Source: an uncultured bacterium (GTDB lineage: Bacteria > Krumholzibacteriota > Krumholzibacteriia > JACNKJ01). Taken from it: a stretch of DNA of 64,000 nt. Under the pieces are notes generated by a model, which was not told where the DNA came from, did no database searches, and saw only the letters and a program-made list of their open reading frames with translations. The stretch spans positions 6,196 to 70,195 of the forward strand of contig CAYFNT010000019.1 in NCBI GenBank assembly GCA_964344565.1, read 5' to 3'. Both the position numbers and the translations under genes were made by a program. Shown one piece after another: positions 1 to 64,000 of this stretch; positions within the stretch are counted from its first letter, which is position 1, and each line of letters begins with the position of its first letter.

Positions 1-498
1 GGCGAAGCCGGGCTCGTACTGCACGCAAGGGGACCCGTCCAGGATGCCCGGATCCGGATAGCCGCCCACGGGAAAGATGAGCTCGGGCTCACCGCCCTCG
101 GGGATGACCTCCACATTGCCGCCCTGTCCGAAGCCCCACTCGTTGAGCAGCACGTACCAGTGGCAGATCTCGAGCTGATCGCATTCCGCGGTCACCTGCA
201 CCGGTGCGCCGAGTTCGATGCGGCTGCCTTCCTTAATGTGCTCCCAGAAGAAGTCGAGCCCCAGGACCTCGCCGACCGGATCGCCCTCGCAGTCGAGGAT
301 GGAGGGATCGTCGAACTCGAAGACCTCCCAGGGGTAGATTCCCCATGCGTCGTCGCACTGGAAGCTCGAGTACTGGAAGCTTCCGTCCCAGGTCCAACAG
401 ATATTGTCGACCTCGCAGGCCACGCGGGCGGACAGGCCCGCGGGCGAGGACAGGATCAGGGCGAGAATGAGAACGAGGGATATTCTGGGCTTCGGCAT
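1..498 (-). CDS. Partial gene running off the window start. Secreted acidic protein rich in Cys and Trp, with a signal peptide.
   Basis: Reverse-complement reading from an ATG at 496-498 gives MPKPRISLVLILALILSSPAGLSARVACEVDNICW... with no stop down to position 1. It has a hydrophobic signal peptide followed by a Cys-rich mature region. The overlapping plus ORF 160..639 has no recognisable features. Confidence 0.45.
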   Translation of the reverse strand, partial: MPKPRISLVLILALILSSPAGLSARVACEVDNICWTWDGSFQYSSFQCDDAWGIYPWEVFEFDDPSILDCEGDPVGEVLGLDFFWEHIKEGSRIELGAPVQVTAECDQLEICHWYVLLNEWGFGQGGNVEVIPEGGEPELIFPVGGYPDPGILDGSPCVQYEPGFA

Positions 499-721
499 GT
501 TTCCTCCCGGGTCAGGGTCCTTGAGCGGCCCGGGCGGAACGGATGGAAACAGCGATGGCGCCGGGCCGGTGGGCCGCTCGAATGCTGGTCCTCCCCACCT
601 CCCGAAATTCATGAAATCAGATTATGTTCATTATTTTGAATATGTCAAGCTTCTCATCGCCGTCTTGCTTCCCGGCCCGCTTCTCTGCACACTGTCCCGT
701 CCCGAGAGAAGAAGGAGCCCC

Positions 722-1753
722 ATGCGTTTCGTAGATCTTAGAAGCGACACCGTGACCGTAGCCGACGAGGCCATGCGCGAGGTCATCGCGCGGGCCGAGG
801 TGGGCGACGACGTCTTCCACGAAGATCCCACCGTGAACCGGTTGCAGGAGATGAGCGCCGAGATCACGGGCAAGGAAGCGGGTCTTTTCGTGCCAAGCGG
901 CAGCATGGGCAACCTGATCTGTCTGATGGTTCACACGGAGAAGGGCGACGAGATCTACCTGGGACGGCAGGACCACATCTTCATGTACGAGGCCGCCTCG
1001 GCCTCGGTGGTGGCGGGAGTGCAGCATCGCATCTTCGAGAACCGCGAGGACGGCACCCTCGATCTGGACGAGGTCGCCTTCGCCCAACGCACGGACGACG
1101 CGCATCAGCCGCGCAGTCGGCTCATCTCCATGGAGAACACCCACAACCGATGCGCGGGTTCGCCCCTGCCGCTCGAGTACATGGCATCCGTGCGCGAGTT
1201 CGCCGACGAGCGCGGCCTGCGCGTGCACCTGGACGGCGCCCGCGTCTTCAACGCGGCGCAGGCTCTCGGCACATCGGTGGCCGAGGTCTGCTCCCATGCC
1301 GACTCGGTGACCTTCTGCCTGTCCAAAGGGCTGGGCGCGCCGGTGGGTTCGGTGGTCTGCGGCTCGAAGGAGTTCATCTACCACGCCCATCGGGCGAGGA
1401 AGCTGCTGGGCGGCGGTATGCGCCAGGTGGGACATCTGGCCGCGGCGGGCATCTTCGCCCTGGAGAATCGGGTGGAGCGTCTTGCCGAGGATCACGCCAA
1501 CGCCAAGCGGCTAGCCGAGGGCCTGGCCGGGTTCGAAGCGATCGACATCGATCCCGCGCTCTACAAGTCTAACATCGTCTACTTCGAACTTGAGGGCGAT
1601 CGCGATCCGCGGGGTTTCGTGAAGGCCATGGCGAAGCGTGGCGTGCGCTTCTTCAACCTCTGGGCCAAGCGCTTCCGTCTGGTGACCCACTTCGGCGTGA
1701 CGGCCGATGATGTCGAATTCGCGTTGGGAGAGTTCGAGAAGGAGCTTGCCTAG
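722..1753 (+). CDS. ltaE: Low-specificity L-threonine aldolase
   Basis: MRFVDLRSDTVT start, SGSMGNL, a lysine in the SKGLGAPVGS context, typical length and PLP fold-type I threonine aldolase motifs. The upstream part of ORF 404..1753 is not conserved, so the start is set at MRF. Confidence 0.85.
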   Translation: MRFVDLRSDTVTVADEAMREVIARAEVGDDVFHEDPTVNRLQEMSAEITGKEAGLFVPSGSMGNLICLMVHTEKGDEIYLGRQDHIFMYEAASASVVAGVQHRIFENREDGTLDLDEVAFAQRTDDAHQPRSRLISMENTHNRCAGSPLPLEYMASVREFADERGLRVHLDGARVFNAAQALGTSVAEVCSHADSVTFCLSKGLGAPVGSVVCGSKEFIYHAHRARKLLGGGMRQVGHLAAAGIFALENRVERLAEDHANAKRLAEGLAGFEAIDIDPALYKSNIVYFELEGDRDPRGFVKAMAKRGVRFFNLWAKRFRLVTHFGVTADDVEFALGEFEKELA

Positions 1754-1780
1754 GTCGCCGTATTTCCTTATTCTCGTCCC

Positions 1781-2194
1781 ATGGCTGGGTCGATGAGGAA
1801 TGCTGTCAATACGAGCGGAATCCTGCTCGCGATGCTCTTGGTCTTCCTGACCGCCTGCGCACCCGACTACACAAGAAGCGTCGAGAGCTCCCGCCCTGAG
1901 GGAGGTGCCCATCCCTTCGTGGTTCCAGTCGAGTCTGGCGATCAGCTCGTACTGGAACTCAATGATGGCGACGTCATCTACGGCGATTTCGTCGGGTTCT
2001 CCGATACCGCGCTTTGTCTGAGCAATTGCTCGATAAGGAATCGCCTGCATTTCTATTCTCCAAGGGGTTTTGCCCAAATCCCATTCGATGACATCAAGGA
2101 AATCTGGATCAGCGATCGTACACATTCGCACACCTTGTCGACAGGAATCGCCGTGGGCCTGCTCCTGCCCCTCCTTTACTTGTGGGGGAGGTAG
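1781..2194 (+). CDS. Bitopic lipoprotein, paralog 1 of 4 (lipobox LTAC, C-terminal TM helix)
   Basis: Signal peptide plus lipobox LTAC, a soluble domain of about 90 aa carrying GDQLVLELNDGDVIYGDFVG, and a C-terminal hydrophobic helix. Similar to the next three ORFs. Confidence 0.55.
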   Translation: MAGSMRNAVNTSGILLAMLLVFLTACAPDYTRSVESSRPEGGAHPFVVPVESGDQLVLELNDGDVIYGDFVGFSDTALCLSNCSIRNRLHFYSPRGFAQIPFDDIKEIWISDRTHSHTLSTGIAVGLLLPLLYLWGR

Positions 2195-2207
2195 TCATTT
2201 GTCTTTC

Positions 2208-2669
2208 ATGAAACTCGCCCGCGGCCCGATTCTCGCCCCGATCAGCCTGTTGCTTGTCATCGCCCTGACAGCCTGCTCCACACGCAGGCCTGTACGTCTC
2301 GAGGTTCCGAATGCAGATTCGCCGAATCCTCGCCTTATGGCTTCGATACTGAAAGAAGGTGACAGGATTCGGGTGACGACTCTGGACGGGCACTACCTTG
2401 TAGGGAGCGTGGTCAGGTTCGATGATCGCTATCTGACCATGATCCTCCTGGCTTCGAATGACGAGCTTTCCGTGCGTGCTTCGAAGCGATACGCGATGCG
2501 CAACTCCCTTGTGGTTCCATGGGATGATCTGACTGAAATCGAATACGTGGATCGGTCCGGTGCCGGTGTGTCCATTGCGGGGTTCTCCGTTGGTATCGCC
2601 GTAGGCGCATTGATCATCTTGTATGCCATCGGACAGGCATTTGGCGACATGACCATCGGAGGGCGGTAG
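2208..2669 (+). CDS. Bitopic lipoprotein, paralog 2 of 4 (lipobox LTAC)
   Basis: MKLARGPILAPISLLLVIALTAC lipobox, EGDRIRVTTLDGHYLVGSVV core and a C-terminal TM. The track ORF 2070..2669 was trimmed to the ATG preceding the signal peptide. Confidence 0.6.
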   Translation: MKLARGPILAPISLLLVIALTACSTRRPVRLEVPNADSPNPRLMASILKEGDRIRVTTLDGHYLVGSVVRFDDRYLTMILLASNDELSVRASKRYAMRNSLVVPWDDLTEIEYVDRSGAGVSIAGFSVGIAVGALIILYAIGQAFGDMTIGGR

Positions 2670-2670
2670 T

Positions 2671-3087
2671 TTGCCGTTTGCGATTTCACTTTCCGCGCGT
2701 GGATCCCACTTCGCTCTATCGCTAGCTGTGTTGTTCTCCTCGATTCTGTGCGCTTGTGCTCCGAGCTACTCACCTATCCCGCTTTTCTCGATCGAGGATG
2801 GAAAACCCCTACCAATCTATAGAGAAGTCCAGGCTGGAGAGGAGCTATGGATATCCCTGAAAGATGGCTCGCAGATTCAGGGCAAATTCGTATCCAGCCG
2901 CAATGATTCGATCTATCTAACGGTTGTTCGTACTTCAGATTCGAGTCGCGGTTGGGCGATCGGTGATTCTATTGCAGTCCACCACTATGCAATCAGCGAT
3001 ATTTCGTTGAAGGGCGAGACCGGGCTGTCGAGTTTTGCGATGGGCTCATTGGCGAGCATCGTACTATTGGTGGTGCTGATTCTCTAG
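2671..3087 (+). CDS. Bitopic lipoprotein, paralog 3 of 4 (TTG start, lipobox LCAC)
   Basis: TTG start with a GGAGGG RBS, lipobox ILCAC, GEELWISLKDGSQIQGKFV core and a C-terminal TM helix. Confidence 0.55.
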   Translation: MPFAISLSARGSHFALSLAVLFSSILCACAPSYSPIPLFSIEDGKPLPIYREVQAGEELWISLKDGSQIQGKFVSSRNDSIYLTVVRTSDSSRGWAIGDSIAVHHYAISDISLKGETGLSSFAMGSLASIVLLVVLIL

Positions 3088-3099
3088 GAGGGCATTTCC

Positions 3100-3543
3100 T
3101 TGACATTTGAATCCGAGAGATCAAAGGGATTGGTTCTTTGGCTGCTGTTTGTACTGATCGTATCTCTCGCGCTTACTTCATGCTCTTCGAGGCGGCCTGT
3201 GATTGTCGAGTATCGGGAAAATGGTACATCTAAACTTCTAGCCATCACTATCAAGGAGGGAGATCAGATCAGAGTCGTGACCCATGATGGGAGTACTTAC
3301 CAGGGCATAGTCCGATCGATGGACCAGACCGAGATCACATTGGGAATCCGTTTAGGTGCAGGCACTCCCCGCTATGAGAGCATGGAGAGAATTGTTTGGG
3401 CAGATATCGCCAGAATAGGGCATCTTGCCCCTCCATCCAGGTGGGAGAAGACCCTGATGTTCTTCGCAGGGATGGCAGTAACGACCTTGGCGGTTGCCAC
3501 GGTTCTGTCTATTTGGCTTTCCTACGCTTTTGGTGGTTTGTAA
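3100..3543 (+). CDS. Bitopic lipoprotein, paralog 4 of 4 (TTG start, lipobox LTSC)
   Basis: TTG start after an AGGAGGG RBS, lipobox LALTSC, EGDQIRVVTHDGSTYQGIV core and a C-terminal TM. Confidence 0.6.
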   Translation: MTFESERSKGLVLWLLFVLIVSLALTSCSSRRPVIVEYRENGTSKLLAITIKEGDQIRVVTHDGSTYQGIVRSMDQTEITLGIRLGAGTPRYESMERIVWADIARIGHLAPPSRWEKTLMFFAGMAVTTLAVATVLSIWLSYAFGGL

Positions 3544-3554
3544 CAGGGGAAAAG

Positions 3555-4700
3555 TTAGACCTTCTCCAGCGCCTGTTCCAGGTCGGCGAGGATGTCCTCC
3601 GCGTCCTCGATGCCCACGGAAATCCGCACCAAACCGTCGGTGAGCCCGCGGGCCTCGCGTTCTTCGCGGGGCACCTCGGCGTGGGTCATGGTGGCCGGAT
3701 GGGTGATCATGGTCTCCACGGCGCCCAGGCTTTCGGCCAGCGCGCAGAGCTCCACCGAGTTCATGAGCGTGGTGCCCGCGGGAATGCCGCCCTTGAGCGT
3801 GAAGCTGATCATGCCGGAGAAGCCCTTCTCCATCTGAGCGGCCGCTACCGAATGCATTGGGTGGCTCTCCAGTCCCGGATAGGTCACCGACTCCACCTTG
3901 GGATGGGCCTCCAGGTACTTCGCCACGGCCAAGCCGTTCTCGGCATGGCGCGCCATGCGCAGGCTCAGGGTCTTGAGCCCCTCGATGGTGAGCCAGCAGT
4001 CGAAGGGGCTGGGAATCGCGCCCACCGACTTCTGGGTGTACTTCATGCGGGCCTGGATCTCCTCGTCGTTGGTGAGGATCATGCCGCCGATGATGAGGTT
4101 GTGCCCGCTCAGGTACTTGGTCGTCGAGTGCATGACGATGTCCGCGCCGTAGTCCACCGGCCGCAGGTGGTAGGGCGTGGCGAAGGTGGAATCCACGCCG
4201 AAGAGCAGGCCGGCCTGCTTCGCGATCTTGCCCACGGCCTCGAGGTCGGTGACCTTGAGCAGGGGATTGGTGGGCGTCTCCACCCAGATCATCTTCGTGT
4301 TGGGTTTGATCGCCGCTTCCACCTCAGCGGTGTCGCTGGAGTTCACGTAGGTGACCTCCAGGCCCCACTCGGCCAGGAAGTTGTTGAGCAGGCGGATCAC
4401 GCCGCCGTAGACGTCGTCGCTGCTCACGATGTGATCGCCGGGCTTGAACATGCGCATGACCGCGTCCACAGAACTCATGCCGCTGGTGAAGGCCGTGGCG
4501 TACTTCATGCCCTCGATCTCGGCCATGAGCTCTTCGAGGATCTGCCTCGTCGGATTGGAGGAGCGCGTGTAGTCGAAGCCCAGGTTGCGCCCAACCTCGG
4601 GCAGCACGTAGGTGGCCGACTGGTAGAGCGGCGTGATGATCGCGCCGGTGGTCGGGTCGGGCTTCTGCGCCGCGCGCACGCACTTGGTATCGAACTTCAT
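3555..4700 (-). CDS. Cystathionine gamma-lyase/gamma-synthase family PLP enzyme (Cys/Met metabolism)
   Basis: HSTTKYLSGH PLP-lysine motif, about 380 aa, a MetB/MetC/CGL family signature throughout, and a GGAGG RBS. Confidence 0.85.
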   Translation of the reverse strand: MKFDTKCVRAAQKPDPTTGAIITPLYQSATYVLPEVGRNLGFDYTRSSNPTRQILEELMAEIEGMKYATAFTSGMSSVDAVMRMFKPGDHIVSSDDVYGGVIRLLNNFLAEWGLEVTYVNSSDTAEVEAAIKPNTKMIWVETPTNPLLKVTDLEAVGKIAKQAGLLFGVDSTFATPYHLRPVDYGADIVMHSTTKYLSGHNLIIGGMILTNDEEIQARMKYTQKSVGAIPSPFDCWLTIEGLKTLSLRMARHAENGLAVAKYLEAHPKVESVTYPGLESHPMHSVAAAQMEKGFSGMISFTLKGGIPAGTTLMNSVELCALAESLGAVETMITHPATMTHAEVPREEREARGLTDGLVRISVGIEDAEDILADLEQALEKV

Positions 4701-4701
4701 G

Positions 4702-5658
4702 CTAGTCCTCCAGGAATCCGTGCTCGCGCATCCAGGCGTCGTTCACGAACTTGGTCATGTAGTTGCGGATGGAGTCGGGCAGGATGGTCAGGGCCCGCTT
4801 CACCCCCGGTTCCTGCTTCAGGATCTCGAGCATGGCCCAGACCGCCGCCCCCGAGCTTCCGCCCACGAGCAGGCCCTCTTCCTTGATGAGCCTGCGGGCC
4901 ATGTGGAAACTGTCCTTGTCGTTGCTGTAGATCCATCCGTCGATGTTGTCGTACTCGAGAACTTCGGGAATGAAATCGTAGCCGATGCCCTCCACCTGGT
5001 AGACGCCCACTTCCTCGCGGCCGCCCAGCACTGAACCCTCGGGATCCACGCCGATGATCTTGATCTTCGGGTTCTTCTCTTTCAGATACCTGGCCACGCC
5101 GGCGATGGTGCCGCCGGTGCCCGCGCCGATGACGCAGAGGTCGAGGCTCTCGCCGAAGTCCTCCCAGATCTCGGCGCCGGTGCCGTGGTAGTGGGCGTCG
5201 GGATTGTCCTGGTTCGTGTACTGGTCGGGGATCACCGAGCCCTCGATCTCTTCGTTGAGCCGCTTGGCCACGCCCAGCAGGCTCTCCGGATCGTCGTGGG
5301 CGGCCTCGGTGGGCGTGCGGATGATCTCGGCGCCCAGGGCCTCCATGACCACCTGCTTCTCCTGACTCATCTTCTCGGGCAGGGTGATCTTGAGCGGATA
5401 GCCCCTCACCGCGGCCGTCATGGCCAACCCCGCGCCGGTGTTGCCGCTGGTGGGTTCGATGAGCGTGCTGCCGGGAGAGATGCGACCGGCCTTCTCCAGG
5501 CCGTCCACCATGCGCACGGCGATGCGATCCTTTACGGATCCCGCCGGGTTCAGATACTCGCACTTGGCGTAGAGTTCGACGCCGGTGTCCGCGCCGATGC
5601 GGTTCAGCCTGACGACGGGCGTGTTACCCACGACCTTCAGGATGTTCTCGTAGATCAT
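4702..5658 (-). CDS. Cystathionine beta-synthase-like (CysK/CBS fold, PLP), paralog A, no Bateman domain
   Basis: MIYENIL start, GSVKDR PLP lysine, TSGNTG, GTGGT and a C-terminal IRNYMTKFVNDAWM motif typical of the CBS catalytic core. The track ORF was trimmed to the MIYENIL start shared with the paralog. Confidence 0.8.
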   Translation of the reverse strand: MIYENILKVVGNTPVVRLNRIGADTGVELYAKCEYLNPAGSVKDRIAVRMVDGLEKAGRISPGSTLIEPTSGNTGAGLAMTAAVRGYPLKITLPEKMSQEKQVVMEALGAEIIRTPTEAAHDDPESLLGVAKRLNEEIEGSVIPDQYTNQDNPDAHYHGTGAEIWEDFGESLDLCVIGAGTGGTIAGVARYLKEKNPKIKIIGVDPEGSVLGGREEVGVYQVEGIGYDFIPEVLEYDNIDGWIYSNDKDSFHMARRLIKEEGLLVGGSSGAAVWAMLEILKQEPGVKRALTILPDSIRNYMTKFVNDAWMREHGFLED

Positions 5659-5668
5659 CGATGCCTTT

Positions 5669-6682
5669 CTAGGATTTTGCGGAAGAGGCCGGAGTATAGC
5701 GGCGGGTTTCGGCCTTGGGAAGCTCATCTTCCTCGCCCAGGAAGCCGTTCTCGCGCATCCACTGGTCGGAGACGAACTTGGTCATGTAGTTGCGGATGCC
5801 GTCGGGCATCACGCCGAGGATCTTCGATCCGGCGGGCAGTTCGCGGCCGACCTCGAGCATGGCCAGGGCGATGGCGCCGGAGCTTCCGCCCACGAGCAGG
5901 CCCTCCTCCTTGATGAGCCGCCTCGCCATGTGGAAGGTTTCCCGGTCGCGGGTGGTCACCAGCCGGTCGATGATGTCGAAGTCGAAGATGTCGGGCATGA
6001 AGTCGTAGCCGATGCCCTCGGTCTTGAAGGGGCGCGCCTCCTGCTGGCCGCCGAGCATGGAATCTTCGGGCTCCACGCCCACCACGAGGATGTCCGGATT
6101 CATCTCCTTCAGGTAGCGCGCGATGCCCATGAGGGTGCCGCCGGTGCCCACGCCGATGACCACGGCGTCGAGCGAGTCGCCGAAGTCCTCCCAGATCTCC
6201 GCGCCCGTGCCGTAGTAGTGGGAGTCGGGATTGTCCTCGTTCTCGTACTGGTTGGGAAGCACGGCGCCGGTTTCCCGGGCGATCTCTACCGCCTTGCCGA
6301 ACTGGCTCTCGGGGCTTGTGTGGGGCACTCCGTCGGGGGTGCGCACGGCCCGCGCGCCCATGGCGTTGAGCAGGATCTCCTTCTCGAGGCTGATCTTCTG
6401 GCTCATGGTGCAGACCAGATCGTAGCCCTTCACGGCGGCGACCATGGCCAGTCCGATGCCCGTGTTGCCGCTGGTGGGCTCCACGATGGCACCGCCGGGC
6501 CTGAGCTCGCCCGATTCCTCGAGCTTCTCGACCATGCGCAGGGCCACGCGGTCCTTGAGCGATCCTCCCGGGTTGAGGAAGTCGCACTTGCCGTAGAACT
6601 CCACGGGCAGACCCGCGCCGATGCGGTTCAGACGAACCACGGGCGTCTTGCCGATGACTTGAAGGATGTTCTCGTAGATCAT
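5669..6682 (-). CDS. Cystathionine beta-synthase-like, paralog B (tandem duplicate)
   Basis: MIYENILQVIGKTPVVRLNRIG, GSLKDR, TSGNTG and IRNYMTKFVSDQWM. About 60% identical to paralog A. AGGAG RBS. Confidence 0.8.
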   Translation of the reverse strand: MIYENILQVIGKTPVVRLNRIGAGLPVEFYGKCDFLNPGGSLKDRVALRMVEKLEESGELRPGGAIVEPTSGNTGIGLAMVAAVKGYDLVCTMSQKISLEKEILLNAMGARAVRTPDGVPHTSPESQFGKAVEIARETGAVLPNQYENEDNPDSHYYGTGAEIWEDFGDSLDAVVIGVGTGGTLMGIARYLKEMNPDILVVGVEPEDSMLGGQQEARPFKTEGIGYDFMPDIFDFDIIDRLVTTRDRETFHMARRLIKEEGLLVGGSSGAIALAMLEVGRELPAGSKILGVMPDGIRNYMTKFVSDQWMRENGFLGEEDELPKAETRRYTPASSAKS

Positions 6683-6771
6683 GATACTCCTGGCGGCTCA
6701 CTATAAGGCAGATTCCGGCATCCTGCCAGACTCCATTGCGCAAACCCGGTAGCCGCCGCGGGTTCCACGGA

Positions 6772-6800
6772 AAAGGCGGGCCCGAGAGCCCGCCTTTCCC
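6772..6800 (-). terminator. Rho-independent terminator-like hairpin downstream of the fumarase operon
   Basis: aaaggcgggc-ccgaga-gcccgccttt stem-loop, followed on the minus transcript by UUUUCC. Confidence 0.5.
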
Positions 6801-6816
6801 GGTGAAACGTCGATAA

Positions 6817-7431
6817 CTAGGCCTTGAACATGTTCTCGTAGCGGCCGCGGCTCTCTTCGAGCACTTTCTTGTGCAGGCTGTTGCCATGGCTGTCCATGGT
6901 GACCACGCACTGGAAGTCCTCCACGCGGATGCGCCAGAAGGCCTCGGGCAGACCGAACTCGGTCTTGTAGACATCCTCCACCTCGACCACCCGTTGAGCG
7001 ATGAGGCTGGCCGCGCCCCCAACGGCGTGCAGATAGACCGCCCCGTGTTCCTGGCAGGCGTCCAGGGTGATCTGTCCCATGCCGCCCTTGCCGATGACGG
7101 CCCTCACGCCGAGCTCGCCGATGATCCGGTGCTGATACGGCTCCTCCCGGGCGCTGGTGGTGGGACCGGCGGCCACGAAATGCCATTTGCCGTCCTCGTC
7201 CTGCCGGACCACCGGACCGCAGTGGTAGATGACGCCGCCGTCGAGCAGGGGACCGAGAACGGCCTTCAGCTCGGCGTCCTCGCCGGTGGCCTCGATGTCG
7301 AGCCACTCGTCGATCATGTACTTGTGCGCCGCGTCCCGCGCCGTGACGAACACGCCGCTGAGGGACACCACGTCGCCTACCTTGAGTTCCCGGATCTGCT
7401 CTTCGCTGATGGGGGTCTTCAGGTCAATCAT
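6817..7431 (-). CDS. Fe-S hydro-lyase beta subunit (class I fumarate hydratase/tartrate dehydratase family, FumB/TtdB-like)
   Basis: About 200 aa with an HCGP motif and a beta-subunit fold signature. Overlaps the alpha subunit gene by 8 nt. Confidence 0.8.
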   Translation of the reverse strand: MIDLKTPISEEQIRELKVGDVVSLSGVFVTARDAAHKYMIDEWLDIEATGEDAELKAVLGPLLDGGVIYHCGPVVRQDEDGKWHFVAAGPTTSAREEPYQHRIIGELGVRAVIGKGGMGQITLDACQEHGAVYLHAVGGAASLIAQRVVEVEDVYKTEFGLPEAFWRIRVEDFQCVVTMDSHGNSLHKKVLEESRGRYENMFKA

Positions 7432-8305
7432 AGCTCACCTCCCCGCCGCGAATGGTCATGGCCTGTTTCCGGGCCGCCCAGCACATGTAGATGATGGACA
7501 CGAAGAAGCTCGCCGGCACCCGGTGAGCCTTGGTGATCTTGGTGCCGAGCACGGTGGTCATGCCCCCGAAGCCCATGGGGCCGATGCCCAGGTCGTTGGC
7601 CTTCTCCGTGATCTCGCTTTCGAGTCCGGCCAGCACGGAATCGGGATTCGCATCGCCCAGATCCCGAAGGATCTGCTTCTTGGCCATGGCGTAGCCGCTG
7701 CTGCGGTCGCCGCCGATGCAGACGCCCAGCACGGCGGGCCCGCAGCCCTTCCCCTGGGCATTCACCACGGCGTCCAGGATGACCTTGCGCACGCCGTCCA
7801 GGTCGCGTCCCGCGCCGAGTTCCGAGTGGGGCAGTGCGTACTGCGCGCCGGTGTTCTCGCTGCCGCCGCCCTTGAGCATGAGGTCCACACGGATCTCGTC
7901 CTCACGGTCCCACTGCTCGAAGTAGACGGCCGGGAAGTGGTCGCCGGTATTGTCGCCGCTGTTCTTCCCCGTGATCGAGTCCACCGCATTGGGGCGCAGG
8001 TAGTTTTTCGTGGTGGCCACCTTCACGGCCTCGGTGAAGGCCGCCTTGAACTGCGCGGCGGGATAGTCCCAGGGGTGCTTCACGTAGAAGACCGGCGTGC
8101 CGGTGTCCTGGCAGATGGGCGTGGAATGCTCCTCGGCCAGGTTGATGTTCTCGAGAATGGTACCGAGGGTGGCCGCGGCCGGCGAGTCGTCGGCCTCGCT
8201 GGCGTGACCCTCGGAAAGGGCGGTCCGGATGTCCGCGGGCAGGCGCGTCGACGCCAGGCGGATCAGCTCCAGGGCCCAGTCGGTCAATTCTGGAATGGTT
8301 TTCAT
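7424..8305 (-). CDS. Fe-S hydro-lyase alpha subunit (class I fumarase FumA/TtdA-like)
   Basis: CQDTGTPVFYV and GGGSENT alpha-subunit motifs. The start is trimmed to MKTIPELTDW. The long upstream extension of ORF 7424..8809 is not conserved. Confidence 0.8.
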   Translation of the reverse strand: MKTIPELTDWALELIRLASTRLPADIRTALSEGHASEADDSPAAATLGTILENINLAEEHSTPICQDTGTPVFYVKHPWDYPAAQFKAAFTEAVKVATTKNYLRPNAVDSITGKNSGDNTGDHFPAVYFEQWDREDEIRVDLMLKGGGSENTGAQYALPHSELGAGRDLDGVRKVILDAVVNAQGKGCGPAVLGVCIGGDRSSGYAMAKKQILRDLGDANPDSVLAGLESEITEKANDLGIGPMGFGGMTTVLGTKITKAHRVPASFFVSIIYMCWAARKQAMTIRGGEVSYD

Positions 8306-8468
8306 CGATCTCCGCCTTTCGCCCGTCTGGCGGGCCCAGACAATATAGCCAGGGGAGGCAGGCCCATCAATCGAAGCCTTTGCGATAAAATCGTTTCCCG
8401 GCCCCTTGGAAGTACCGATCCGGATTGCTACTATGCCCCGTCGAATCGGCATGGGTGAAGGAGGGGAT

Positions 8469-9905
8469 ATGCCGCCCAAGACTTCCACCGCGCTGCTCGC
8501 ATGGGCGAAAAAGAATCGCATCGAGGTCGTGGACCTCAAGTTCGTGGACCTTTTCGGCCGCTGGCACCACATTAGTCTGCCGGCCAGTCGCCTCGGACCC
8601 GACCTTTTCACGCGGGGCATCGCCTTCGACGGCTCCAGCGTGCCGGGCTTCAAGAAACTCGAGGCCGGCGACATGGTGCTCTTGCCCGATCCGAAGACCT
8701 CGAGCATCGATCCGTTCTGGGAAAAGAAGACCCTCTCGCTCATCTGCCAGCCCGCCGAGGCCGACACGCGAAAGGCCTTCTGGAAGGATCCCCGCGCCAT
8801 CATGTACAACGCCGAGGCCTGGATGCGCGAACTCGGAATCGCCGACCAGAGCGAGTGGGGTCCCGAGTTCGAGTTCTACATCGTCGACTCGGTGAGTTAT
8901 CGCAACGAGATCAACGAGGCCTTCTACCGCATCGACAGCGCCGAGGCCGACTGGAACTCCGCGGTGGAGGAGGGACAGAACCTCGGTTACAAGATTCCGC
9001 ACCAGGGCGGCTATCACGCCATTCCTCCCCACGACCAGCTCTTCGACCTGCGCGCCGAGATGGTGGCCGAGATCGAGAAGGCCGGCATCGACGTGCGCTA
9101 TCATCATCACGAGGTGGGTGGGCCCGGACAGAGCGAGATCGAGGTGGTCGAAGGCCCCCTCGAGCAGATGGGCGACAACGCCCTGCGCATCAAGTACATC
9201 ATCAAGATGGTGGCGGCCCGCGCGAACAAGACGGTGACCTTCATGCCCAAGCCCCTCTTCAACGAAGCGGGCAGCGGCATGCACTTCCATCAGCGCCTTC
9301 GCAAGGGCAAGAAGAACCTTTTCTGGGACGCCAAGGGATACGCCGGGCTCAGCAAGACCGCCCTGCACTACATCGGCGGGCTCCTGGCCCATGCGCCTGC
9401 GCTGCTGGCCTTCACGAACCCGAGCACCAACAGCTACAAGCGTCTGGTGCCCGGATTCGAAGCGCCCGTCCGCACCTTCTTCGGATTGGCCAACCGCAGC
9501 GCCGCGGTGCGCATTCCCAAGTATGCGAACAGCGCGGCGACCAAGCGCATCGAGTTCCGTCCGCCGGACGCCAGTTGCAATATCTACCTGGCCATGGCGG
9601 CCCAGCTCATGGCGGGCCTGGACGGAATCCGCCGCCAGCTGGATCCCACGGAACTGGGTTTCGGGCCCATCGACACGAACATCTACGAGCTGTCCGATAC
9701 GGAACTCGATCGCATCGGCGGATTGCCCACGAGTCTGCGCGAAGCCATGGTGGCCCTCAACGCCGACCGCGACTTCCTGCTGGAGGGCGGCGTCTTTCCC
9801 GAGGAGCTCATCGACTTCTGGATCGAAACGAAGATGGAAAAGGAGTACAACGAGGTGCGGAACCGTCCGCATCCCTATGAGTTGTCCCTGTACTTCGACG
9901 TGTAG
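8469..9905 (+). CDS. glnA: Glutamine synthetase type I
   Basis: HHEVGGPGQSEIE, KPLFNEAGSGMHFHQ and NRSAAVRIP motifs, about 478 aa, GGAGG RBS before MPPKTS. Confidence 0.85.
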   Translation: MPPKTSTALLAWAKKNRIEVVDLKFVDLFGRWHHISLPASRLGPDLFTRGIAFDGSSVPGFKKLEAGDMVLLPDPKTSSIDPFWEKKTLSLICQPAEADTRKAFWKDPRAIMYNAEAWMRELGIADQSEWGPEFEFYIVDSVSYRNEINEAFYRIDSAEADWNSAVEEGQNLGYKIPHQGGYHAIPPHDQLFDLRAEMVAEIEKAGIDVRYHHHEVGGPGQSEIEVVEGPLEQMGDNALRIKYIIKMVAARANKTVTFMPKPLFNEAGSGMHFHQRLRKGKKNLFWDAKGYAGLSKTALHYIGGLLAHAPALLAFTNPSTNSYKRLVPGFEAPVRTFFGLANRSAAVRIPKYANSAATKRIEFRPPDASCNIYLAMAAQLMAGLDGIRRQLDPTELGFGPIDTNIYELSDTELDRIGGLPTSLREAMVALNADRDFLLEGGVFPEELIDFWIETKMEKEYNEVRNRPHPYELSLYFDV

Positions 9906-9920
9906 CCGAGCGGAGGACGC

Positions 9921-11135
9921 ATGTTCATCAACGATCCCATTCATGGATTCATCGAGCTGAACGATCTGCAGTCCTCCCTGCTCGAACTGCCCGAACTGCA
10001 GCGCCTCCAGTGGATACGCCAGCTGGGCCTGAGCTTCCTCAGCTATCCCGGCGGCGTGCACACCCGGGCGAGCCACGTGGTCGGCGTGAGTCATGTGGCC
10101 GGCGAGATGGCCCGCATCTTCGATCTGCTGCCCGAGCAGAAGTGGCTGGCCCAGGCGGCGGGCTTGCTCCACGACCTCGGCCACACGCCCTTCAGCCACG
10201 CGCTGGAGACCCTGCTTCCCGACGATCACATGGAACTCACGAGCAATCTCATCACGGGGAAGATGCGATTCAGCTTCCCCGGCGCGGGATGGGTGCCGCG
10301 GGTGCTCGAGCGATTCGGTCTGGATCCCGAGGAGGTGGGCGATCTGGTGGTGGGGCGGCACGAGGATCCGATTCTGCAGAATATCATCCACGGGCCCATC
10401 GACGCCGATCAGCTCGACTACCTTCTACGCGACAGCTACTTCACCGGCATCAGCCACGGGCAGATCGATCTCTATCGGATCCTGCACACCCTGAAGCCCG
10501 ACGCCGAGGCGGGGCGCGTCTTCCTGCTCGAGAAGGGCCTGGACGCCATCGAGGAGATGCTCGTCGCACGCGATCACATGTATTCGGCGGTCTACGCGCA
10601 CAAGACCAGCCGCATCGCCGAGACCATGCTGCTGCGCGCCATGGAACTGGCGGTGAGCGAGATCGAGGGCTGGTACGAGATGACCGACGGCGAGCTGCTC
10701 ACGCGCATCCGCATGGCCGGCGGCGTGAGCGAATCGCTCATGGAGAAGATTCTCTACCGCAATCTCTACAAGACTGCCTTCAGCGTACCGAGCAAGGTGG
10801 CCGAAGGCGAGCGCAGCGCGCTGATGGAGCGCCTCGCCGGACGCGATCGCCAGACCCTGGAGACGGCACTCTGCGATCTCTGCGGCCTCGGTCCCGGCGA
10901 ACTGCTCGTGGACATGCCCCTGGACGTGCTCGCTTTCAGCGAGCCTCGACTCACGCGCTTGGAACTGCCCATCCTGCGCAAAACCGGCGAATGGGCCGAG
11001 CTCGACGAGATGAGCACCCTGGCCCGGGCCCTCATGGAGAAGGAGTCGGCGCACACGGTCTTCGCCGTGTTCACCGCCGACGAGAACGCGCTACGTGTTC
11101 GCGCGATTCTTCAGGATTGGTTGGAGGAAGGGTAG
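9921..11135 (+). CDS. HD-domain phosphohydrolase (dNTP triphosphohydrolase-like)
   Basis: HTRASHVVGVSHVAG then HDLGHTPFSH, the HD motif of the dGTPase/SAMHD1-like superfamily. Confidence 0.75.
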   Translation: MFINDPIHGFIELNDLQSSLLELPELQRLQWIRQLGLSFLSYPGGVHTRASHVVGVSHVAGEMARIFDLLPEQKWLAQAAGLLHDLGHTPFSHALETLLPDDHMELTSNLITGKMRFSFPGAGWVPRVLERFGLDPEEVGDLVVGRHEDPILQNIIHGPIDADQLDYLLRDSYFTGISHGQIDLYRILHTLKPDAEAGRVFLLEKGLDAIEEMLVARDHMYSAVYAHKTSRIAETMLLRAMELAVSEIEGWYEMTDGELLTRIRMAGGVSESLMEKILYRNLYKTAFSVPSKVAEGERSALMERLAGRDRQTLETALCDLCGLGPGELLVDMPLDVLAFSEPRLTRLELPILRKTGEWAELDEMSTLARALMEKESAHTVFAVFTADENALRVRAILQDWLEEG

Positions 11136-11136
11136 G

Positions 11137-14115
11137 CTAGCTACGACCGTCTCGAAGCGGGGCGAGCTCCTCGGATTCCGACTTCCTGCCGCTACCCCAG
11201 CTGAGTATCATGTCGCGGATGGCCTCCTGCTGCACCGGCTTGCTCAGGTAGTCGTCCATGCCGGCTTCCAGACATTTCTCGCGATCCCCTCTTAGCGCAT
11301 TGGCCGTCATGGCCACCACGGGTACTCTCGCCACCTCGCCGGCCATTTGCCGAATTCTCGAAGTGGCCTCGTAGCCGTCCATCACGGGCATCTGGCAATC
11401 CATGAAGACCATGTCGAAGCGCGCGTGCTCCAGGCGTTCCAGGGCCTCGCGACCGTTTCCGGCCACTTCGATCTGGCATCCCAGCTTTTCGAGCATGCAG
11501 GTGGCGAGCTTCTGGTTGATGGGATTGTCCTCCACCAGGAGGATGCGACGCCCCCTGACACTCGGCTTGGAGTCCGATTCCTCCTTCGCCGACTCAACCG
11601 TTTCGAAACCGAAGGCCGACAGGATTGCGACCTTGAGACGCTTCGGCGTGGGCGGAGGCGGCAGCACTTGGTCGGGTTCGAGAGCATTGGAGTTCTGGCG
11701 GTATTCGCGGCCCACATGGATCCAGGCCACCTTCTCGCGAATCTCTCTGAGCTGCAGGATCAGGTCGAGGTGCTCGGAGACAGAATCGCATCCGCAAGTC
11801 AACACCACGTCGATATGCGCGCTCGTGTTTTCGAGGATGCCGCATAGTTCTTCGTACTCGAGCTTTCCGGACTCGATGGGGCGCATACCGAGAAGGGTCA
11901 GCTGGCGAGCGAGAACTCCGCGCTGCCGACTCCGGCCTCCCAGGATGAGCACCTTGCGATTCTTCAGGTTCTTGCGCCATGGCGCGACAATCCTATGGCC
12001 GGCTGCCGGAACCGGCAGATCGAGGAACAGGTCGAAGCGAGTGCCCTGGCCGAGTTCGCTGCTCATTTCGAGTCGGCCCTTCATCAGGTCCACGAGTTGA
12101 CGGCTGATGGTCAATCCGAGCCCCGTGCCGCCGAAGCGGCGCGTGGTCGACGCGTCCGCCTGGGTGAACTTCTCGAAGATCTGTTGGCTCGTTTCCCTGG
12201 CGATGCCGATGCCCGTGTCCAACACTGAAAACTTGATGCCGGCCGAAGGGCCTGAGCCCTGCACCCTGGCGGATAGCTCGATGGATCCTTTCGAAGTGAA
12301 CTTGATCGCATTGGACAGCAGGTTCGAAAGTACCTGCCGGATTCTGACCGTGTCGCCCACCACTCGCTCGGGTAGATGGGGGTCGAGATCGAGGTGGAAT
12401 TCGAGGCCCTTGTTCTGGGCCGACTGACCGAAGACGTCGGTGAGGGATTCCAGCTGATCGACGAGGTCGAATTCAAGCGGTTCGATGATGAGCTTTCCAG
12501 CCTCGATCTTCGACAGATCCAGGATGTCATTGACGATGTTGAGCAGGATCTGCGCGGAGTCGCCTGCCGTTTTCGCGAAGTCCGCTTCGCGGTTTTCGAG
12601 CTTCGAATCCCTGAGCAATTGCAGCATGCCGATCACGCCGTTGAGCGGCGTGCGGATCTCATGGCTCATGTTCGCGAGGAACTCGCTCTTTGCCATGTTG
12701 GCGGCCTCGGCCTTGTCCGCGAGCTCCACCGCCTGCTTCCGGCTCTCTTCGAGTTGGGCCAGGTTTTCGCGGAGCAGTTCTTCCTGATTCTTTTGGGTGC
12801 TGATGTCCACGAAACTCTCGAGCAGGCAATCGCGGCCGTCGAGCACCACGGGAATCACCGTCTTGAGGATGGGCACTGGATCGCCCTCGGAATGCAGGAC
12901 CACCTTCTCGGCGCTCTCCACGGTCTTGCCCAGATCCGTGATAGGGCAGCTTCCCTTCTCGGCGGGGCAGACGTAGTTGTGGCAGATCTGCCCCAGCACT
13001 TCGCTTCGGCTTCTGCCCATCAGGTCGCAGGCGGCTTCGTTCACCTCGATGATCTGGTGGGTTTCCGCGTCCATGATCATCACGGAGGCCTGCAGGTTCT
13101 GAAGGATCGTCTCGATCTGCTTCTTGCTTCGCAGCAGTTTCCGTTCGGCTTCCTTCCTCTCAGAGATGTCTCGCATGGTTCCCTGGATCAGCGCCCGACC
13201 CTGAATCTTGACCAGGGACATGCTGATTTCAGCCGTGAAGGAATCGTCCAAGCCCCGTTTCAGCGGCATCTCGAACTGGACCGAACCCTTGCTGAAGAGT
13301 TCCTCGTCCACCTTGGCCCGGACCTCTTTCATATCCACTCCCGGCGCCGGGGTGTCGAAGCAGGAAGTACCGATGAGTTCCTTCCTCTTGCGGCCGAGCA
13401 TTTTCAAGAGGGATTGGTTCACGTCGATGATCGTGCCGTCGATCTCGTGCACGAAGACGCCGTCGCTGGACTGACGAAAGATGCTTCGGTAGCGCTGCTG
13501 GGCATGCCTGACCAGTAGCAACATCTTGTCCTTGAAGGCTTCGAGCAGGTAGGTCAGGGCGGAAACGAGTCCGAGCAGACCATAGAGCGAGATGATGTTG
13601 ATGAAACGTTGCTCGTTCGGATCCAAGGCGGTCATCAGCTCGATGCCGCTTGCCGCCAAGGCCACGTAGGCCGAGAGGAATGCGAGCACGATTCCGGTCC
13701 AGGCGAGTCCCCAGTTTTTACCCGCCATTCCCGTGGCCGCCACGGGCAGGAGCAGGTACCAGAAGATCGCCGGCGACTGGACGCCGCCGAGGAAGAAGCT
13801 CATGGTGGTCAGCACCGTGAACAGGATCCCCGTGAGCATGTTGCCGATGAAGGAGCATGCCCCCCTTCTCCGGAAGTCGAGAAGGAACAGGGGGACGAGG
13901 GAGATTCCCCCGAGAATGATGAGAGCCGGGATCGTGGCGCCGGCGAGGTGGTAGACGACGCTGTAGGGTGCGCCGAGCAGTGAGATCGTCATGGCGAAGG
14001 CCACGATCAGACGAGCGCGTCGGAAGACGTTCTCGTCCTCCGCGCGAATGGCCTCCGGGATGAACCAATCGACCCAAAGCAGCGGCCTTACTCCAATGCT
14101 CTTGAAGCTCATCAT
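11137..14115 (-). CDS. Hybrid sensor histidine kinase (polytopic N-terminal sensor, PAS domains, HisKA, HATPase, C-terminal receiver)
   Basis: H-box SHEIRTPLNGVIGM, G-box GGTGLGL and a receiver domain containing LLVEDNPINQ and FMDCQMPVMDG. Several N-terminal TM helices. Confidence 0.85.
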   Translation of the reverse strand: MMSFKSIGVRPLLWVDWFIPEAIRAEDENVFRRARLIVAFAMTISLLGAPYSVVYHLAGATIPALIILGGISLVPLFLLDFRRRGACSFIGNMLTGILFTVLTTMSFFLGGVQSPAIFWYLLLPVAATGMAGKNWGLAWTGIVLAFLSAYVALAASGIELMTALDPNEQRFINIISLYGLLGLVSALTYLLEAFKDKMLLLVRHAQQRYRSIFRQSSDGVFVHEIDGTIIDVNQSLLKMLGRKRKELIGTSCFDTPAPGVDMKEVRAKVDEELFSKGSVQFEMPLKRGLDDSFTAEISMSLVKIQGRALIQGTMRDISERKEAERKLLRSKKQIETILQNLQASVMIMDAETHQIIEVNEAACDLMGRSRSEVLGQICHNYVCPAEKGSCPITDLGKTVESAEKVVLHSEGDPVPILKTVIPVVLDGRDCLLESFVDISTQKNQEELLRENLAQLEESRKQAVELADKAEAANMAKSEFLANMSHEIRTPLNGVIGMLQLLRDSKLENREADFAKTAGDSAQILLNIVNDILDLSKIEAGKLIIEPLEFDLVDQLESLTDVFGQSAQNKGLEFHLDLDPHLPERVVGDTVRIRQVLSNLLSNAIKFTSKGSIELSARVQGSGPSAGIKFSVLDTGIGIARETSQQIFEKFTQADASTTRRFGGTGLGLTISRQLVDLMKGRLEMSSELGQGTRFDLFLDLPVPAAGHRIVAPWRKNLKNRKVLILGGRSRQRGVLARQLTLLGMRPIESGKLEYEELCGILENTSAHIDVVLTCGCDSVSEHLDLILQLREIREKVAWIHVGREYRQNSNALEPDQVLPPPPTPKRLKVAILSAFGFETVESAKEESDSKPSVRGRRILLVEDNPINQKLATCMLEKLGCQIEVAGNGREALERLEHARFDMVFMDCQMPVMDGYEATSRIRQMAGEVARVPVVAMTANALRGDREKCLEAGMDDYLSKPVQQEAIRDMILSWGSGRKSESEELAPLRDGRS

Positions 14116-14292
14116 TCCATAGAGATCGGCACTATTCAGGAGATCTGAATCCGCTTCACTGGATTTATTACCAAGATTGTAAGTAATTGGATGCCAGATG
14201 TTTAGCTATCTTGCGGTAAGGAAACGCTGTTCCTCTTCCGGAGTCGGGTTGAACCTCGGATCCGAATGATTCACAGAGCGTCGGGAGGCAGC

Positions 14293-15414
14293 TTAGCTAA
14301 GATGTTTCTCGAAGAGATCTGACAGGCTGGAATCGAGGTGTTCCTCGCGCACCAGCCAACTCCATACGCCCGGCGCAGGCGGCATCTTCTCGGCGCCTTC
14401 CAGGTCGGGCGCTTCACCGGCTTCCATGCGGCTGAGAATCACCGAAGCGGTGGCCCAGCCGTCCTCCATCTCGTAGTTGCCGAAGGCGGCGCGCAGCTTG
14501 GCGAGCCTCTCGGCGAGATAGACGTCGTTGAGCAGCAGGAAGCGGAAGCGGCCGACCTCGAGGAGTTCTGGCACGGTTCTGCGGGGATCCTGCTTGGAGC
14601 GGATCTCCATGAGCACCTGCTTCTCGCGATGGGCCAAAGCCACGGGACGCATCTCGCCCTCGATCTCGCGATGATGAATCAGGGTACCCGGAGCGTCGCT
14701 GAAGGTGTTCTTCGCGCGAATGGGCGTCTGGGTGGCCAGGCTCGCCTTCACCGCCCTCGGGTGGATGACCTTGCTGCCCTCCTCGGCCATGGCGAGAATC
14801 TGCGCGACGCCGATCTCGTCCATGAAGGCCGCCTCGGGCACGCGGCGCGGATCGGCGCAGGCGATGCCGTCAACGTCCGAGTAGATTTCGACCACCGAAG
14901 CCTCCAGCGCCGCGCCCAGGGCCACTGCGCTGGTGTCGCTGCCGCCGCGGCCTAGGGTGCGGATTTCGCCGTCGGCGTCGGCCCCCTGAAATCCCGCCAC
15001 CACGGCGATCTTCCTTTGCATGAGGGCCCGCCTCAGCAGAGAGGGGTCCACGTCGAGAATCTCCGCCTCGCCGGCCCGATCATCGGTGAGTACGCCTGCC
15101 TGCGGTCCCGTGAAAGCCTGGGCGGGCATCTTGCTCTTGCTGAGCAGGTGCGCGAAGAAGGAGGCCGAGATGGTCTCGCCGCAGCTCATCATGAGATCGA
15201 GCTCCCGCGGGGGGACAGGTTCGCCGACCCCCCGCAAGAGTCCGATGAGAGTGTCGGTGGCGTAGGGTTCGCCATGGCGGCCCATGGCGCTGACCACCAC
15301 GACGATGCGCTTGCCCGCCTTGTGATGGCGACGGACCTGCGCCAGGGCGGCGGCGCGGGACTCGTCGTCCCGCACACTTGTGCCGCCGAACTTCATGACC
15401 ACCAACTCAGGCAA
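14293..15414 (-). CDS. Aspartate kinase (non-canonical C-terminal region, TTG start)
   Basis: ELVVMKFGGTSV N-terminal motif and the amino-acid kinase fold. The C-terminal roughly 120 aa do not look like ACT domains. Overlaps asd by 8 nt. Confidence 0.75.
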   Translation of the reverse strand: MPELVVMKFGGTSVRDDESRAAALAQVRRHHKAGKRIVVVVSAMGRHGEPYATDTLIGLLRGVGEPVPPRELDLMMSCGETISASFFAHLLSKSKMPAQAFTGPQAGVLTDDRAGEAEILDVDPSLLRRALMQRKIAVVAGFQGADADGEIRTLGRGGSDTSAVALGAALEASVVEIYSDVDGIACADPRRVPEAAFMDEIGVAQILAMAEEGSKVIHPRAVKASLATQTPIRAKNTFSDAPGTLIHHREIEGEMRPVALAHREKQVLMEIRSKQDPRRTVPELLEVGRFRFLLLNDVYLAERLAKLRAAFGNYEMEDGWATASVILSRMEAGEAPDLEGAEKMPPAPGVWSWLVREEHLDSSLSDLFEKHLS

Positions 15415-16432
15415 CGGGCACCTTCACCAGCTTGCGCGCGATGAGTTCGCCGGCGATCTGAACGGTGTTGAGCGCGGCTCCCTTGAGCAGGTTGTCGCTC
15501 ACGCACCACATGTTCATGCAGTTCTCGATGCTCTCGTCGCGGCGCAGGCGCCCCACGTAGACCGGATCCTTCCCGCTGGCGTTGATGGCGAGCGGGTAGA
15601 CGTTGTTCGCGGGATCGTCCTCGATCTCGATGCCGGGAGCCTTCGCCAGCAGATCGCGTACCTCGTCGATGTCGAAGGGCTTCTCGGTCTCGATGTTCAG
15701 ACTTTCGCTGTGGCCGTTCACCACGGGCATGCGCACGGTGGTGGTGGTCACGCCGATGTTCGGATCCAGAATCTTGTGCGTCTCGTTGATCATCTTCATC
15801 TCTTCCTTCGTGTAGCCGTTGGGCTCGAACACGTCGATGTGGGGAAGAGCGTTGAAGGCGATCTGGTGGGGATAGACTTCGGCCTTCATGTCGCGGCCCT
15901 CGGCGAAGGCGCGGGTCTGCTCGTGGAGTTCGTCCACGGCGGCCTGTCCCGATCCGCTGACGGCCTGGTAGGTGCTCGCCACCACGCGCTTGATCTTGTA
16001 GGCGTCGTGGATGGGCTTGAGCACCACGAGCATCTGGATGGTCGAGCAGTTCGGATTGGCGATGATGCCGCGATGATTCTCGAGGGCTTCCGGATTCACC
16101 TCGGGCACGACCAGGGGATCCTCGTCGCTGCCCCGGAAGGCGGTGCTGTTGTCGACGCAGACGCAGCCGCGCCTCACGGCCTCCGGCGCGAGGGCCTGGG
16201 CCGCCGCTTCGCCGGCGCTGAAGAGGGCGATATCCACGCCCTCGAAGGCCCCGGGCTCGGCCGCGACCACGGTGATCCGCTGGCCCTTCCATTCGACGGT
16301 CTGACCGGCGTTCTCGGGCACGTCCATGAGTACCAGCTTTTCGATGGGAAGGTCGCTGCGCTCAAGGGTGCTCCGCATCTCGGTGCCCACGTTGCCCAGG
16401 GCTCCGACGACGGCGATGGTGTAGCTGCTCAC
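15407..16432 (-). CDS. asd: Aspartate-semialdehyde dehydrogenase
   Basis: AVVGALGNVG, NPNCSTI active-site Cys and about 340 aa. GTG start overlapping the hom stop. Confidence 0.9.
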   Translation of the reverse strand: MSSYTIAVVGALGNVGTEMRSTLERSDLPIEKLVLMDVPENAGQTVEWKGQRITVVAAEPGAFEGVDIALFSAGEAAAQALAPEAVRRGCVCVDNSTAFRGSDEDPLVVPEVNPEALENHRGIIANPNCSTIQMLVVLKPIHDAYKIKRVVASTYQAVSGSGQAAVDELHEQTRAFAEGRDMKAEVYPHQIAFNALPHIDVFEPNGYTKEEMKMINETHKILDPNIGVTTTTVRMPVVNGHSESLNIETEKPFDIDEVRDLLAKAPGIEIEDDPANNVYPLAINASGKDPVYVGRLRRDESIENCMNMWCVSDNLLKGAALNTVQIAGELIARKLVKVPVA

Positions 16433-17460
16433 GAGCGGCTCCTTTCGATGGCGAGTAGATCGGTGAGGATGGAGTAGCCGGTTTCGATGCGGCCGGCTCC
16501 CGGGCCGACCACGGTGACCTTGCCGAGCAGGTCGGTGTCGAAGGTGACGGCGTTGGTGGGACCCATGACGCCGGCCAGGGGGTCTTCGAGGGGAAGCATG
16601 ACGGGCTTCACCGAAGCGTCCACGCCGCCGTCCTTCTTCCGCTTCACCGTGCCGATGAGCTTCCAGCGCTTGCCGCCCTTCTTGGCCATCTCGATGTCGG
16701 CCGGCTTCAGGCGGGTGATGCCGCGGCGCTTAACGTCGGCGGGCGTGATCTTGGCGTCCATGAACATGTTCGCGAGGATGGTCACCTTGCCCGCGGCGTC
16801 GATGCCTTCCACGTCGCCGGTGGGATCGGCCTCGGCGTAGCCGAGTTCCTGGGCCTTGGCCAACACCGCGTCGTAGGTCATGCCCTTTTCCATCTCGCTG
16901 AGCATGTAGTTGGTGGTGCCGTTGAGAATGCCCGAGATGGAGCTGAACTCGTTACCGGCCAGATCATTCATGCCGAGATTCAGTACGGGGGTGCCGCTCA
17001 TGACGGTGCCCTCGATGAAGAAATGGGCCTTGTTCTTCTTGGCCAGACGGCTCAGCGCGGGATAGGCCAGCGCCGCCGGACCCTTGTTGCTCGTGACCAC
17101 GCTCTTGCCCAGCTTCAGGGCCTCGCGGCAGTGCCCTATGGCGGGCTGCCCGGTGGCCAGATCGGTGTAGGCCAGTTCGACGACCACGTCGGCCTTGCTC
17201 TTCTGGATGGTGGTCATGGCGTCCCAGCCGTGCTTGCCGCCCTTGTAGGCGTCGAGGCTGCCCCTCTTGCGCACCGCGTCCAGAGCGCGTTTCAGGTCGA
17301 TGCCCTTGGGGTCGTAGATCGATCCCAGCTTGAAATCGCTGATGGCGACCACCGCGAATTCGTACTTCTGCTTGCGCTTCAAGCTGGCCTTCTTCGTTCG
17401 GAGGATTTCCGCGAGACCCTGTCCCACGTTCCCGAAGCCGATGAGGGCGATCTTCTGCAT
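16429..17460 (-). CDS. hom: Homoserine dehydrogenase (short form without an ACT domain)
   Basis: GFGNVG, GILNGTTNY and LGYAEADPTGDVEGIDAAGK motifs. AGGAGG RBS immediately after the lrp stop. Confidence 0.85.
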   Translation of the reverse strand: MQKIALIGFGNVGQGLAEILRTKKASLKRKQKYEFAVVAISDFKLGSIYDPKGIDLKRALDAVRKRGSLDAYKGGKHGWDAMTTIQKSKADVVVELAYTDLATGQPAIGHCREALKLGKSVVTSNKGPAALAYPALSRLAKKNKAHFFIEGTVMSGTPVLNLGMNDLAGNEFSSISGILNGTTNYMLSEMEKGMTYDAVLAKAQELGYAEADPTGDVEGIDAAGKVTILANMFMDAKITPADVKRRGITRLKPADIEMAKKGGKRWKLIGTVKRKKDGGVDASVKPVMLPLEDPLAGVMGPTNAVTFDTDLLGKVTVVGPGAGRIETGYSILTDLLAIERSRS

Positions 17461-17479
17461 CCCTAACCTCCTGGGACGG

Positions 17480-17962
17480 CTAGCAGCCGTCAGGTAGCAG
17501 CGGCAGGCTGCCGCCGCGCTTGAGTTTCGAAAGCACGAAGGAGCTCTTCACCTTGTTGACTCCCTCGATGCGGGTGAGCTTGTCGAGCAGGAACGATTCG
17601 TAGGCGCCGATGTCCGGCAACACGACTTTCAGAAGGTAGTCGTCCTCGCCGGTCAGGTGATGCGCCTCGATGACTTCCGGCATGTCCATGATGGTCTGTT
17701 GGAAATTGTCGATGGCCTCCGCGTTGTGGAAGGAGAGCGTCACGCTCACGAAGACCGTGGCCTTCATGCCGAGCATGTCCTCTTCCACCTGGGCCGTGTA
17801 TCCCCGGATGACTCCGCGTTCCTCCAGCTTGCGCACGCGCTCTAGCACCGAGGGCGGGCTGAGACCCACGCGCTCGGCGAGCCGTGCGTTGGGCAGGCGG
17901 CCCTCCTTTTGAAGGATGCAGAGGATCTTCCGGTCCGTTTCGTCGATCTTGAGAGGCTTCAT
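17480..17962 (-). CDS. lrp: Lrp/AsnC family transcriptional regulator
   Basis: N-terminal HTH (DRKILCILQKEGRLPNARLAERVGLS) plus a C-terminal RAM domain. 160 aa. Confidence 0.85.
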   Translation of the reverse strand: MKPLKIDETDRKILCILQKEGRLPNARLAERVGLSPPSVLERVRKLEERGVIRGYTAQVEEDMLGMKATVFVSVTLSFHNAEAIDNFQQTIMDMPEVIEAHHLTGEDDYLLKVVLPDIGAYESFLLDKLTRIEGVNKVKSSFVLSKLKRGGSLPLLPDGC

Positions 17963-18050
17963 GGGCTTATGATAGGGAAAAGGCCGCCGAAATCAATCAT
18001 CATATGGTATAGCGCAGGGAAGTCCTAACTATTGGAAGGAAACCGACGAC

Positions 18051-18602
18051 TCAACCCGAATTCAGGGCGGCCAAGTGAGCTTCCGCGGCCAGGAGATCGG
18101 CCTCCGCGAAATAGACGAATCTAACTTCTTCGATTTCAAGGGGATGGGCCTCGCAGAATGCGCGGACCGCGCTCAGGGAGATGGGGCAGGCCAGATCGAA
18201 GGGGAAGCCGTAGACCCCCGTGCTGATGGCCGGAAAGGCGATGGAGCCGAACTCCGCAGCCGCGGCCAGTTCAAGACAGTTGCGATAACAGGCCGCGAGG
18301 ATCTCTTCCTCGTTTCTCGCGCCGCCTCCCCAGACCGGGCCCACCGTGTGAATCACCGCTCCGGCCGCCAGCCTTCCCGCCCTGGTCCTGACCGCTTTGC
18401 CCGGCGCTAGTTCCGTGCCCTCGGGCACCACGCGCCTGCAGTCCTCGAGGATCTCCCGGCCGCCCGCGGCATGGATGGCCCCGTCCACGCCGCCGCCTCC
18501 CCGCATGCGCGAGTTGGCGGCGTTCACGATGGCGGCGACCTTTTCCTTGGTGATGTCGCCGGCCTTCAGGACGAGAAGGGTCTCGCCGAAACGGGCTTTC
18601 AT
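18051..18602 (-). CDS. Macro domain protein (ADP-ribose/O-acetyl-ADP-ribose processing, YmdB-like)
   Basis: ITKEKVAAIVNAANSRMRGGGGVDGAIH and GVYGFP macro-domain motifs. Confidence 0.8.
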   Translation of the reverse strand: MKARFGETLLVLKAGDITKEKVAAIVNAANSRMRGGGGVDGAIHAAGGREILEDCRRVVPEGTELAPGKAVRTRAGRLAAGAVIHTVGPVWGGGARNEEEILAACYRNCLELAAAAEFGSIAFPAISTGVYGFPFDLACPISLSAVRAFCEAHPLEIEEVRFVYFAEADLLAAEAHLAALNSG

Positions 18603-18679
18603 GAGTCGCCAGTCTCCAGTCGCCAGTCGCCAGTCTCCAGTCGCCAGTCTCCAGTCGCCAGTCTCCAGTCGCGAGTCGC
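18603..18679. repeat. Heptanucleotide tandem repeat, 11 units (AGTCGCC/AGTCTCC)
   Basis: Direct tandem array (agtcgcc agtctcc)xN. It fills the whole intergenic space between the stop of the T9SS protein gene and the ATG of the macro-domain gene. Confidence 0.9.
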
Positions 18680-18682
18680 CGG

Positions 18683-20441
18683 TTACTTCAGTTTCACGAC
18701 CCTGCCCGACTCCACGCCCTTGGAAGTCTCGAGGCGATAGAGGTAGAGGCCCGCGGGCAGATCGCGGCCCTTCCAGACCAGTCGATGCTCGCCCGCCCCG
18801 CGTCGTCCCGCTTCCACGGTGTCCACGCGGCGTCCGGTGACGTCGAAGATGTCCAGTCGCAGGTTCTCTTCGGCGGACAGGTTGAAGCGGAACTCGGTTT
18901 CGGTCACGAAGGGATTGGCCGAAACACGGAAGCCGCCGAGGGTGCTCTCGGGCAGGTCCGTGCTCTCGTTCACATAGAGTTCGTAGTAGAAGCTGTCGTT
19001 GGCGCTGTTCTCGTCACCGGGCAGGACGGTCCATGCTTCCATGTGGTACCAACCCGCATACTCGATCACGGTCTCCGCGACGATCACCGTGTCGACCCGA
19101 GCGAAATCGATGTCGATCATCGTCATGCCGTTGCCCATGCCGCCGCCCGCGAAGTGCAATTCCACGCCGACGGCGTCCTGCACGCCATAGTTCGAGGCGA
19201 GCACCTTCCAGCGCAGGGTGTCGCCGATGACCCACATCTGATCGGCGCTTTCTCTCGGTTCGTGAAACCCCAGCACGCCCACGTCCAGGCCCGGCGGTTC
19301 GGTCGAGCCTGGTGCGCGCATCATGCGGTCGACGCCGAACTTGCAGAGGTAGCATGTGACCCAGCTCATGTCCTCGGTGACGGGATCGGTGCTCTCGGCC
19401 ACGATGCCGCCGTCGTCGTCGGTGTCGTAGGACAGCAGGGCGTCGGTGATGAGGGCCCCGAAGAAGGCATGGTTCGGGTTTCCCTCCACGTCGGAGACCG
19501 CGAACTGCGCGTTGGCGTAGGCCACGTTCCAGGCGCTGTCCCAGTCGTAGCCGGGCACGCTGTACCAGTCCTGCCAGGTCTGTAGATCATTTCCGTAAGC
19601 CGAGAGCCACTGGCGTCCATAGATGGGTTGATCGTCGAAGACGGTTTCACAGACACCCCAGAGCGCCGTACCGCTACTCATGGCCCAGTACTCGAGATTC
19701 AACCGGTTCGGCGGGTCCACGTTGAGATAGTCATGCACGTCCCAACCTTGGGCCAAGGCTTGGACCTGCATGGTCGGATCGGCCAGGGCCGTGGCGTATT
19801 GGCTCAGGTTGCCTGCGCACCATCCCTTGACGAAGAGATCCAGGCGCTGTTGCCAGACCGTGCCGTCCCAGATGTTCAGGGGGTTGTCCATGATGTACTG
19901 GGCGCAGGTCTCGGCGTACCAGTCATAGCTGTCGTCGCCCGTGGCATCCTTGTATTTGAGCACCGCCGTGAGTCCCCAGGCGCAGTTGTGGGCGCGGTAG
20001 TAGTTGTCGCCGGCCGAGCCCTCCTCTTCCCATGCGGGGAAGTTGGTGCAGTAGACCCAGGCCGCGTCGATGTTGTCGTCGTAGGTGTCTCGGCCGCTGA
20101 ACTCACGGTAGCGCGACCAGCACCATATGGCCTCCAGCGTGTTGTCGGTCTGGATGACGTCGCCGAGATAGCCGTCCTCCGCCTCGATCATGCCGCCGTA
20201 GTCGGTGGAGTCGGGATCGAGCAATTGCCAGGCGGCCAGGAACTCGACGATCTGGTCGAACTCGCGAACGTAGTTGAAGGGACCCAGGGGCGGAGGCATG
20301 TCGCGTTCGCCCTGGGGACCGCCCATGATCCAGGCGTCCCAGTCTGCGAAGGGATCGGTGTTTGGGTCCGGTGCGGGGGATTGGGCGAGTGCCGGAAGGG
20401 CGAAGAGGGCAAGGCAGATTGCGAGCAGTACTCGACGCATG
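18683..20441 (-). CDS. Secreted protein with a T9SS-type C-terminal sorting domain. The N-terminal domain is of unknown function.
   Basis: Signal peptide MRRVLLAICLALFALPALA after an AAGGAGG RBS. The C-terminus LRLDIFDVTGRRV...GLYLYRLETSKGVESGRVVKLK matches the Por_Secre_tail/FlgD-Ig-like CTD pattern. The Trp-rich N-terminal domain is unassigned. Confidence 0.75.
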
Positions 20442-20483
20442 GCAGGGCCTCCTTGGAGGAGGCAATTGTAGCACAAAGCGATC

Positions 20484-20518
20484 GAGAACTGAGAACTGAG
20501 AACTGAGAACCGCGAACC
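20484..20518. repeat. Heptanucleotide tandem repeat, 5 units (GAGAACT), plus a CTCAGTC doublet at 20531-20544
   Basis: gagaact x3, gagaacc, gcgaacc, lying 43-77 nt upstream of the start of the T9SS protein gene. Confidence 0.85.
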
Positions 20519-20528
20519 CTGTGGGATC

Positions 20529-21770
20529 TCAGTCCTCAGTCCGCAGATTTGAGTTCAATATCTCCGCCAGCTTGCGCGCGTTAGCGACCATGTCGTACTC
20601 GGATTCCACGGTCTTGCGGGCGGCACGCGCAGCGCTCTCTCTCGCTTCGGGATGGCTGAGCGCGAAGCTCATGGCCTCGGCGATGGCCTCGGGACTGGAG
20701 CTGTCCACCAGCCATCCGCTGCTGTTCTCGGCGACCAGCTCGGGCAGGCCCGTCACCCTGGGCGCGAGCACGGGCGTGCCGCCGGCCATGGCCTCCATGA
20801 CGGCCACGGGAATGCCCTCGCTGTGGCTGGTGAGTACGAAGAGATCGGCCTCGGCGATGAGCCCCGCGATTTCGCCGTGATCCAGAAGACCGAGGAAGTG
20901 CACGCGGTCGGCGATGCCGAGGTCCTTCGCCATCGTTTCGAGCATGGCGCGGCGGCCGTCCTGATCCTTGCCGACGAGGTCCAGGCGGAACCCGATGCCC
21001 CGCTCGGCGAGAATGCCGCAGGCCGCGAGCAGTCCTTCGTGATTCTTGATGGCGTAGAGGGAGGCCGTGCAGAGAAGCTTGAAGGGGCCCTCACGCCGGG
21101 CGACGCGCTCGCGGTAGGGGAAGTCGTCCAGCAGGATGCCCGTGCGATTCACGAAAATCTTCGAGCCGTCGACATCAGGGCGGAGCTCCATCATCACGCG
21201 CTTGTTGTAGTCGGACACGGCCACGATGAAGTCGGCCGCGCCCACCTTGCTCCGCAGGCTGAAGCGGCTGGGTTCGTGGACGGTGGCACTGCCGTGGGCG
21301 GTGAAGCTGAAGCTCTGGCCGTTGAGCTTCGCGGCGGCCAGGGCGGCCGTGGCCGCCTTGTAGGCGAAGTGGGCGTGCACGTGGGCGTCTTCACCTTTGA
21401 TCGCCCGCGCGAACGCGATGCCGTGGAGCATGTGCGCCACGCCCTTGATGCCCTTGCTCAGCCGCTGAGTTCTGTTGTCGAAGGGGACGCGCAGCAGAAG
21501 ATTCAGGAGGGCGAGGGGCCTTCGGACCAGATAGTGAAATGCGGCGCCGAGGAGTCGGCCGGGGGGCACGGGCCGCAGGGTGCGCGTGCGTTCGAGAAAG
21601 GGACGGGCCTCCTCGGGACAGTACTCGTGGGGCAGGAGGGACCAGATCTCGATCCGGAAGCCGGCTTCCTCGAGCACGCGGATCTCGTTGTAGACGAAGT
21701 TGAGGGTGTTGGCGGGAAAGCGCTCGATCACATAGATCAAACGTTTGCCACTGGACTTCTCGCCGGTCAT
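20529..21770 (-). CDS. Glycosyltransferase family 4 (GT-B)
   Basis: C-terminal EGIPVAVMEAMAGGTPVLAPRVTGLPELV motif typical of glycos_transf_1. Confidence 0.8.
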   Translation of the reverse strand: MTGEKSSGKRLIYVIERFPANTLNFVYNEIRVLEEAGFRIEIWSLLPHEYCPEEARPFLERTRTLRPVPPGRLLGAAFHYLVRRPLALLNLLLRVPFDNRTQRLSKGIKGVAHMLHGIAFARAIKGEDAHVHAHFAYKAATAALAAAKLNGQSFSFTAHGSATVHEPSRFSLRSKVGAADFIVAVSDYNKRVMMELRPDVDGSKIFVNRTGILLDDFPYRERVARREGPFKLLCTASLYAIKNHEGLLAACGILAERGIGFRLDLVGKDQDGRRAMLETMAKDLGIADRVHFLGLLDHGEIAGLIAEADLFVLTSHSEGIPVAVMEAMAGGTPVLAPRVTGLPELVAENSSGWLVDSSSPEAIAEAMSFALSHPEARESAARAARKTVESEYDMVANARKLAEILNSNLRTED

Positions 21771-21956
21771 GCCTAGTTTCCCCCCGCGCCGAGAACCTCA
21801 AGGATGGAAGGCGCGATTGTTGCATAGGCTTTCCGGGCTGGCAAGAAGGCAGCGAGACGGGCGCCGGAAGCCCTTGACCGGTTTTCAGAATCGCGCTTAC
21901 TATCGCGAAACGAAGGACTTAGCCCTCTGCCGCCGCCGGCCGAACGGGATGGGGAC

Positions 21957-22775
21957 ATGCCGATTTTCTTCTTTCGAAACGATGACGTGAACATCCTGGA
22001 CAGGGAACTGGTCGAGGTGACGGCCCGCTGCACCGAGCAGGGCGTTCCCATCAGCCATGCGGTGGAACCCGCCAACGTCACCGACGAGGCCGTCGCCTGG
22101 CTGAGGGAGGAGAAGGCCAAGGATCCTCGGCTCATCGAGATCACCCAGCACGGATACGACCACGAGCTGCGTGACCGTGGAGAGTTCGGCGGCGAGCGCG
22201 GCTTCGAGGACGCGCGAGACGACCTCGTCAAGGGCCGCGACATCCTCCTCGACAAGTTCGACGGCGATTTCCTCTCGGCCCTCAATTTCCCCTTCGGCAT
22301 CTACAACCAGAACGCCATGCGGGCCGCCGACGCGACGGGCTTCCGCATCATCTGCGCGCACTTCAACGCGCGGAAGTCGCGGCGGGCCATGTACACGGTG
22401 GGGCGCGCGCTGCGAATGGGGCAGATCCTCGGCAAGCACGTGTCGCATCACCTCGACTTCTATCCCAAGACGGGCATGTTCTCGGTGGACGTGTCCATCA
22501 GCTTCATCGATCGCTACATCGGCCCTCACGGAAGCAACACCTGCACATTCCACTCCCTGGACGAGATCAAGCGTCGCGTGCAGATGTGGATGCCCCACAC
22601 GCCGGTGATCGGACTGCTCCTGCATCACCGCTTCCATCACCAGGCCGAGCATCTCGATCTGATCAGCCGGGCCATCGAATGGCTGAAGACCATCGACGGC
22701 GCGGAATTCCGGAACATCGAGGAAATCTACGAGCGCTTCTGTCCCGAGCCGGGCAGCGGTTTTCGCAATGGCTGA
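21957..22775 (+). CDS. Polysaccharide deacetylase-like protein (CE4-like), tentative
   Basis: FFFRNDDVN start and an HGYDHE motif, seen in deacetylase-family proteins of EPS loci. Not well resolved without a search. Confidence 0.5.
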   Translation: MPIFFFRNDDVNILDRELVEVTARCTEQGVPISHAVEPANVTDEAVAWLREEKAKDPRLIEITQHGYDHELRDRGEFGGERGFEDARDDLVKGRDILLDKFDGDFLSALNFPFGIYNQNAMRAADATGFRIICAHFNARKSRRAMYTVGRALRMGQILGKHVSHHLDFYPKTGMFSVDVSISFIDRYIGPHGSNTCTFHSLDEIKRRVQMWMPHTPVIGLLLHHRFHHQAEHLDLISRAIEWLKTIDGAEFRNIEEIYERFCPEPGSGFRNG

Positions 22776-23940
22776 TCGCGCGCAGATCGTCTGCTTCGGC
22801 GGATACGACTACTGGTACAGCAACCCCGGCAGTCCCGTGCAGCTCATGGAGGCCGCGCATCGCGCCGGCCACAAGGTGCTCTGGGTGAACAGCATCGGCA
22901 TGAACATGCCGCGCATGCGCCGGAGCGGGTTCTGGCGTCGCGTGGGCCTGAAGCTGCGGAGCTGGTCGCGCTGGCTCAAGGCGGCCCACCCCGACTTCCA
23001 CGTGCTGTCGCCCATCATCCTGCCCCTATTCGGAATATCGGCGCTGGAGCGCATGAACGAGCGTTGGCTGGCCTTCCAGGTGAAGCTGGCCTATCGCATA
23101 CTCGGACTGAAGCAGCCCATGGTGATGGTCTGCCTGCCCTCCTTCGCCGAGGTGGCCACCTCGCTGCCCAACGACGGGCTCATCTACTACCTCACCGACA
23201 AGTTCGAATCCTATCGCGATCTGAAGGCGCGCGATTCCATGATGGCGCGTGACCACCTGCTCAAGGAAAGGAGCGACCTCTTGCTCTGCTCCTCCCGAAA
23301 GATCCAGGAGGATCTCGCGCAGTTCGACGGCAAGGTGAAGTACTTCCCCCACGCCGTGGATTCGTCGCGCTACGACGAGGCGCTGGCTTCCGGCGCCGAG
23401 GAACCCGCGGATCTGGTGGCCATACCCCATCCGCGCATCGGTTACTTCGGATCCCTGACCAACGCGAACAACCTGGACCTCATCGAGTACTGCGCCACCG
23501 AGGATACGAAGCTGCAGTTCGTGCTCATCGGCCGGGTGATGGGGGATTATTCGCAGGTGGAGAAGTTGCCCAACGTGCATCTGCTCGGCATGAAGGACTA
23601 CGAGGAGATTCCGCTCTACGGAAAGCACTTCGACGCGGGCATCATGACCTGGCGGCTCACCGAGTGGATCCGCTACTGCAGTCCCATCAAGACCAAGGAG
23701 TACCTGGCCCTCGGCCTGCCCGTGGTGTCGGTGCCCATCGCCGAGCACGACAAGGAGTTCAACGGATTCGTGGAAACGGCCGAGGACGGACCGCAGTTTC
23801 TGGCGGCCATCCAGAGAGCCTTGGCCGGCGATAGCGAAGAGAAGCGCGCCGCCCGTCGCGATCGGGTGAAGGGCGAGAGCTGGGATCGCAGTTTCGGCGA
23901 GATGATGAGCATGCTCGGGGAGCGTCGACGTGGCCATTGA
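22768..23940 (+). CDS. Glycosyltransferase family 4 (GT-B)
   Basis: KTKEYLALGLPVVS C-terminal GT1/GT4 motif. Overlaps its neighbours by a few nt, suggesting an operon. Confidence 0.75.
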   Translation: MADRAQIVCFGGYDYWYSNPGSPVQLMEAAHRAGHKVLWVNSIGMNMPRMRRSGFWRRVGLKLRSWSRWLKAAHPDFHVLSPIILPLFGISALERMNERWLAFQVKLAYRILGLKQPMVMVCLPSFAEVATSLPNDGLIYYLTDKFESYRDLKARDSMMARDHLLKERSDLLLCSSRKIQEDLAQFDGKVKYFPHAVDSSRYDEALASGAEEPADLVAIPHPRIGYFGSLTNANNLDLIEYCATEDTKLQFVLIGRVMGDYSQVEKLPNVHLLGMKDYEEIPLYGKHFDAGIMTWRLTEWIRYCSPIKTKEYLALGLPVVSVPIAEHDKEFNGFVETAEDGPQFLAAIQRALAGDSEEKRAARRDRVKGESWDRSFGEMMSMLGERRRGH

Positions 23941-25285
23941 GATTCCGCGCATCCTGAAACGCCCCGCCATGCGCCTGGTGGACTTCGCGCGCAAGACCGA
24001 CTCGCTCAAGCTGCTGCCCGAACTCATGGAGACCCAGTGGTGGAGCCTCGCCAGGCTCGAGGAGCTGCAGGCTCGGCGCATGTCCATGCTCGGACGCTTC
24101 GTACGCGCCGAGGTGCCCTACTGGCGCGAGGCCTTCGCGAAGGCCGGCATCGCGGAGACCGAGGATCTGACTCCAGAGAGCATCGCCCGCCTGCCCCTTC
24201 TGTCCAAGCACATGATCCGCGAGGCCGGCGACGCCCTCAGGTCCGCGAGCTTCGACAAGTGGCAGCCCCGACACAAGAACACCTCGGGTTCCACCGGCGT
24301 GCCATTGGACTACTACATCGACCGCCCGGCCCACAGCTGGCAGTGGGCGCACATGTGGCGGGGATGGGCCCAGACCGGCTATGTGCCCGGCGATCTCTAC
24401 GCATCGATCAGCGGCGGTTCGCTGGTGCCCGAGAAGGCGGCCATCAAGCAGTCGGCCTACATGGCGCTTTCCAGCGGCCTGCACTTCCCGACCTACCACA
24501 TGAACGACGAGATCATGGAGCGCTACGCCGTGCGGCTGGTGAGGAGCCCGGTGAAGTTCGTCTACGGGTATCCGTCGAGTCTGGAGATCTTCTCGGAGTA
24601 CATCACGGCCAGCCCGCGGGGGAAGATACCCATGCAGGCCGTGTTCACCACCAGCGAAGGGCTTTCGCCCAAGGCCCGTGCGGCCATCGAGGCGGCATTC
24701 GATTGCGAGGTCTTCGACACCTACGGTTGCAACGATGGCGGAATCTTCAGTTTCGAGTGCGAGCGGCACGAGGGCATGCACATCGGCATGGAGACCTGCT
24801 TCGTGGAGATCGTCGACGAGAAGGGCCGGCGCGTGCCCGACGGCGAGCCCGGCGAAGTCATCGCCACGAATCTGGTGATCAGGGCGATGCCGCTTCTGCG
24901 CTTCCGCACGGGGGACATCGCGATCCTCACCCGCGACAAGTGCGAGTGCGGGCGCGGATTGATCCGCGTGCAGGAACTGTCGGGGCGCGAGCGGGACGTC
25001 ATCCGCACCCCCGACGGGCGCAAGATCCACGGCGCCTTCTTCACGCATTTCGAGGCGCTTCACCACGCCGACTGGATCAACCGCTTCCAGATCCATCAGC
25101 CCGACCTGAACACCTTCATCCTGAGGGTGCAGCTCCGCCGCGAGCCCACGGAAGAGGACCGCCAGTCGGTCCTTCGCGACCTGCGTACCGCCTTGGGCGA
25201 CATGGACTTCCGCATCGAGGTCGCCGACGAGATGATGCTCACCCGCACCGGCAAGTTCAGGATCATCGTTTCCGACCTGAGCTGA
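23930..25285 (+). CDS. Phenylacetate-CoA ligase-like adenylate-forming enzyme (PaaK/CapK/F390 synthetase family)
   Basis: TSGSTGVP P-loop and a YGCNDGG motif, about 450 aa. This family recurs in capsule/EPS loci. GTG start. Confidence 0.75.
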   Translation: MAIEIPRILKRPAMRLVDFARKTDSLKLLPELMETQWWSLARLEELQARRMSMLGRFVRAEVPYWREAFAKAGIAETEDLTPESIARLPLLSKHMIREAGDALRSASFDKWQPRHKNTSGSTGVPLDYYIDRPAHSWQWAHMWRGWAQTGYVPGDLYASISGGSLVPEKAAIKQSAYMALSSGLHFPTYHMNDEIMERYAVRLVRSPVKFVYGYPSSLEIFSEYITASPRGKIPMQAVFTTSEGLSPKARAAIEAAFDCEVFDTYGCNDGGIFSFECERHEGMHIGMETCFVEIVDEKGRRVPDGEPGEVIATNLVIRAMPLLRFRTGDIAILTRDKCECGRGLIRVQELSGRERDVIRTPDGRKIHGAFFTHFEALHHADWINRFQIHQPDLNTFILRVQLRREPTEEDRQSVLRDLRTALGDMDFRIEVADEMMLTRTGKFRIIVSDLS

Positions 25286-25380
25286 GCGGATCCCCCGATT
25301 CCACTCTCCATCGCCGAAAGTAAATCGCGAGGCTCGTTCACCGAGTCCGTGCTAAAATGTCTGTGGATGGGAAAAGGGGG

Positions 25381-26829
25381 ATGATGATGACGTTGAGACT
25401 GTCCTTGCTCGCCATCGTAGCGCTCGTGATTTGCTTCTCCGGAACTCGCGCGGAAATCATCCACGTTCCAGGCACCTGGGACACCATCGCCGAAGCTCTC
25501 GCCGACGCCGTGGCCGGCGACGAGATCGTCATCGCCTGCGGTACCTACTACGAGAGGTCGCTGCAGATGAAGGACGGCGTCACGATCCGAAGCAGCACGG
25601 GCGATCCTTCCTGTGTGACCATCGACGCGGAGCAGGTTTCGGAAGTCTTCCTCGCGGACACTATCGGCGACACATCGGTGCTCGAGGGTCTGACCATTTC
25701 GGGAGGCTATGCGGCCGACGGGGCTGGCATCCATATCTCGGATGCGTCTCCCACGATCAGGGACTGTGTTTTCATCGACAACGATGCCGGTTGGGGCGGC
25801 GCCATGGCGGTCTATTATTCCTCCTTTCCCGAGATCACCGACTGCGTTTTCGACAGCAACGAGAGCTGGTTCGACGGTGGTGCCGTTCTTTGCATCGATG
25901 GGGCGCATCCCGTGTTCACGGATTGCGTCTTCGAATCCAACTACTCCTCCAGCGATGGCGGAGCTTTGAGTGCGAACAACTGCAGCGTCACGCTCTCGAG
26001 CTGCACCTTCGACGACAATGTGGCCGATGATCATGGGGGCGCGGTCTCGGTCTGGAACGACAGCAACGGCACGGTCACCGATTGCGATTTCAACGGGAAC
26101 GAGGCCGGCAAAGGCGGCGGTGGGTTGATCTGGAGCTTGTGCGTGAGCGGCCTGCTCGATGATTGCCGATTCTACGACAACACGGCGGACTACGGGGGTG
26201 GGCTCTACTGCTTCGTTGCCTCGCCCTCCGTGATCGGCTGCGAGTTTTCTTCGAACAATGCCGTTCCCGGCACTTGGGGGGATGGCGGAGGTTTCTACTG
26301 CGAGACCTTCGTGTCCTCGACCTTCGAGAATTGCACGTTCTTCGAGAACTCAGCGGTAGCGGGAGGCGGCGCCTACATCGATATCGACTGCGATCCCGAG
26401 TTCATCAACTGCACCTTCTACAGGAACACGGCGTCGGCCATCGGCGGCGGATTCTGCACTTGGGATACGGGCCATCCCATGCTCACCGGCTGCATCATCG
26501 CCTCCAGCCTCTCGGGCGGCTCGTTCTATTGCGGGAACGAAACGGTCGGGGCGACGCTGAACTGCTGCAATGTTTTCGGCAACGCAGGCGGCGATTGGAT
26601 CGGCTGCATCGCCAGCCAGCTGGGCGAGGACAATTTCTCGGCCGACCCGCTTTTCTGCCTCACGCCACCCTTCAGCATGTTCCCTCAGACGGGGTCGCCC
26701 TGTTTGCCTGGAAATCACCCCAATGGCGAAGACTGCAGATTGATCGGTGCCCTGGGCGAGGACGCAAACTGCGACGGGCAGCCCGTCCGCAGCGAAACGA
26801 CCTGGAGCAGCCTGAAGACGATGTACTGA
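25381..26829 (+). CDS. Secreted right-handed parallel beta-helix (PbH1-repeat) protein, paralog 1, with the C-terminal TWSSLKTMY tail
   Basis: Signal peptide MMMTLRLSLLAIVALVICFSGTRA. Many CxFxxNxAxxGGA(L/V) repeats and a conserved Cys-rich region SPCLPGNHPNGEDCRLIGALGEDANCDGQP. Ends in TTWSSLKTMY. Confidence 0.75.
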   Translation: MMMTLRLSLLAIVALVICFSGTRAEIIHVPGTWDTIAEALADAVAGDEIVIACGTYYERSLQMKDGVTIRSSTGDPSCVTIDAEQVSEVFLADTIGDTSVLEGLTISGGYAADGAGIHISDASPTIRDCVFIDNDAGWGGAMAVYYSSFPEITDCVFDSNESWFDGGAVLCIDGAHPVFTDCVFESNYSSSDGGALSANNCSVTLSSCTFDDNVADDHGGAVSVWNDSNGTVTDCDFNGNEAGKGGGGLIWSLCVSGLLDDCRFYDNTADYGGGLYCFVASPSVIGCEFSSNNAVPGTWGDGGGFYCETFVSSTFENCTFFENSAVAGGGAYIDIDCDPEFINCTFYRNTASAIGGGFCTWDTGHPMLTGCIIASSLSGGSFYCGNETVGATLNCCNVFGNAGGDWIGCIASQLGEDNFSADPLFCLTPPFSMFPQTGSPCLPGNHPNGEDCRLIGALGEDANCDGQPVRSETTWSSLKTMY

Positions 26830-26908
26830 TGATTGCTTGATCCTATTCCAGCCTGGGTCTAGTGTCTGATCCACCTCGTTGTGAAGACTCGCAATCCGGA
26901 GGATCAGG

Positions 26909-28267
26909 ATGAAGAGAATCGCCCTGCTCGCAGCAGGCTCCATCGCGCTCTCATTTCACCCCCTTCGCGCCGAGATCATCTCGGTTCCCGGCGACCATCC
27001 CACCATCGCGGAGGCCCTGACGGCCGCCGTCTACGGCGACGAGATCGTCATCGCTGCCGGCACCTATCCGGAGGGCGGCCTCTCGCTGAAAACGGGCGTC
27101 ATCATCCGCGGCGCGACGGGCAACTACACCCACGTGATCGTCGACGGCGAAGACGCCCAAACGGTCTTCTTCGCCGAGGGCGTCGACGGCTCCGCGGAAC
27201 TGCGAGATCTCACGGTGACCGGCGGGTCCGGAGCCAACGGCGGCGGACTGCGCTGCTGGGTCGCATCGCCGACCATCGCCAACTGTCGATTCCAGGGGAA
27301 CGCCGCCGACAACGGGGGCGCCATGGCCATCCAGCTGGGGTCCTCTCCGTCGATCACGAATTGCCGCTTCGAGAGCAATCAGGCCACATGCTGCGAGGGC
27401 GGGGCGCTCTATATCGAGAACAACAGCTCGGTCCAGATCTCCGGCTGCGACTTCGAGGGGAACATCGGCCGCAACGGAGGCGGTATCCACGTGCAGACCA
27501 CAGACCTCACCCTCGTGGATTGCCTCTTCGAAGTGAACACGGCGACCTTCAATGGGGGCGGCGTCAACGCCGGCACGGGCAGCAGCTGCGTTCTCATCGA
27601 CTGCGTGTTCCAAGAGAACGGGGCCGGCGTCGGCGGCGGGGCCGTGGCGAGGGCCGTGGCGACCCTGGGCGATATCACCGACTGCTTCTTCGAGGGAAAC
27701 ACGGCGGACTACGGCGGTGCGCTCTTCTGCCGGAACGTCGTGTTCAACGTGACCGGCTGCCAGTTCCTGGGGAACATCGCCGCGCCGGGCTACGACGGCT
27801 ATGGGGGCGCGGTCTTCTGCGAGTCCAATGCCGATCCCTTATTCGAGAACTGCACCTTCTACGCCAACTCGGCGGTGGAAGGAGGCGCGCTCTACGCGGA
27901 ATCCAACTGCAGCCCCGGATTCACGAACTGCATCATCGCCTTCGGCGCTGGAGGGGGAGCGGTGGCCTGCGAGAGCGGCCTGCGGACGATACTGCTGGAC
28001 TGCTGCGACCTCTTCGGCAACGTCGGTGGCGACTGGACCGGCTGCATCGCCGGACAAGACGGCGGCACGAACTTCTCGGCCGATCCGCTGTTCTGCCCGA
28101 CGCCGCCGTCCAGCCTGTGGCTGCAGACCGGGTCGCCCTGCCTGCCGGGGAATCATCCCAATGCGGAAGACTGCGGACTCATCGGCGCACTGGGCGAGGA
28201 CGCCGACTGCGACGGGCAGCCTGTCAGCGCCGTGGAGACCTGGAGCACCTTGAAGAGGATGTACTGA
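26909..28267 (+). CDS. Secreted right-handed parallel beta-helix protein, paralog 2, with the C-terminal TWSTLKRMY tail
   Basis: GGAGG RBS and signal peptide MKRIALLAAGSIALSFHPLRA. Repeats and C-terminal Cys-rich region like paralog 1. Ends in ETWSTLKRMY. Confidence 0.75.
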   Translation: MKRIALLAAGSIALSFHPLRAEIISVPGDHPTIAEALTAAVYGDEIVIAAGTYPEGGLSLKTGVIIRGATGNYTHVIVDGEDAQTVFFAEGVDGSAELRDLTVTGGSGANGGGLRCWVASPTIANCRFQGNAADNGGAMAIQLGSSPSITNCRFESNQATCCEGGALYIENNSSVQISGCDFEGNIGRNGGGIHVQTTDLTLVDCLFEVNTATFNGGGVNAGTGSSCVLIDCVFQENGAGVGGGAVARAVATLGDITDCFFEGNTADYGGALFCRNVVFNVTGCQFLGNIAAPGYDGYGGAVFCESNADPLFENCTFYANSAVEGGALYAESNCSPGFTNCIIAFGAGGGAVACESGLRTILLDCCDLFGNVGGDWTGCIAGQDGGTNFSADPLFCPTPPSSLWLQTGSPCLPGNHPNAEDCGLIGALGEDADCDGQPVSAVETWSTLKRMY

Positions 28268-30340
28268 TCAGAGGTTCTTGACCTTCGCCACGTTGGCCGG
28301 CGTGCCGAATAGCAGGAGGCGATCGCCGGCGCGCAGCACCGTTTCGCGCTCGGGCAGCTCGTAGCAGGCCTCTCCGCCTTCAGGCGAGGTGCAGACCAGC
28401 ACCACCTGGGTGTGGAAGCGGCTGCGGAAGTCCAGCTCGCGAAGGGTCTTCCCCTCCATCTCGTGGGGCACCACGCACTCGCTGAGCACGAAACCGCCGA
28501 GGGTTTCGCTCACGTGGCTCTTCACCGAACTCTGCACCCGGCTGGATACTCCGCCGGCGAGATCCTCCGAAAGCATTGCCCGGTTGTAGGCCTGGATGAC
28601 GTCGTGCCGAATCAGCGTGCCCAGGGGTCGGGTGGGATCCTCCGCGTCCACCACGGGCATCTCCTCGATGTTGCTCTTGCCGAACTGGCGCATGGCGAAG
28701 TCGAGGTCGTCGTCGAGGGTCACGGTGGGGAAGTCGGTGGTGGCAACGTCCAGGGCGATAAGCACCTGACCCAGCGCCTCAAGCTGGGGCAGCACGCGCT
28801 TCACCTCGTCCAGGGTCAGAATGCCCGTGATGTGCTCATGCTCGTTCACCACGAAGGCCTCGTGGTGGCTGGCCTCGGCCAGACGCGGCAGCACCTGGCG
28901 CAGGGGCATCTCCTGGGGGATCTGCTCCACGTGATCGCGGAAGATCTCGCGCACGCGCATCCTGCGCAGCACGTTGTGATCCTTGCCCTTGAGCAGGTCG
29001 ATACCCTGGCGCGCCAGTTTGAAGGTGTAGATCGAGTGGCGCTCGAGCTTCTGGCTCGTGAGCGTGGCGATGACCACGCTGATCATCAGCGGCAATATGA
29101 TTCCGTAGTCCCGCGTCATCTCGAAGATCATGATGATGGCCGTGATCGGCGCGTGGATCACCGCCGCCACCACCGCGCCCATGCCCACCAGCGCGTAGGC
29201 GCCGGATCCGGCCGTCCAGTCGGGGAACCAGATGTTGAAGAAGCGCCCGAGCAGGCCGCCGAACATCACGCCCATGAAGAGGCTCGGCGCGAAGATGCCG
29301 CCGGAGTTGCCGCTGCCCAGGGTGATGCTCGTGGCCACGATCTTCACGATGAGCAGCACCGCCAGCGCGCCGAAGATCACCTCGCCCTTCATGGCCGCCT
29401 CGATGGCCTCGTAGCCGTTGCCCAGGCTGCGCGGCGCCCAGAGACCCACCACGCCGATCAGGAGTCCGCCCGCCGCCGTCTTCAGCGGCGGCCAGGCCTT
29501 CACCGACTCGGCGAGGTCCTCGGCCTTGTGAAGGGCGCGCATGAAGGCCTGTCCCACGAAGGCGGCCAGGAGTCCGAGCAGCACGTAGAGGATGATCTCG
29601 CGCCCGTCCGTGAGAGTGAGTCCCTCGGGAATGATGAAGGCCGGGTCGTTGCCGATGTACGCGTGGCTGACGAGCGTGGCGATGACCGCGCTGATCACCA
29701 GGGGCGCGAAGTAGGCCACGCCGAAGTCGCCCAGGATCACCTCGGCGCTGAAGAAGGCGCCGGCGATGGGGGCGTTGAAGGTGGCCGCGATGCCCGCGGT
29801 GGCGCCGCATGCCACGACGGTCTTCATGCGGATGGAGTTCAGCTTCAACCACTGTCCGATGGCCGAACCCATGGCTGCGCCGATCTGCACGATGGGACCC
29901 TCTCGCCCCACGCTTCCGCCGGTGGCCAGGGTGAGTGCGCTGGCGAGGGTCTTGCCCACCACCGTGCGCTTGGGGATCACGCCGTCGTTGAGGGCAGTGG
30001 CCTTCATCACCTCGGGCACGCCGTGTCCCTTGGCCTCGGGCGCGACGAAGTAGATGACCAGGCCGCCCACGAGTCCACCGAGTGTGGGCACGCCGAGTTT
30101 GAGCCAGATGGGGGCCTCGCTGAAGCGGTGCACGAAGGCGTCGGGGCCGCCCCAGGCCAGCTTTCGGATCAGATCGATGAGGAACTGGAAGAACAGATTT
30201 CCCAGGCCGCCGAGCACGCCGATGAGCACGGCCAGCACCAGAAGATAGAGGTGCTCGCGGGATCGGAACTCGCGCAGTGAGTCGGCGATCCAATCTCGGC
30301 TTCGACGTTGTAGCTGCTGAAAAGACATGGAGATCAGCAC
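28268..30340 (-). CDS. ClC-family chloride channel/transporter with C-terminal CBS pair and RCK_C (TrkA-C) domain
   Basis: GSVGREGP and GIFAPSLF(M)G selectivity motifs, many TM helices, CBS-like region and the C-terminus AGDRLLLFGTPANVAKV. Confidence 0.85.
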   Translation of the reverse strand: MLISMSFQQLQRRSRDWIADSLREFRSREHLYLLVLAVLIGVLGGLGNLFFQFLIDLIRKLAWGGPDAFVHRFSEAPIWLKLGVPTLGGLVGGLVIYFVAPEAKGHGVPEVMKATALNDGVIPKRTVVGKTLASALTLATGGSVGREGPIVQIGAAMGSAIGQWLKLNSIRMKTVVACGATAGIAATFNAPIAGAFFSAEVILGDFGVAYFAPLVISAVIATLVSHAYIGNDPAFIIPEGLTLTDGREIILYVLLGLLAAFVGQAFMRALHKAEDLAESVKAWPPLKTAAGGLLIGVVGLWAPRSLGNGYEAIEAAMKGEVIFGALAVLLIVKIVATSITLGSGNSGGIFAPSLFMGVMFGGLLGRFFNIWFPDWTAGSGAYALVGMGAVVAAVIHAPITAIIMIFEMTRDYGIILPLMISVVIATLTSQKLERHSIYTFKLARQGIDLLKGKDHNVLRRMRVREIFRDHVEQIPQEMPLRQVLPRLAEASHHEAFVVNEHEHITGILTLDEVKRVLPQLEALGQVLIALDVATTDFPTVTLDDDLDFAMRQFGKSNIEEMPVVDAEDPTRPLGTLIRHDVIQAYNRAMLSEDLAGGVSSRVQSSVKSHVSETLGGFVLSECVVPHEMEGKTLRELDFRSRFHTQVVLVCTSPEGGEACYELPERETVLRAGDRLLLFGTPANVAKVKNL

Positions 30341-30431
30341 CAGTCGGGGTCTGGGGTCCGGGGCGCGGCCAAACTAGCAGTGCGGCTCCGAAAGCGCAAT
30401 CTCGGGCATGGCGCTTTTCTTGATATTCCTA

Positions 30432-30466
30432 CTTGACAATATTGTTGTAAAGGAATATTCTATCAT
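30432..30466 (+). promoter_or_regulatory. Sigma70-like promoter (TTGACA-17-TATTCT) overlapping 8-bp palindromes CAATATTG and GAATATTC. Candidate ArsR operator.
   Basis: cTTGACAatattgttgtaaaggaaTATTCTatcat in an AT-rich island of a GC-rich genome, about 90 nt upstream of the arsR-family gene. Confidence 0.45.
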
Positions 30467-30550
30467 CCTCGACTCCACCACACCGGGGTCGATACCGCAG
30501 GAGAAGGTGAGAGATCGGGGAGGAGCCTTGCTCCTCCCCACCTGCCAAAG

Positions 30551-30880
30551 ATGCCCAAATTGCCGCGGTCCGACGCCGCACTTCAGGCCCTGGCGCAGCG
30601 ATTCAAGCTGCTTGCCGAACCTGTCCGTCTGAGGATCCTCGAGATCCTGGCGGAGGGGGAGAAGTCCGTCCAGGAAGTCACCGCCGCCTCGGGCCTGCGC
30701 CAACCGCACATTTCCCGCCAACTTGCGATACTCGCCGAATCCGGCGTCCTCCTTCGACGTAAGGAGGGGACTCGCGTATACTACTCGCTCAGCGATTCCC
30801 ATATTTCCGCGCTTCTGGACGCTGCCGGCCGCTCGCTCCGCGAGCACCTCACCGGGCGTCTGGAGCAACTGGAGGAATGA
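30551..30880 (+). CDS. ArsR/SmtB family transcriptional regulator
   Basis: LLAEPVRLRILEILAEGEKSVQEV...SRQLAILAESGVL winged HTH, 109 aa. The stop overlaps the start of the M16 peptidase gene (ATGA). Confidence 0.85.
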   Translation: MPKLPRSDAALQALAQRFKLLAEPVRLRILEILAEGEKSVQEVTAASGLRQPHISRQLAILAESGVLLRRKEGTRVYYSLSDSHISALLDAAGRSLREHLTGRLEQLEE

Positions 30881-33800
30881 TGAAGAACCCTCTGATTCCC
30901 GTTATCGTCGTCCTGGTCGTCCTCGCCATGTTCATGTTGGTGTTCAAGTCCGGCGGGGATGGGCTGGAGAGCCTCGAGCATGGCCAGGTCATCCACGGTT
31001 TCGCCGTGGAGAATCTTTACGTGGACGGTGCCGATCGGGCCATGGGCGCGCGCTTCATCTCCGAGGAGAAGGGCTTCATCGTCGACCTGCTTCAGATCCA
31101 GTCGGTGCCCCAGGGATTCATCTGGGTGAAGAGTCCGCCGGATTCCGATCGCGGCGAACCCCACGCCTGCGAGCATCTGCTTCTGGGCAAGGGTCGTCAG
31201 GGACGCTACGTGGCGGCGCTGGAGGCCATGACCCTCGGCAACGCCAGCGCCTGGACCGCGCAGACCAACACGGTCTACCACTTCAACACCCTGGGCGGTG
31301 AGGAGAACTTCTTCGCCACCTTCGAGGCGCGGCTGAACGCCCTGGTGAATCCCGATTTCACCGACGAGGAGATTCGCCGCGAGATCGTCCATCTCAGCGT
31401 GGTGGAGGATGCCGGCGGCGAGTTGGGCCTCGAAGAGAAGGGTTCGGTCTACACCGAGATGGTGAGCAGTTTCGAGGGACCGGGCTATCCGCTCTGGGGC
31501 GGCGTGGGCGACATGCTCTTCGGCAAGGACCATCCCCTGGCCAACAGCTCCGGCGGACATCCCGACTCCATGCGCAGCATGACACCCGAGCACATGCGCG
31601 ACTTCGTGGCGGATACCTACCGGCTTCCGAACATGGGCATCATCGTGTCGGTGCCCAGAAGCTTCGAGATGGAGGATCTGCTCGAGGAGTTCGAAGGCAT
31701 CCTCGATCGCGTGCAGCCGGGCAAGCTCGAGAGCGATTTCGTAGGCATGAACGCCCTGAACCTTCCCCCGATCACCGACGCCGATCCCGAAGGCGCCGTG
31801 CGCATCGCCGCCTACCCCAGCGACAATCCCGAAGATCCCGGGGAGGTGCTCGTGGTCTGGCCGCCTCGGGATCCTCTGGCGAACTTCGACCGCTTCATGC
31901 TGGAGACCTTCCTGGACGGTTTCGCGGGCGGCCCCGGCACCGAGCTTTACGACCTCTTCATCAATTCCGAAACACGAAAGGTGGAGCTGGGAGCCAGCGC
32001 CGTATGGAGCTACGTGCCCGAGGAGCCCGGCTCGCCGGTCTTCTTCGGCCTGGACGGCCTGGACAACCGCAACATCGAGGGACGCAGCCTGCGGAGGGCG
32101 CGGGGGCTCATCGTGGAGGAACTGCACAAGCTCTACGAATTGGAATCGGGTTCGGAGGAGCTGGACGACTTCAACGATCGCGTGTCCAGCAATCTCGTGC
32201 AGACCCGCAAGTACCTCGAGCGCGCCTTGAATTCGCCGCCCCAGTTCGGCTTCCGCATGAGCGGCATGGCCAGACGCTGGCAGGACATCATGGCCTTCCT
32301 CGAGCTGGACGAGGGATTCCGCAAATCCCTGGTCATGGACTCGCATTTCGTCCGGGCCGAGGAACTCCTCGCCGGCGATGAGAACTTCTGGCAAGAGCTG
32401 CTGGATCGCTGGGGCCTGCTCGATGCGACGCCATACGTCATGGCGGTGCATCCGGATCCCGGCATGCTGTCGGCGGCCGAGGAGGCCAAGCGGGCCCGTC
32501 TGTCCGCGGCCATCGAGGGGATGAAGGACCGATTCGACGAGGATGAGGCCCAGGTTGCCCTGGCCAGGTTCCGCGATGAGTTCGATGCGAACACGGCCGA
32601 ACTCGAGGCCATCGCCGCCGAGGAGACCCTTCCCGGATTCATGGACGATCCGCCCATGGAGATTGACGAGCAGCTCCGGTACGAGACCGTGGCACTTCCG
32701 GGCGGGGCTGAGATGGTGGCCGCCACCTTCGAGAACATGAGCACTGCGACCCTGCAGGTCAGTTTCGGCCTTCAGGCCGTACCCAGCGACAAGCTCGTCT
32801 ACCTGCCCCTGCTGCCCTACCTCATGCGTGGCGTGGGCGTGGAACTGGACGGCGAGCGCATCGAGTACGACGACATGGAGAAGCGTCTGCGCGCGGAGCT
32901 CCTGTCCTACCGGGCCGACCTGACCACCAATCCCGAGACCGGCCGCGCCGAGTTGGTGTTCAGCTTCGGCGCCAGCAAGCCCGACGAGATCGATCGCGGT
33001 TTCGAGTGGATGCGCGCCTCGCTCACCGCGCCGCTGCTCGACGGGGACAACCTGTCCCGCATCGGCGACCTGCTCGACCAGCGCCTGCACCGCATGCGTA
33101 CGCGCATGCAGGGCAGCGAGGAATCCTGGGTGAGCGATCCGGCCGCGGCCTATCGCTACCAGGACGATCTCCTCTATCTCAGCGCGGGATCCTTCCTCAC
33201 CCAGACCCATCAGCTGCTTCGACTCAAGTGGCGCTTCACCGAGCCCGACGGCGAGGGCGAAGCGTATCTGGACGAGCTCGAGCGGCGCGGCCGCGACGCC
33301 TCGCGCGAAGAACTCTTGGCCCTGCTCGACGGAGCGCCGGAGGAAGGCATCCGGGCGGACCTCGCCTCCTCCCTTCGGTCGAGTCTCCCGGCTCTGCCCG
33401 ACGCCTCGATATCCGATGATTGGGCGCGGCTCTGCGCCACACTGCGCAGCGAGCTGGCCACGCCGCCGGATCAGGCCTTCACCGACCTGCGCGCTTTGCT
33501 GGACCTGTTGGCCCGCGCCGAGAATGCCCGCCTGTCCCTGGTGTCCAACTCCCGGGATCGCGGCGAGAAGCTCGGCGTCATCGAAGCCTTCCTGGCGGAC
33601 TTCTCCGGCAAGGGGGCGCCGGCCGCACAGAAACACCACCGTCGGGACTACGTGCTGGATCGCTATCGCGAGCGCAGCGGCATGACGGACAAGCCGATCT
33701 ACGCGGGACTCGTGAATGAGAACACGCGCAACGGCACCCTCATCTTCTCAGCCCGCATGGCCGAAGCCTGGCAGGCCGACCGCGAGTCGGCCCTCAACGC

Positions 33801-34377
33801 CCTGACCGGCCGGCTCTTCGGCGGCGGCGGCGGGCACGGTTTCTTCATGCGCACCTGGGCCGCCGGCCTGGCCTACAGCAACGGATTCGGCTATCGCGAA
33901 AACACGGGCATGACCACCTACTACGCGGAGCGTTGCCCGGACGTGGCCGAAACCATGCGCTTCGTGGTGGGGGTGCTCGAGGACACGGAGCTGGACGCCA
34001 GCTTCAAGGACTATTCCATCGCCGGCATGTTCGGACGCTCCCGCGCCGCCGCAGGCTACGAATCCCGCGGGCAGGCCATGGCCGCCGACCTCACGGACGG
34101 TTTCGGGCCGGAGCGCGTCCGAGACTTCCGCGGACAGGTCATGGATCTGCGCGGATGGGGCGAACTCCTGCCCGACATGCAGTCCCGCCTGGATGCAGTC
34201 TACGGCAGCGTGCTCATCGGCTACGGCGAACCATTGTCCGAGAGTCGCGACGGCGTCTTCTTCCTCATCGGTCCCGAGCCTCAATTCGAATCCTTGGAGA
34301 CCTACATCGCCACGGTTGAAGAGCCGCAGGCCGTGCATCGACTCTATCCCCGTGACTTCTGGCTCGTGGACCTGTAG
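30877..34377 (+). CDS. Large membrane-anchored M16-family (pitrilysin/insulinase-like) zinc metallopeptidase
   Basis: Inverted zincin motif HACEH (HxxEH) followed by NASAWTAQTNTVYHFN and downstream Glu residues. N-terminal signal-anchor MMKNPLIPVIVVLVVLAMFMLVF. 1166 aa. Confidence 0.75.
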   Translation: MMKNPLIPVIVVLVVLAMFMLVFKSGGDGLESLEHGQVIHGFAVENLYVDGADRAMGARFISEEKGFIVDLLQIQSVPQGFIWVKSPPDSDRGEPHACEHLLLGKGRQGRYVAALEAMTLGNASAWTAQTNTVYHFNTLGGEENFFATFEARLNALVNPDFTDEEIRREIVHLSVVEDAGGELGLEEKGSVYTEMVSSFEGPGYPLWGGVGDMLFGKDHPLANSSGGHPDSMRSMTPEHMRDFVADTYRLPNMGIIVSVPRSFEMEDLLEEFEGILDRVQPGKLESDFVGMNALNLPPITDADPEGAVRIAAYPSDNPEDPGEVLVVWPPRDPLANFDRFMLETFLDGFAGGPGTELYDLFINSETRKVELGASAVWSYVPEEPGSPVFFGLDGLDNRNIEGRSLRRARGLIVEELHKLYELESGSEELDDFNDRVSSNLVQTRKYLERALNSPPQFGFRMSGMARRWQDIMAFLELDEGFRKSLVMDSHFVRAEELLAGDENFWQELLDRWGLLDATPYVMAVHPDPGMLSAAEEAKRARLSAAIEGMKDRFDEDEAQVALARFRDEFDANTAELEAIAAEETLPGFMDDPPMEIDEQLRYETVALPGGAEMVAATFENMSTATLQVSFGLQAVPSDKLVYLPLLPYLMRGVGVELDGERIEYDDMEKRLRAELLSYRADLTTNPETGRAELVFSFGASKPDEIDRGFEWMRASLTAPLLDGDNLSRIGDLLDQRLHRMRTRMQGSEESWVSDPAAAYRYQDDLLYLSAGSFLTQTHQLLRLKWRFTEPDGEGEAYLDELERRGRDASREELLALLDGAPEEGIRADLASSLRSSLPALPDASISDDWARLCATLRSELATPPDQAFTDLRALLDLLARAENARLSLVSNSRDRGEKLGVIEAFLADFSGKGAPAAQKHHRRDYVLDRYRERSGMTDKPIYAGLVNENTRNGTLIFSARMAEAWQADRESALNALTGRLFGGGGGHGFFMRTWAAGLAYSNGFGYRENTGMTTYYAERCPDVAETMRFVVGVLEDTELDASFKDYSIAGMFGRSRAAAGYESRGQAMAADLTDGFGPERVRDFRGQVMDLRGWGELLPDMQSRLDAVYGSVLIGYGEPLSESRDGVFFLIGPEPQFESLETYIATVEEPQAVHRLYPRDFWLVDL

Positions 34378-34410
34378 CGAGATCGGCAAAGCGGATCGAT
34401 TTATCTGTTG

Positions 34411-34445
34411 ATGGGCGCCGTCTGAGCACGGCGCCCATTTTCTTG
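34411..34445 (+). terminator. Rho-independent terminator after the M16 peptidase gene
   Basis: atgggcgccg-tctgagca-cggcgcccat, a perfect 10-bp stem followed by TTTTCTT. Confidence 0.75.
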
Positions 34446-34510
34446 GAGGAAACTCTCGAAGGTCGAAGAGACTTGAGTCACAATCCGCTATCACGAGGAG
34501 GAGATTCTCC

Positions 34511-34969
34511 ATGATAACTCGGATTCTCGATGTTCTCGTTTCCCGACTCAACGAACACCTTCAATCCGAGTTGGGATTGCCTTCGAATCTTGTCGGCCTC
34601 GCACCGCCGCCGAAAGACGGTTTGATGGAAAAGTCGGATCGCGTTGATCTGACATTTCTGAGCATCGAACCGGATCCGCATTCAAGGAACTCGGGGAGTT
34701 CGCCTGCTGCCTTGAATCTGGATGTGCGAGTGGCTTTCAGTTTTCACGGCGAATCCTACGGCGCGGCCCTCGATCTGGTGTATGCGGTTCTGGATTTCTT
34801 CCATCGGAACGTCGTTTTCGAAATCGATGCGCAGGAGACTTCCAACGGTCTGAGGGTGCAGGTCGAACAGCAGAGCCCATCGACCGAGGAAGTCAACTAT
34901 CCATACAGGGTCGTTTACCCAACCCCGGCTCCGCGACTCGACTACCGCATTCGAATCCAGGAGATGTAA
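34511..34969 (+). CDS. DUF4255-like protein (Afp16/Pvc16 N-terminal-domain-like component of contractile injection systems), tentative
   Basis: 152 aa and a GAGGAGG RBS. The start MITRILDVLVSRLNEHL resembles DUF4255 family starts. Sits immediately upstream of the sheath gene. Confidence 0.5.
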   Translation: MITRILDVLVSRLNEHLQSELGLPSNLVGLAPPPKDGLMEKSDRVDLTFLSIEPDPHSRNSGSSPAALNLDVRVAFSFHGESYGAALDLVYAVLDFFHRNVVFEIDAQETSNGLRVQVEQQSPSTEEVNYPYRVVYPTPAPRLDYRIRIQEM

Positions 34970-34975
34970 TCGAAG

Positions 34976-36445
34976 ATGGCACCCAAGAAGAGAACTGCTA
35001 GATCGCGTCGCCTGAAGACTCCCGGCGTTTATGTGGAGGAAGTTTCGTTCTCGGTGCCATCGGTGGCCGAAGTGGAAACCGCCGTTCCGGCGATCATGGG
35101 ATACGTGGAGAGGGCCGACGTACTTTTCGAACCCGTAGCAGTCAAGTCCATGGTGGAGTTCCGGGAGTTGTTCGGTGGGGAGGCGCCGCTTCGCATCGAC
35201 GAGGTGCGGGTGGATCAGAACCATGCCTTCGAGTCGGCGCGCATTCGCGCAGGATCTCATCTGCACGACAGCATCCGTCTCTTCTACGAAAATGGCGGCG
35301 GGGGCTGCTACGTGGTTCCGGTGGGGACCTACTCGGATCGCCCCGAACTGGAGCACTTCGAGCGCGGCCTCGCCCGTCTTGCGAAGGAGGATCGCGTCAC
35401 ACTGCTCCTCTTTCCCGACGCCGTGCTTCTGAGCAAGGATCTCTACGCGGTGCAGAAACTCGCCCTGAAGCAATGCGGCAAGCTCCAGGATCGTTTCGCG
35501 ATCCTCGATCTCCATGATATCCGGGAGATGCCCAGTCCTCTGGTCTCGGGTTTCCGATCGGAAATCGGGATCGAAAACCTGAAGTATGGAGCCGCCTACC
35601 TTCCTCACCTCGAGTACCCGTCCGGACGATCCCTACGCTTCCGTGATTTGAAGGGAAAGCTGCGGCGAGGGGAAGAGTCGATGAGGATTGGCGATCTGAT
35701 CGAGGATCGCGAAGAGTTCCGCGAGCTTGCTCAGAAACTCGAAGGGCTCATCGATGAGTATCCAGACGGCTCACCCACGGCTGAGGAGAGCGAACTGGAG
35801 ACGGAACTGAGGGCCGTGTCGGCCAGGTTCGGGGCCCTGCTCGGCGAAATCGAGATGCTTCCGTCATTCGTTCCTCCGAGCGGAGCGGTGGCGGGCCTGT
35901 ACGCCTTGACGGACACCACGCAGGGCGTCTGGAAGGCCCCGGCGAATGTGGCCCTGGGAGGCATCACCGGAGTGGCATGTTCCATCGACAGTCACGATCA
36001 GGATAGCCTGAACGTGGATCCCGCATCCGGAAAGTCCATCAATGCGATCCGTCCCTTTATCGGAAAAGGTTGTCTGGTCTGGGGGGCGAGAACCCTGGCT
36101 GGAAACGACAACGAGTGGCGTTACGTGCCGGTTCGGCGCTTTGTCATCATGCTGGAGAAGTCCCTGAAGAAGTCGATCCAGTGGGCGGTCTTCGAGCCTA
36201 ACGATGCGAAGCTCTGGGTCAAGGTGAAGGGCATGATCGAGAACTTTCTCACCGTGAAATGGCGCGAGGGGGCCCTGATGGGCAGCATGCCGGAATATGC
36301 ATACTACGTCAAAGTCGGCCTGGGGCAGACCATGACCGAACTGGACATTCAAGAGGGCCGGCTGAACATCGAAGTGGGCTTCGCGCCGTTGAAGCCCGCC
36401 GAGTTCATCGTTCTGAAGTTCTCCCACAAGATGTTAGAGAGCTAG
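34976..36445 (+). CDS. Contractile phage-tail/eCIS sheath protein
   Basis: N-terminal KTPGVYVEEV. The C-terminal sheath domain shows GVWKAPANVALGGITGV, GCLVWGARTL, NEWRYVPVRRFVIMLEKSLKKSIQWAVFEPND and FLTVKWREGALMG, all hallmark Phage_sheath motifs. Confidence 0.85.
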   Translation: MAPKKRTARSRRLKTPGVYVEEVSFSVPSVAEVETAVPAIMGYVERADVLFEPVAVKSMVEFRELFGGEAPLRIDEVRVDQNHAFESARIRAGSHLHDSIRLFYENGGGGCYVVPVGTYSDRPELEHFERGLARLAKEDRVTLLLFPDAVLLSKDLYAVQKLALKQCGKLQDRFAILDLHDIREMPSPLVSGFRSEIGIENLKYGAAYLPHLEYPSGRSLRFRDLKGKLRRGEESMRIGDLIEDREEFRELAQKLEGLIDEYPDGSPTAEESELETELRAVSARFGALLGEIEMLPSFVPPSGAVAGLYALTDTTQGVWKAPANVALGGITGVACSIDSHDQDSLNVDPASGKSINAIRPFIGKGCLVWGARTLAGNDNEWRYVPVRRFVIMLEKSLKKSIQWAVFEPNDAKLWVKVKGMIENFLTVKWREGALMGSMPEYAYYVKVGLGQTMTELDIQEGRLNIEVGFAPLKPAEFIVLKFSHKMLES

Positions 36446-36453
36446 GGGGCGCC

Positions 36454-36882
36454 ATGGATCGCATGCCATTGCCGAAATTCCGTTTCCTGCTCAAGTGGGA
36501 GGAGTGTGCGATTTCCTTCAGCGAGGTGACGGGCCTCGACAGCGAAGTCGAAGCGGTCGAGTATCGGGGAGGCGGGGATCCCGAGTTTTCCCCGATCACG
36601 ATGCCTGGATTGCAGGAATTCTCGAACCTTACCCTGAAACGCGGATACGGTGAGGGTGGACCGCTCATAGACTGGATCAAGGAGATCCGAAGCAACGTGA
36701 TCAAGCGATATGCCATGACCATCCAGCTGCTGGACGAGGATTCCCGGCCCGCCATGACCTGGCAACTCACGAACGCCTTTCCGGTGAAGATCGAGGCCTC
36801 CGATTTGAACGCATCGGAAGGGGAATTCGCCATCGAAACGCTGGAGCTCGCTCACGAAGGAATCAGGATCAACACTCCCTGA
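36454..36882 (+). CDS. Contractile tail tube protein (T4 gp19/eCIS Cis1-like)
   Basis: KFRFLLKWEECAISFSEVTGLDSEVEAVEYRGGG...NLTLKRGY...IETLELAHEGIRIN matches the tail-tube family pattern. Start trimmed to MDRMPLP with an AGGGGG RBS. Confidence 0.8.
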   Translation: MDRMPLPKFRFLLKWEECAISFSEVTGLDSEVEAVEYRGGGDPEFSPITMPGLQEFSNLTLKRGYGEGGPLIDWIKEIRSNVIKRYAMTIQLLDEDSRPAMTWQLTNAFPVKIEASDLNASEGEFAIETLELAHEGIRINTP

Positions 36883-36935
36883 GCTCTCCCGGATGGGCGT
36901 TCCATCTCGCGGAGGCCGTACCGGTAAACGCTGCT

Positions 36936-36965
36936 GGCCCGCTCCCGCGGGCCTTGACTTTCGGC
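36936..36965 (+). terminator. Hairpin ggcccgc-tccc-gcgggcc followed by TTGACTTTC. Weak terminator after the tube gene, overlapping the next promoter.
   Basis: Perfect 7-bp GC stem followed by a modest T tract. Confidence 0.35.
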
Positions 36966-36982
36966 AATAAAGAGCATATGTT
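36954..36982 (+). promoter_or_regulatory. Sigma70-like promoter TTGACT-17-TATGTT upstream of the DUF134 gene
   Basis: ccTTGACTttcggcaataaagagcaTATGTTcataat, about 20 nt before the ATG at 37004. Confidence 0.45.
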
Positions 36983-37003
36983 CATAATCGAAAGCGAGGA
37001 GCC

Positions 37004-37387
37004 ATGCCCCGTCCCCCCGTCGAAAAGACCATTCCCGCCGATCTCTCCGAGCGCGTCTTCAAGCCCCGCGGATTGCCGGCGAGCCGGGCCGAGCGCGTGG
37101 AACTGTCCCTGGACGGACTCGAGGCCCTGCGCCTGGTGGACCTCGAAGGGCTCTACCAGGAGGCCGCCGCCGAGCGCATGGGCGTTTCGCGGGCCACCCT
37201 GTCACGGGTCCTGGAAAAGGCGCGACGGGCGGTGGCCCTGGCACTCGTGGAGGAACGGATGCTCGTGGTGGAGGGCGGAGACGTGCGCCGCAGCAGGCGC
37301 AAGCGCTGGCCCTGTCCGGTCCACGGGCAAGGGCAGCGTCGCGGCCGAGGCTGCCGCTGCGGAGGAAGACATGGAAAGGAGGCCTAG
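37004..37387 (+). CDS. DUF134/UPF0251 family DNA-binding protein (sigma-70 region-4-like HTH)
   Basis: LSLDGLEALRLVDLEGLYQEAAAERMGVSRATLSRVLEKARRAVALALVE, a classic DUF134 signature. This family is often found next to NifX/NifB-like Fe-Mo cofactor-domain genes. Confidence 0.75.
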   Translation: MPRPPVEKTIPADLSERVFKPRGLPASRAERVELSLDGLEALRLVDLEGLYQEAAAERMGVSRATLSRVLEKARRAVALALVEERMLVVEGGDVRRSRRKRWPCPVHGQGQRRGRGCRCGGRHGKEA

Positions 37388-37498
37388 ATGCCTGGACGTG
37401 ACCGAAGCGGTCCCCAGGGCAAGGGGGCCCGAACCGGCAGGAGCGAAGGCTCCTGCGGCAGCGAGAATCTCATCATCTGGAATCGGAAGGACAGGAAA

Positions 37499-37939
37499 GT
37501 GACATCGAAGAAGCGCACCATCGCATTGCCCTGCGCCGGCGAAGGAGGCCTCGAGGGCCGGCTTAGCGACCATTTCGGACGCTGCCGAAACTTCACCCTC
37601 GTGGATATCGAAGACGGCGCCATTTCCGGACACCGGGTGATCGCGAACCCCCTGGCCGCGAATCATCCCCATGGACAGGCTCCCCGATTCATCGCCGAGC
37701 AGGGGGCCCAGGGCGTACTGGTCCGGGGCATCGGACATCGCGCCTGCGAGATCTTCGAGGAACTCGGCATCGAAGCTCGCCTCACCGATGCGGACACCGT
37801 CTCCGCGGCGGTCGACGAGCTCCTGGCCGGCAATTCGAAGAAGGTCGAGCCCTGTACGGGCGGGCATCAGGGGCGCGGTCACGGCCATGGCCACGGACAC
37901 GGTCGCCATCGAAATGCGAGATCGGGGAAACCCGAGTAG
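37499..37939 (+). CDS. Dinitrogenase FeMo-cofactor-binding-domain protein (NifX/NafY-like, PF02579-like) with a His-rich C-terminal tail
   Basis: IALPCAGEGGLEGRLSDHFGRCRNFTLVDIEDG motif. C-terminal HQGRGHGHGHGHGRHRN. GTG start at 37499 with an upstream purine-rich stretch preferred over the non-conserved ATG at 37388, which is the track start. Confidence 0.65.
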   Translation: MTSKKRTIALPCAGEGGLEGRLSDHFGRCRNFTLVDIEDGAISGHRVIANPLAANHPHGQAPRFIAEQGAQGVLVRGIGHRACEIFEELGIEARLTDADTVSAAVDELLAGNSKKVEPCTGGHQGRGHGHGHGHGRHRNARSGKPE

Positions 37940-38136
37940 CTCAATGCCGTAAGCGAGGGGCAATCGCAGCGCCCCTCGTGCTGCCCCTGCCCGATCCCGG
38001 TTCACAGCGAAGCCCGGGGTCGGGCTTTTCGATGCAAATCAAACCGCTCGTTTCGGGGAAGTGCCGCGTCGTTCGACTCGGCTTTTCCGTTGAAGATCAG
38101 CCCCGCGAGCGTCTATACAGGTCGTGGAGGTCCTCC

Positions 38137-40149
38137 TTGCCCACCTACCTCACCGCCTGTCCTAGAAACTGCTATAGCACCTGCACGCTTCGCGTGGAGC
38201 TCGAGGACGGGCGCCTCCGTCGAGTTGAACCTTTCGAAGGCAATCGCGCCACGCCCGAAGGGGCCTGCCTCAAAGGCCTCAGCTACGTCGAACGGGTTCA
38301 TTCGCCCGATCGCATTCTCCATCCACTCCGCAAGACGCCGGGTGGCTTCGAGCGAATCAGCTGGGAAGAAGCGCTGGGAACCATCAGTGAGAATCTGAAA
38401 CGCCTCCGCGCCGATCACGGTCCGAAGTCGCTCTTCTACTACGCGGCCAGCGGCACCAAGGGCATGCTGAACGGCGCCGGCATGGAGTTCTGGCGACGCT
38501 TCGGCGGCTGCACGACGATCTACGGAGACCTCTGCTGGCCCAGCGGTCTGGAGGCCACGCGACTCACCCTCGGCGAGAACAAGCACAACGTTCCCTGGGA
38601 TCTGGAGAACGCGCGGCTCATCGTGCTCTGGGGGAAGAATCCGGCGGAGACCAATGTCCACCAGATGCCCTTTGTCGAGAGAGCGCTGTCGGCGGGCGCT
38701 GAACTGGTCGTCGTGGATCCGCGGCGGACCGAATCGGCCGAGCGGGCGGGCATGCTCGTCCAACCCCGGCCGGGCACGGACGGCGCGCTGGCTCTTGCCG
38801 TGGCGAACTTGATCATCGATAGGGGTGGCGTCGATGAGCCCTTCGTGGCCGATCATGTTCTCGGCTTCGACCGCTTCGCGGAGCAGGTTGCTTCCTTCAG
38901 CCCCGATCGGGCGGCCCGGATCTGCGGAGTTTCCGTGGGGGAGATCGAACGGCTCGCCGAGCTCTTCGCCACGATACGTCCCGCGAGCATCAGCGCCGGT
39001 TTCGGCATGCAGCGATACAGCAACAGCGGACAGACCATGCGCGCACTGCTGTCCCTGCTCGCCATCACGGGCAACATCGGCAAGCCCGGCGCGGGATGGA
39101 TCTACGCCAACCTTCAGAGCCACATCTTCGGCGAGAAGGATCCCGTGGCCTCCTATCCACCCGAAGGCGTGGAAGGTCCGGTGCGGGTTTCCGTCTCAAC
39201 GGCCCGCCTGGGCGCGGACATGTTGGCCCAGCGCGATCCTCCATTGAAGGCGGCATGGGTGGAACGCGGCAACCCCATGAATCAGAATCCCGAGAGCGGC
39301 ACGGTGGCGCGGGCCTTCGAGGCGCTCGACTTCGTGGTGGTGGTGGAGCAGTTCCTCACCGATACGGCGCGGGCCGCGGATATCGTGCTTCCCGCAAAGA
39401 CCTTCCTCGAGCAGACCGACGTGATCACGGCCTACTGGCATCCCTACATCCAGCTCAAGCCCAAGGCGATGGATCCGCCTGGCGAGGTGAGGCCCGAAAC
39501 GGAGATCTATCGCGGTCTGGCCCGCTTGCTCCAGGTGGATCTGGCCGGGGCGATCCCCGGCGCCGACGAGATCGAGGGCTTTCTCGACGAGCGCCTCTCG
39601 CCCCACGGCCTGAGTTTGGCGCGGCTGCGCGAGGGTCCCCAGCTTCCTCCCGGGCATCAGGACATCGCCTTCGCGGACCTCGAGTTCGAAACGCCCAGCG
39701 GCAAGATCGAATTGCTTTCCAGGGAAGCCATCGAGCGCTGGGGATTGAGCGAACTGCCCGACTTCGCCGAGGCCACGGAGTCGGCGGGCAGCGCGAAGTT
39801 CCCGCTGCAGATGCTGACCCCCAACACGAAGAACCGCATCCATTCGCAGTTCGGTGATCTGAAGCTGATGAGAGCCCTCGAGCCCGAACTGCTTCTCACC
39901 ATGAATCCCGTCGATGCCGAAGAGCGGAGCATCGAGGATGGGGACCGCATTCGCGTGTTCAACGATCGCGGGGCCTTCGAATCCAGAGCGCGCTTGGGCT
40001 TCGGCATTCGCCGGGGATGCGTCTCGGCGCCCAACGGATGGTGGCGCGCGGCGGGAACCGTCAACGACTGTTCTGCGGGACGCGAGACCGACATGGGCCA
40101 CGGCGCGGCATTCCACGACAACTTCGTCGAAGTGGAGCCGCTGACATGA
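38137..40149 (+). CDS. Molybdopterin (bis-PGD) oxidoreductase catalytic subunit of the DMSO-reductase superfamily, no Tat signal
   Basis: N-terminal 4Fe-4S motif CPRNCYSTC...GAC and MopB-type domains throughout. No RRxFLK motif. TTG start 6 nt after GGAGG is preferred; the track ORF begins at 37978. Confidence 0.75.
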   Translation: MPTYLTACPRNCYSTCTLRVELEDGRLRRVEPFEGNRATPEGACLKGLSYVERVHSPDRILHPLRKTPGGFERISWEEALGTISENLKRLRADHGPKSLFYYAASGTKGMLNGAGMEFWRRFGGCTTIYGDLCWPSGLEATRLTLGENKHNVPWDLENARLIVLWGKNPAETNVHQMPFVERALSAGAELVVVDPRRTESAERAGMLVQPRPGTDGALALAVANLIIDRGGVDEPFVADHVLGFDRFAEQVASFSPDRAARICGVSVGEIERLAELFATIRPASISAGFGMQRYSNSGQTMRALLSLLAITGNIGKPGAGWIYANLQSHIFGEKDPVASYPPEGVEGPVRVSVSTARLGADMLAQRDPPLKAAWVERGNPMNQNPESGTVARAFEALDFVVVVEQFLTDTARAADIVLPAKTFLEQTDVITAYWHPYIQLKPKAMDPPGEVRPETEIYRGLARLLQVDLAGAIPGADEIEGFLDERLSPHGLSLARLREGPQLPPGHQDIAFADLEFETPSGKIELLSREAIERWGLSELPDFAEATESAGSAKFPLQMLTPNTKNRIHSQFGDLKLMRALEPELLLTMNPVDAEERSIEDGDRIRVFNDRGAFESRARLGFGIRRGCVSAPNGWWRAAGTVNDCSAGRETDMGHGAAFHDNFVEVEPLT

Positions 40150-41492
40150 GCCGTCCGGCGTTTCGCTTCGACCTGAATCGCTGCACGGGATGCGCCGCCT
40201 GCCAGGTGGCCTGCATCGTCGAGAACCGGTTGCCCTTCGACCGCAGTTGGAGGCAGGTTGTCGATGGCAATGCCGCCGGAAGGCCCGACGCGCCGGCCTT
40301 TCACCTGTCCCTGGCCTGCAATCACTGCGAGGACGCGGTGTGCATGAAGGCCTGCCCCGCCTTGGCGTATTCGCGGGATCCGGACACGGGCGCCGTGCTC
40401 ATCGACGCGGAGAAGTGCATGGGCTGCGCCTATTGCTCCTGGGTCTGTCCCTACGACGCGCCGAGCTACGATGAGGACGCCGGTCTCATGGAGAAATGCA
40501 CCTTCTGCTCGCCGGGTCTGCGCGAGGGGCAGGAGCCCGCCTGCGTGGCCTGGTGTCCCACGGGAGCCCTGGACATGGGGGAAACGCGGGAGGGATCGGA
40601 CGGCCAGGGCATACCCGGTTTCGCCGAGGCTGGCCTGGGGCCGGCCATGGAAATCAGCGGTCTAGCGGAAGGACGAGTCCTTCCCGACATGCGGCCGGAC
40701 CCCGAAGCCCAGGCACTCATCGATGCCATGGGCCTGCCCGCAGCGGCCGGGCCGAGGGGCTTCAGCCTGAAGAAGGAGTGGAGCCTCCTCCTCTTCACCT
40801 GGCTGGCGCCCGCCCTGGCGGGCAGCCTGATGGTGGCGCCTCAACTCGGCGAGAGATTGAATCCCTACCTCTTCGCAGGCGTCGGCATCGCGCTGATGCT
40901 TCTGGCCGCCATGCACCTGGGGCGAAAGGGTCGAGCCTGGCGGGCGATTCTCGGTTGGCGGAGCTCATGGCTCAGCCGGGAGATCATCCTCTGGCCGGCC
41001 TTCGTCGCCGCCGCGTTCATCTGCCTGATCTTCGATCTTCCTGCGCCATGGATCCTGCCGGCCTTGGTTCTGGGCGCCGCCTCGCTCTTGTCCATGGACG
41101 CGCTCTATTCGGCCATCGACGCGGGGCGCGGCCCGAAGGTCCACAGTGCATCGGTGCTGCTCAGCGGACTTCTCTACGCCGGTCTTCTGTCGGGGAGCCG
41201 CGGCATGGCCGGCGGGGTGCTGCTGGTGAAGCTCGTTCTCTACCTTCTGAAGAAGATCAGGGCTGTCGGCGAGGGTCATGCTCTGCGCCCTGGCCTGGCG
41301 CTGACGCGAGCCTTCTTCGGCTTTCTGATTCCCATCCTGGCCTTCTCGGCCATGGGCGCCTCGCTCATGGCCATGGTCCTCCCGGCCCTGCTCCTGGCCG
41401 AACTCGTCGATCGCACGGAGTTCTACTTGGACCTCGAGCTGGGCTCGCCAAGACGACAGATGGACCTCGACCTCGGGGAGAAATCCAACTAG
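40147..41492 (+). CDS. Four-cluster 4Fe-4S ferredoxin subunit (DmsB/PsrB-like) fused to a polytopic membrane anchor (DmsC/NrfD-like)
   Basis: Four Cys clusters (CTGCAACQVAC, CNHCEDAVCMKACP, CMGCAYCSWVCP, CTFCSP...CVAWCP) followed by about 6-8 hydrophobic helices. ATGA overlap with the catalytic subunit gene. Confidence 0.8.
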
Positions 41493-41718
41493 GTAATCCG
41501 AAACACTAGTCTGCTCGGCCACTACAGCGAGAATCTCTTGAGCAGCCTGTTCCTCGTGCCATCGGCCGATGGGAACTACGTAGACGGCATGGTGCTGGAG
41601 CGCCGACACGGAGTTCCGCGGTTGGCGCTGCAGGATTCCCTATCCCGTACCCCTCACGGAGATGATCTGGAGACTCAAACTTCCCGGTAAGTAATCCTCC
41701 GATTGTTTGCACGGGAAA

Positions 41719-41750
41719 GGCCGACTCCCTCGGGAGCCGGCCTTTTTCTC
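41719..41750. terminator. Bidirectional rho-independent terminator between convergent operons
   Basis: ggccgactccc-tcg-ggagccggcc stem followed by TTTTTCTC on the plus strand, with an A run preceding it for the minus strand. Confidence 0.7.
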
Positions 41751-41761
41751 GCTGGATCGTA

Positions 41762-43771
41762 TCAGCAGCTGGCGTCGAGGATCTCGGCGATGTCGAGAGC
41801 CTTCATGTCCTCGCGGTCGATGTCCTTGAAGCCGTCGCTCATCATGGTCACGCAGAAGGGACAGGCCACGGCCACGGTTCCCGCTCCCGTCTCCACGGCC
41901 TCCTCGGCCCGGTTGATGTTGATGCGGCTGCCCAGGGTTTCCTCCATCCACATGCGACCACCGCCCGCGCCGCAGCAGAAGCCGTTCTCGCGGCTGCGCG
42001 GCATTTCCACGAGATCCACGCCGGGCACGGCCTTCAGAGCCTGGCGGGGCGTATCGTAGATGTCGTTGTGGCGACCCAGATAGCAGGAATCGTGGTAGGT
42101 GACCTGGCCGGGACCCTCGCCGCTGGGCTTGAGCTTCCCGTCGGCCAGCAGTTCGTTCAGGAAATCGGCGTGGTGAACGACCTCGTAGTCACCGCCGAAT
42201 CCCGGATACTCGTGGGCGATGCTGTTGAAGCAATGCGGGCAGGCGGTCACGATCTTCTTCACCTTGTAGCCGTTCATCACCGCCACGTTGGCCTCCACCT
42301 GCATGGCGCCCAGGTACTCGTTGCCGATGCGCCGGGCCGGATCGCCGCAGCACTTCTCTTCCTGTCCGAGGATCGCGAAATCCACGCCCGCCTTCTTCAT
42401 GAGACTGGCGAAGGCCTTGGTAATCTTCTGGCTGCGCTCGTCGAAACTGCCAAGGCACCCGACCCAGAAAAGCAGTTCGGCGTCGGGCTTCTCGGCGAGG
42501 GTGGGAATCTCGAGGCCCTCGGCCCACTTGGCCCGATCGGTGTAGGGGATCTGCCAGGGATTGTGATTGGTCTCGAGGTTCCGCAGGCTCACCTGCGCCT
42601 CCGTGGGGAAGCTGGACTGCATCATCACCAGGCTTCGACGCAGGTCCACGATCTTCTCGATGTGCTCGATGAACACGGGACAGGCCTGCTCGCAGGCGCC
42701 GCAGGTGGTGCAGGACCATAGGGCGTCGGTGCTGATCACGTCGCCGATGAGCGCGCGCTTCGCCTCGTCAGGCGCATCCTCTCCCAGTTCGCCGCCCGCC
42801 TCCAGGAGGGCCGAACCCTTTCCGATGGCGTGGGCCTTGGCGTGGTGGATGAGACCGTAAGGCGTCAGGGGCTTGTCGGTGGTGTAGGCCGGGCAGTGGG
42901 CCTGGCAGCGTCCGCACTCGGTGCAGGCGTAGTGGTCGAGGATCTGCTTCCAACTGAAGTCGGCCAGTTCGTCCTTGCCGAACTTGGTGGCCGTCTCATC
43001 GGCGAAGTCGATCTTGCTCAGAACGGCCCTCGGTCCGAAACGCCGGAAGAGGATGTTCGGCCCCGCCATGAGAATGTGCAGGTGCTTGCTCATGGGGATG
43101 AAGGCCATGAAGAACAGGATGGCCAGGGTGTGCACCCACCAGTAGATGAGCACATGGATCTCGCCGCCGCCGGAGAAGCTCTGGAAGAATCTCGAGATGG
43201 GCGACCACTTCATGCTTTCCACGTCGCCGGCGAGGTTCGCTTCGGCGCCGCGGGCCAGCCACATGAAGACCACCAGACCCAGGATGAGCGTGAGGATGAA
43301 GAGGGCTTCCTTCGGCGCGTGTTCATCGTCGGTCTCGAGACGTTTGGGCTTCTGCACCAGGCGGCGGTAGTAGCTCACGAAGATCGCGAGGACGACGGCG
43401 AGGCCGAAGAGATCCAGCAGGGCGCCGAAGGCGGCATAGCCGCCCATGCCGATGATCTGGGCGTAGGTGAAGTGGGGGGCGAAGCCTCGGATGAAGGTTT
43501 CAAGGGTGCCCAGACTCAGAATGATGAAGCCCCAGAAGATGAAGAAGTGGCCGATGCCGTCGCGCTCGGCGACCACGCGTCCCTGTCCGAAGAAGAACTT
43601 GAAGATGCCGCCGATGCGGGGGCCCCAGTCGGTGAACCGGTTCTGTTCCTCAACTCCCTTGCCGATCCGCAGGATGCGCACGAGCCGCCGCACCACCATG
43701 ACGAAATAGACCAGAGTGCCGGCGAGGACGAGGGCGAAGACGAGATTGCTCGGGAACTGACCGGGCAGCAT
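41762..43771 (-). CDS. Membrane-bound HdrD/GlpC-like CCG-domain Fe-S oxidoreductase fused to a NarI/HdrE/DsrM-like cytochrome b domain (HdrDE/DsrMK-type)
   Basis: N-terminal 5-6 TM helices with conserved His. Two 4Fe-4S motifs ([24 protein letters not shown]) and two Cys-rich CCG domains (CLGS...CCG and CGAGGG...CPFC). Confidence 0.8.
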
Positions 43772-43921
43772 GGGAGCTCCTTTCGTAAACAGGATCGCCA
43801 GGTCAAGTTAATCGGGATGGGTAAGTTGCTCAAGTAGGAAACATGGAATGGGTCTGTACTGGAATGGGATCTCCCCCTCCGAACGGAGGGGGAGCGTTTC
43901 ATTTCACCTGGATAGTCGCCG

Positions 43922-45409
43922 CTACTTGATGAGCACGAGCCGGATGATCTCCGATCCCTCCCCGGCCCGGATGCGGCAGAAGTAGACGCCGCTGCTCCGG
44001 TCCCGGCCGAGCTCGTCGCGGCCGTTCCAGTCGAGAGTGATTCTCCCCGGGCCGGCATGCTCATCCAGAAGAGTCGCGACCCTGCGTCCGGAGATATCGA
44101 AGATCTCCACGACCGCATGGGCGGGTTCTTCGAGACCGAATTCGATACGCGTGCTCGGATTGAAGGGGTTCGGGGCGGCGCTTGCGGCGAATTCCTCGCG
44201 GTTCATCGATCCGCAGGCTCCCCAGGCTCCCATTAGGCCGCAATCGTTGTTGTCGGGCAGGCAGGGGGAGTCGGGTTGGAGGAAGGGACGATAGTCGAAG
44301 GTCGTGCAGATGAGCGGATCCTCGCAGATATTGCCGTCCACGCCGAGGAGCTCGAGGATCACCGGCGTCCAATCTCCGGCTGGGTTTCCGAAGAAGTTCG
44401 AACAGGAGATCAGCGGCGGATCGTCGAGCCAATACTGGTAGATGGCCTGTCCCTGGATCGATCCAGCGATCAGACACTTGTCGATCTCGACATAGGCCTC
44501 TTCGGTGATGCCGATGTTGCCGCCTCCGGATACGACATTGCCGAAGAAACTGCAGCTCTCGACGCGGTGCACTCCCAGATCCAGCAGAACCGTGCTGCCG
44601 CTGTATCCGTCGTTTGCGACGAACGTGCATCCCAGGAGAGTTCCCCGGCACTTGTTCAGACTGATCGCGTGTCCGCCAGCCCAACCGTAGTTGTCGTAGA
44701 AGATGCAGTCCTCGATCAGGAGTCTGCCGGAATCGTGGGCGGCCACGCCGCCTGCGTTGATCGTCCGGTTTCTCTCGAAGAGCGAAGCGCCTATCCGACC
44801 TCGACTGCCGCTCGTCACCGCCACGGTTCCCCAGCAGCCCTGTTGGTGGTGGCCGTTTTCGATGAATCGACAGTTCTGAATGTCGACATGCGAGTCGTTG
44901 ACGAAGCAGATGGCAGATCCGCCGGTACCCGCCCCGGCGATGTTGTTCATGAAGAGGGTATCCTCGATGCGGGGACGCGATTCGCTGAAGAAGAGGCCGC
45001 CGCCGGGGCTTTCGCTGCGGTTGTCGAAGATGACGCAGTTTCGAATCGTCAGTGAGGATTCAGTGAATCGGCCGGCGCCTCCGTGGAACTCGTCCGCGTG
45101 CGTGAAGGTGATTCCCTCGATGAGGGTGCTTCCGTCCAGGCCGACGCCTCGAATGCAGTAGCCTTTATCCATGGCGTCGACGGTGACGCATTCGGGATCG
45201 CCGGAACCGCTCCGCAGCGTGACGCCGCTTTTCATCTCGAGGTGGAATTCCTCGTAGATGCCGCAGGCCACCTGGACGGTGTCCCCCCGCTCGGCCAGTT
45301 CGATGCCGGCCTGGATGCTCGGCGCATCCGTTGGAACGTGGATGATCAGGGAGTTCGCCGGAACGGCGCAGAGCATCAGGATCGATAAACGAGTCAGGGT
45401 CTTTCGCAT
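43922..45409 (-). CDS. Secreted right-handed beta-helix protein, paralog 3, carrying a T9SS-type C-terminal sorting domain
   Basis: Signal peptide MRKTLTRLSILMLCAVPANS. PbH1-like repeats and a Cys-rich region homologous to the 25381 and 26909 proteins (NFFGNPAGDW...DSPCLPDNNDCGLMGAWG). C-terminus EIFDISGRRVATLLDEHAGPGRITLDWNGRD...GVYFCRIRAGEGSEIIRLVLIK is a T9SS CTD. Confidence 0.75.
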   Translation of the reverse strand: MRKTLTRLSILMLCAVPANSLIIHVPTDAPSIQAGIELAERGDTVQVACGIYEEFHLEMKSGVTLRSGSGDPECVTVDAMDKGYCIRGVGLDGSTLIEGITFTHADEFHGGAGRFTESSLTIRNCVIFDNRSESPGGGLFFSESRPRIEDTLFMNNIAGAGTGGSAICFVNDSHVDIQNCRFIENGHHQQGCWGTVAVTSGSRGRIGASLFERNRTINAGGVAAHDSGRLLIEDCIFYDNYGWAGGHAISLNKCRGTLLGCTFVANDGYSGSTVLLDLGVHRVESCSFFGNVVSGGGNIGITEEAYVEIDKCLIAGSIQGQAIYQYWLDDPPLISCSNFFGNPAGDWTPVILELLGVDGNICEDPLICTTFDYRPFLQPDSPCLPDNNDCGLMGAWGACGSMNREEFAASAAPNPFNPSTRIEFGLEEPAHAVVEIFDISGRRVATLLDEHAGPGRITLDWNGRDELGRDRSSGVYFCRIRAGEGSEIIRLVLIK

Positions 45410-45494
45410 TTCAACCGCCCTTTCCCACATCAGTCTGATTATGTAGCTATTCTAGCAGCTTCCTCCCTTCGGGTAAACCGGCCCAGTATTCAAT

Positions 45495-45516
45495 GCGCCC
45501 CCGTTAGCGGGGGCGC
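45495..45516 (-). terminator. GC hairpin gcgccccc-gtta-gggggcgc downstream of the small membrane protein gene (weak U tract)
   Basis: Perfect 8-bp stem. Low confidence because the trailing U tract is poor. Confidence 0.3.
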
Positions 45517-45537
45517 AGCAGCTTGAGCGATCTGGGC

Positions 45538-45912
45538 TTAGGCGGATTTCGGCGGGTTGTAGATCATGCAGGCGGCCATGCCGTAGATGATGAATCCGAT
45601 GATCCCCGCCGCGGCATGCCAGAGCGTGACTCCGAATCCGTAGGAGGGCCAGTTCATGAAGAATCCGGGCAGGTACCAGAGCAGCCCGAGGTAGAGGCCG
45701 TAGCGGAATCCTTCCCCTTTCGCGCCGCTCATGCCCTTGGAGTAGATGAAAACGAACATGATCGAGAAGGCGAGCTGTCCGAGGTACCAGCTCCAGGCTC
45801 CGAACGCCGGCGCTTCGTATCCGCGAACGCCGATGCCGCTCAGAAGCCACATCCAAAGATGTACAAGTACAAACACGGCCAAGGATGCGATCCAGAATCT
45901 GGGACGGGTCAT
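45538..45912 (-). CDS. Small integral membrane protein (about 4 TM), function unknown
   Basis: 124 aa and strongly hydrophobic throughout, with no antisense competitor that makes sense. Confidence 0.5.
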   Translation of the reverse strand: MTRPRFWIASLAVFVLVHLWMWLLSGIGVRGYEAPAFGAWSWYLGQLAFSIMFVFIYSKGMSGAKGEGFRYGLYLGLLWYLPGFFMNWPSYGFGVTLWHAAAGIIGFIIYGMAACMIYNPPKSA

Positions 45913-46023
45913 GCGGGATCCTCCTTAGGAAAACTTCAATGTTGGGAGAAGCAGAGCCTAGATCGCGGGTTTTGGGAAGGGAAAACTCGGCCGAATCCGA
46001 AGCCATAGCCATGGCCATGGCAT

Positions 46024-46054
46024 GAAAAAACCCTCCCCCGGCTGTGGGGGAGGG
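46024..46054 (-). terminator. Rho-independent terminator of the 2-oxoacid:ferredoxin oxidoreductase operon
   Basis: On the minus strand ccctccccc-acagcc-gggggaggg is followed by TTTTTTCATG. Perfect 9-bp stem. Confidence 0.8.
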
Positions 46055-46080
46055 TTCAGTTGCTCCAGCTAAGGCTATGG

Positions 46081-47508
46081 TTATAGCTGCTCTACGTATT
46101 TCATTCCGGCGCTCAAGGCCTCGATATTCGCATCCACCATGTTCGCCCGCTTGATGGCCTTGGGGATGGTTTGCTCCATGCCCTCGCGGGTGAGGATGCC
46201 CGTCTTCGCCATGTAGGCGCCGGTCATCACCGTGTTGGCCATGCGCGTGTTGCCCAGATCGTTGGCGATCTGGGTGGCCGGCACGGCCACGACCTCGATG
46301 TCCTCGCGCTTGGGCTCCACGTCGATGATGGTGGAGTCGTACATGAGCAGTCCGCCGGCCTTCACGTCGGGCTCGAATTTCTCGAGGCTGGGGCGGTTGA
46401 AGGCCATGAGCACGTCGGGATGGCTCACCGTCGGGCTGCCGATCTCGTGCTCGCTGATGTTCACGAAGCAGTAGGCGGTGCCGCCGCGCATCTCCGGGCC
46501 GTAGCTCGGGATCCAGCTGCTGTGGTAGCCCTGCTCCATGGCCGCGTTGGCCAGCATGGCCCCGGCCGAGAGGATGCCCTGCCCGCCGAAGCCCGCGAGT
46601 TTGATGCTGGGATTCTTGTAGCTGTCCGACTTGTACTCGCCGGGAAAGAGCTTGGGATCGGGAACGTTGAGGTCCAGGGCCTCGATGACTTCCTCGTCGC
46701 TGGTCTCGCGCTTCTTGCGATGCCAGGCCTCCCGCTCGTCCCGAATGTCCTTCTTCACGCCGAGGGGGAAGAAGGGCTTCATGTGCTCGTGCATCCAGTC
46801 GTACTGGTCCTTGGGATCCACCTTCCAGCCCGAGGGACAGGCGCTGAGCATCTCGACCATGGAGAAGCCCTTGCCGTCCATCTGGCACTGCAGGGCCTTG
46901 CGGATGGCCATGCGCGTCTTGGCGATGCTCTTGTTGTCCCAGACCGCCGTGCGTTCCACGTAGCTGGGACCGTCGAGGGTGGCCATGAGTTCGCAGACCT
47001 TCATGGGCGGGCCCTCGTTGTCCTCGTCGCGGCCGTAGGGGGTGGTGGTCGTCCTCATACCCGGCAGGGTGGTCGGCGCCATCTGTCCACCGGTCATGCC
47101 GTAGATGGCATTGTTCACGAAGAACACGGTGATGTGCTCGCCGCGGTTGGCCGCCTGCAGGATGTTGTTGCCGCCGATGGCCGCCAGGTCGCCGTCGCCC
47201 TGATAGCTCACGACGATGGCGTTGGGATTGGCGCGCTTGAGGGCTGTGGCCACCGCGGGTGCGCGGCCGTGGGCCACCTGGATGTTGCCCGTCTTGAAGT
47301 AGTAGTAGACGAAGACCGAGCATCCCACCGGGCTCACCATGATCACGCGTTCCTGGATGCCCAGATCCTCGATGGCCTCGGCGATGAGCTTGTGGATGAC
47401 CCCGTGTCCGCATCCCGGACAGTAGTGCGTGTTGCTCTTGTCGCCCGGCTTGCGCTCGAACTTCTCGTAGAAGCCCTTGGGACGTTCCAGAACAAGCTTC
47501 TTGGGCAT
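46081..47508 (-). CDS. 2-oxoacid:ferredoxin oxidoreductase beta subunit (TPP-binding) fused to the gamma subunit
   Basis: HYCPGCGHG, GDGD...GGNN TPP motif and GMTGGQ, then a C-terminal gamma-like domain (GFGGQGILSAG). 475 aa. Confidence 0.9.
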   Translation of the reverse strand: MPKKLVLERPKGFYEKFERKPGDKSNTHYCPGCGHGVIHKLIAEAIEDLGIQERVIMVSPVGCSVFVYYYFKTGNIQVAHGRAPAVATALKRANPNAIVVSYQGDGDLAAIGGNNILQAANRGEHITVFFVNNAIYGMTGGQMAPTTLPGMRTTTTPYGRDEDNEGPPMKVCELMATLDGPSYVERTAVWDNKSIAKTRMAIRKALQCQMDGKGFSMVEMLSACPSGWKVDPKDQYDWMHEHMKPFFPLGVKKDIRDEREAWHRKKRETSDEEVIEALDLNVPDPKLFPGEYKSDSYKNPSIKLAGFGGQGILSAGAMLANAAMEQGYHSSWIPSYGPEMRGGTAYCFVNISEHEIGSPTVSHPDVLMAFNRPSLEKFEPDVKAGGLLMYDSTIIDVEPKREDIEVVAVPATQIANDLGNTRMANTVMTGAYMAKTGILTREGMEQTIPKAIKRANMVDANIEALSAGMKYVEQL

Positions 47509-47517
47509 GGCTTCCTC

Positions 47518-48585
47518 CTAAGCGCTTAGGTCGGCGGCGGTGCCGAGATGGGATTTGGCGACTTCGTAGACTTCCTCGACCGTGGGCACGTTGCCGCCCT
47601 GCCGTCCGTAGAAATCCACCGGGATGGCTCCGTTCACCACCAGCCTGACGTCGTTGACCATCTGTCCGAAATTCAGCTCCACCGCGAGAATCTTATCGGC
47701 CGTCTCGACCACGTCGGCGATGGCCTTCTTGGGGAAGGGCCAGAGAGTCTTCGGTCGCAGCAGGCCGATCTTCAGCCCTTCCTCGCGGGCGCGATCGACC
47801 ACCGAGCGCAGGATGCGGCTCACGATGCCGAAGCCCATGAGCACGAGCTCGGCGTCTTCGGTCCGGTAGGCCTCGTAGCGAACTTCCTCTTCCTCGATCT
47901 TGCGATACTTGGCCTGGAGCTTGGCGTTGTGCGCCTCGAGTTCGTCGGTGTCCAGGAAGATGGAACTCACGAGGCTGTCGTCCATGCGGAAGCCCTCCTC
48001 GAGGGCCCACTCCTTGCGGGGAAGGGGAGGCACGGGCTCGCCGAACTCCACGGGCTCCATCATCTGTCCGATGTAGCCGTCGGTGAGGAGCACCACCGGA
48101 TTGCGCCACTTGTCGGCCAGATCGAAGGCCAGGCGCGTGAAGTCGGCCATCTCCTGGGCGCCGTTGGGAGCCAATACGATGAGTTCGTAGCTGCCGTGTC
48201 CACCGCCCTTGACGATCTGGTTGTAGTCGCTCTGCTCAGGCGCGATGTTGCCCAGGCCCGGGCCGCCGCGCATGATGTCGACCAGCAGGCAGGGCAGTTC
48301 GGCGCCGGCCAGGTAGCTCAGGCCCTCCTGCTTCAGGCTGATGCCCGGCGAAGAGCTGGCGGTCATGGTGCGTTCGCCGGCCGCCGCCGCGCCGTAGACC
48401 ATGTTGATGGACGCGATCTCGCTCTCGGCCTGCAGGAAGGTGCGTCCCAGACGCGGGAAGAGCATGGCTCCCGCGTGGGCGATCTCGCTGGCCGGCGTGA
48501 TGGGGTATCCGTAGAAGGACTGGCAACCCGCGAGCAGGGCGGCCTTCACCACCGCTTCGTTGCCCTTGATCAATTCCTTGGCCAT
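47518..48585 (-). CDS. 2-oxoacid:ferredoxin oxidoreductase alpha subunit
   Basis: [36 protein letters not shown]-terminus typical of KorA/PorA. GAGGAG RBS. Start trimmed from the track ORF. Confidence 0.85.
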
Positions 48586-48593
48586 GGATCTCC

Positions 48594-48839
48594 TCAGGCG
48601 GCGTCGTACTCGGCGCCCTTCTTGTAGACAGTGATGGCGGCGGGCTCGGGACAGGCATAGAAGCACATGCCGCATCCGGTGCAGCCTTCACCCGTGTAGT
48701 CGGCGGGGTGGTATCCCTTGGAATTGAAGCCGTCGATCTGGAAGAGCACGTCCTGGGGGCAGGAAATGACGCAGAGGCCGCAGCCCTTGCAGTGCTCGGG
48801 GGAGACGACTGTGATGGCTTCTTCGAGAATCTTGCTCAT
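48594..48839 (-). CDS. Two-cluster 4Fe-4S ferredoxin (delta subunit of the 2-oxoacid:ferredoxin oxidoreductase)
   Basis: [12 protein letters not shown] and [12 protein letters not shown] motifs. 81 aa, GGAGG RBS. Confidence 0.8.
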
Positions 48840-48935
48840 GGGGCCTCCGTCAAAGATGGCTTTTCGGAAGGAATACGCCTCGGGGCCGGCGGGAAGCATT
48901 CAGGAGAAAGCGACCTGAATTCCGCATGTCCGTTC

Positions 48936-48964
48936 AAAGTATGGCAATCAACGCAAACTGTCAA
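48936..48964 (-). promoter_or_regulatory. Sigma70-like promoter (TTGACA-17-TACTTT on the minus strand) for the ferredoxin oxidoreductase operon
   Basis: The minus-strand sequence reads TTGACAgtttgcgttgattgccaTACTTT, about 95 nt upstream of the delta-subunit ATG. Confidence 0.45.
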
Positions 48965-49054
48965 GATAGCCAGGTTTAGCCGAGCTTCTCCGCTATTGGA
49001 CAAGCCAAGACGATTCAACCAGTTAACAAATAGCACAATTAAGGCGGGAATACA

Positions 49055-49152
49055 AGGAACTGTGGACTCAGAACTGTGGACTCAGAACTGTGAACTGAGA
49101 ACTGTGAACTCGGAACTGGGAACTCAGAACTAGGAACTCGGAACTCAGAACT
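49055..49152. repeat. Heptanucleotide tandem repeat, 14 units (NNGAACT)
   Basis: aggaact gtggact cagaact gtggact cagaact gtgaact gagaact gtgaact cggaact gggaact cagaact aggaact cggaact cagaact. Confidence 0.9.
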
Positions 49153-49160
49153 TATGAATT

Positions 49161-49200
49161 GGCCCTTCCCCGAGTGCGGGGAAGGGTTTCTCTTGTTCAC
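49161..49200. terminator. GC hairpin cccttccccg-agtg-cggggaaggg followed by TTTCTCTTGTT (terminator-like). Central element between the direct and inverted heptad arrays.
   Basis: Perfect 10-bp stem. T-rich tract on the plus strand. Confidence 0.5.
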
Positions 49201-49235
49201 AGTTCTCAGTTCTAAGTTCTAAGTTCTAAGTTCTA
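49201..49235. repeat. Inverted-orientation heptanucleotide repeat, 5 units (AGTTCTN), abutting the ParA stop codon
   Basis: agttctc agttcta x4. These are the reverse complement of the NNGAACT units at 49055-49152. Confidence 0.9.
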
Positions 49236-50285
49236 ATGCCATCCCTCTTCGACGCTGCCTTCGTACTCGTCGAGATTCGGACGGGTCACCTTGCAGGCGT
49301 CCGAGTCGCTCTCCTCGACCTCGTCCAGGGAGATGATGTCGTCCTCGGGGCTTCCGCTGTTGCCCTTGCCTCCGAGTTCGTCCTCATCCTGCAGCAGGAT
49401 CTCGCCGGTGGCCGTGAGCACGGGCGAAGGCTTGGTCACGGTGGAGATGGCCTCGGCCAGCACGCTCTCGCGTACTTCTTCGGCCGACGCAGCCGGACGC
49501 TGTTCCGCGCGCCGCTCTGTGACGATGCTCGCGAGCACCTCGTCGGCGAGGGATGCGAAGGCCTGCGCGGCCGCGCCCGCGCGATTGAAGAAGTTCACGG
49601 GCTTGCCGCGCTGGGCGACTTCGGCGAGGCGCACGCTGCGGGGCACCTGGGTCTCGAAGACCTTGCCGGGATAGGCTTCGCGCACGCGCGAGGTCACCGA
49701 ATTGGCCATGCGCGTACGCAGGTCGACCTGGTTGAGCACGATGCCGGCGAGTTCGGGCAGGGGCTGATCGCCCTCGCGCATCTCGTCCATGGCGTCGAAG
49801 AGACGCGGCAGGGCCTGGAAGGCGAGTTCCTCCACCTGCAGGGGCACGATGAGCGAGTCGGCCGCCATGAGCGCCGAGGTCGTCAGGGGGCCCAGGTTCG
49901 GAGGACAGTCGAGCATCACGAAGTCATAGTCCTTCTTCACCGGGGCCAGGCCTTCGGCGAGGCTCTCCGGCGAGATGGCCGCCCAGGTGAGGAGCTGTTC
50001 CTCCTCGTCGCGGCTCCAGACGTTGCTCGTGATGAAGTCGAGATTGTTGAGACCGGTCGGCTGGATGCTCCTGGCCGGACTGCCGTCAGGATCGAAGAAA
50101 TCAAGCAGTCCGAAATCCACCGAGAAGCGCTCCTGACCGAAGCTGCTGATCACACCACACTGAGGGTCCACGCCGACGACGAGGCAACTGAAGCCCTTGT
50201 CGGCGAGTGCGGCAGCGAGATTAACCGCCACCGTCGTTTTGCCCACCCCGCCTTTGGGGCAGACGACAGCCAACGAGCGTCCCAT
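49233..50285 (-). CDS. parA: ParA/MinD-family ATPase with an acidic C-terminal extension of about 100 aa
   Basis: Deviant Walker A CPKGGVGKTT. The C-terminal region is rich in E/D (DEDELGG...EEDDIISLDEVEESDSD). Confidence 0.8.
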   Translation of the reverse strand: MGRSLAVVCPKGGVGKTTVAVNLAAALADKGFSCLVVGVDPQCGVISSFGQERFSVDFGLLDFFDPDGSPARSIQPTGLNNLDFITSNVWSRDEEEQLLTWAAISPESLAEGLAPVKKDYDFVMLDCPPNLGPLTTSALMAADSLIVPLQVEELAFQALPRLFDAMDEMREGDQPLPELAGIVLNQVDLRTRMANSVTSRVREAYPGKVFETQVPRSVRLAEVAQRGKPVNFFNRAGAAAQAFASLADEVLASIVTERRAEQRPAASAEEVRESVLAEAISTVTKPSPVLTATGEILLQDEDELGGKGNSGSPEDDIISLDEVEESDSDACKVTRPNLDEYEGSVEEGWH

Positions 50286-50294
50286 GTAACTCCT

Positions 50295-50309
50295 TGAATT
50301 GTATTCAAT
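50295..50309. promoter_or_regulatory. Palindrome TTGAAT-tgt-ATTCAA in the parA/P-type-ATPase divergent region. Candidate operator.
   Basis: Perfect 6-bp inverted repeat 10 nt upstream of the parA ATG. A second palindrome CCCTCgGAGGG follows. Confidence 0.35.
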
Positions 50310-50438
50310 TGCATGTATGCCTGAGATGTCCCTCGGAGGGAGCGCAGATATTATCCCGTCACCTTTTCATTGGCAAGCAGTTTCCCCTCATGCAGCATGT
50401 GCATCGTGCGAATTATCGCGCCGAGCCGAGAAGGGACC

Positions 50439-52301
50439 ATGGCCGAGATCCGACTCACGGTGAAGGGGCTGGCGGGATGGGAGGACCCTCCCCGCGTGGC
50501 TCGCATTCTGCGCGGGGTTCCGGCCGTGGAGGACGTGTCGGTGGACGCCGCCAGCGGGCAGGCCTGGGCGCGCGGTCGCGGGCACCTGCCGCTTCTCGGC
50601 ATGCTGGAAGCGCTTCACCGCGAGGGTTACGAGGCGGAACCCGCCACCGAGGACACGCTCTTCCCATCCATCTTCCGCGACGAGCAGACGGTGCTCCGCA
50701 GGATGCGCGGCGCGCTTCTGTGGACCCTCGCCCTGCTGCTTGTGGATCTCCTGATGCCCGCCGGGCGCATCGCCCTGACCGCGGGGATGCTTCTGGTGCT
50801 GGGCTTTCTGTCCACCACCGGGCGAGCCCTCTGGCGGACCGCCGTGCCAATGCTGCGTCGTGGACGTTGGGGCGAGACGCCCCGCGCCGCCATCGCGCTT
50901 CTGCTGCTCAGCGTTTCGCTGCCCCTCGCCTGGATGAACGGCGAACAGGTCTTCTTCTCCCTGCCGGCCCTGGTCGGCACCCTGCTCCTGCTCTCGCGAT
51001 GGCTGGAGCTTCGCTGGAGGCGCGTCCTGCGCAACGATCTGAAGGACGGCGACTCGCGCGCTTCCATCTTGCAGGAAGCCTTCGGCGGCGCCGACGCCCC
51101 CGAGGGGGCCAACAAACGGGTGGGGGACGCGCTGGCCATGGCCCTGCCCATCCTGCTGCTGCTCTGGCTGGCGATGTCGCTCGTCCTGCACTTGGGAAGC
51201 GCGGCGATTCTGCGCGGCCTGGCCGCCGTCCTTCTGGCGGGAGGCAGCCGCGGGCTGACCCTGTCCTATCCCTCGGTGATGGTGGCCGGACTGACGCGGG
51301 CGTTCTCCTTCGGACTGGTTTTTCGCCGGGCCCGCATCCTGCGGAACTTCCATCGCGCCGACATCCTGGCCACCGATCGGGTGGGCGTACTCACCCGAGC
51401 TCAGGCCGAGGTGGAGTCGGTGAAGGTGCTGGGCAGTTCTTCCACCGATCGAATCTACTCGGAGGCGGCGGGGGCCCTGGCCGAGGCGGCCCATCCCCTG
51501 CTTCAGGCTCTTCATCGTTTCCTTTCGGATCGGGCCGAGACCGAGAGCCATCCGCTCTCGGTGATCAGACGGCCGGGCGGCGGCCTCGAGGCGGAGACCG
51601 CCGGACGTAATCTGCTCATCGGACATCCCTGGTTCCTGCAGCGGGAAGGGGTGGACCTCGAGGAGGTGCGCGAAGTCCTGGAGCACTTCGGCGAACAGGG
51701 ATTGTCCATCGTGACCCTCGCGGTGGACGGAAAGATGCGCGCGGTTTTCGGCCTTCGCGTTGACGCGCGCCCCGAAGCGCCGAGCCTCATACGGCGCATC
51801 GCCGAGTTCGGTCTCGCGCCCGTCCTGCTCACCGGCGAGAGCGAGGGCCTCGCCCGCCGGGTGGCCGAGAGCAACGGCATGAGCGAGTTCCACGGCGGAC
51901 TGGGAAGCGACGAACGCGCCCGGGTGCTGCGGGAGAAGACCCAGGCCGGAGCGAAGGTGGCTGCCGTGGGCATCGGCAGTCACGACGCGCCCGTGCTGGC
52001 GGCGGCCGACTTCCCCGTGTCCCTCGGCCCTGAGGCTCCCGCGGAGAAGCCCGGGCTCATCCTTCCCTCGGGACGGCCGGCCGATCTCCTGGACGCCCTG
52101 GCCTTCTCGCGCCATGTGGACGCACTTCGCCGGCAGAACTTCTGGCTCGCCGGCGGACTGCTTCTGCTCGCCCTCATCCTGGCCTTCTCCGGACTCCTCG
52201 GCCCTCTCGGATCCACGGCCATGCGCGTCGTCGCCGTGCAGGCCCCCCTTGCCAACAGTCTGCGCACCCACTCCTTCCGCTTCGAATCCTCCTCTCAGTA
52301 G
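50439..52301 (+). CDS. P1B-type (heavy-metal) ATPase homolog with degenerate catalytic motifs (probable pseudo-ATPase)
   Basis: HMA-like N-terminal domain without CxxC (GLAGWED). TM6 reads GSRGLTLSYP where CPC is expected. DRVGVLT replaces DKTGTLT. GIGSHDAPVLAAAD replaces GDGxNDAPALAAAD. LLTGES replaces MLTGDN. The actuator domain is largely missing. Confidence 0.7.
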   Translation: MAEIRLTVKGLAGWEDPPRVARILRGVPAVEDVSVDAASGQAWARGRGHLPLLGMLEALHREGYEAEPATEDTLFPSIFRDEQTVLRRMRGALLWTLALLLVDLLMPAGRIALTAGMLLVLGFLSTTGRALWRTAVPMLRRGRWGETPRAAIALLLLSVSLPLAWMNGEQVFFSLPALVGTLLLLSRWLELRWRRVLRNDLKDGDSRASILQEAFGGADAPEGANKRVGDALAMALPILLLLWLAMSLVLHLGSAAILRGLAAVLLAGGSRGLTLSYPSVMVAGLTRAFSFGLVFRRARILRNFHRADILATDRVGVLTRAQAEVESVKVLGSSSTDRIYSEAAGALAEAAHPLLQALHRFLSDRAETESHPLSVIRRPGGGLEAETAGRNLLIGHPWFLQREGVDLEEVREVLEHFGEQGLSIVTLAVDGKMRAVFGLRVDARPEAPSLIRRIAEFGLAPVLLTGESEGLARRVAESNGMSEFHGGLGSDERARVLREKTQAGAKVAAVGIGSHDAPVLAAADFPVSLGPEAPAEKPGLILPSGRPADLLDALAFSRHVDALRRQNFWLAGGLLLLALILAFSGLLGPLGSTAMRVVAVQAPLANSLRTHSFRFESSSQ

Positions 52302-52394
52302 GTTCTTTTTACCGATTGCTCACGGCCTTCGCGTTGACGGCGAGGCCTCCTCTGTGCTTTTTCATGGGAGCTAACTCGCTACAAGGACGGACCT

Positions 52395-52637
52395 ATGTCT
52401 CAGGATCATAAAGTCGGAATCGAATACTGCGTGGTCTGAAACTACGAACCGCGCGCCGCCGGTCTGGCGGCTGCCATCCAGAAACGCTTCGGCATAAGCA
52501 CCGAGTTGATCAAGTCCGGGGGCGGTGTCTTCGAGGTGGAATTGGACGGGAACGTGATCTTCTCCAAGAATGCCACGGGCCGATTCCCGGACGAGCCTGA
52601 AGTCTTCGAGGCCATCGAGGCCCGACTCGGGATCTGA
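52395..52637 (+). CDS. SelW/Rdx-family selenoprotein (CxxU) with an in-frame UGA at 52437-52439 read as selenocysteine
   Basis: ATG at 52395 gives MSQDHKVGIEYCVV-U-NYEPRAAGLAAAIQKRFGISTELIKSGGGVFEVELDGNVIFSKNATGRFPDEPEVFEAIEARLGI. This matches the bacterial SelW-like pattern IEYCxxUxYxPRA...SGGVFEV...GRFP. The reading frame continues after the TGA to a TGA at 52635, which overlaps the next ATG. Confidence 0.7.
52455..52471 (+). other. SECIS-like hairpin GCCGCC-GGUCU-GGCGGC downstream of the in-frame UGA
   Basis: The stem-loop begins 16 nt after the UGA. Its apical loop GGUCU is identical to the E. coli fdhF SECIS loop, and the spacing of about 24 nt from UGA to loop is typical. Confidence 0.6.
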
Positions 52638-53845
52638 TGTTTCACAGCAAAGACTACTACAGAAAGCTCGACGAGATCCTCGACCAGATCGAGGACGTCC
52701 GCGACGCGCATCGTCATCTCGCCGGCATGGTGGACCGCATCGTCGAGACCTTCAGCGACGATCTGGGCATCACCAGCGGACGCCTCTACCTGCGCGACGG
52801 GGGCGACTACAAGCTGGAGCACTGCATCGGACGGGATCCCTCGACCTTGAAGGGTCTGCGAATTCCCCTGCAGTACCCGCCCGTGCGCGCGGCCCACGAA
52901 AGCCGCATCGTGGTCATGGACGACGAGTTCCCCGGCCGCGATCCTGTCATCGAGAGCCGACTTCAGATCTCGCACTACGCGGCCTTCACCCTGCACAGCG
53001 GGGCATATCTGGTCAGCTTCGGCCTGAACTCCGAACTGGACCAGGACGATCAGGTCTTCGCCCTCAGCGCCATCCGCCACGCCCTTTCCCTGCGCTTGCG
53101 CGAGGCCAGCATGGCGGAGGAACTCGACCAGGCCGAGGCCATCCAGCTCAGCCTTCTTCCCTCCCGGAGCCCCCAGTTCGAGGGATACGAGATCGCCGCC
53201 CGCACGGAAGCGGCCGAGGCCGCGGAGGTGGGCGGGGACATCCATGACTTCATCGAGCTGGGGCCGGATATCCTCGGCATCGCGGTGGGGGACGCCAGCG
53301 GCCACGGTTTGCCCGCGGCCTTGCAGGCCCGCGACGTGGTCACGGGACTGCGCATGGGCGTGGAAAGGGAGCTGAAGATCACGGCAGTGATCCGTCGGCT
53401 CAATCGCGTGATCCACGCCAGCAATCTCTCCACGCGTTTCGTGAGCCTCTTCTACGGGGAGCTCGAGAGCAACGGGAACCTGGTCTTCGTGAACGCCGGG
53501 CATTGCGAGCCCCTCCTCCTCCTGCCGGGTGGCGAGGTGGACAGGCTCAGCTCGGGAGGCGTGATTCTCGGGCCCACGCCCGATGCCGAGTACCACCGCG
53601 GGCATGTGCTCATGGAGCCCGGAGCCCGGTTGCTGCTCTTCAGCGACGGTCTGACCGAAAGATGGGGCGGCCAGGAGGAATTCGGAGAATTGCGACTTCT
53701 GGAACTTTTCCGCGCCTGCGAGGGAATGGGCGCCGAAGAGACGATCGAACGTATCTTTAAGGAAATCAGAGACTTCGGAAAGACCGCGCCCTGGGAGGAC
53801 GACGTGACGGCCGTGGTGGTACACCGAAAGTTACCTAGAGATTAA
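52637..53845 (+). CDS. PP2C-type serine phosphatase (SpoIIE/RsbU family) with an N-terminal GAF-like sensor domain
   Basis: GDIHDF, GDASGHG and FSDGLTE PP2C motifs. Start overlaps the selenoprotein stop (TGATG). Confidence 0.8.
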   Translation: MFHSKDYYRKLDEILDQIEDVRDAHRHLAGMVDRIVETFSDDLGITSGRLYLRDGGDYKLEHCIGRDPSTLKGLRIPLQYPPVRAAHESRIVVMDDEFPGRDPVIESRLQISHYAAFTLHSGAYLVSFGLNSELDQDDQVFALSAIRHALSLRLREASMAEELDQAEAIQLSLLPSRSPQFEGYEIAARTEAAEAAEVGGDIHDFIELGPDILGIAVGDASGHGLPAALQARDVVTGLRMGVERELKITAVIRRLNRVIHASNLSTRFVSLFYGELESNGNLVFVNAGHCEPLLLLPGGEVDRLSSGGVILGPTPDAEYHRGHVLMEPGARLLLFSDGLTERWGGQEEFGELRLLELFRACEGMGAEETIERIFKEIRDFGKTAPWEDDVTAVVVHRKLPRD

Positions 53846-53935
53846 AGAAAAAAGCTCTGGTTAATAGTATTGACATCGCCCCGAACGGCTGCAAATTTCA
53901 CGATTCCAGACTTTCTTCGCTTTTTTGGAGGATAT

Positions 53936-54388
53936 GTGCTCTACTCAAAAGCCAGCGAATACGCGATCCGCGCCATGGTTTTCCTCGCCGAACAGCCCGA
54001 AGGCGAGCTGATCCAGCTCAAGGAGGTCGCGGCCAGGGAAGACATTCCCTTCCATTTCCTGGCCAAGACCATGCAGATCCTGTCTCGGCGCGGCCTGGTG
54101 CGAAGCCATCGCGGGCCCCGCGGAGGATTCTGCCTGGCCCGAGACGCTGGAGAGATCACGCTCTACGACATCGTCGATCCCATCGACCACATCACCAACT
54201 ACGACGAGACCTGCATTCTCGGCATCCATCCCTGCAATGACGAGGCGGCCTGCCCGCTCCACGACGAGTGGAAGAAGATCCGTCGATCCATCCGTTTGAC
54301 CTTGGAAGGCAAGAGCTTGCGGGACATGGTGGGGCGCCTCGAGGAGAAGCGGGCCATCCTGTCCGAGATGGGCTTGACCGGCGAATAA
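53936..54388 (+). CDS. Rrf2-family transcriptional regulator (IscR-like, with Cys ligands for an Fe-S cluster)
   Basis: SKASEYAIRAMVFLA wHTH, RGPRGGF and a C-x6-C-x5-C-x2-H cluster (CILGIHPCNDEAACPLH). GTG start after GGAGG. Confidence 0.8.
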   Translation: MLYSKASEYAIRAMVFLAEQPEGELIQLKEVAAREDIPFHFLAKTMQILSRRGLVRSHRGPRGGFCLARDAGEITLYDIVDPIDHITNYDETCILGIHPCNDEAACPLHDEWKKIRRSIRLTLEGKSLRDMVGRLEEKRAILSEMGLTGE

Positions 54389-54399
54389 GCCTTTGGTAT

Positions 54400-54425
54400 A
54401 TTCTGGAGTGATTAGTCCAGAATAT
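54400..54425. other. Perfect inverted repeat TATTCTGGA-n8-TCCAGAATA immediately downstream of rrf2
   Basis: 9-bp arms, AT-rich. Hairpin or dimeric-protein binding site. Confidence 0.5.
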
Positions 54426-54579
54426 GCCGTTTCCCGGGCGGGGAAGCTGACGGACTGAGAGATCTTCGAAGACGGTTGAGGACTGGTGATGCTGTTCGCC
54501 GTGGTGAGCAGTGAGGGGTAAGCAGGAAGTCCGGTCTTCGAAGCGGTGAGGGGGTTCAGGTTTTTCCGCCCGGCTACTT

Positions 54580-54608
54580 CCGAGGGGAGCGCTCCCCTCG
54601 GATTTTTC
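54580..54608 (+). terminator. Palindromic rho-independent terminator CCGAGGGGAGCGCTCCCCTCGG plus ATTTTTC
   Basis: Fully self-complementary 22-mer followed by a T tract on the plus strand. Overlaps the stop of the convergent moaB-like gene. Confidence 0.7.
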
Positions 54609-55128
54609 ATGCCCTCCGGCGCGCTTCCCTGAGAATGTGACCGATTTCGGTAAGCACGAGTTTCTCCATGGCCAGCTTGACGCCGCCGGGGGATCCGGGC
54701 ATGGCCACGATGGCCTGCTCTCCCCGGATGCCCGCCAGCGCGCCGCTGAGCATGGCCGCCGCGCCGATCTCCTCGTAGCTGAGCATGCGGAAGAGTTCGC
54801 CGAAGCCGGGCACGACCCGGTCGCAGAGTTCCTCGACCACCTCCGAGGTGCGGTCCCGCAGGCCCACACCCGTGCCGCCGCTGAGCAGCACTCCGTCGCA
54901 GCCCGCGCGATCCAGGCCGTCCAGGATGGCCTCCTCGATGGCCCGGGGCTCGTCGGGAACGATGCGCCGATCCAGGCCCTGGTGCCCCGCTTCCTCGAGC
55001 ATCGCCGCCATGAGGGCGCCGGAGCGGTCGTCCTCCAGGGTTCGGGTGTCGCTCACCGTGATCAGCACCAGGCGCAGCTCGCCCGGCGCTTCCCGGCGAT
55101 GGCTCACATGGCTGGGGGTTTCGTTCAT
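54607..55128 (-). CDS. Molybdenum cofactor biosynthesis protein MoaB/MogA family
   Basis: LRLVLITVSDTRT and LLSGGTGVGLRDRT motifs. 173 aa. AAAGGAGGAG RBS. The long upstream part of the track ORF was rejected. Confidence 0.8.
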   Translation of the reverse strand: MNETPSHVSHRREAPGELRLVLITVSDTRTLEDDRSGALMAAMLEEAGHQGLDRRIVPDEPRAIEEAILDGLDRAGCDGVLLSGGTGVGLRDRTSEVVEELCDRVVPGFGELFRMLSYEEIGAAAMLSGALAGIRGEQAIVAMPGSPGGVKLAMEKLVLTEIGHILREARRRA

Positions 55129-55185
55129 GGCTCCTCCTTTCGGAATCCATAGCACAAGGAGCCGCGCTGCGCTATCCTCCGGGCC

Positions 55186-56265
55186 ATGGACAACTCCGGC
55201 ACCGACAGCCTCCGCGCGAAACTCCTCGACTGGTTCGACCGACATCGGCGCCCCATGCCCTGGCGCGCCGATCCCAGCCCCTACAAGGTTTGGATCTCCG
55301 AGATCATGCTGCAGCAGACGCAGGTGAGCACGGTGATTCCCTACTTCGAAAGATTCGTCGAACGCTTTCCCTCGCCGAGGCATCTCGCCGAATCGGACGA
55401 GGAAGAGGTGCTCGCTCACTGGAGCGGCCTGGGCTACTACCGTCGCGCGCGCAATCTGCGCAGGGCGGCGCAGGTTCTGCTCGACGATCACGATGGACAG
55501 CTCCCCCGCGACCTGAAGGCCCTGCAGAAGCTGCCGGGAGTGGGGCGCTACACGGCGGGCGCGATCGCGTCCATCGCCTTCGGCATTCCCGCCCCCGCGG
55601 TGGACGGCAACCAGATCCGCGTGCTCACGAGGCTCGAGGCCCTCGATGGCGACCCCTCGCGCAATCCCCTCAAGGCCACCCTCTGGCGAAGGGCCGGGGA
55701 GTTGGTCGAAGGCGAACGTCCCGGCGATCTGAATCAGGCCCTCATGGAGATGGGCGCCCGCGTCTGCAAGCCGACTTCGCCGAACTGCGGGGAGTGCCCG
55801 GCGGCCGAGTCCTGCCTGGCTTTCCGGGACGGCCGGGCCGAGGAGTTTCCCCGCAAGGATCCGGCCGAGGCGCCGCGTCCCGTGCGAGTGGAAGTTGGGG
55901 TCTTTCAGCGTGGAGAGCGTGTGCTGCTCAGCCGGGGCCAGCGCCCCTTCCTGGGCGATCTCTGGAACCTGCCCTACCGCGTGCGCGACGGCGGGGGCTT
56001 CCGCGCCGAGGATTGGCGACAGCTGGGCCTGGACGCGCCCGAACTGCGCCACCTGGGCGAACATCGCATGAGCATCACGCGCTACCGCATCAGCCAGGAG
56101 ACGGTCACCGGCGATGTGGAATTGCTGGTGGGCGAGAATTTGCCCGAGTACCGATGGTTCTCCCGCCACGAACTCGGCGACCTGGGTCTGCCCGCCTTTT
56201 CCCGCAAGCTCCTTGACCGCTACTTCGAAGGCGAAGACGCGAAAAAGCCCCGCTCCAAATCCTGA
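55186..56265 (+). CDS. mutY: A/G-specific adenine DNA glycosylase
   Basis: PWR..DPYKVWISEIMLQQTQV, LPGVGRYTAG and the Cys cluster CKPTSPNCGECP, plus a C-terminal NUDIX-like domain. Confidence 0.9.
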   Translation: MDNSGTDSLRAKLLDWFDRHRRPMPWRADPSPYKVWISEIMLQQTQVSTVIPYFERFVERFPSPRHLAESDEEEVLAHWSGLGYYRRARNLRRAAQVLLDDHDGQLPRDLKALQKLPGVGRYTAGAIASIAFGIPAPAVDGNQIRVLTRLEALDGDPSRNPLKATLWRRAGELVEGERPGDLNQALMEMGARVCKPTSPNCGECPAAESCLAFRDGRAEEFPRKDPAEAPRPVRVEVGVFQRGERVLLSRGQRPFLGDLWNLPYRVRDGGGFRAEDWRQLGLDAPELRHLGEHRMSITRYRISQETVTGDVELLVGENLPEYRWFSRHELGDLGLPAFSRKLLDRYFEGEDAKKPRSKS

Positions 56266-56281
56266 GCGGGGCCCATTCCGA

Positions 56282-56866
56282 CTAGTACAATGTCTTCAGA
56301 TGCTCCCAGGTCGTGCTCTCCGTGCTCGTCCATCCGCTGAGCAGGATGATGTTGCAGGGCTCGTAGCCGCAGGCGAAGGCCATGAGGTCCGGGGCCGGCT
56401 CCTGGCAGACGTCGTGGTCGATGTCCCAGGCCTGGAAGGTGTGCAGGAAGATGCGCTCCTCCAGCAGGAATCCGTCGCCCGCCGCATCGGCGTAGAGAAG
56501 GCAGTGGAAGCCCGGATTGCCGCAGCAATCGATGCAGAGGGCCCAGTCCGCCCAGTTCTCGCCGAATAGCGGATGATCCAGCCAGGGATCCGGCCAGTAG
56601 GTGTCATAGATGCTCGTGTCGGTCCCGTACATGTGGAAGTAGGTCTCGTAGCAGAACCAGCAGGTTCCGCCGAGGCCGAAGTGGAGTTCGGTGATCCATT
56701 CGGATCCCGAATCGGGAACGAGCACCATGCGCACCGTGGCTTCGGACTCCTCGGTGAACTCGTTGATGGTGTAGGGATCGTCGTCGGTGTCGATGTCCAG
56801 CAGGATCTGGTAGGCGCCCGCGGGAATCGAGACCAAGAGTAGCAGAATCGCGATAGTCAGTTTCAT
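56282..56866 (-). CDS. Small secreted Cys-rich protein, tandem paralog 1, with the C-terminal TWEHLKTLY tail
   Basis: Signal peptide MKLTIAILLLLVSIPAGA, then GGTCWFC, CIDCCGNPGFHC, AFACG and PCNII motifs. Confidence 0.6.
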   Translation of the reverse strand: MKLTIAILLLLVSIPAGAYQILLDIDTDDDPYTINEFTEESEATVRMVLVPDSGSEWITELHFGLGGTCWFCYETYFHMYGTDTSIYDTYWPDPWLDHPLFGENWADWALCIDCCGNPGFHCLLYADAAGDGFLLEERIFLHTFQAWDIDHDVCQEPAPDLMAFACGYEPCNIILLSGWTSTESTTWEHLKTLY

Positions 56867-56885
56867 GCCGACTCCTTTCCGCGTG

Positions 56886-57485
56886 TCAGTAAAGTGCCTT
56901 GACCAGTTCCCAACTGGTCTCCATGGATGCCTGTCCCGGTACGGATGAAAGGGGCGAGCTCAGGTTGATCACGTTGCAGGGCCCCCCGCAGGCGAAGGCC
57001 ATGAGGTCGGGGGGCGGTTCCTGGCAGATGTCATGGTCGATGTCCCAGGCCATGAAGTCGCGAAGGAAGATCCGCTCCTCCAGATAGAATCCTCCGCCCA
57101 CGGCCTCGGCCGAGAAGAAGATGTGGTAGCCCGGATTTCCGCAGCAGTCGATGCAGGTGGCGCCGCCCATTTCCGCATTCTCGAATAGAGGATGCTCGAG
57201 CCATGGCTCGATGAAGGCGAAGAGCTCGCAGTCGGTGCCGTACATGTGGAAGTAGTCCTCGAAACAGAACCAACAGGTTCCTCCCAGACCGAAGTGGATG
57301 ATGGATATCCATTCTCCATCTCCCTCCGGAGCCAGGATGAGGCGAACGAGGGCCTCTGCTTCGGGGGTGGATTCGTTGAGGGTGTAGGGATCGTCGTCCA
57401 GATCGATGTCGAGCAAGATCTGAAAAGCAGCGACCGGGACGGCGGTGAAGATCAGGCATATGAGCAAGACGAACAGTTTTTTCAT
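56886..57485 (-). CDS. Small secreted Cys-rich protein, tandem paralog 2, with the C-terminal SWELVKALY tail
   Basis: Signal peptide MKKLFVLLICLIFTAVPVAA. Cys pattern as paralog 1 (GGTCWFC, CIDCCGNPGYH, AFACGGPCNVI). Confidence 0.6.
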   Translation of the reverse strand: MKKLFVLLICLIFTAVPVAAFQILLDIDLDDDPYTLNESTPEAEALVRLILAPEGDGEWISIIHFGLGGTCWFCFEDYFHMYGTDCELFAFIEPWLEHPLFENAEMGGATCIDCCGNPGYHIFFSAEAVGGGFYLEERIFLRDFMAWDIDHDICQEPPPDLMAFACGGPCNVINLSSPLSSVPGQASMETSWELVKALY

Positions 57486-57858
57486 GCTTGCCTCCTGATG
57501 CCGCTATGGGGCGGTCGCGGGTCTGTCGCGTGGATCCCGGCCGGGCGACCCGAGTGGGGATGCGCTCCCCGGCCGACCGGAATCAGTGGGGAGCCCCGCT
57601 GAGATCCCCGCGGGCATGCCGATGCGCTCTTCCCGATGCGTGGGCATCGAAGGTCGTCCTGGATTCACCTTTTGGAAGGATTCGGATCGACGCAGGCGGC
57701 GCGTGCCGCCTCGAGAGGCAGGCTGTCGGCAGGGGTGTCCTCATCACGGGTCCTCTTCCCAATTTCAAAGGAAAGCTTCCCTTTGACCTTCTAATTATAT
57801 ACTTTTCAGGCTTCCCTGACTAGCAGTACGACCGTTCGAGCGTCGACGAGGTGCCCTC

Positions 57859-60276
57859 ATGCCCTACGATCCTTCGAAGATCGAGCCCAAGTGGCAGCAG
57901 TATTGGAGCGAAAACAAGACCTTCCGCGCCGAGGACGGCGGGAGCAAGCCCAAGTACTACGTGCTGGACATGTTCCCCTATCCCTCCGGCGACGGGCTGC
58001 ACGTCGGTCATCCCGAGGGCTACACCGCCACCGACATCGTCTCGCGCTACAAGCGCATGCGCGGCTTCAACGTGCTGCATCCCATGGGATGGGACGCCTT
58101 CGGCCTGCCCGCCGAGAACTACGCCGTGAAAACGGGCACCCATCCGCGGCTGACCACCGAGAGGAACATCGAGACCTTCCGCCGCCAGCTGCAGATGTTC
58201 GGCTTCAGCTACGACTGGGATCGCGAGGTGGCCACCACCGATCCGGACTACTACAAGTGGACCCAGTGGATCTTCACCCTGCTCTATGGCAAGGGCCTGG
58301 CCTACGAGGCCGAGGTGGCGGTGAACTGGTGCCCGGCCCTGGGCACGGTGCTCGCCAACGAGGAAGTCGTCGACGGCATGAGCGAGATCGGCGGGCATCC
58401 GGTGGTGCGCCGACCCATGCGCCAGTGGATGCTGAGGATCACCGACTACGCCGAGCGGCTGCTGGAGGATCTGGAGGAACTGGACTGGCCCGAGTACATC
58501 AAGGATCTGCAGCGCAACTGGATCGGCCGCAGCGAAGGCGCCGAGGTGGACTTCGTGGTGGAGGGCCGCGAGGAGAAACTGCGCATCTTCACCACCCGTC
58601 CGGACACGCTCTTCGGCGCGACCTACATGGTGCTTAGCCCCGAGCATCCCTGGGTGAGCGATCTCTGCGATTCGGACTGTCGCGACACTGTGAAGGGCTA
58701 CTGCGAGGAAGCCTCGCGCAAGAGCGACATGGACCGCCAGATGTCCAGGGAGAAGACCGGCGTCTTCACGGGCAGCTACGCGGTCAATCCGGTGAACGAT
58801 GAACGCATACCCATCTGGATCGCCGACTACGTGATGATGGGGTACGGCACCGGCGCCATCATGGCCGTGCCCGGACAGGACGAGCGCGACTGGGAGTTCG
58901 CCGAGAAGTTCGACCTGCCCATCATCCGCACGGTCGAGCCGCCGGAGGACTGGGACGGCAAGGCCTACGCGGGCGAGGGCCTGGCCATCAACAGCCAGTT
59001 CCTCGACGGGCTCGGCGTGGCCGATGCCATCGCCAGGATGAACGCCTGGCTCGAGGAGAAGGGCCTGGGCAAGGCCACGGTGCAGTACAAGCTGCGCGAC
59101 TGGCTCTTCAGCCGCCAGCGCTACTGGGGCGAGCCCTATCCCCTGCACCGGCTCGAGGACGGCAGCATCCGCGCCCTCGAAGTGGACGAGCTTCCCCTCA
59201 CCCTGCCCGAGGTGGACAAGTACGAGCCCGCCGGCACCGGCGAGGGTCCCCTGGCGGCCATCGGCGAGTGGATCAACATCACCGATCCGAAGACCGGGCG
59301 GAAGGCCATGCGCGAGAGCAACACCATGCCCCAGTGGGCGGGCAGCTGCTGGTACTACCTGCGCTTCATCGATCCCCGCAATCCCGACGAGGCCTGGAAC
59401 GCCGATCTCGAAAACTACTGGATGCCGGTGGATCTCTACCTGGGCGGCACCGAGCATGCGGTGCTGCATCTGCTCTACGCCCGTTTCTGGCACAAGGTGC
59501 TCTTCGACCTGGGCCTCGTGTCCACCAAGGAGCCCTTCCAGAAACTGCGCAACCAGGGAATGATCCTGGGCGAGAACGGCGAGAAGATGAGCAAGAGCCG
59601 CGGCAACGTGGTCAATCCCGACGACGTGATCCGCGACCACGGCAGCGACTCCCTGCGCCTCTTCCTCATGTTCCTGGGGCCCCTGGAACGCGACAAGCCC
59701 TGGAGCACCACGGGTATCGAGGGCATCCACCGATTCCTGGACAGGGTCTGGCGCCTCTTCCACGACGATGAGGACGCGCCCCATCCGGCCGTGCAGGATG
59801 TGGCACCCGACGAGGACACGCTCCGCCTGCTGCACAAGACCATCGCCGAGGTCACCCGCATGACCGAGGACCTGCGCTTCAACACGGCCATCAGCCAGAT
59901 GATGATCTTCGTCAACGAGATGATGCCGCGGGAAGTTCGCAGCCGCGAGGCCCTGGAGAAGTTCATCCGCCTGCTCGCGCCTTACGCCCCGCACCTGGCC
60001 GAAGAAGTCTGGAGCCGCCTGGGCCATGAGGAGTGCATCGCCTACCAGCCCTGGCCGGCGTACGACGAGAAGTGGCTGGCCGAGGACACGGTGACGGTGG
60101 TGGTGCAGGTGAACGGCAAGCTGCGCGACAGCTTCGAGCTGCCGGCCGACGCCGACGAGGAGGCCGTGCAGGCCAAGGTCGCCGAAAGCGAGAAGCTGGC
60201 TCCCTGGCTTGCGGGCAAGAACATCGTCAAGACCATCTACGTGCCGGGCAAGCTGGTGAACCTGGTGGTGAAGTAG
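57859..60276 (+). CDS. leuS: Leucyl-tRNA synthetase
   Basis: HVGHPEGY (HIGH) and KMSKSRGN (KMSKS) motifs plus an editing domain. 805 aa. Confidence 0.95.
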
Positions 60277-60280
60277 AACC

Positions 60281-60934
60281 GTGCCGACGAAACTCGCCAT
60301 CTTCGATCTGGATGGAACCCTCGCGGACACCCTCGCCGACATCGCCCACACTATGAACGCCGTGCTGGCGGCGCGGGGCTATCCCGAGCATTCCCTCGAT
60401 GACTATCGCCGCTTCGTGGGCAACGGCGTGGCCACGCTTTCATCCCGCGTGATTCCAAGCTCGGACATCGATCTGGCGCCGAAGCTGGTCGAGGATTTCC
60501 GCGAACTATACCCTTCGCGCATGTACGACAACACCGTGCCCTTCGAGGGGCTCGCCGCATGCCTCGACGATCTGGTCGAGGGGGGAGTCGGCCTGGCCGT
60601 CCTGAGCAACAAACCACATTTCCTCACGGTGCCCATGTGCGAACGGCTCTTCGCCGATTGGCCCTTCGATCCGATCTGGGGGAAGATGGACGAGTGGCCG
60701 CTCAAGCCCGATCCGGCTTCCGCCCTGGAGATCGCGAAGCTGCGCGCCGTGGATCCTGCGGATTGCGCCTTCGTGGGGGACAGCGGCGTGGACATGGCCA
60801 CCGGCAAGGCCGCCGGCATGCGTTCGGTGGGGGTGCTCTGGGGATTCCGCGGGCGGGAGGAGCTGCTCGAGTTCGGCGCCGACGACATCGCGGGACATGT
60901 GGCCGAGCTGGCCGGACTCATCCTCGATGAGTAG
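60281..60934 (+). CDS. HAD-superfamily hydrolase (phosphoglycolate phosphatase-like)
   Basis: IFDLDGTLADT motif I and GDSGVD motif IV. GTG start. Confidence 0.75.
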   Translation: MPTKLAIFDLDGTLADTLADIAHTMNAVLAARGYPEHSLDDYRRFVGNGVATLSSRVIPSSDIDLAPKLVEDFRELYPSRMYDNTVPFEGLAACLDDLVEGGVGLAVLSNKPHFLTVPMCERLFADWPFDPIWGKMDEWPLKPDPASALEIAKLRAVDPADCAFVGDSGVDMATGKAAGMRSVGVLWGFRGREELLEFGADDIAGHVAELAGLILDE

Positions 60935-61489
60935 TCAGGCTTCGAACTCTCTCTTCAGCAGTCCGTAAAGGTAGTGGTCGCGCTCCCTGCCAGCCGGATC
61001 CACCAGCATGGACTTCACGCGGCCCTCCCGCCGCATGCCCAGCTTCTCGGCCACGCGCCGGCTGGCCAGGTTCTTCACGTCGCAGTTGAGCCAGATGCGA
61101 CCTGCGCCGAGATCCTCGAAGGCGTAGCGCGCGATGCGACGGCAGGCTTCGGTGCAGAGTCCTCGGCCTTGCCTGTCGGAGCGGATCCAGTAGCCGATCT
61201 CGTAGCCCATCACGGGATCGCCCAGGCGCATGAGCCCCATCATTCCCAGGAACCTGTCGTCCTTCTTGTCGAACACGCCGAGGTGCAACTCGCGATCCCG
61301 CTCGCGGCCCTCTCGTGTGAAACGCACGAAGGCCCGGGCCATCTCCAGGTCGTAGTTCGCTTCGGCCCAGAACAGGTAGGGCTGCAGCTCGTGGGAGCTG
61401 GCCTGTACGGCCTGTGTCAGGGCACGCGCATCCTGCATGCGTAGGGAGCGAAGCAGCAGGCGCCGCGACTCAATCTTGACCGGCTTCAT
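60935..61489 (-). CDS. GNAT family N-acetyltransferase (RimJ/RimL-like)
   Basis: RQGRGLCTEACRRIARYAF acetyl-CoA binding motif. 184 aa. Confidence 0.8.
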   Translation of the reverse strand: MKPVKIESRRLLLRSLRMQDARALTQAVQASSHELQPYLFWAEANYDLEMARAFVRFTREGRERDRELHLGVFDKKDDRFLGMMGLMRLGDPVMGYEIGYWIRSDRQGRGLCTEACRRIARYAFEDLGAGRIWLNCDVKNLASRRVAEKLGMRREGRVKSMLVDPAGRERDHYLYGLLKREFEA

Positions 61490-62690
61490 GGGGCTCCTTC
61501 GGCGGCGCGAGTGACAGTCCCGTGAGGGCCCAGAAGAGCAGGATCACTTCGGCGTCGCCGAAGTACCATTCGAAAAGCCCCGCGACCATGAAGGCCGTCC
61601 ACACGGAGATGCCGGCCAGGATCCAGGCAAGCTGTTCGGGCGGCGCGCGTTCGCCGAGCCTTCGAAGTTCGCGAAGACGCCGCCACTGCAGCCAGGGGAT
61701 CGATCCCAGGAAGACAAGGGCCAGAGCCAGACCGGGAATGCCCCAGAGCACGGCGAACATCACCGGATTGCTGTGGAAGTGTCCGTAGACGATCACGTGT
61801 TCGCGGTCTTCTGCGGGCGTGTAGATCTCGTAGTAGCTACGCAGGTCGCGATCGCCAAGGCCCGTGATGGGATGGTCCTTCAGGATGCGCCAGCCCGTCT
61901 TCCACATGTAGAGTCGCTGCCAGTTGCTGGCGTACTCCTTGCCGGGGCGGAAGACCGAGGTGAATCGTTCGCGATATCGTGGCGGCGCCAGGAGCAGCGC
62001 GACGATGAGAAGCACCGGCAGGATCAAGGCGAGTCGGGGGCGTTTCAGGAGCATCAACACGAAGAGTCCTGCCAGGAATCCCATCCAGCAGGAGCGACAC
62101 TGGATGAGGATGAGCACCCAGAAGCCGAGCCCGAAGGCGATGGATAGAAACAAGCCCCGCGGTCCACGGGGGAAACTCATCAGGAAGGCGAAGAGGGTCA
62201 GGGTGCCCATCATCAGGATGGCGCCGGCGGTCATGGGATTGGTGGTGAGGGGCAGCTTGCCCATGCGTTTGAAGTTCTCGGCGATCTCGACAACTTCGAA
62301 GGCTTGCAGCAGTCCGTAGACCGCGGCTCCTGCGAGCCCGAGGGCGAGGGCCGGAAGGAAGAGGCGACGCCATCGCGAGTCCAGGATCGTTTCGGCGAAG
62401 AGCCAGACGGCTGGAACGAGCCACCAGCGTTTCAGGTGGTGAAGGCTTTCCACGGGATCGGTGGCCGCGGGAAGGGTGACGAGGATCCATCCCAGCCAGA
62501 GCAGCAGCGGCGCTTCGAGACCGGTGAGGCCGGGCTTGCGCCCTCCGAAGAGCAGGGCCAGTCGCAGCAGGATCGCCGTGCCCAGGGCGGTCTGGCTGAT
62601 GGCGACGGAAAAGGGCGCGGCCAGCATCACGACGACGAGCAGTCCTCCGAGGATGCCGTCCGTGATCCCGCCGCGCCCTTTCGAAGTCAT
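61470..62690 (-). CDS. O-antigen ligase/Wzy-like polytopic membrane protein
   Basis: At least 10 predicted TM helices with a periplasmic-loop region (Wzy_C-like) after TM8. Confidence 0.65.
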   Translation of the reverse strand: MTSKGRGGITDGILGGLLVVVMLAAPFSVAISQTALGTAILLRLALLFGGRKPGLTGLEAPLLLWLGWILVTLPAATDPVESLHHLKRWWLVPAVWLFAETILDSRWRRLFLPALALGLAGAAVYGLLQAFEVVEIAENFKRMGKLPLTTNPMTAGAILMMGTLTLFAFLMSFPRGPRGLFLSIAFGLGFWVLILIQCRSCWMGFLAGLFVLMLLKRPRLALILPVLLIVALLLAPPRYRERFTSVFRPGKEYASNWQRLYMWKTGWRILKDHPITGLGDRDLRSYYEIYTPAEDREHVIVYGHFHSNPVMFAVLWGIPGLALALVFLGSIPWLQWRRLRELRRLGERAPPEQLAWILAGISVWTAFMVAGLFEWYFGDAEVILLFWALTGLSLAPPKEPHEAGQD

Positions 62691-62696
62691 GGGCGG

Positions 62697-63887
62697 CTAG
62701 CCCGCGGCCTCGACGATGAGGGTGGCCGCTTCTCCTCCGCCGATGCAGAGGCTGGCCAGTCCGCGTTTCTTGCCTTCCTGCTTCATGATGTGCAGGAGCG
62801 TCACGAGGATGCGGGCGCCACTGGCGCCGATGGGGTGCCCGAGGGCCACCGCGCCGCCGCGCAGGTTGACCTTGGAGCCGTCCAGGTCGAGCAGCTCGTT
62901 GTTGGCCAGGGACACCACCGCGAAGGCCTCGTTGATCTCGTAGACGTCGATGTCTTCGGTGGACAGTCCTGCCTTGTCCAGCGCCTTCTTCACCGACTTG
63001 GCCGGGGCCGTGGTGAACCACTCGGGCTCCTGGGCCGCGCTGGCCTGGGCCACGATCTTCGCCAGGGGCCTGAGGCCGCGCTTCTCGGCCTCCTCCGCGC
63101 TCATCAGCACAAGCGCCGCCGCGCCGTCGTTGATGCTGCTGGCGTTGGCTGCGGTCACGCTGCCCTCCTTGTCGAAGGCGGGGCGAAGCGCGGGAATCTT
63201 GTCGAAGCGCACCCGGCCGGGTTCCTCGTCCTTGTCGACGATGACCGGATCGCCCTTGCGCTGGGGGATGGCCACGGGCACGATCTCTTCCTCGAAGACG
63301 CCGTCCTCGATGGCCTTCTGGGCGCGCTGATAGCTCTCGGTGGCGAAGGCGTCCTGGGCCTCGCGGTCGAATCCCTTCTCGCGGGCGCAGAGCTCGGCGG
63401 CGTTGCCCATGTGGTAGTTGTGGTAGGGGTCCCAGAGCCCGTCCATGACCATGCCGTCCTTCATCTTCCAGTCGCCCATCTTGGCGCCTTCACGGCTGCC
63501 GAGCAGGTAGTGGGGGGCGGAGCTCATGTTCTCCATGCCGCCGGCTACGATGATGTCAGCATCGCCCAGGGCGATGGCTTGCGCGGCGAGCATCACCGAC
63601 TTGAGTCCGGAGCCGCAGACCTTGTTGATGGTCAGGCACTCGACGCCAACGGGAAGTCCGGCTCCCAGGGCGGCCTGGCGGGCGGGAGCCTGGCCCACGC
63701 CGGCGGGAAGCACGCATCCCATGATGCACTCGCTCACATCGGCGCCGTCCACGCCCGCGCGTTCGAGGGCCGACTTGATGGCGGCGGCGCCGAGCTGGGG
63801 AGCCGGCACTCCGGAGAGGCTGCCGAGGAAGGATCCGATGGGAGTCCGCGCGGCGGACACGATGACGACGTCTCGAATTGCGGCCAT
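62697..63887 (-). CDS. Acetyl-CoA C-acetyltransferase (thiolase II)
   Basis: VCGSGLKS active Cys, the NEAFA motif, and GHPIGASGARI/CIGGGEA C-terminal thiolase signatures. AAGGAG RBS. Confidence 0.9.
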   Translation of the reverse strand: MAAIRDVVIVSAARTPIGSFLGSLSGVPAPQLGAAAIKSALERAGVDGADVSECIMGCVLPAGVGQAPARQAALGAGLPVGVECLTINKVCGSGLKSVMLAAQAIALGDADIIVAGGMENMSSAPHYLLGSREGAKMGDWKMKDGMVMDGLWDPYHNYHMGNAAELCAREKGFDREAQDAFATESYQRAQKAIEDGVFEEEIVPVAIPQRKGDPVIVDKDEEPGRVRFDKIPALRPAFDKEGSVTAANASSINDGAAALVLMSAEEAEKRGLRPLAKIVAQASAAQEPEWFTTAPAKSVKKALDKAGLSTEDIDVYEINEAFAVVSLANNELLDLDGSKVNLRGGAVALGHPIGASGARILVTLLHIMKQEGKKRGLASLCIGGGEAATLIVEAAG

Positions 63888-64000
63888 GAGAGCACTCCTT
63901 ATGGGGATATCCGAATCGTGGCTGCGAGGGATAAGCGGGAGCATCCTAGCTCAAGGCCATCGGCGGCGCAAGGTCGCCCTTGATTCAATGAGTGAGAGCC

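Follow-up and report, generated by a model that had tools for sequence, protein, structure and literature searches.

The window, a stretch of 64,000 nucleotides from an uncultured bacterium of the Krumholzibacteriota, contains four genes (A, B, D, and E) whose products each carry a Sec-type signal peptide, read from the sequence, and terminate in W-x-x-[LV]-K-x-[LM]-Y directly before the stop codon, as the first-pass annotation had claimed. The coordinates of these genes and of the features discussed with them are collected in Table 1. The A and B proteins have in common the beta-helix Pfam matches PF13229 and Chlam_PMP, with A returning Beta_helix at 2.1e-23 together with Chlam_PMP repeats; the shorter length given for A is that of its gene call on the public contig, and a protein identical to B is found in public assemblies. 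Neither D nor E has a match in Pfam or NCBIfam, and the AF2 model of D is a beta-sandwich. The D/E gene pair is located between leuS and mutY, an arrangement kept in a related MAG.

[quoted passage not shown] The exchange of the tail for a T9SS domain that had been proposed for this paralog was confirmed: C holds the CTD at the junction where A and B hold the tail. The CTD of the 597-aa protein was detected with FlgD_ig (2.4e-6, aa 528-585) and with a CTD HMM built in this analysis, and the presence of this T9SS cargo in the window indicates that T9SS signals and the tail are both used by the organism. The polysaccharide-type genes directly upstream of A and B are context and lie outside the tag. 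These gene families also flank the beta-helix genes of other MAGs, tail-bearing and CTD-bearing alike.

Table 1. Coordinates of the tail proteins, their tail modules, and associated features in the window.
Feature	Coordinates	Strand	Description
Protein A	25384..26829	+	Exported right-handed beta-helix, 481-490 aa, C-terminal tail ...ETTWSSLKTMY (ORF and translation)
Tail module of A	26782..26826	+	PVRSETTWSSLKTMY; stop codon 26827-26829
Protein B	26909..28267	+	Exported beta-helix paralog, 452 aa, 49% identical to A, tail ...VETWSTLKRMY
Tail module of B	28220..28264	+	PVSAVETWSTLKRMY; stop codon 28265-28267
Protein C	43922..45430	-	Beta-helix paralog, 34% identical to A; T9SS type A CTD replaces the tail
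T9SS type A CTD of C	43925..44176	-	About aa 419-502; TIGR04183 1.5e-7 (31.3 bits, cutoff 23), FlgD_ig 1.3e-5
Protein D	56282..56866	-	Exported Cys-rich beta-sandwich, 194 aa, tail ...TTWEHLKTLY
Tail module of D	56285..56329	-	TSTESTTWEHLKTLY; stop codon 56282-56284
Protein E	56886..57485	-	Paralog of D, 199 aa, 61% identical, tail ...TSWELVKALY
Tail module of E	56889..56933	-	QASMETSWELVKALY; stop codon 56886-56888
Second T9SS-CTD cargo protein	18683..20476	-	597 aa; CTD at about 18686-18934
Polysaccharide-biosynthesis-like genes	20529..25285	.	GT4, 272-aa ORF without match, GT4-like, CapK-like adenylating enzyme

A six-frame scan of the whole window with a looser pattern of the motif gave seven matches, four of which are the ends of A, B, D, and E. 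From the amino acid composition of the window, 1.5e-5 ORF ends with the motif are expected, and the probability of finding at least four among 52 is approximately 2e-21, so the recurrence is well beyond chance. The tail codons of the window genes vary at synonymous sites and the DNA 3' of them is unrelated, which places the conservation at the level of the peptide and rules out a DNA-level repeat as the source of the tail. The stop codon of B abuts a convergent ClC gene and mutY ends 17 nt from that of D, leaving no room for a hidden downstream domain.

While the shared C-terminal motif stood, the nonapeptide originally taken as its unit did not: conservation spans about 15 residues instead of 9. 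In its broad form the module reads (T)PVEx-T-[ST]-W-G-x-[ILV]-K-x-[LM]-[YF]-(R)-COOH, with ...PVExTSWGxIKxxYR as the widespread form. The window tails are a lineage variant missing both the Gly after the Trp and the final Arg, and the tail of A is alignable with canonical ...TWGxIKxxYR tails. The Trp and the Lys are essentially invariant, the latter lying 4-5 residues from the end; conservation also extends to Gly+1, Ala+5, and the P-V-E upstream, the conserved P-[VT]-E being part of a short linker that runs into the T-[ST]-W-G core. Constraint is found at nearly all positions, with the exception of +2, and this is more readily reconciled with a peptide bound in the groove of a protein than with a generic membrane helix. 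The ends of the tails vary (Y, YR, or YR followed by 1-13 residues), and a C-terminus without a fixed register argues against readers of the free carboxylate. In D, the W, K, and Y of the tail are kept in 14 homologs, and AF2 places the tail as a helix behind a disordered linker, unpacked on the domain, at a low pLDDT of about 50. A helix was also predicted for a C-terminal fragment of A, in a model too poor to use (mean pLDDT 45.7).

The MAGs that carry the tail are labelled Eisenbacteria, Krumholzibacteria, Latescibacterota, and Gemmatimonadetes; it is also present in many metagenomes. A set of 80 loci from related genomes, whose ORFs total approximately 525,000 aa, yielded 70 occurrences of the motif, none farther than 20 residues from the C-terminus and 64 no farther than four; the loci were seeded with the beta-helix family, which biases these counts. 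Metagenome DNA was scanned without such bias for codons of W-G-A-I-K-A-[LMI]-[YF]-[RS], representing only the commonest tail spelling; among the matches listed, the stop codon follows directly in 109 of 127 and within 13 residues in 126 of 127. The tag is common: it ends 4 of the approximately 52 genes of the window, and at least 120 metagenome contigs carry the one spelling scanned.

Portability of the module, first suggested from the unrelated passengers in the window, was borne out by 179 tail proteins from related MAGs and metagenomes, which fall into at least 58 passenger clusters unrelated by BLAST. By a crude heuristic, signal peptide-like N-termini are present in 81% of tail ORFs vs 36% of other ORFs (Fisher 4e-26), the enrichment that a sorting tag had been expected to show, and the same heuristic gives 75% for T9SS-CTD ORFs. 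Most of the 53 non-beta-helix cluster representatives have no Pfam match; the domains detected among the remainder are cohesin, CHRD, PKD, CBM_20, CBM_4_9, Laminin_G_3, LTD, DUF11, pectate lyase, and Cleaved_Adhesin. Domains of these kinds are characteristic of surface or extracellular proteins. One tail protein resembles an anchoring scaffoldin in having three cohesin repeats, and two match NCBIfam NF038128, "choice-of-anchor J" (1.8e-12). Judged by sequence, the putative tag is widespread in uncultured relatives of the Bacteroidetes, on dozens of unrelated exported proteins. The tail is retained while passengers diverge to 40-50% identity, and this retention, together with the synonymous codon differences, indicates selection on the peptide. 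Presence of an Arg after the aromatic residue shows a within-genome agreement of 0.875 (permutation p<1e-4), and genome-specific tail variants are common to unrelated passengers, which fits co-evolution with one trans-acting reader, although intragenomic copying of the module could also explain such variants.

Replacement of the tail by other C-terminal signals extends beyond protein C. A rough tree of 80 beta-helix sequences contains about 23 switches between tail and CTD, and the distant D/E homologs P0013-15 and P0017 have FlgD_ig CTDs instead of the tail. Among the best 150 representatives of DUF7901, about 48 end in the tail, five in a T9SS CTD, and three in a hydrophobic helix followed by RRRR, the last with weak, sub-threshold NCBIfam matches to PEP-CTERM/MYXO-CTERM-type ends; all three kinds of end align to one junction. 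Homologs with different signals at one junction, the pattern that defines "choice-of-anchor" proteins, are therefore found in the beta-helix, D/E, and DUF7901 families. Tail and CTD never occur on one protein (none among 68 tail ORFs and 110 CTD ORFs), and the loci are shared. Its substitution for the T9SS CTD and for PEP-CTERM-type anchors at a shared junction of homologs makes the tag an alternative to both.

The tail had not been recognized among the C-terminal sorting tags already described, and the database comparisons agree: no Pfam or NCBIfam model matches it in A, B, D, E, and 63 other tail proteins. NCBIfam sorting models gave no match at E<=10 to ten canonical tails or at E<=1 to 53 tail proteins; LPXTG, GlyGly-CTERM, and MYXO-CTERM models are absent from the NCBIfam matches of the 63 tail proteins and of A, B, D, and E, and the T9SS CTD models TIGR04183, PF18962, and FlgD_ig do not match the window tail proteins or the 63 others. 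The tails fall outside the definition of PEP-CTERM (TIGR02595 and its subfamily models). A profile search of PDB sequences found no chain with the tail, the best match (E=0.2) being internal, and Foldseek found no significant match to the D model. Literature searches with motif strings, and with Eisenbacteria, Latescibacteria, and T9SS combined with C-terminal signals, found no description of the tail. When approximately 1,235 ORFs from 200 loci were clustered, no partner gene consistently adjoined the tail genes, and the families near them were only common ones, e.g., kinases, GT4, and PP2C-like proteins. Pfam scans of ten neighbors gave nothing envelope-specific (sulfatase, peptidase S9, a DUF5916/CBM9 protein, and similar), and no exosortase-, sortase-, or rhombosortase-like genes were seen near tail genes in the loci examined. 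The sequence SWGxIKxxYR was also considered as an element upstream of FlgD-type T9SS domains; this was rejected, with no internal occurrence in the approximately 525,000 aa and no protein with both.

Among described signals, those of PEP-CTERM/exosortase and its kin (MYXO-CTERM, GlyGly-CTERM, LPXTG) resemble the tail in being portable tags swapped among homologous passengers, and the DUF7901 tail stands at the exact site of the P-x-P, hydrophobic helix, and RRRR of its relatives. Both have a Pro-containing motif ahead and often a basic residue last. In about 20% of tails E-P-[ST]-[ST] precedes the Trp, a likeness to PEP-CTERM that is superficial only. Polysaccharide-synthesis genes often adjoin PEP-CTERM systems, as they adjoin A and B. 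Unlike PEP-CTERM, the tail has no transmembrane helix, its hydrophobic stretch being eight residues with a central Lys, and it has one Arg or none in place of a basic cluster.

The tail probably serves Sec-exported proteins as a portable C-terminal tag, an address or an anchor, of a class uncatalogued so far; its sorting function is inferred from its position, the type of cargo, and the swapping with anchors. As it stands where related proteins carry known sorting signals, a sorting or anchoring route not yet described probably lies behind it. In the proposed mechanism, the signal peptide would carry the passenger across the inner membrane, and the tail, as a short free helix of approximately 8-10 residues on a flexible linker, would be bound by a conserved component of the envelope whose gene lies elsewhere in the genome; a protein receptor, an anchor, or a subunit of a translocon is the most likely candidate. 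Binding would fix the location of the passenger, by retention at the cell envelope or surface or by delivery there. More tentatively, uncultured FCB phyla (with the labels Eisenbacteria, Krumholzibacteria, and Latescibacterota) may possess an undescribed sorting or surface-anchoring pathway with its own receptor or translocon, parallel to T9SS and exosortase, that reads only a soluble peptide of approximately 10-15 residues and needs neither a folded domain nor an anchor that spans the membrane.

The tail could instead bind the membrane directly, as a short interfacial amphipathic helix that would keep exported proteins on the periplasmic face of a membrane with no protein receptor, which we regard as unlikely. 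The W, I/L, L/M, and Y/F residues would lie on one wheel face, flanked by K and R and with an S/T N-cap ahead; AF2 predicts a helix, the interfacial partitioning, with helix formation counted in, is estimated at about -4 to -5 kcal/mol, and no dedicated neighbor gene was found. The tail shares with the MinD MTS and the PBP5/DacA anchor its shortness, its C-terminal position, a helical prediction, and Lys/Arg on the flanks of aromatic and aliphatic residues. However, its amphipathicity is unexceptional (muH 0.34-0.60, matched in 10-25% of shuffled versions of the peptide), and the affinity predicted for a lone nine-residue helix is weak. The MinD MTS and PBP5 helices are loosely conserved and family-specific, whereas the tail retains its Trp, Lys, and linker across unrelated families, and the invariant Trp/Lys with the conserved Gly+1, Ala+5, and P-V-E exceed what membrane binding needs. 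Furthermore, the cargo domains and the swapping with surface-anchoring signals indicate the cell surface rather than the periplasm.

It is decidedly unlikely that the tail acts via T9SS, either as a minimal mimic of the CTD end read by PorV or another component, or by docking on CTD cargo. T9SS CTD cargo is also encoded in all tail-bearing lineages seen, frequently within the loci of the tail genes. The two signals have in common the extreme C-terminus of Sec signal-peptide proteins in FCB-group bacteria, the same passenger families, loci, and junction, and a basic residue close to the end, and the last residues of many members of both are hydrophobic-hydrophobic-Arg/Lys. In the type A CTD a near-invariant Lys of functional importance, located close to the C-terminus, contacts PorV (PMC10994853); the Lys near the end of the tail recalls it, although without alignable context. 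T9SS recognition buries about 1,850 A2 of the folded CTD (PMC10994853), a surface that a 10-residue helix cannot offer. The CTD is a folded beta-sandwich of approximately 70-100 residues, and the tail a peptide of approximately 10-15 residues predicted to be helical, with no profile similarity between them and no model match; hhalign of the tail against CTDs from the same loci gave a probability of 0.2%. At the position in question the CTDs of these loci mostly have Arg, not Lys, and the terminal residues of tails and CTDs do not co-vary between genomes, with tails ending in Y and CTDs in K in the lineage of the window. The hhalign result and the lack of co-variation lead us to reject the tail as the terminal strand of a CTD.

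PDZ proteases read C-terminal ends with an aromatic residue, and the tail is strictly C-terminal with an aromatic at or beside its end. It might accordingly be a degron or processing signal, recognized by a periplasmic C-terminal protease or PDZ protein (Prc/Ctp- or DegS-like), that would govern how long exported proteins last or how they mature and not where they go, but this is very improbable: the distance from motif to carboxylate varies (Y, YR, YRxx...) where PDZ recognition needs a fixed register, conservation reaches about 15 residues upstream, and a degron leaves the systematic swap with surface-anchoring signals unexplained. That the tail is no functional tag at all (a chance likeness, an annotation artefact such as a truncated gene or a hidden domain further downstream, a DNA repeat, or the last element of a shared passenger domain) is scarcely credible, short as the motif is and few as were the four sequences of the first observation, since this is already contradicted by the chance probability in the window, the retention of the motif in dozens of families and hundreds of contigs, the codon differences with unrelated DNA and no space downstream, passengers without detectable similarity, and the detachment of the tail from the domain in AF2.

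If the tail is a sorting signal, as we favor, it would represent a targeting route absent from curated resources, in phyla accessible only through metagenomes, and would be the shortest known transferable envelope tag of diderms without a membrane-spanning segment or folded domain. It would provide a localization call for thousands of "hypothetical proteins" and, through phylogenetic profiling against the tag, a handle for finding the machinery; it would also bear on the evolution and exchange of sorting signals and possibly on protein display. Even for a mere membrane-binding helix, a curated model would improve the annotation of FCB-group MAGs.

Two further likenesses are more limited. The beta-signal of outer membrane proteins also has an aromatic at or beside the C-terminus of exported proteins, but it needs a beta-barrel, whereas the tail passengers are soluble beta-helices and beta-sandwiches and the tail is predicted to be helical, often with Arg or more residues after the aromatic. 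The dockerin helix reads ...[ST][ST]D-x-x-x-L-K-[RK]-Y-L..., and its possible likeness to T-S-W-G-x-I-K-x-L-Y is a lead only. Some tail proteins carry cohesin repeats, and the D model has weak cohesin/CBM3-like fold matches (E about 1e-2, below significance). Unlike a dockerin, the tail has no Ca-binding loop, no duplicated segment, and no match to Pfam Dockerin. True dockerin-like loops do occur in these metagenomes, separate from the tail.

The pattern W-x-x-[LV]-K-x-[LM]-Y stands directly before the stop codon of four ORFs of the window, encoding the beta-helix proteins A and B and the small paralogs D and E, and a Sec-type signal peptide can be read from the sequence at each N-terminus (4/4). 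A six-frame scan of the whole window with a looser pattern gave only seven matches, four of which are the ends of A, B, D, and E. From the amino-acid composition of the window, 1.5e-5 motif-bearing ORF ends would be expected, and the probability of at least 4 of 52 is ~2e-21. The first-pass annotation had described four secreted proteins with near-identical ends, and this is confirmed as written. Synonymous positions differ among the tail codons and the DNA past the stops is unrelated, the stop of B adjoins a convergent ClC gene, and 17 nt lie between the stop of D and the end of mutY; therefore, a DNA repeat as the source of the pattern and a hidden downstream domain are both ruled out.

Coordinates and features of tail-related and neighboring genes (window positions unless a locus is named)
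Feature	Position	Strand	Remarks
A, beta-helix	25384-26829	+	end …ETTWSSLKTMY
B, beta-helix	26909-28267	+	end …VETWSTLKRMY
C, beta-helix paralog with T9SS domain	43922-45430	-	
D, small paralog	56282-56866	-	end …TTWEHLKTLY
E, small paralog	56886-57485	-	end …TSWELVKALY
D/E tandem pair	56282-57485; L001 6939-8137		
Degenerate tails	L015:5187-6341, L031:13472-14410, L011:6432-7160; P0107, P0122, P0186		
Cohesin-repeat tail protein	L021:6992-8527	+	511 aa
Dockerin-like proteins	L128:1800-2591, L196:7388-8017		
Polysaccharide-biosynthesis-like genes	20529-25285		two GT4-type glycosyltransferases, 272-aa ORF without match, CapK-like adenylating enzyme with CapK_C
ArsR/HTH_5-like gene	30551-30880		
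Membrane protein	30877-34377		1166 aa
Phage tail sheath-like protein	34976-36445	+	489 aa; Phage_sheath_1C 5.8e-11, Phage_sheath_1 1.2e-5
Two small Arg/Gly-rich ORFs	37004-37939		
Molybdopterin oxidoreductase	37978-40149		
4Fe-4S/DmsC-like subunit	40017-41492		
Membrane Fe-S (CCG-type) protein	41762-43771		669 aa
Wzy_C-like gene	61470-62690		

A C-terminal tag that is widespread but uncatalogued takes, in the four window proteins, the form used by one lineage. When the C-terminal 113 residues of A served as query, ~30 metagenomic proteins were found, nearly all with the ending [ST]W[GA]x[ILV]Kxx[YF]R, and a scan of species-representative genomes with the resulting alignment yielded 293 confirmed matches. 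Most of the top 80 loci belong to MAGs annotated as Candidatus Eisenbacteria/Eiseniibacteriota, Krumholzibacteria, Latescibacterota, Gemmatimonadetes, or just "uncultured bacterium". The window lineage is also represented by MAG GCA_964410395.1, with conserved synteny. When 68 tails were aligned on the Trp, the module could be written as (T)-P-[VT]-E-x-T-[ST]-W-G-x-[ILV]-K-[AS]-[LM]-[YF]-(R), with practically no variation at the Trp and Lys and free variation at position +2 alone. Tyr is the last residue, without the Arg, in 9/9 tails of the window lineage (window and GCA_964410395.1), most of which also lack the Gly, and this variant is common to the unrelated beta-helix and D/E families. Genome-specific variants are likewise common to unrelated passengers, i.e., the protein parts preceding the tail (within-genome agreement 0.875, permutation p<1e-4). 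The tail peptide is under selection.

Degenerate tails were also encountered, with Tyr or Phe at the Trp position (…STYGGMKAMFR, …STFGGIKAIYK), or Leu in place of the final aromatic residue (…TWGQLKQLLR), and pattern-based counts therefore underestimate the family.

The tail is strictly terminal, portable, and found on exported proteins with surface-type domains. The genome loci were seeded with beta-helix genes and give family-biased counts; across their plausible ORFs, about 525,000 aa in total, the motif was found 70 times, always within 20 residues of the C-terminus (70/70) and in 64/70 cases within 4. Because of this seeding, 241 million metagenome records were also scanned, free of that bias, for the codons of a single tail spelling, W-G-A-I-K-A-[LMI]-[YF]-[RS], and at least 127 matches on at least 120 contigs were obtained. 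Among the 127 matches listed, a stop codon follows directly in 109 and lies within 13 residues in 126, compared with about 5% expected for a random in-frame position. The upstream sequences are very diverse: 179 tail proteins from the metagenome and genome sets fall into 58 BLAST clusters, which upholds the claim that the tail is a portable module on unrelated passengers. Among 53 non-beta-helix cluster representatives, most had no Pfam match, and the remainder included cohesin, CHRD, PKD, CBM_20, CBM_4_9, Laminin_G_3, LTD, DUF11, pectate lyase, and Cleaved_Adhesin domains. Enrichment of signal peptides among tail proteins, proposed earlier as a check, was found: by a crude heuristic, signal-peptide-like N-termini are present in 81% of tail ORFs and 75% of ORFs with a T9SS type A C-terminal domain (CTD), versus 36% of the rest (Fisher 4e-26).

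The tail is mutually exclusive and interchangeable with established sorting signals. Using an HMM built from local CTDs, we found a T9SS domain at the end of 110 ORFs in the genome loci and the tail at the end of 68, with no ORF carrying both, and the two kinds of ORF lie side by side within the same loci. A and B belong to the right-handed beta-helix proteins and contain Chlam_PMP-type repeats. C aligns to them end to end with 34% identity and, ~10 residues past the last conserved Cys, enters a type A sorting domain of the T9SS (TIGR04183 31.3 bits, cutoff 23; FlgD_ig), as the first-pass annotation had recognized. A rough neighbor-joining tree of 80 junction regions of the beta-helix family requires ~23 tail/CTD switches, a noisy estimate, and beta-helix genes that stand beside GT4 and CapK-like genes end in either the tail or the CTD, depending on the MAG.

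D and E match no Pfam or NCBIfam model, and their homologs are named "hypothetical protein" at NCBI. Homologs with 40-85% identity keep the tail, with the W invariant and the K and Y almost so; in more distant homologs a FlgD_ig-type T9SS domain takes its place, and two distant homologs end in SWGAIKRLYK and TWGAIKAQFRP. The D model, from an alignment of 19 homologs, is a beta-sandwich (mean pLDDT 73.7) in which the tail is predicted to form a short helix (residues 187-193) after a disordered linker, unpacked against the domain. This model gave weak CBM3/cohesin-like fold matches only (best E 9e-3, TM about 0.3). The D/E tandem pair lies between leuS and mutY, and this synteny is kept in a related MAG and several sequencing runs.

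A third family, DUF7901, brings in another kind of ending. Its tail-family profile, searched against 1.84 billion cluster representatives, gave 2,595 matches (E<=1e-3). Of the 150 best, ~48 have the tail as their ending, several more have close variants or short extensions of it, five a T9SS CTD (one attaining the TIGR04183 cutoff), and three have P-x-P, a hydrophobic helix, and RRRR; these last show weak NCBIfam similarity, below threshold, to the exosortase-dependent protein XDP1 C-terminal end and to MYXO-CTERM/PEP-CTERM-type models. The tail, CTD, and helix endings align at one junction. Two other tail proteins match NCBIfam "choice-of-anchor J". Judged by the operational choice-of-anchor criterion, the tail behaves as sorting or anchoring tags do. 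The claimed exchange with a T9SS domain is thus borne out in C, in the beta-helix tree, in distant D/E homologs, and in DUF7901. Some DUF7901 members end in …SSVKSLY, where the Trp is absent.

The first-pass annotation had not recognized the tail among described C-terminal sorting tags, and it is indeed outside every described class. Across the four proteins of the window and 63 other tail proteins, no Pfam or NCBIfam match extends over the tail, a PDB sequence search found no sequence with the tail, a full-text literature search found nothing on it, and the 68-tail alignment contains no transmembrane stretch or basic cluster. The suggested profile comparison with a known sorting domain rejected membership of the T9SS CTD (probability 0.2%). 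The tail fits the established idea of C-terminal sorting tags that are swapped between proteins, as a form not described before.

We infer a sorting or anchoring function, in which Sec would export the tail protein, one conserved envelope component encoded elsewhere would bind the tail, and this binding would set retention or delivery of the passenger. A protein is favored as the putative reader, because constraint extends over nearly all tail positions and the upstream P-V-E and because tail variants change in concert. The neighborhoods of tail genes contained no candidate partner gene. As a tentative proposal, the tail may serve a separate sorting pathway that has dedicated machinery, and we give this slightly less than an even chance.

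The tail might instead be coupled to T9SS, since its invariant Lys, 4-5 residues from the end, recalls the almost invariant Lys near the end of type A CTDs that contacts PorV (PMC10994853); however, T9SS recognition buries about 1,850 Å2 of folded domain, the tail and CTD profiles do not align, and tail endings do not co-vary with CTD endings. As another rival, the tail might anchor directly in the membrane; its hydrophobic moment is ordinary, being equalled by 10-25% of shuffles, and its predicted interfacial energy is just -4 to -5 kcal/mol. A PDZ-protease degron is disfavored because the free carboxylate lies at a variable distance from the motif.

Apart from binding by an envelope component, the origin of the tail can be considered. 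About 20% of tails (L010, L013, L015, L018, L031, L032, and others) have E-P-[ST]-[ST] before the Trp, resembling the PEP plus Ser/Thr start of PEP-CTERM signals, and MAFFT aligned P-V-E…W…K…YR of DUF7901 to P-T-P, hydrophobic helix, and RRRR. The resemblance may be a coincidence, or the tail may have arisen from a PEP-CTERM-type anchor by drastic shortening.

In the L021 protein, three cohesin-like repeats lead straight into the tail, so that it looks like an anchoring scaffoldin, and separate proteins with single terminal dockerin-like Ca-loop motifs are encoded on other tail-bearing contigs. These proteins hint at possible cellulosome-like assemblies in tail lineages.

The polysaccharide-biosynthesis-like genes are directly upstream of A and B, with the Wzy_C-like gene further along the window, and the beta-helix proteins may act on exopolysaccharide. 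The sheath-like gene is apparently alone, preceded by the ArsR/HTH_5-like gene and the 1166-aa membrane protein, which has no Pfam match; the sheath-like gene may represent either a remnant or a component of a contractile injection system. Between this gene and C lie the molybdopterin oxidoreductase, 4Fe-4S/DmsC-like, and CCG-type genes, with two small, very Arg/Gly-rich ORFs ahead of them.

What the first reader, a model, noticed from the sequence alone, without database searches (positions are those of the whole stretch)
34511..36882. Isolated three-gene contractile-tail module (DUF4255-like, sheath, tube) without baseplate, spike, tape-measure or ATPase genes
Unambiguous tail sheath and tail tube genes are preceded by a DUF4255-like gene, which in eCIS loci corresponds to the Afp16/Pvc16 cap/terminator. 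The sheath carries KTPGVYVEE and the C-terminal motifs GVWKAPANV, LVWGARTL, NEWRYVPVRRF, QWAVFEPND and WREGALMG. The tube carries KFRFLLKW...VTGL...LTLKRGY...IETLELAHEGI. The trio is bounded by a strong terminator upstream (34411-34445) and by a hairpin plus new promoter downstream (36936-36982). The flanking genes (M16 peptidase, DUF134/NifX-like/Mo-oxidoreductase) are unrelated to phage or eCIS functions. No integrase, capsid, baseplate (gp25/gp27/gp6-like), VgrG/PAAR spike, tape-measure or AAA+ ClpV/Cis15 ATPase is present within 30 kb on either side. Either the remaining eCIS/T6SS-like components are encoded elsewhere, or this is a minimal sheath-tube-cap system with a non-injection role such as a contractile or polymerising filament.
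Basis: partly seen in the sequence, partly recalled or inferred. Interest (0 to 1): 0.75.

Follow-up and report, generated by a model that had tools for sequence, protein, structure and literature searches.

The report
Stranded cap–sheath–tube injection-system remnant operon
Three genes for the shaft of a phage-tail-like injection machine (end cap, contractile sheath, inner tube) sit alone in a Krumholzibacteriota chromosome, cut off from the baseplate and spike, yet selection has kept them intact in two diverged lineages.

Summary
Window 34511-36882 (+) carries a compact operon: a Pvc16_N/DUF4255 cap (152 aa), a sheath (489 aa) and a gp19-type tube (142 aa). A strong terminator lies upstream and a GC hairpin downstream. 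No other CIS or phage gene occurs in the 64 kb.

It is not an assembly truncation. A sister lineage (sheath 75% identical) has the same genes in the same synteny in independent assemblies. More distant relatives have no trio at this site.

The gene order matches the 5' end of about 70 related complete eCIS operons of the AlgoCIS/tCIS type: cap, (cap adaptor), sheath, tube, tube2, spike, baseplate. So the trio matches the stranded 5' part of such an operon.

Selection still acts. Pooled dN/dS is 0.29 and there are no stop codons, where neutral drift would give about 18-22. Substitutions avoid family-conserved columns. Constraint is nevertheless 3-6 times weaker than in complete loci. The proteins have lost unusually many invariant residues. 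The cap lacks the C-terminal extension that docks the cap adaptor, and the adaptor gene is absent.

Best reading: an eCIS-derived shaft-only module whose parts probably still self-assemble but cannot inject alone. Whether a baseplate is encoded elsewhere in the genome could not be tested. Moderate interest.

The parts
34410..34446 (+). Intrinsic terminator of the upstream M16-like gene; left boundary of the trio operon and of the insertion
   Evidence: 12-bp GC-rich stem plus UUUUCUU, -23 kcal/mol, z=-3.9. An equivalent hairpin follows the M16-like gene in all five compared genomes, and sequence similarity to the trio-less relatives ends just after it.
34447..34510 (+). Conserved 5' leader or promoter region of the trio, with a Shine-Dalgarno-like GAGGAGGAG at 34495-34503
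   Evidence: The M16-to-cap intergenic region is about 91% identical (by my count of the printed alignment) between the window and sister lineage L001, against about 80% in the coding sequence. No sigma-70 consensus promoter was found by the scan. Sequence read.
34511..34969 (+). Cap / tail-terminator protein (Cis16A/Alg16A-like, Pvc16_N domain only), 152 aa. It is shortened: no C-terminal extension and one internal loop missing.
   Evidence: Pfam PF14065 E=1.1e-8, above the gathering score. PDB DUF4255 chain 9r9n_B matches at E=0.026. A low-confidence model still ranks the CIS caps 7b5i_AA, 7adz_0A and 6j0f_A first. The alignment with 73 caps of related eCIS loci shows the missing ~22-26 C-terminal residues and a ~13-residue loop. 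dN/dS against L001 is 0.53.
34976..36445 (+). Contractile sheath protein (Cis2-type, short ~480-aa form), 489 aa
   Evidence: PF17482 is above cutoff. Matches to solved sheaths: All3325 6e-117, AlgoCIS 4e-107. dN/dS is 0.23 (CI 0.18-0.31) and there is no indel against L001. It keeps 88% of family-invariant residues, below all 81 relatives.
36454..36882 (+). Main inner-tube protein (Cis1/Alg1-type), 142 aa
   Evidence: PF06841 E=1.2e-37. AlgoCIS Alg1 9e-39 and tCIS All3324 1.6e-35 match much better than the initiator-type tubes Alg5, Pvc5 and Afp5. dN/dS is 0.35.
36936..36953 (+). GC-rich hairpin after the tube gene (weak terminator), overlapping the promoter-like site of the DUF134 gene (36954-36982)
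   Evidence: Scan result; fold -17.2 kcal/mol, z=-1.9. The stem is conserved in L001 with a different loop, and the following promoter-like stretch is about 95% identical (by my count of the printed alignment).
37004..37939 (+). DUF134 (HTH) and NifX-like genes. They were co-inserted with the trio relative to trio-less relatives. They are not CIS components; listed as context only.
   Evidence: Pfam PF02001 and PF02579. Both are present only in the window and L001 lineages. Their called-gene positions are filled otherwise in L095, L090 and L091, and a phmmer search found no homolog in any fetched locus outside the window and L001 lineages (L008, L001, L002). Junction mapped.

Best explanation
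The trio is an eCIS-derived 'shaft-only' operon: cap, sheath and main tube. These are the first genes of a standard AlgoCIS/tCIS-type contractile-injection-system operon. They are now stranded, without cap adaptor, tube initiator, spike, baseplate, tape measure or ATPase.

It sits in a ~3.55-kb insertion, together with unrelated DUF134 and NifX-like genes. The insertion lies between the terminator of an M16-like gene and a Mo-oxidoreductase operon, in one lineage of Candidatus Krumholzibacteriota.

Shown:
- the identity of the three proteins;
- the absence of every other CIS gene from the 64 kb;
- presence in two diverged lineages and absence from more distant relatives;
- continuing purifying selection acting on the same positions that are conserved in canonical sheaths and tubes, but 3-6 times weaker than in complete loci;
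- loss of the cap's adaptor-docking tail.

Inferred:
- the three proteins are still made from their own conserved promoter or leader region;
- they still self-assemble: tube hexamers stack, sheath polymerises on or around them, and the shortened cap closes the tube end but can no longer lock the sheath through an adaptor;
- with no baseplate or spike encoded nearby, the product is not an injection device by itself. It serves a reduced or altered role, such as a polymerising shaft or filament.

The identity and evolutionary part is near certain. The stand-alone functional part is about 40% likely. The overall confidence reflects both.
For: Identity: Pfam and PDB matches.

Operon order: the complete relative L005 reads Pvc16_N, 361-aa protein, sheath, tube, tube, DUF5908, CIS_tube, VgrG, PAAR, gp25, baseplate. 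Nearly all of the 80 closest loci in GTDB representative genomes with enough flank carry that full set.

Isolation: the whole window was scanned.

Not an artefact: identical synteny in L001 and L002 (sister lineage, MAG GCA_964410395.1) and in L008 and L009.

Insertion: relatives with a 72-78% identical M16 ortholog have M16|MoOx (L095), M16|DUF5916 (L090) or M16|CCG (L091) at the site. Junctions were mapped. GC3 of the trio is 0.55-0.77, against 0.82-0.85 for the adjacent M16-like gene, in both lineages.

Selection:
- dN/dS is 0.53, 0.23 and 0.35 for cap, sheath and tube, pooled 0.29 (CI 0.23-0.36). At most 0.65% of bootstrap replicates reached 1 for any of the three genes.
- There are no premature stops and only in-frame length differences.
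- Neutral simulation gives P(no stop)=3e-4 at K=0.1 and 0 of 3000 at K>=0.2.
- Substitutions since the split avoid family-conserved columns: sheath 9% against 35%, p=2e-7; tube p=4e-3.
- By my count of the printed alignment, the upstream region is more conserved than the coding sequence.

Relaxation or change:
- In 8 pairs of complete loci, sheath dN/dS is 0.04-0.08 (one pair 0.18) and tube 0-0.08.
- The trio keeps only 88%, 76% and 50% of family-invariant residues in sheath, tube and cap. Family medians are 98%, 98% and 100%.
- The sheath's distance to the rest of the family is 0.90, against a typical 0.68.

Cap: the C-terminal extension is missing. In AlgoCIS that terminus makes the 'handshake' with the cap adaptor Alg16B, and deleting Alg16B gives mis-assembled particles (PMC8894135). 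The adaptor-like gene of L005 matches tCIS All3326 and has no counterpart in the window.
Against: - The rest of the genome could not be searched, so a baseplate locus elsewhere is not excluded.
- No expression or particle data exist.
- In characterised CIS and myophages, extended sheath-tube assembly is nucleated on a baseplate and tube initiator. A baseplate-free trio might therefore yield only contracted polysheath-like polymers, or nothing useful.
- Raised dN/dS, loss of invariant residues, foreign-looking codon usage and location in an indel hotspot are also what a slowly decaying relic would show.
- Only two lineages carry the trio, so the selection estimates rest on a single pairwise comparison.
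Confidence: 0.5

Rival explanations
1. Trans-acting or paralogous shaft set. A complete CIS locus exists elsewhere in the genome, and the trio supplies extra or variant cap, sheath and tube subunits to its baseplate. This would be analogous to orphan hcp/vgrG islands of T6SS, or to the multiple sheath paralogs of Afp and PVC.
For: Purifying selection acts on the same positions as in canonical sheaths and tubes, which fits continued incorporation into a canonical particle. Relaxed constraint is typical of redundant paralogs. Multiple sheath genes per locus do occur in this family: L066 has four, and Afp2-4 and Pvc2-4 are solved structures. General knowledge: sheath-tube assembly normally needs a baseplate.
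Against: Nearly all related complete loci with enough flank encode their own cap, sheath and tube next to the baseplate, and none is split after tube1. A second locus would therefore make the trio redundant. The trio cap has lost the tail that docks the cap adaptor, and all three proteins have diverged at otherwise invariant positions beyond any family member. Both argue against fitting a canonical partner set. No CIS gene lies within the 64 kb, nor among the genes called in about 10 kb on either side of the trio and around leuS in the sister MAG's contigs.
Confidence: 0.3
2. Non-functional relic. These are the leftover 5' genes of a deleted eCIS island, on their way to pseudogenisation, and the apparent constraint is residual.
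For: - dN/dS is 3-6 times higher than in complete loci.
- Invariant residues have been lost.
- The cap is truncated and the adaptor is missing.
- Codon usage is atypical.
- The site is prone to deletion: a MoOx 5' stub remains in L091.
- Isolated sheath genes also occur among housekeeping genes in L010 and L013, so CIS fragments do persist in genomes.
Against: The trio predates the split of two lineages that differ by dS 0.35-0.65, yet all 783 codons are open in both, with only in-frame length differences. Suppose long strong constraint were followed by recent neutrality. Reaching the observed dN/dS would then need about 0.1 neutral substitutions per site by my rough calculation, and at that divergence P(no stop) is about 3e-4. 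Substitutions avoid conserved columns, and by my count the 5' region is better conserved than the coding sequence.
Confidence: 0.12
3. Assembly artefact, or a prophage or tailocin cut by a contig end.
For: None found.
Against: The trio lies 34.5 kb and 27 kb from the window ends, among housekeeping genes. The identical arrangement was recovered in 7 and 11 contigs from several independent sequencing runs. No capsid, portal, terminase, integrase or fibre genes are present.
Confidence: 0.01

Closest known systems
AlgoCIS of Algoriphagus machipongonensis (clade Ib eCIS; PDB 7adz; PMC8894135)
   Same: Tube (Alg1, E=9e-39), sheath (E=4e-107) and a short single-domain cap of the Alg16A type. In related loci the cap gene lies upstream of the sheath and tube genes.
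   Different: AlgoCIS has 18 genes, including cap adaptor Alg16B, tube initiator, spike, baseplate with cage, tape measure and ATPase. Here only three genes remain. The cap lacks the C-terminal extension that binds Alg16B. The sheath is the short ~480-aa form, not the 692-aa form.
Thylakoid-anchored CIS (tCIS) of Anabaena PCC 7120 (PDB 7b5h/7b5i; All3324, All3325, All3326)
   Same: It holds the closest solved sheath (All3325, 484 aa, E=6e-117), which is the same short form. The tube All3324 matches at 1.6e-35. The cap chain 7b5i_AA is the top fold match of the (low-confidence) cap model.
   Different: tCIS is a complete machine; its solved entries include a third tube-family protein (All3323) and the adaptor-like All3326, and by background knowledge a baseplate. 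None of these is encoded near the trio.
Afp / PVC (clade Ia eCIS; Afp16/Pvc16 caps)
   Same: The cap shares the Pvc16_N domain. Sheath and tube are homologous (E about 1e-50 to 1e-60 and 1e-17 to 1e-19).
   Different: Afp16 and Pvc16 are about 295 aa, with a C-terminal domain that caps the sheath. The trio cap is 152 aa and has the N-domain only. Afp and PVC have three sheath paralogs and full baseplates.
Orphan hcp/vgrG/PAAR islands of T6SS (e.g. PMC13098142)
   Same: A subset of structural genes of a contractile machine is encoded away from any main cluster.
   Different: Those islands carry tube and spike genes with effectors and serve a complete T6SS elsewhere. Here the set is cap, sheath and tube with no effector, and no main cluster is known.
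Solo sheath genes in L010 (OW818665.1) and L013 (Gallionellaceae MAG)
   Same: Short eCIS-type sheath genes lie among housekeeping genes, with no baseplate within the ~10 kb of flank held.
   Different: Neither has a tube or cap next to the sheath. They keep 95% and 99% of family-invariant residues, against 88% for the trio sheath. L013 belongs to a separate clade with 100% bootstrap support.

Membership tests
Pvc16_N / DUF4255 cap (tail terminator) family, PF14065 | Match to the family HMM above Pfam's gathering score over most of the domain | tested here: met
   35.5 bits against a cutoff of 27, E=1.1e-8, profile positions 4-163 of 180. Weak support from PDB chain 9r9n_B (E=0.026) and from fold matches to 7b5i_AA, 7adz_0A and 6j0f_A with a poor model.
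AlgoCIS/tCIS-type cap module (Alg16A plus cap adaptor Alg16B) | A cap with a C-terminal extension that 'handshakes' with the N-terminus of a cap adaptor encoded next to it | tested here: not met
   The last ~22-26 residues present in all 73 caps of related eCIS loci are missing. No adaptor homolog is found in any frame of the window. The role of the extension is taken from PMC8894135.
CIS / myophage tail sheath (PF17482, PF04984) | Conserved C-terminal sheath domain, and full-length similarity to solved CIS sheaths | tested here: met
   PF17482 scores 42.8 bits against a cutoff of 26.9. PF04984 scores 25.7, below its cutoff of 31.4. All3325 matches at 6e-117 and 9r9h_T over residues 13-489 at 2.8e-96.
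CIS main tube (Phage_T4_gp19, PF06841) | HMM match above the gathering score; closer to main-tube than to initiator-type tube proteins | tested here: met
   129 bits against a cutoff of 28.2. Alg1 matches at 9e-39, against the second AlgoCIS tube-family chain 7aeb_Y at 7e-18 and Pvc5 at 5e-13.
Extracellular contractile injection system (eCIS) locus, as defined in surveys | Linked core genes: sheath, tube, cap plus baseplate (gp25, Baseplate_J), spike (VgrG, PAAR) and AAA+ ATPase. Geller et al. require at least 4 linked genes with at least 3 different Pfams. | tested here: not met
   Only three CIS genes occur in the 64 kb. The criterion was read in PMC8213781.
Extracellular contractile injection system (eCIS) locus, as defined in surveys | Baseplate, spike and ATPase genes anywhere in the same genome | not testable with these tools
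   The genome is not among the best 80 sheath matches kept from the GTDB-representative scan (best hit 48% identity). Other contigs of the MAGs cannot be fetched.
Type VI secretion system | Two-gene TssB/TssC sheath, Hcp tube, ClpV, TssJLM membrane complex | tested here: not met
   The sheath is a single-chain phage or eCIS type and the tube is gp19-type. No T6SS family was hit by any gene of the window.
Myovirus prophage or R-type tailocin | Sheath and tube accompanied by baseplate, fibres and tape measure (plus capsid, portal, terminase and integrase for a prophage) | tested here: not met
   None is present in the window. R-pyocin and T4 sheaths match only at E=7e-9 to 1e-4.
Known anti-phage defence systems (PADLOC-DB 2.0) | Match of any trio protein to a defence-system model | tested here: not met
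   No hit for cap, sheath or tube at E<=0.01.

The most novel reading that the evidence does not exclude
The trio is a self-sufficient, baseplate-free derivative of a contractile injection system. A sheath-tube polymer with a simplified tube-only cap would have been exapted in Krumholzibacteriota for a non-injection role, such as a cytoplasmic contractile or polymerising filament, and is kept by selection in the absence of any other CIS gene in the genome.
Probability: 0.2. Interest if true: 0.8.

Novelty: new variant of a known kind. Interest (0 to 1): 0.42.

Why it matters
Surveys of contractile injection systems call only near-complete loci; one of them requires at least four linked genes. 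Stranded fragments are therefore discarded and assumed to be junk.

Here a fragment consisting exactly of the shaft proteins has stayed open and under purifying selection in two lineages that have since diverged by dS 0.35-0.65. It has also drifted away from the family consensus and lost the part of the cap that ties it to the rest of the machine.

If the genomes truly lack a baseplate, this would be a natural experiment on what a sheath, tube and cap can do on their own. It would also be a possible case of a phage-tail module being repurposed. If a baseplate locus exists elsewhere, it would be the first split eCIS among its relatives.

Either way, it is a cheap and well-defined target: one search of a MAG, plus co-expression of three small genes.

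Tried and rejected
The best hit was 48% identical. It gave family context but not the rest of the genome.
- Exact-sequence look-ups gave no organism names. The taxon was inferred from LeuRS homologs.
- A single-sequence AlphaFold model of the cap was poor (pLDDT 52.6). Its fold matches count only as weak support.
- The 151-aa ORF after the M16 gene in L094 looked like a third trio lineage, but it is unrelated to the cap.
- There are no flanking direct or inverted repeats, att-like sites or target duplications around the insertion. There is no tRNA and no Rfam family in the window.
- The trio has no PADLOC defence hit.
- No DUF134 or NifX homolog lies next to any of the 80 related eCIS loci, so those two genes are not a regular CIS accessory.
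- Literature searches found no description of an isolated cap-sheath-tube operon or of CIS in this phylum. Terms used: orphan sheath; DUF4255 with sheath and tube; Krumholzibacteriota with contractile.
- My first crude gene call placed spurious ORFs at 40496-41509 and 54637-55152. The real genes there are a Fer4_11 protein (40146-41492) and probably a minus-strand MoCF_biosynth gene.
- Sister-group placement of the trio sheath is unresolved: with solo sheath L010 45%, with complete locus L005 28%.
Full report
**1. What is there**

ORF listing and Pfam scans confirm three same-strand genes.
- 34511-34969: 152 aa, Pvc16_N/DUF4255, E=1.1e-8, above the gathering score.
- 34976-36445: 489 aa, Phage_sheath_1C, E=5.8e-11.
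- 36454-36882: 142 aa, Phage_T4_gp19, E=1.2e-37.

The genes are 6 and 8 nt apart, and each has an upstream purine- or G-rich Shine-Dalgarno-like stretch.

Upstream lies a 12-bp-stem intrinsic terminator followed by UUUUCUU (-23 kcal/mol, z=-3.9). It ends the preceding M16-like gene. Downstream lie a 7-bp GC hairpin and a promoter-like site for the next gene.

Against solved structures:
- The sheath is closest to All3325 of the Anabaena thylakoid-anchored CIS (E=6e-117) and to the AlgoCIS sheath.
- The tube is closest to the AlgoCIS main tube Alg1 (9e-39) and to All3324.
- The cap matches a DUF4255 chain weakly.
- A single-sequence model of the cap is poor (pLDDT 52.6). Even so, its three best fold matches are the caps of tCIS, AlgoCIS and PVC.

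**2. Surroundings**

I called genes by codon usage and scanned all of them against Pfam.

The window is ordinary chromosome. It holds Cys/Met and Thr biosynthesis genes, glutamine synthetase, a hybrid histidine kinase, glycosyltransferases, beta-helix surface proteins, a ClC channel, 2-oxoacid:ferredoxin oxidoreductase, ParA, MutY, LeuRS and thiolase.

I also ran a six-frame phmmer search with the proteins of a complete relative: cap adaptor, second tube, DUF5908, CIS_tube, VgrG, PAAR, gp25 and the 1371-aa baseplate protein. It hit nothing in the window except the sheath and the single tube. There is no tRNA, no Rfam family and no flanking repeat.

LeuRS homologs place the organism in Candidatus Krumholzibacteriota.

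**3. Not an assembly truncation**

The exact sheath protein occurs on 7 contigs from several runs. A 75%-identical ortholog (P0002) occurs on 11 contigs, including a 127-kb contig of MAG GCA_964410395.1. In both lineages the order is identical: ArsR, M16-like, cap, sheath, tube, DUF134, NifX-like, Mo-oxidoreductase, ferredoxin.

**4. Where it came from**

The next-closest short sheath (P0109, 51% identical) heads a complete eCIS locus. Its order is Pvc16_N, 361-aa protein, sheath, tube, tube, DUF5908, CIS_tube, VgrG, PAAR, gp25, large baseplate proteins.

Among the 80 closest loci in GTDB representative genomes, nearly all with enough flank carry that full set, with the cap upstream of the sheath. 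The trio therefore has the gene content and order of the 5' end of such an operon.

The 361-aa protein matches All3326 of the tCIS cap complex. It occupies the position of the AlgoCIS cap adaptor Alg16B.

Krumholzibacteriota relatives with 72-78% identical M16 orthologs lack the trio:
- L095 has M16 followed directly by the Mo-oxidoreductase.
- L090 has a DUF5916 gene at the site.
- L091 has lost the oxidoreductase as well, leaving about 35 codons of its 5' end.

Junction alignments show that the trio plus the DUF134 and NifX-like genes form a ~3.55-kb insertion. It lies between the M16 terminator and the conserved upstream region of the oxidoreductase. The trio has lower GC3 (0.55-0.77) than the adjacent M16-like gene (0.82-0.85) in both lineages. 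That fits foreign origin.

I cannot tell whether a whole eCIS island landed here and was then cut down, or whether only a fragment arrived.

**5. Is it alive?**

Between the two lineages, amino-acid identity is 70%, 75% and 73% for cap, sheath and tube. The flanking genes are 81-98% identical.

dN/dS values:
- cap 0.53 (CI 0.32-0.85);
- sheath 0.23 (CI 0.18-0.31);
- tube 0.35 (CI 0.21-0.58);
- pooled 0.29.

All 783 codons are open in both lineages, with only in-frame length differences of 1 and 2 codons.

In a neutral simulation the chance of no premature stop in the three ORFs is 3e-4 at 0.1 substitutions per site. It is 0 in 3000 at 0.2 or more. The observed synonymous divergence is 0.35-0.65.

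This also rejects a mixed history of long strong constraint followed by recent neutrality. By my rough calculation, that history would need about 0.1 neutral substitutions per site to reach the observed ratio.

Substitutions since the split avoid the columns most conserved across the family. For the sheath, 9% of such columns differ against 35% of variable ones (p=2e-7). For the tube p=4e-3, and for the cap p=0.06. By my count of the printed alignment, the non-coding region upstream of the cap gene is about 91% identical, more than the coding sequence at about 80%.

So the genes are maintained, and on the same structural positions that matter in canonical sheaths and tubes.

**6. Constraint is relaxed or shifted**

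In eight pairs of complete loci, sheath dN/dS is 0.04-0.08 (one pair 0.18), main tube 0-0.08, and cap 0.02-0.29.

The trio proteins keep only 88% (sheath), 76% (tube) and 42-50% (cap) of residues that are at least 90% conserved in the family. Family medians are 98%, 98% and 100%. The sheath value is below all 81 relatives. Many of these changes are shared by both lineages, so they predate the split. The sheath's mean distance to the family is 0.90, against a typical 0.68.

The cap lacks an internal loop and the whole C-terminal extension that every cap of a related locus has. In AlgoCIS that C-terminus pairs with the N-terminus of the cap adaptor to terminate the sheath. Deleting the adaptor gives mis-assembled particles (PMC8894135). 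With no adaptor gene and no docking tail, the trio cap can at best close the tube.

**7. Interpretation**

The best-supported reading is an eCIS-derived shaft-only operon, retained under weaker and partly altered constraint. Its proteins probably still polymerise as tube and sheath. Without a baseplate or spike encoded nearby, they cannot make an injection device by themselves.

Rivals:
- Paralog or trans-acting set. This is the main rival. A complete CIS encoded elsewhere would use these subunits. I could not test this, because the genome is not in the searchable representative set and other contigs cannot be fetched. Against it: no related complete locus is split, the cap has lost its adaptor interface, and all three proteins are outliers at invariant positions.
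- Pure relic. The open reading frames and the site pattern of substitutions make this unlikely.
- Assembly artefact. This is excluded.

**8. Comparison and novelty**

The proteins are members of the Pvc16_N, CIS sheath and gp19 tube families. The locus fails the definition of an eCIS, a T6SS, a prophage or a tailocin. One survey requires at least four linked genes (PMC8213781), so such fragments are filtered out by design.

I found no description of an isolated cap-sheath-tube operon under selection. PADLOC has no model for it.

Solo sheath genes among housekeeping genes also turned up in L010 and L013. They arose independently at least twice. CIS fragments in chromosomes may therefore be commoner than the surveys suggest.

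I rate this a new variant of a known kind, of moderate interest. Interest would rise sharply if the genomes prove to lack any baseplate.

Noticed in passing
L010:9962-11407 (OW818665.1, 3.2-Mb complete chromosome from a metagenome) and L013:836-2251 (Gallionellaceae MAG VIKH01000088.1): These are solo short-form eCIS sheath genes, 48% and 47% identical to the trio sheath. They sit among housekeeping genes (thioredoxin-reductase-like, chromate transporter, RnfD; glycerol-3-phosphate dehydrogenase). No tube, cap or baseplate lies within about 10 kb. They keep 95% and 99% of family-invariant residues and belong to different clades.
   Followed up: partly
L066:9953-21361 (Okeania sp. SIO3I5): Four tandem sheath genes of 470 to about 940 aa are followed by one tube gene. 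No baseplate gene was detected in the part of the locus that is held.
   Followed up: no
L091:11227-11420, compared with L095:5523-5820 and window 37940-38200: In a relative that lacks the Mo-oxidoreductase operon, its upstream region and about 35 codons of its 5' end survive right after the M16 terminator. This is a deletion scar. With the DUF5916 insertion in L090, it marks the site downstream of the M16-like gene as an indel hotspot.
   Followed up: partly
window 1781-3543 (+): Four tandem paralogous small lipoprotein-like ORFs (137, about 150, 138 and 147 aa). Each has a lipobox-like Cys, a shared EGD.I.V.T.DG..Y.G.V core and a C-terminal hydrophobic segment. They occupy the only low-GC stretch of the window (GC 0.555 against about 0.63) and have no Pfam hit.
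   Followed up: no
window 56282-56866 and 56886-57485 (-): Two adjacent paralogous secreted proteins (194 and 199 aa) share the motifs ILLDIDxDDDPYT and CIDCCGNPG. They have no Pfam match. Both are conserved in the sister lineage (L096).
   Followed up: no
window 36954-37003: The promoter-like region of the DUF134 gene (TTGACT-17-TATGTT, then CATAAT) is about 95% identical between the two lineages by my count of the printed alignment. The DUF134 protein is 97.6% identical (dN/dS 0.055). This is far more conserved than the co-inserted trio.
   Followed up: partly
window 30877-34377 (+): The 1166-aa 'M16 peptidase' reaches only a sub-threshold Pfam hit to the inactive M16_C domain (E=1.1e-3). 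It belongs to a large family of ~1170-1200-aa proteins; the few that carry a source name come from Krumholzibacteria, Zixibacteria, Eisenbacteria and Calditrichaeota. Most lack any Pfam annotation.
   Followed up: no
window 25357-28267 (+), 43922-45430 (-), 18683-20476 (-): Several secreted right-handed beta-helix (Chlam_PMP-repeat) proteins are present. One of them (43922-45430) and a non-beta-helix protein (18683-20476) also carry FlgD_ig-like C-terminal domains. The number of beta-helix genes at 25-28 kb differs between lineages.
   Followed up: no

Follow-up and report, generated by a model that had tools for sequence, protein, structure and literature searches.

A short C-terminal tag alternates with the T9SS type A sorting domain in a family of exported beta-helix proteins and is probably an undescribed sorting signal

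The window analyzed here is a 64,000-nucleotide stretch of DNA from an uncultured bacterium of the Krumholzibacteriota. Judged by LeuRS homologues, its nearest relatives are Candidatus Krumholzibacteria, at 74-77% identity. Three of its genes, here called A, B, and C, encode paralogous beta-helix proteins. Gene A (25381..26829, plus strand; 482 aa) and gene B (26909..28267, plus strand; 452 aa) each end in a short tail and were identified as open reading frames, by alignment, by the Pfam model PF13229, and by BLASTP against C; for B, an AlphaFold2 model is also available. Gene C (43922..45409, minus strand) encodes a secreted right-handed beta-helix protein that ends in a T9SS type A sorting domain (CTD), and its product is identical to the database protein P0001. 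Translation from the ATG at 45409 gives 495 aa plus the stop, translation from the upstream ATG at 45430 gives 502 aa, and both versions are present among database gene calls. The first 20 residues of C, MRKTLTRLSILMLCAVPANS (45350..45409, minus strand), have a basic n-region, a hydrophobic core, and small residues ahead of LIIHVP. Judged by eye, this is the Sec signal peptide expected of T9SS cargo.

All three products are assigned to the right-handed parallel beta-helix proteins by PF13229 (Beta_helix), with scores of 54.6, 83.1, and 58.7 bits among the three (cutoff 25.9; E-values from 1e-14 to 2e-23, with 1.3e-14 for C), and the fold itself is taken from the model of B. A and B have additional matches to the Chlamydia PMP-type repeats of PF02415. 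In the AlphaFold2 model of B, residues 23-380 have a pLDDT above 90 and a regular strand pattern, which indicates a confident beta-helix. The best Foldseek matches of this model in the PDB are GH87, Pel9A, PL6 lyases, RbmB, AlgE4, AlgG, and PfbA, at identities of only 8-15% and TM-scores of 0.3-0.5. A, B, and C resemble the PL6/PL9 lyases, the AlgG/AlgE epimerases, and the PfbA adhesin by fold, and no catalytic residues were assigned in them.

The original prediction held that C is homologous to the proteins starting at 25381 and 26909 through the repeats and a Cys-rich block, and BLASTP bears this out. C aligns with A over residues 1-397 (A 5-459; E=5e-46, 30% identity) and with B over residues 2-397 (B 3-429; E=6e-35, 31% identity), while A and B are 49% identical to each other. 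Homology among the three proteins spans from the signal peptide to the final glycine of a Cys-rich cap, and both BLASTP alignments terminate at the same glycine of the sequence DCGLxGAxG (residue 397 of C), in agreement with the multiple alignment. In C, the cap covers residues 336-397, CSNFFGNPAGDW...DSPCLPDNNDCGLMGAWG (44219..44404, minus strand), is bounded by the invariant columns C336 and G397, and is the final stretch with homology to A and B. An early loss of homology, with unrelated C-terminal extensions, had been named beforehand as the outcome that would speak against a common slot. It did not occur in the alignment of A, B, and C, because homology ends at one shared junction, the last glycine of the cap.

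Beyond this glycine, C continues for 98 residues. The first 14, ACGSMNREEFAASA (residues 398-411; 44177..44218, minus strand), form a linker that fills the gap from where homology stops to where TIGR04183 begins to match, and an 84-aa domain (residues 412-495; 43925..44176, minus strand) follows. The NCBIfam model TIGR04183, "T9SS type A sorting domain", matches residues 412-492 with 31.4 bits, above its curated cutoff of 23, and the match stops 3 residues before the stop codon; the expectation that C ends in a T9SS CTD is thereby upheld. Motifs B (PxNPF), D (GxY), and E (a basic residue in the last strand) can be read as APNPFNPST, SGVYFCRI, and IRLVLIK. The assignment rests on the NCBIfam model because the two Pfam scores, for Por_Secre_tail (PF18962; 19.6) and FlgD_ig (PF13860; 25.5), fall just below their cutoff of 27. 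The window encodes a second protein with such a CTD (18683..20476, minus strand; 597 aa; CTD at approximately 18686-18919), which scores 29.7 bits with TIGR04183 (cutoff 23) and 27.9 bits with FlgD_ig. Its CTD is 34% identical to that of C (E=4e-14). No T9SS components were found among the approximately 33 window proteins scanned with Pfam/NCBIfam or among the 10 recurrent neighbor clusters described below. The nearest thing to a T9SS gene in these clusters is a generic FGE-sulfatase-type match to GldK, which scores 59.6 bits where the cutoff is 350.

In A and B, the cap is followed by 23 residues of the form EDA(N/D)CDGQPV..ETWS(S/T)LK(T/R)MY and then by the stop codon. The segment is EDANCDGQPVRSETTWSSLKTMY in A (residues 460-482; 26758..26826, plus strand), with the core TWSSLKTMY at 26800-26826, and EDADCDGQPVSAVETWSTLKRMY in B (residues 430-452; 28196..28264, plus strand), with the core TWSTLKRMY at 28238-28264; both were located by alignment and pattern scan, and that of B is also seen in the AlphaFold2 model. 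TIGR04183, PF18962, and PF13860 have no match to A or B at E<=1, so neither is assigned a CTD, and with 23 residues past the cap the tails do not represent a T9SS CTD of any type. There is no space for a frameshifted CTD 3' of either gene because B begins 80 nt past the stop codon of A and a convergent gene abuts B. The original prediction contrasted a CTD of approximately 90 aa with a 15-aa tail, which is roughly right in scale; the actual lengths are 98 and 23 residues, and the conserved core of the tail comprises 9-14. Its claim that the short tail and the CTD share one slot stands, since the junction at the last glycine of the cap is common to A, B, and C.

The end of the tail, here called the tag, has the general form ..T-W-G/S-x-I/L-K-x-x-Y over roughly 14 residues. 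Its consensus is (T/V)-(P/A)-(V/T)-E-x-(T/S)-(T/S)-W-G-x-(I/V/L)-K-(A/S)-(M/L)-(Y/F)-(R/K)-stop, and the lineage of the window uses the variant S/T-W-(S/E)-x-(L/V)-K-x-(M/L)-Y-stop. A search of the window's six-frame open reading frames for W..[LIVMF][KR]..[YFW] no more than 3 residues before the stop returned A, B, two other genes, and nothing else, and this restriction excludes a chance origin. The two genes, found by pattern scan and family alignment, encode a small Cys-rich secreted protein unrelated to A and B (56282..56866, minus strand; 194 aa) that ends in TTWEHLKTLY (core at 56285-56311) and its tandem paralog (56886..57485, minus strand; 199 aa) that ends in TSWELVKALY (core at 56889-56915). 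The former has no Pfam match, and AlphaFold2 models the small Cys-rich protein poorly, at a mean pLDDT of 58.6. In this model and in that of B, the tag lies outside the folded domain with a pLDDT below 50; in B, this region covers residues 438-452 and includes a short helix of low confidence at residues 445-451.

The tag was followed into 1.2 Mb of related genome loci, which were retrieved with a narrower family alignment, the first, broad one being too divergent. The six-frame open reading frames of these loci contain 94 matches to W..[LIVM]K..[YF], of which 92 lie within 12 aa of a stop. A re-scan that included the window returned three internal matches to the pattern, none of which resembles the full motif. 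The distance from the tag to the stop codon is almost always 2 residues or fewer, and 0-5 residues can trail the motif, which speaks against strict recognition of the terminal carboxylate. Positions outside the search pattern are conserved as well, with T/S in 99% at -1 relative to the Trp, G in 82% at +1, and R/K in 78% at +8. Upstream of the Trp, a metagenome sample, in which seven tag positions are fixed by design, has T/V in 75% at -7, P/A in 79% at -6, and V/T/A in 87% at -5. The tag is conserved while the linkers that precede it vary. No Pfam or NCBIfam model matches it, either in searches with whole proteins or with isolated tails of 32-35 aa at E<=10 (TIGR04183 and PF18962 included), and a literature search found no description of it. 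A derivation of the tag from a fragment of the CTD was considered and rejected, as 142 CTD proteins contain no W..IK..Y-like element upstream of NPF.

The carriers of the tag are diverse. In the genome loci, a census biased to the neighborhoods of the beta-helix family, the tag occurs on approximately 22 further families, including a TolB-like propeller, RCC1-like repeats, cohesin-like repeats, and a pilin-like protein with PKD. The pattern scan of metagenomes places it on at least 79 sequence clusters. Carriers were found in metagenomes and in MAGs labeled Krumholzibacteria, Eisenbacteria, Latescibacteria, and Gemmatimonadetes. By our own heuristic, applied to stop-to-stop translations rather than gene calls, signal-peptide-like N-termini are present in 68 of 96 tag open reading frames from the loci and 92 of 118 from the metagenome sample, compared with 113 of 726 other open reading frames. 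Clustering of 894 open reading frames from 79 genome loci revealed no conserved neighbor of tag genes, with no family recurring beyond 4-5 loci; those that do recur encode kinases, TPR/sulfatase proteins, sigma factors, and glycosyltransferases.

Among the best 120 homologues of C, approximately 22 have the C-terminus [ST]W[GS]x[ILV]Kxx[YF](R/K) and almost all others end in a CTD, which was detected in the censuses with an HMM built from the CTDs of the beta-helix family itself. Within this family, the Trp of the tag lies a median of 13 residues past the cap (n=20), and the CTD model starts at a median of 22 (n=85). The tag and the CTD never occur together in one protein, and both types coexist in every one of the 11 assemblies sampled for 25 kb or more. 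A rough NJ tree of 100 beta-helix members requires at least 9 switches between tag and CTD, compared with 18 when the labels are shuffled. In this tree, A and B group with tail-type relatives and C groups with CTD-type relatives. Recent in-genome recombination between A/B and C is ruled out by this grouping of C together with the identity of approximately 31%. A/B and C are two old lineages of one family that diverged long ago. The module swap originally proposed holds as an alternation at a common junction; it is not a recent exchange within this genome.

Switching is also found in other families. In the small Cys-rich family, the distant relative P0262 has a TIGR04183 match (27.2 bits; cutoff 23) in place of the tag, with the CTD starting approximately 10 residues past the end of the body alignment. 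An RCC1-like pair, one member with the tag and the other with a CTD (28.5 bits), is 58% identical. Switching between tag and CTD is thus seen at the curated cutoff in three families (beta-helix, small Cys-rich, and RCC1-like), and a fourth pair is weaker. A portable C-terminal tag was defined operationally as one that is strictly terminal, occurs on unrelated exported families, and is exclusive with an alternative signal, and the present tag has all three properties. The idea of a portable address label is strongly supported by the unrelated carriers, the strict C-terminal place, the exclusivity with the CTD, and the switching in further families.

The closest comparison is with the T9SS type A CTD (TIGR04183/PF18962), of which the final 84 residues of C are a member and whose slot the tag of A and B fills exactly. 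Both occupy the extreme C-terminus of Sec-exported FCB-group proteins and are modular over unrelated families. The tag differs in having a core of 9-14 residues rather than an Ig-like domain and in matching no CTD model. As in the "choice-of-anchor" families and the C-terminal tags of TIGRFAMs/NCBIfam, alternative C-terminal signals are found at one junction of one family. Like the catalogued sorting tags, the present tag has few residues, is confined to the C-terminus, and is found in particular lineages on many exported proteins that are unrelated to one another. The PEP-CTERM/exosortase, GlyGly-CTERM/rhombosortase, LPXTG/sortase, and MYXO-CTERM tags are tripartite, combining a motif with a transmembrane helix and a basic cluster, and signals of the TIGR02595-type PEP-CTERM and related kinds require the membrane-spanning helix. 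The tails of A and B are not tripartite, since only 8 residues, including an invariant Lys, follow the Trp, and no NCBIfam CTERM model matches. We know of no cognate sorting enzyme for the tag. The C-terminal beta-signal of outer-membrane beta-barrels is recognized by BamA/BamD and follows the pattern polar-x-G-x-x-aromatic/hydrophobic-x-aromatic/hydrophobic. The tag shares with it a short length, a C-terminal position, an aromatic residue that is the last or stands beside the last, and its occurrence on proteins that diderm bacteria export. It departs from the beta-signal in spacing, which would place the Lys on a hydrophobic position, in its helical rather than strand-like periodicity, and in its hosts, which have soluble folds and are not barrels.

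We infer that the tag is a sorting signal, probably one that has not been described; most likely, it is a portable sorting or retention tag. The explanation we favor, at somewhat better than even confidence, is that, in this Sec-exported beta-helix family with its modular C-terminus, the tag serves as a second C-terminal signal, for sorting or retention. A, B, and C form one right-handed beta-helix family in which the C-terminal module is joined directly after the Cys-rich cap. This module is the T9SS type A sorting domain in C, whereas the slot holds a flexible linker and then the strictly C-terminal tag in A and B. Close to the free C-terminus, the tag probably works as a short amphipathic helix that a disordered linker presents. 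After Sec export, some component may read the tag and direct the protein to a fate other than that of T9SS cargo, such as a different surface attachment, or release.

Several other readings compete with this one. The tag might be an ultra-short T9SS signal that the PorV shuttle, the SprA/Sov translocon, and the PorU sortase recognize, in which case A, B, and C would take one route and differ in signal length or in later attachment. We consider this unlikely, even though the tag fills the CTD slot of three or four families, shares genomes and contigs with CTD cargo, must be C-terminal as a CTD must, and has carriers with signal peptides as T9SS cargo does. A loose pattern, [TSAV][GPA][VIT][ED], is also enriched 5-10 fold in the linkers of both CTD and tag, which is a weak similarity noticed after the fact, and "TPV" is not enriched in CTD linkers outside the beta-helix family. 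Against this reading, the tag lacks motifs B, D, and E, is too short for a beta-sandwich, and has no TIGR04183 or PF18962 match even at E<=10; the known "short" CTDs of Prevotella intermedia, with alignment numbering to approximately position 60, retain all three motifs (PMC11969387). Moreover, if the tag sufficed for T9SS export, the persistence of both forms in every well-sampled genome would be left unexplained. It is more doubtful still that the tag is a retention or docking peptide rather than a transport signal. It would then hold otherwise soluble exported proteins at the envelope, either by binding to the outer membrane or LPS as an amphipathic helix or by serving as the ligand of a common surface scaffold with dockerin-like logic. 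By our reading of the sequence logos, W, I, M/L, and Y would lie on one face of a helix with K and R flanking, in keeping with the short helix on a disordered linker predicted for B. The tolerance of 0-5 residues after the motif and the smaller size of tag proteins (median 410 aa stop-to-stop, versus 715 aa for CTD proteins) would also fit. Nevertheless, 9-10 residues make a very short membrane anchor, the clustering of 79 loci yielded no candidate receptor, and the near-invariant T/S before the Trp together with the upstream (T/V)(P/A)(V/T)E resembles an enzyme or receptor recognition site more than a generic amphipathic helix.

Two further readings have very little probability. In a miniature exosortase-type signal, (V)EP(T/S)(T/S) would serve as the PEP motif, and we see a superficial resemblance in x-V-E-P-T-T, a short hydrophobic stretch, and a basic residue. 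However, the tag has no transmembrane segment, with approximately 8 residues and a central Lys between the motif and the terminal Arg; Pro at -3 has a frequency of only 17-41%; PEP-CTERM models give no match; and the window proteins scanned include no exosortase. The least credible reading is that the tail has no function of its own and is the structural end of the beta-helix family or the remnant of a lost CTD. In its favor, the tag was first seen on A and B alone, right after the family cap; it is contradicted by the same motif terminating dozens of unrelated folds. The tag is also conserved beyond its variable linkers, is modeled at low pLDDT without packing on the domain, and resembles no part of the CTD in sequence. 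Finally, the tag could be a conserved C-terminal peptide that does something else, for example marking proteins for degradation, quality control, or regulation, or binding a partner. PDZ-type C-terminal recognition and the OMP beta-signal were set aside for the spacing of the motif and the variable 0-5 trailing residues.

Returning to the tag as a second sorting signal, a more specific version is held at just short of even confidence. The (T/V)(P/A)(V/T)E-x-x-T-W-G-x-I-K-x-x-Y-R tail may be what an undescribed sorting route recognizes after Sec export in Krumholzibacteriota, Eisenbacteria, and related FCB-group phyla. This route would be a dedicated system for sorting or attachment at the outer membrane, or else an input to T9SS that has been radically minimized. 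If so, the tail would mark a large, previously unrecognized set of surface or secreted proteins that is predictable by sequence alone.

Which proteins a bacterium secretes or displays on its surface is defined by C-terminal sorting tags, and such tags have repeatedly led to their readers, including sortases, exosortases, rhombosortase, and T9SS. In this window, five proteins can be annotated by C-terminal signal: C is T9SS cargo, and the tag is carried by A, B, and the two small Cys-rich proteins. The 18683-20476 protein is further T9SS cargo. The tag offers a sequence rule to predict exported proteins in widespread, uncultured phyla of soil and sediment. Its alternation with the CTD provides a handle for comparative genomics, by which a gene family that co-varies with the tag could reveal a new sorting component or a new entry to T9SS.

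The window encodes three related secreted beta-helix proteins. A (25381-26829, plus strand, 482 aa) and B (26909-28267, plus strand, 452 aa) end in a C-terminal motif of ~14 residues (..T-W-G/S-x-I/L-K-x-x-Y), here called the tag. C (43922-45409, minus strand) ends in a type IX secretion system (T9SS) type A C-terminal sorting domain (CTD). C has 495 aa if translation begins at the ATG at 45409, and 502 aa if it begins 7 residues earlier, at an in-frame ATG at 45430; both starts are present as database gene calls (P0001 and P0132), and a canonical signal peptide is found only from the shorter start. The N-termini of A, B, and C are signal-peptide-like, and all three proteins pass the threshold of Pfam Beta_helix; Chlamydia PMP repeats are matched by A and B as well. 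By BLASTP, C aligns to A (E=5e-46) and to B (E=6e-35) from the signal peptide through C residue 397, the final glycine of ...DSPCLPDNNDCGLMGAWG, and both alignments end exactly there. This glycine closes the cap, the Cys-rich C-terminal end of the beta-helix. Beyond it, C has 98 residues, and the final 84 match TIGR04183 ('T9SS type A sorting domain'; 31.4 bits, curated cutoff 23); two related Pfam models score just under their cutoffs on the same C-terminus. In A and B, the part after the cap is 23 residues, EDA(N/D)CDGQPV..ETWS(S/T)LK(T/R)MY, followed by the stop. A frameshifted CTD has no space after either gene: the start of B follows the end of A by 80 nt, and B abuts a CLC-channel gene in convergent orientation. 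The original prediction, that these are paralogs in which C carries a CTD and A and B a short tail, is confirmed by BLASTP and TIGR04183. Alignment and domain-boundary mapping also place the swap at a common junction, since homology runs to the cap glycine rather than ending early, and the proposal that tail and CTD occupy one architectural slot is supported.

The same alternation is seen across the family. Among the best 120 database homologues of C, ~22 terminate, directly after the cap, in [ST]W[GSA]x[ILVM]Kxx[YF](R/K), a FlgD_ig/T9SS-type CTD ends almost all others, and none has both. Downstream of the cap end, the median distance is 13 residues to the tag Trp (n=20; A and B, 16) and 22 to the CTD model start (n=85; C, 14). 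For 100 members, a rough neighbour-joining tree (protein bodies; deep nodes unreliable) requires at least 9 tag/CTD changes, versus ~18 with shuffled labels. A and B group with tag forms and C with CTD forms on this tree, which shows that A/B and C are two old lineages of a single family and that the window does not record a recent exchange.

An AlphaFold2 model of B, built from an alignment of 23 family sequences, has a confident right-handed beta-helix at residues 23-380 (pLDDT >90). Confidence is lower in the Cys-rich segment, which makes up the C-terminal cap (pLDDT 53-65), and residues 438-452 fall below pLDDT 50 with a short helix at 445-451. Foldseek against the PDB returned the general class of beta-helix carbohydrate enzymes and adhesins (GH87, Pel9A, PL6 lyases, RbmB, AlgE4/AlgG, and PfbA) at identities of 8-15%, and identities this low fix no activity. 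A same-strand glycosyltransferase and AMP-binding gene run (20529-25285), in which stop and start codons overlap between genes, leads up to A and B, which come last. On the strand of A and B, an uncharacterised gene (21957) is followed by GT1-like (22768) and AMP-binding/PaaK-like (23930) genes; a GT4 (EpsE-like) gene (20529-21770) is divergent from the run. The closest relative keeps the glycosyltransferase neighbour, which hints that A and B may act in polysaccharide metabolism. The gene arrangement at 20529-28267 is also conserved in retrieved locus L002, suggesting that the pair is part of an exopolysaccharide locus. Fe-S and 2-oxoacid:ferredoxin oxidoreductase genes adjoin C, with no obvious connection.

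Elsewhere in the window, phage-tail-like contractile injection system genes are found at 30877-37000 (plus strand), including Pvc16_N (34511-34969, plus), a tail sheath (34976-36445, plus), and a gp19-like tube protein on the plus strand, so labelled by Pfam in locus L001. They are preceded by a 1166-aa protein whose only family match is a weak one to M16-C. The region possibly marks the border of a locus for an extracellular contractile injection system. For the organism's LeuRS, identity to sequences labelled Candidatus Krumholzibacteria is 74-77%, and relatives closer than these reach 78-94%.

A six-frame scan of the window found the tag on a second family. A small Cys-rich secreted protein of 194 aa (56282-56866, minus strand) ends in ...TTWEHLKTLY, and its tandem paralog, also small, Cys-rich and secreted, of 199 aa (56886-57485, minus strand) ends in ...TSWELVKALY. 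Neither has a Pfam match or similarity to the beta-helix proteins. The family is narrow, with 11 close homologues and 27 representatives in a profile search, and has a conserved core, DIDxDDDP...FGLGGTCW...CIDCCGNPG. The motif is kept in 11/11 close homologues, and the linker before it varies. The profile, searched against 1.84 billion representatives, found these 27 relatives, most with the tag at their end. Database protein P0262 aligns to the window protein through residue 187, after which it has a T9SS CTD (TIGR04183 27.2 bits, cutoff 23, residues 201-280); another relative, P0276, has a CTD-like domain at its end.

Scanning genomes with aligned tag-type beta-helix proteins retrieved 79 loci (1.2 Mb), mostly from MAGs labelled Candidatus Eisenbacteria/Eiseniibacteriota, as well as Latescibacteria, Krumholzibacteriia, and Gemmatimonadetes. 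Among six-frame ORFs 80 aa or longer from these loci, W..[LIVM]K..[YF] occurs 94 times, 92 of them within 12 residues of the stop and 90 of those within 5. A window-inclusive re-scan gave three internal matches, none like the full motif. Positions outside the search pattern, numbered from the tag Trp, are also conserved: T/S at -1 (99%), G at +1 (82%), A/S/T at +5 (90%), R/K at +8 (78%), V/T at -5 (74%), and E at -4 (48%). About 22 carrier families have no relation to the beta-helix, including a TolB-like PD40 propeller, RCC1-like, cohesin-like, and DUF11-like repeats, and a pilin-like protein with a PKD domain. Because this sample is biased towards beta-helix neighbourhoods, JGI metagenome contigs were scanned too, using the back-translated tag core followed by a stop codon. 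At least 120 stretches held at least 148 tag ORFs in at least 79 sequence clusters. Among the metagenome matches listed, the beta-helix cap signature is found in only 2/148 tag ORFs, the motif lies within 2 residues of the stop in 146/147 occurrences, and unselected upstream positions are T/V at -7 (75%), P/A at -6 (79%), and V/T/A at -5 (87%). By a simple in-house heuristic, signal-peptide-like N-termini are present on 71% of tag ORFs in the genome loci and 78% among the metagenome matches listed, compared to 16% of others.

Tag proteins are much shorter than CTD proteins (median stop-to-stop 410 versus 715 aa, loci L002-L080), and complete tag ORFs have a median of 279 aa among the metagenome matches listed (L081-L200). 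In many tag linkers, one or two Cys precede the Trp by 9-12 residues. Tag genes of different families also cluster, with four consecutive in L031:5827-12343 and six in a 15-kb stretch, of which five are non-beta-helix, in L015:457-15349. L047:9974-20313 has five tandem beta-helix paralogs with tails ending ...WGRIKARFA(Q/R).

Tag and CTD also alternate outside these families. An RCC1-like tag protein from L015 is 58% identical to a CTD protein from L040 (TIGR04183 28.5 bits), and another such pair is weaker. In censuses based on stop-to-stop ORFs and a self-built HMM as CTD detector, no ORF of the genome-locus sample or of the metagenome matches listed has both, and tag and CTD proteins are both present in 11/11 assemblies with at least 25 kb sampled. 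The window itself holds four tag proteins and two CTD cargoes, C and a 597-aa protein (18683-20476, minus strand; TIGR04183 29.7 bits). The body of the latter has no recognisable domain, and its gene adjoins the A/B locus in the closest relative too (L002:1804-3573). A heptanucleotide tandem repeat of perfect period, AGTCGCC x 11 (85% matches; 18604-18680), lies within the 80-nt gap from a macro-domain gene (18051-18602) to the stop codon of this second cargo gene, and another short 7/14-nt repeat (20483-20517) lies just upstream of the cargo gene's start. No T9SS machinery genes were found among the ~33 proteins scanned in the 64-kb window or in the flanks examined, and no conserved neighbour gene pointing to a tag reader was found around tag genes.

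These results show that the tag is a conserved, strictly C-terminal peptide on a variable, low-confidence linker, that many unrelated exported proteins bear it, and that it is mutually exclusive with the CTD at one junction, yet both are in the same genomes. After Sec export, the tag would be read as a second signal, for sorting or retention. As a helix, it would place W, I/V/L, M/L, and Y/F on one face, flanked by K and R/K, a periodicity that agrees with the low-confidence short helix in the model of B. A specific recognition or processing site is suggested by the T/S that almost invariably precedes the Trp and by the conserved upstream (T/V)(P/A)(V/T)E. Tag linkers and CTD linkers are both enriched in a loose [TSAV][GPA][VIT][ED] element, a weak, post hoc observation. 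That the tag is a portable sorting or retention tag distinct from the CTD is somewhat favored.

A minimal T9SS input is plausible because slot, genomes, and cargo families are shared with the CTD, and is nonetheless rather unlikely. T9SS signals of Prevotella intermedia vary in length, and its 'short' CTDs retain motifs B, D, and E (PMC11969387). They are the nearest documented case, and the tag lacks these motifs. A pure membrane or scaffold docking peptide is more doubtful still. A mini PEP-CTERM signal is unsupported; unlike exosortase-, rhombosortase-, and sortase-type signals, the tag has no transmembrane helix. A structural remnant is contradicted by the data.

The swapping of C-terminal sorting signals within one family is established in 'choice-of-anchor' families, so the novelty is this particular signal and not within-family swapping as such. 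Literature searches found no publication on the tag, and neither whole proteins nor isolated tails (E<=10) match a Pfam or NCBIfam model in the tag. A widespread C-terminal tag, absent from both collections, alternates with the T9SS CTD, and its interest is that comparative genomics can test it directly.
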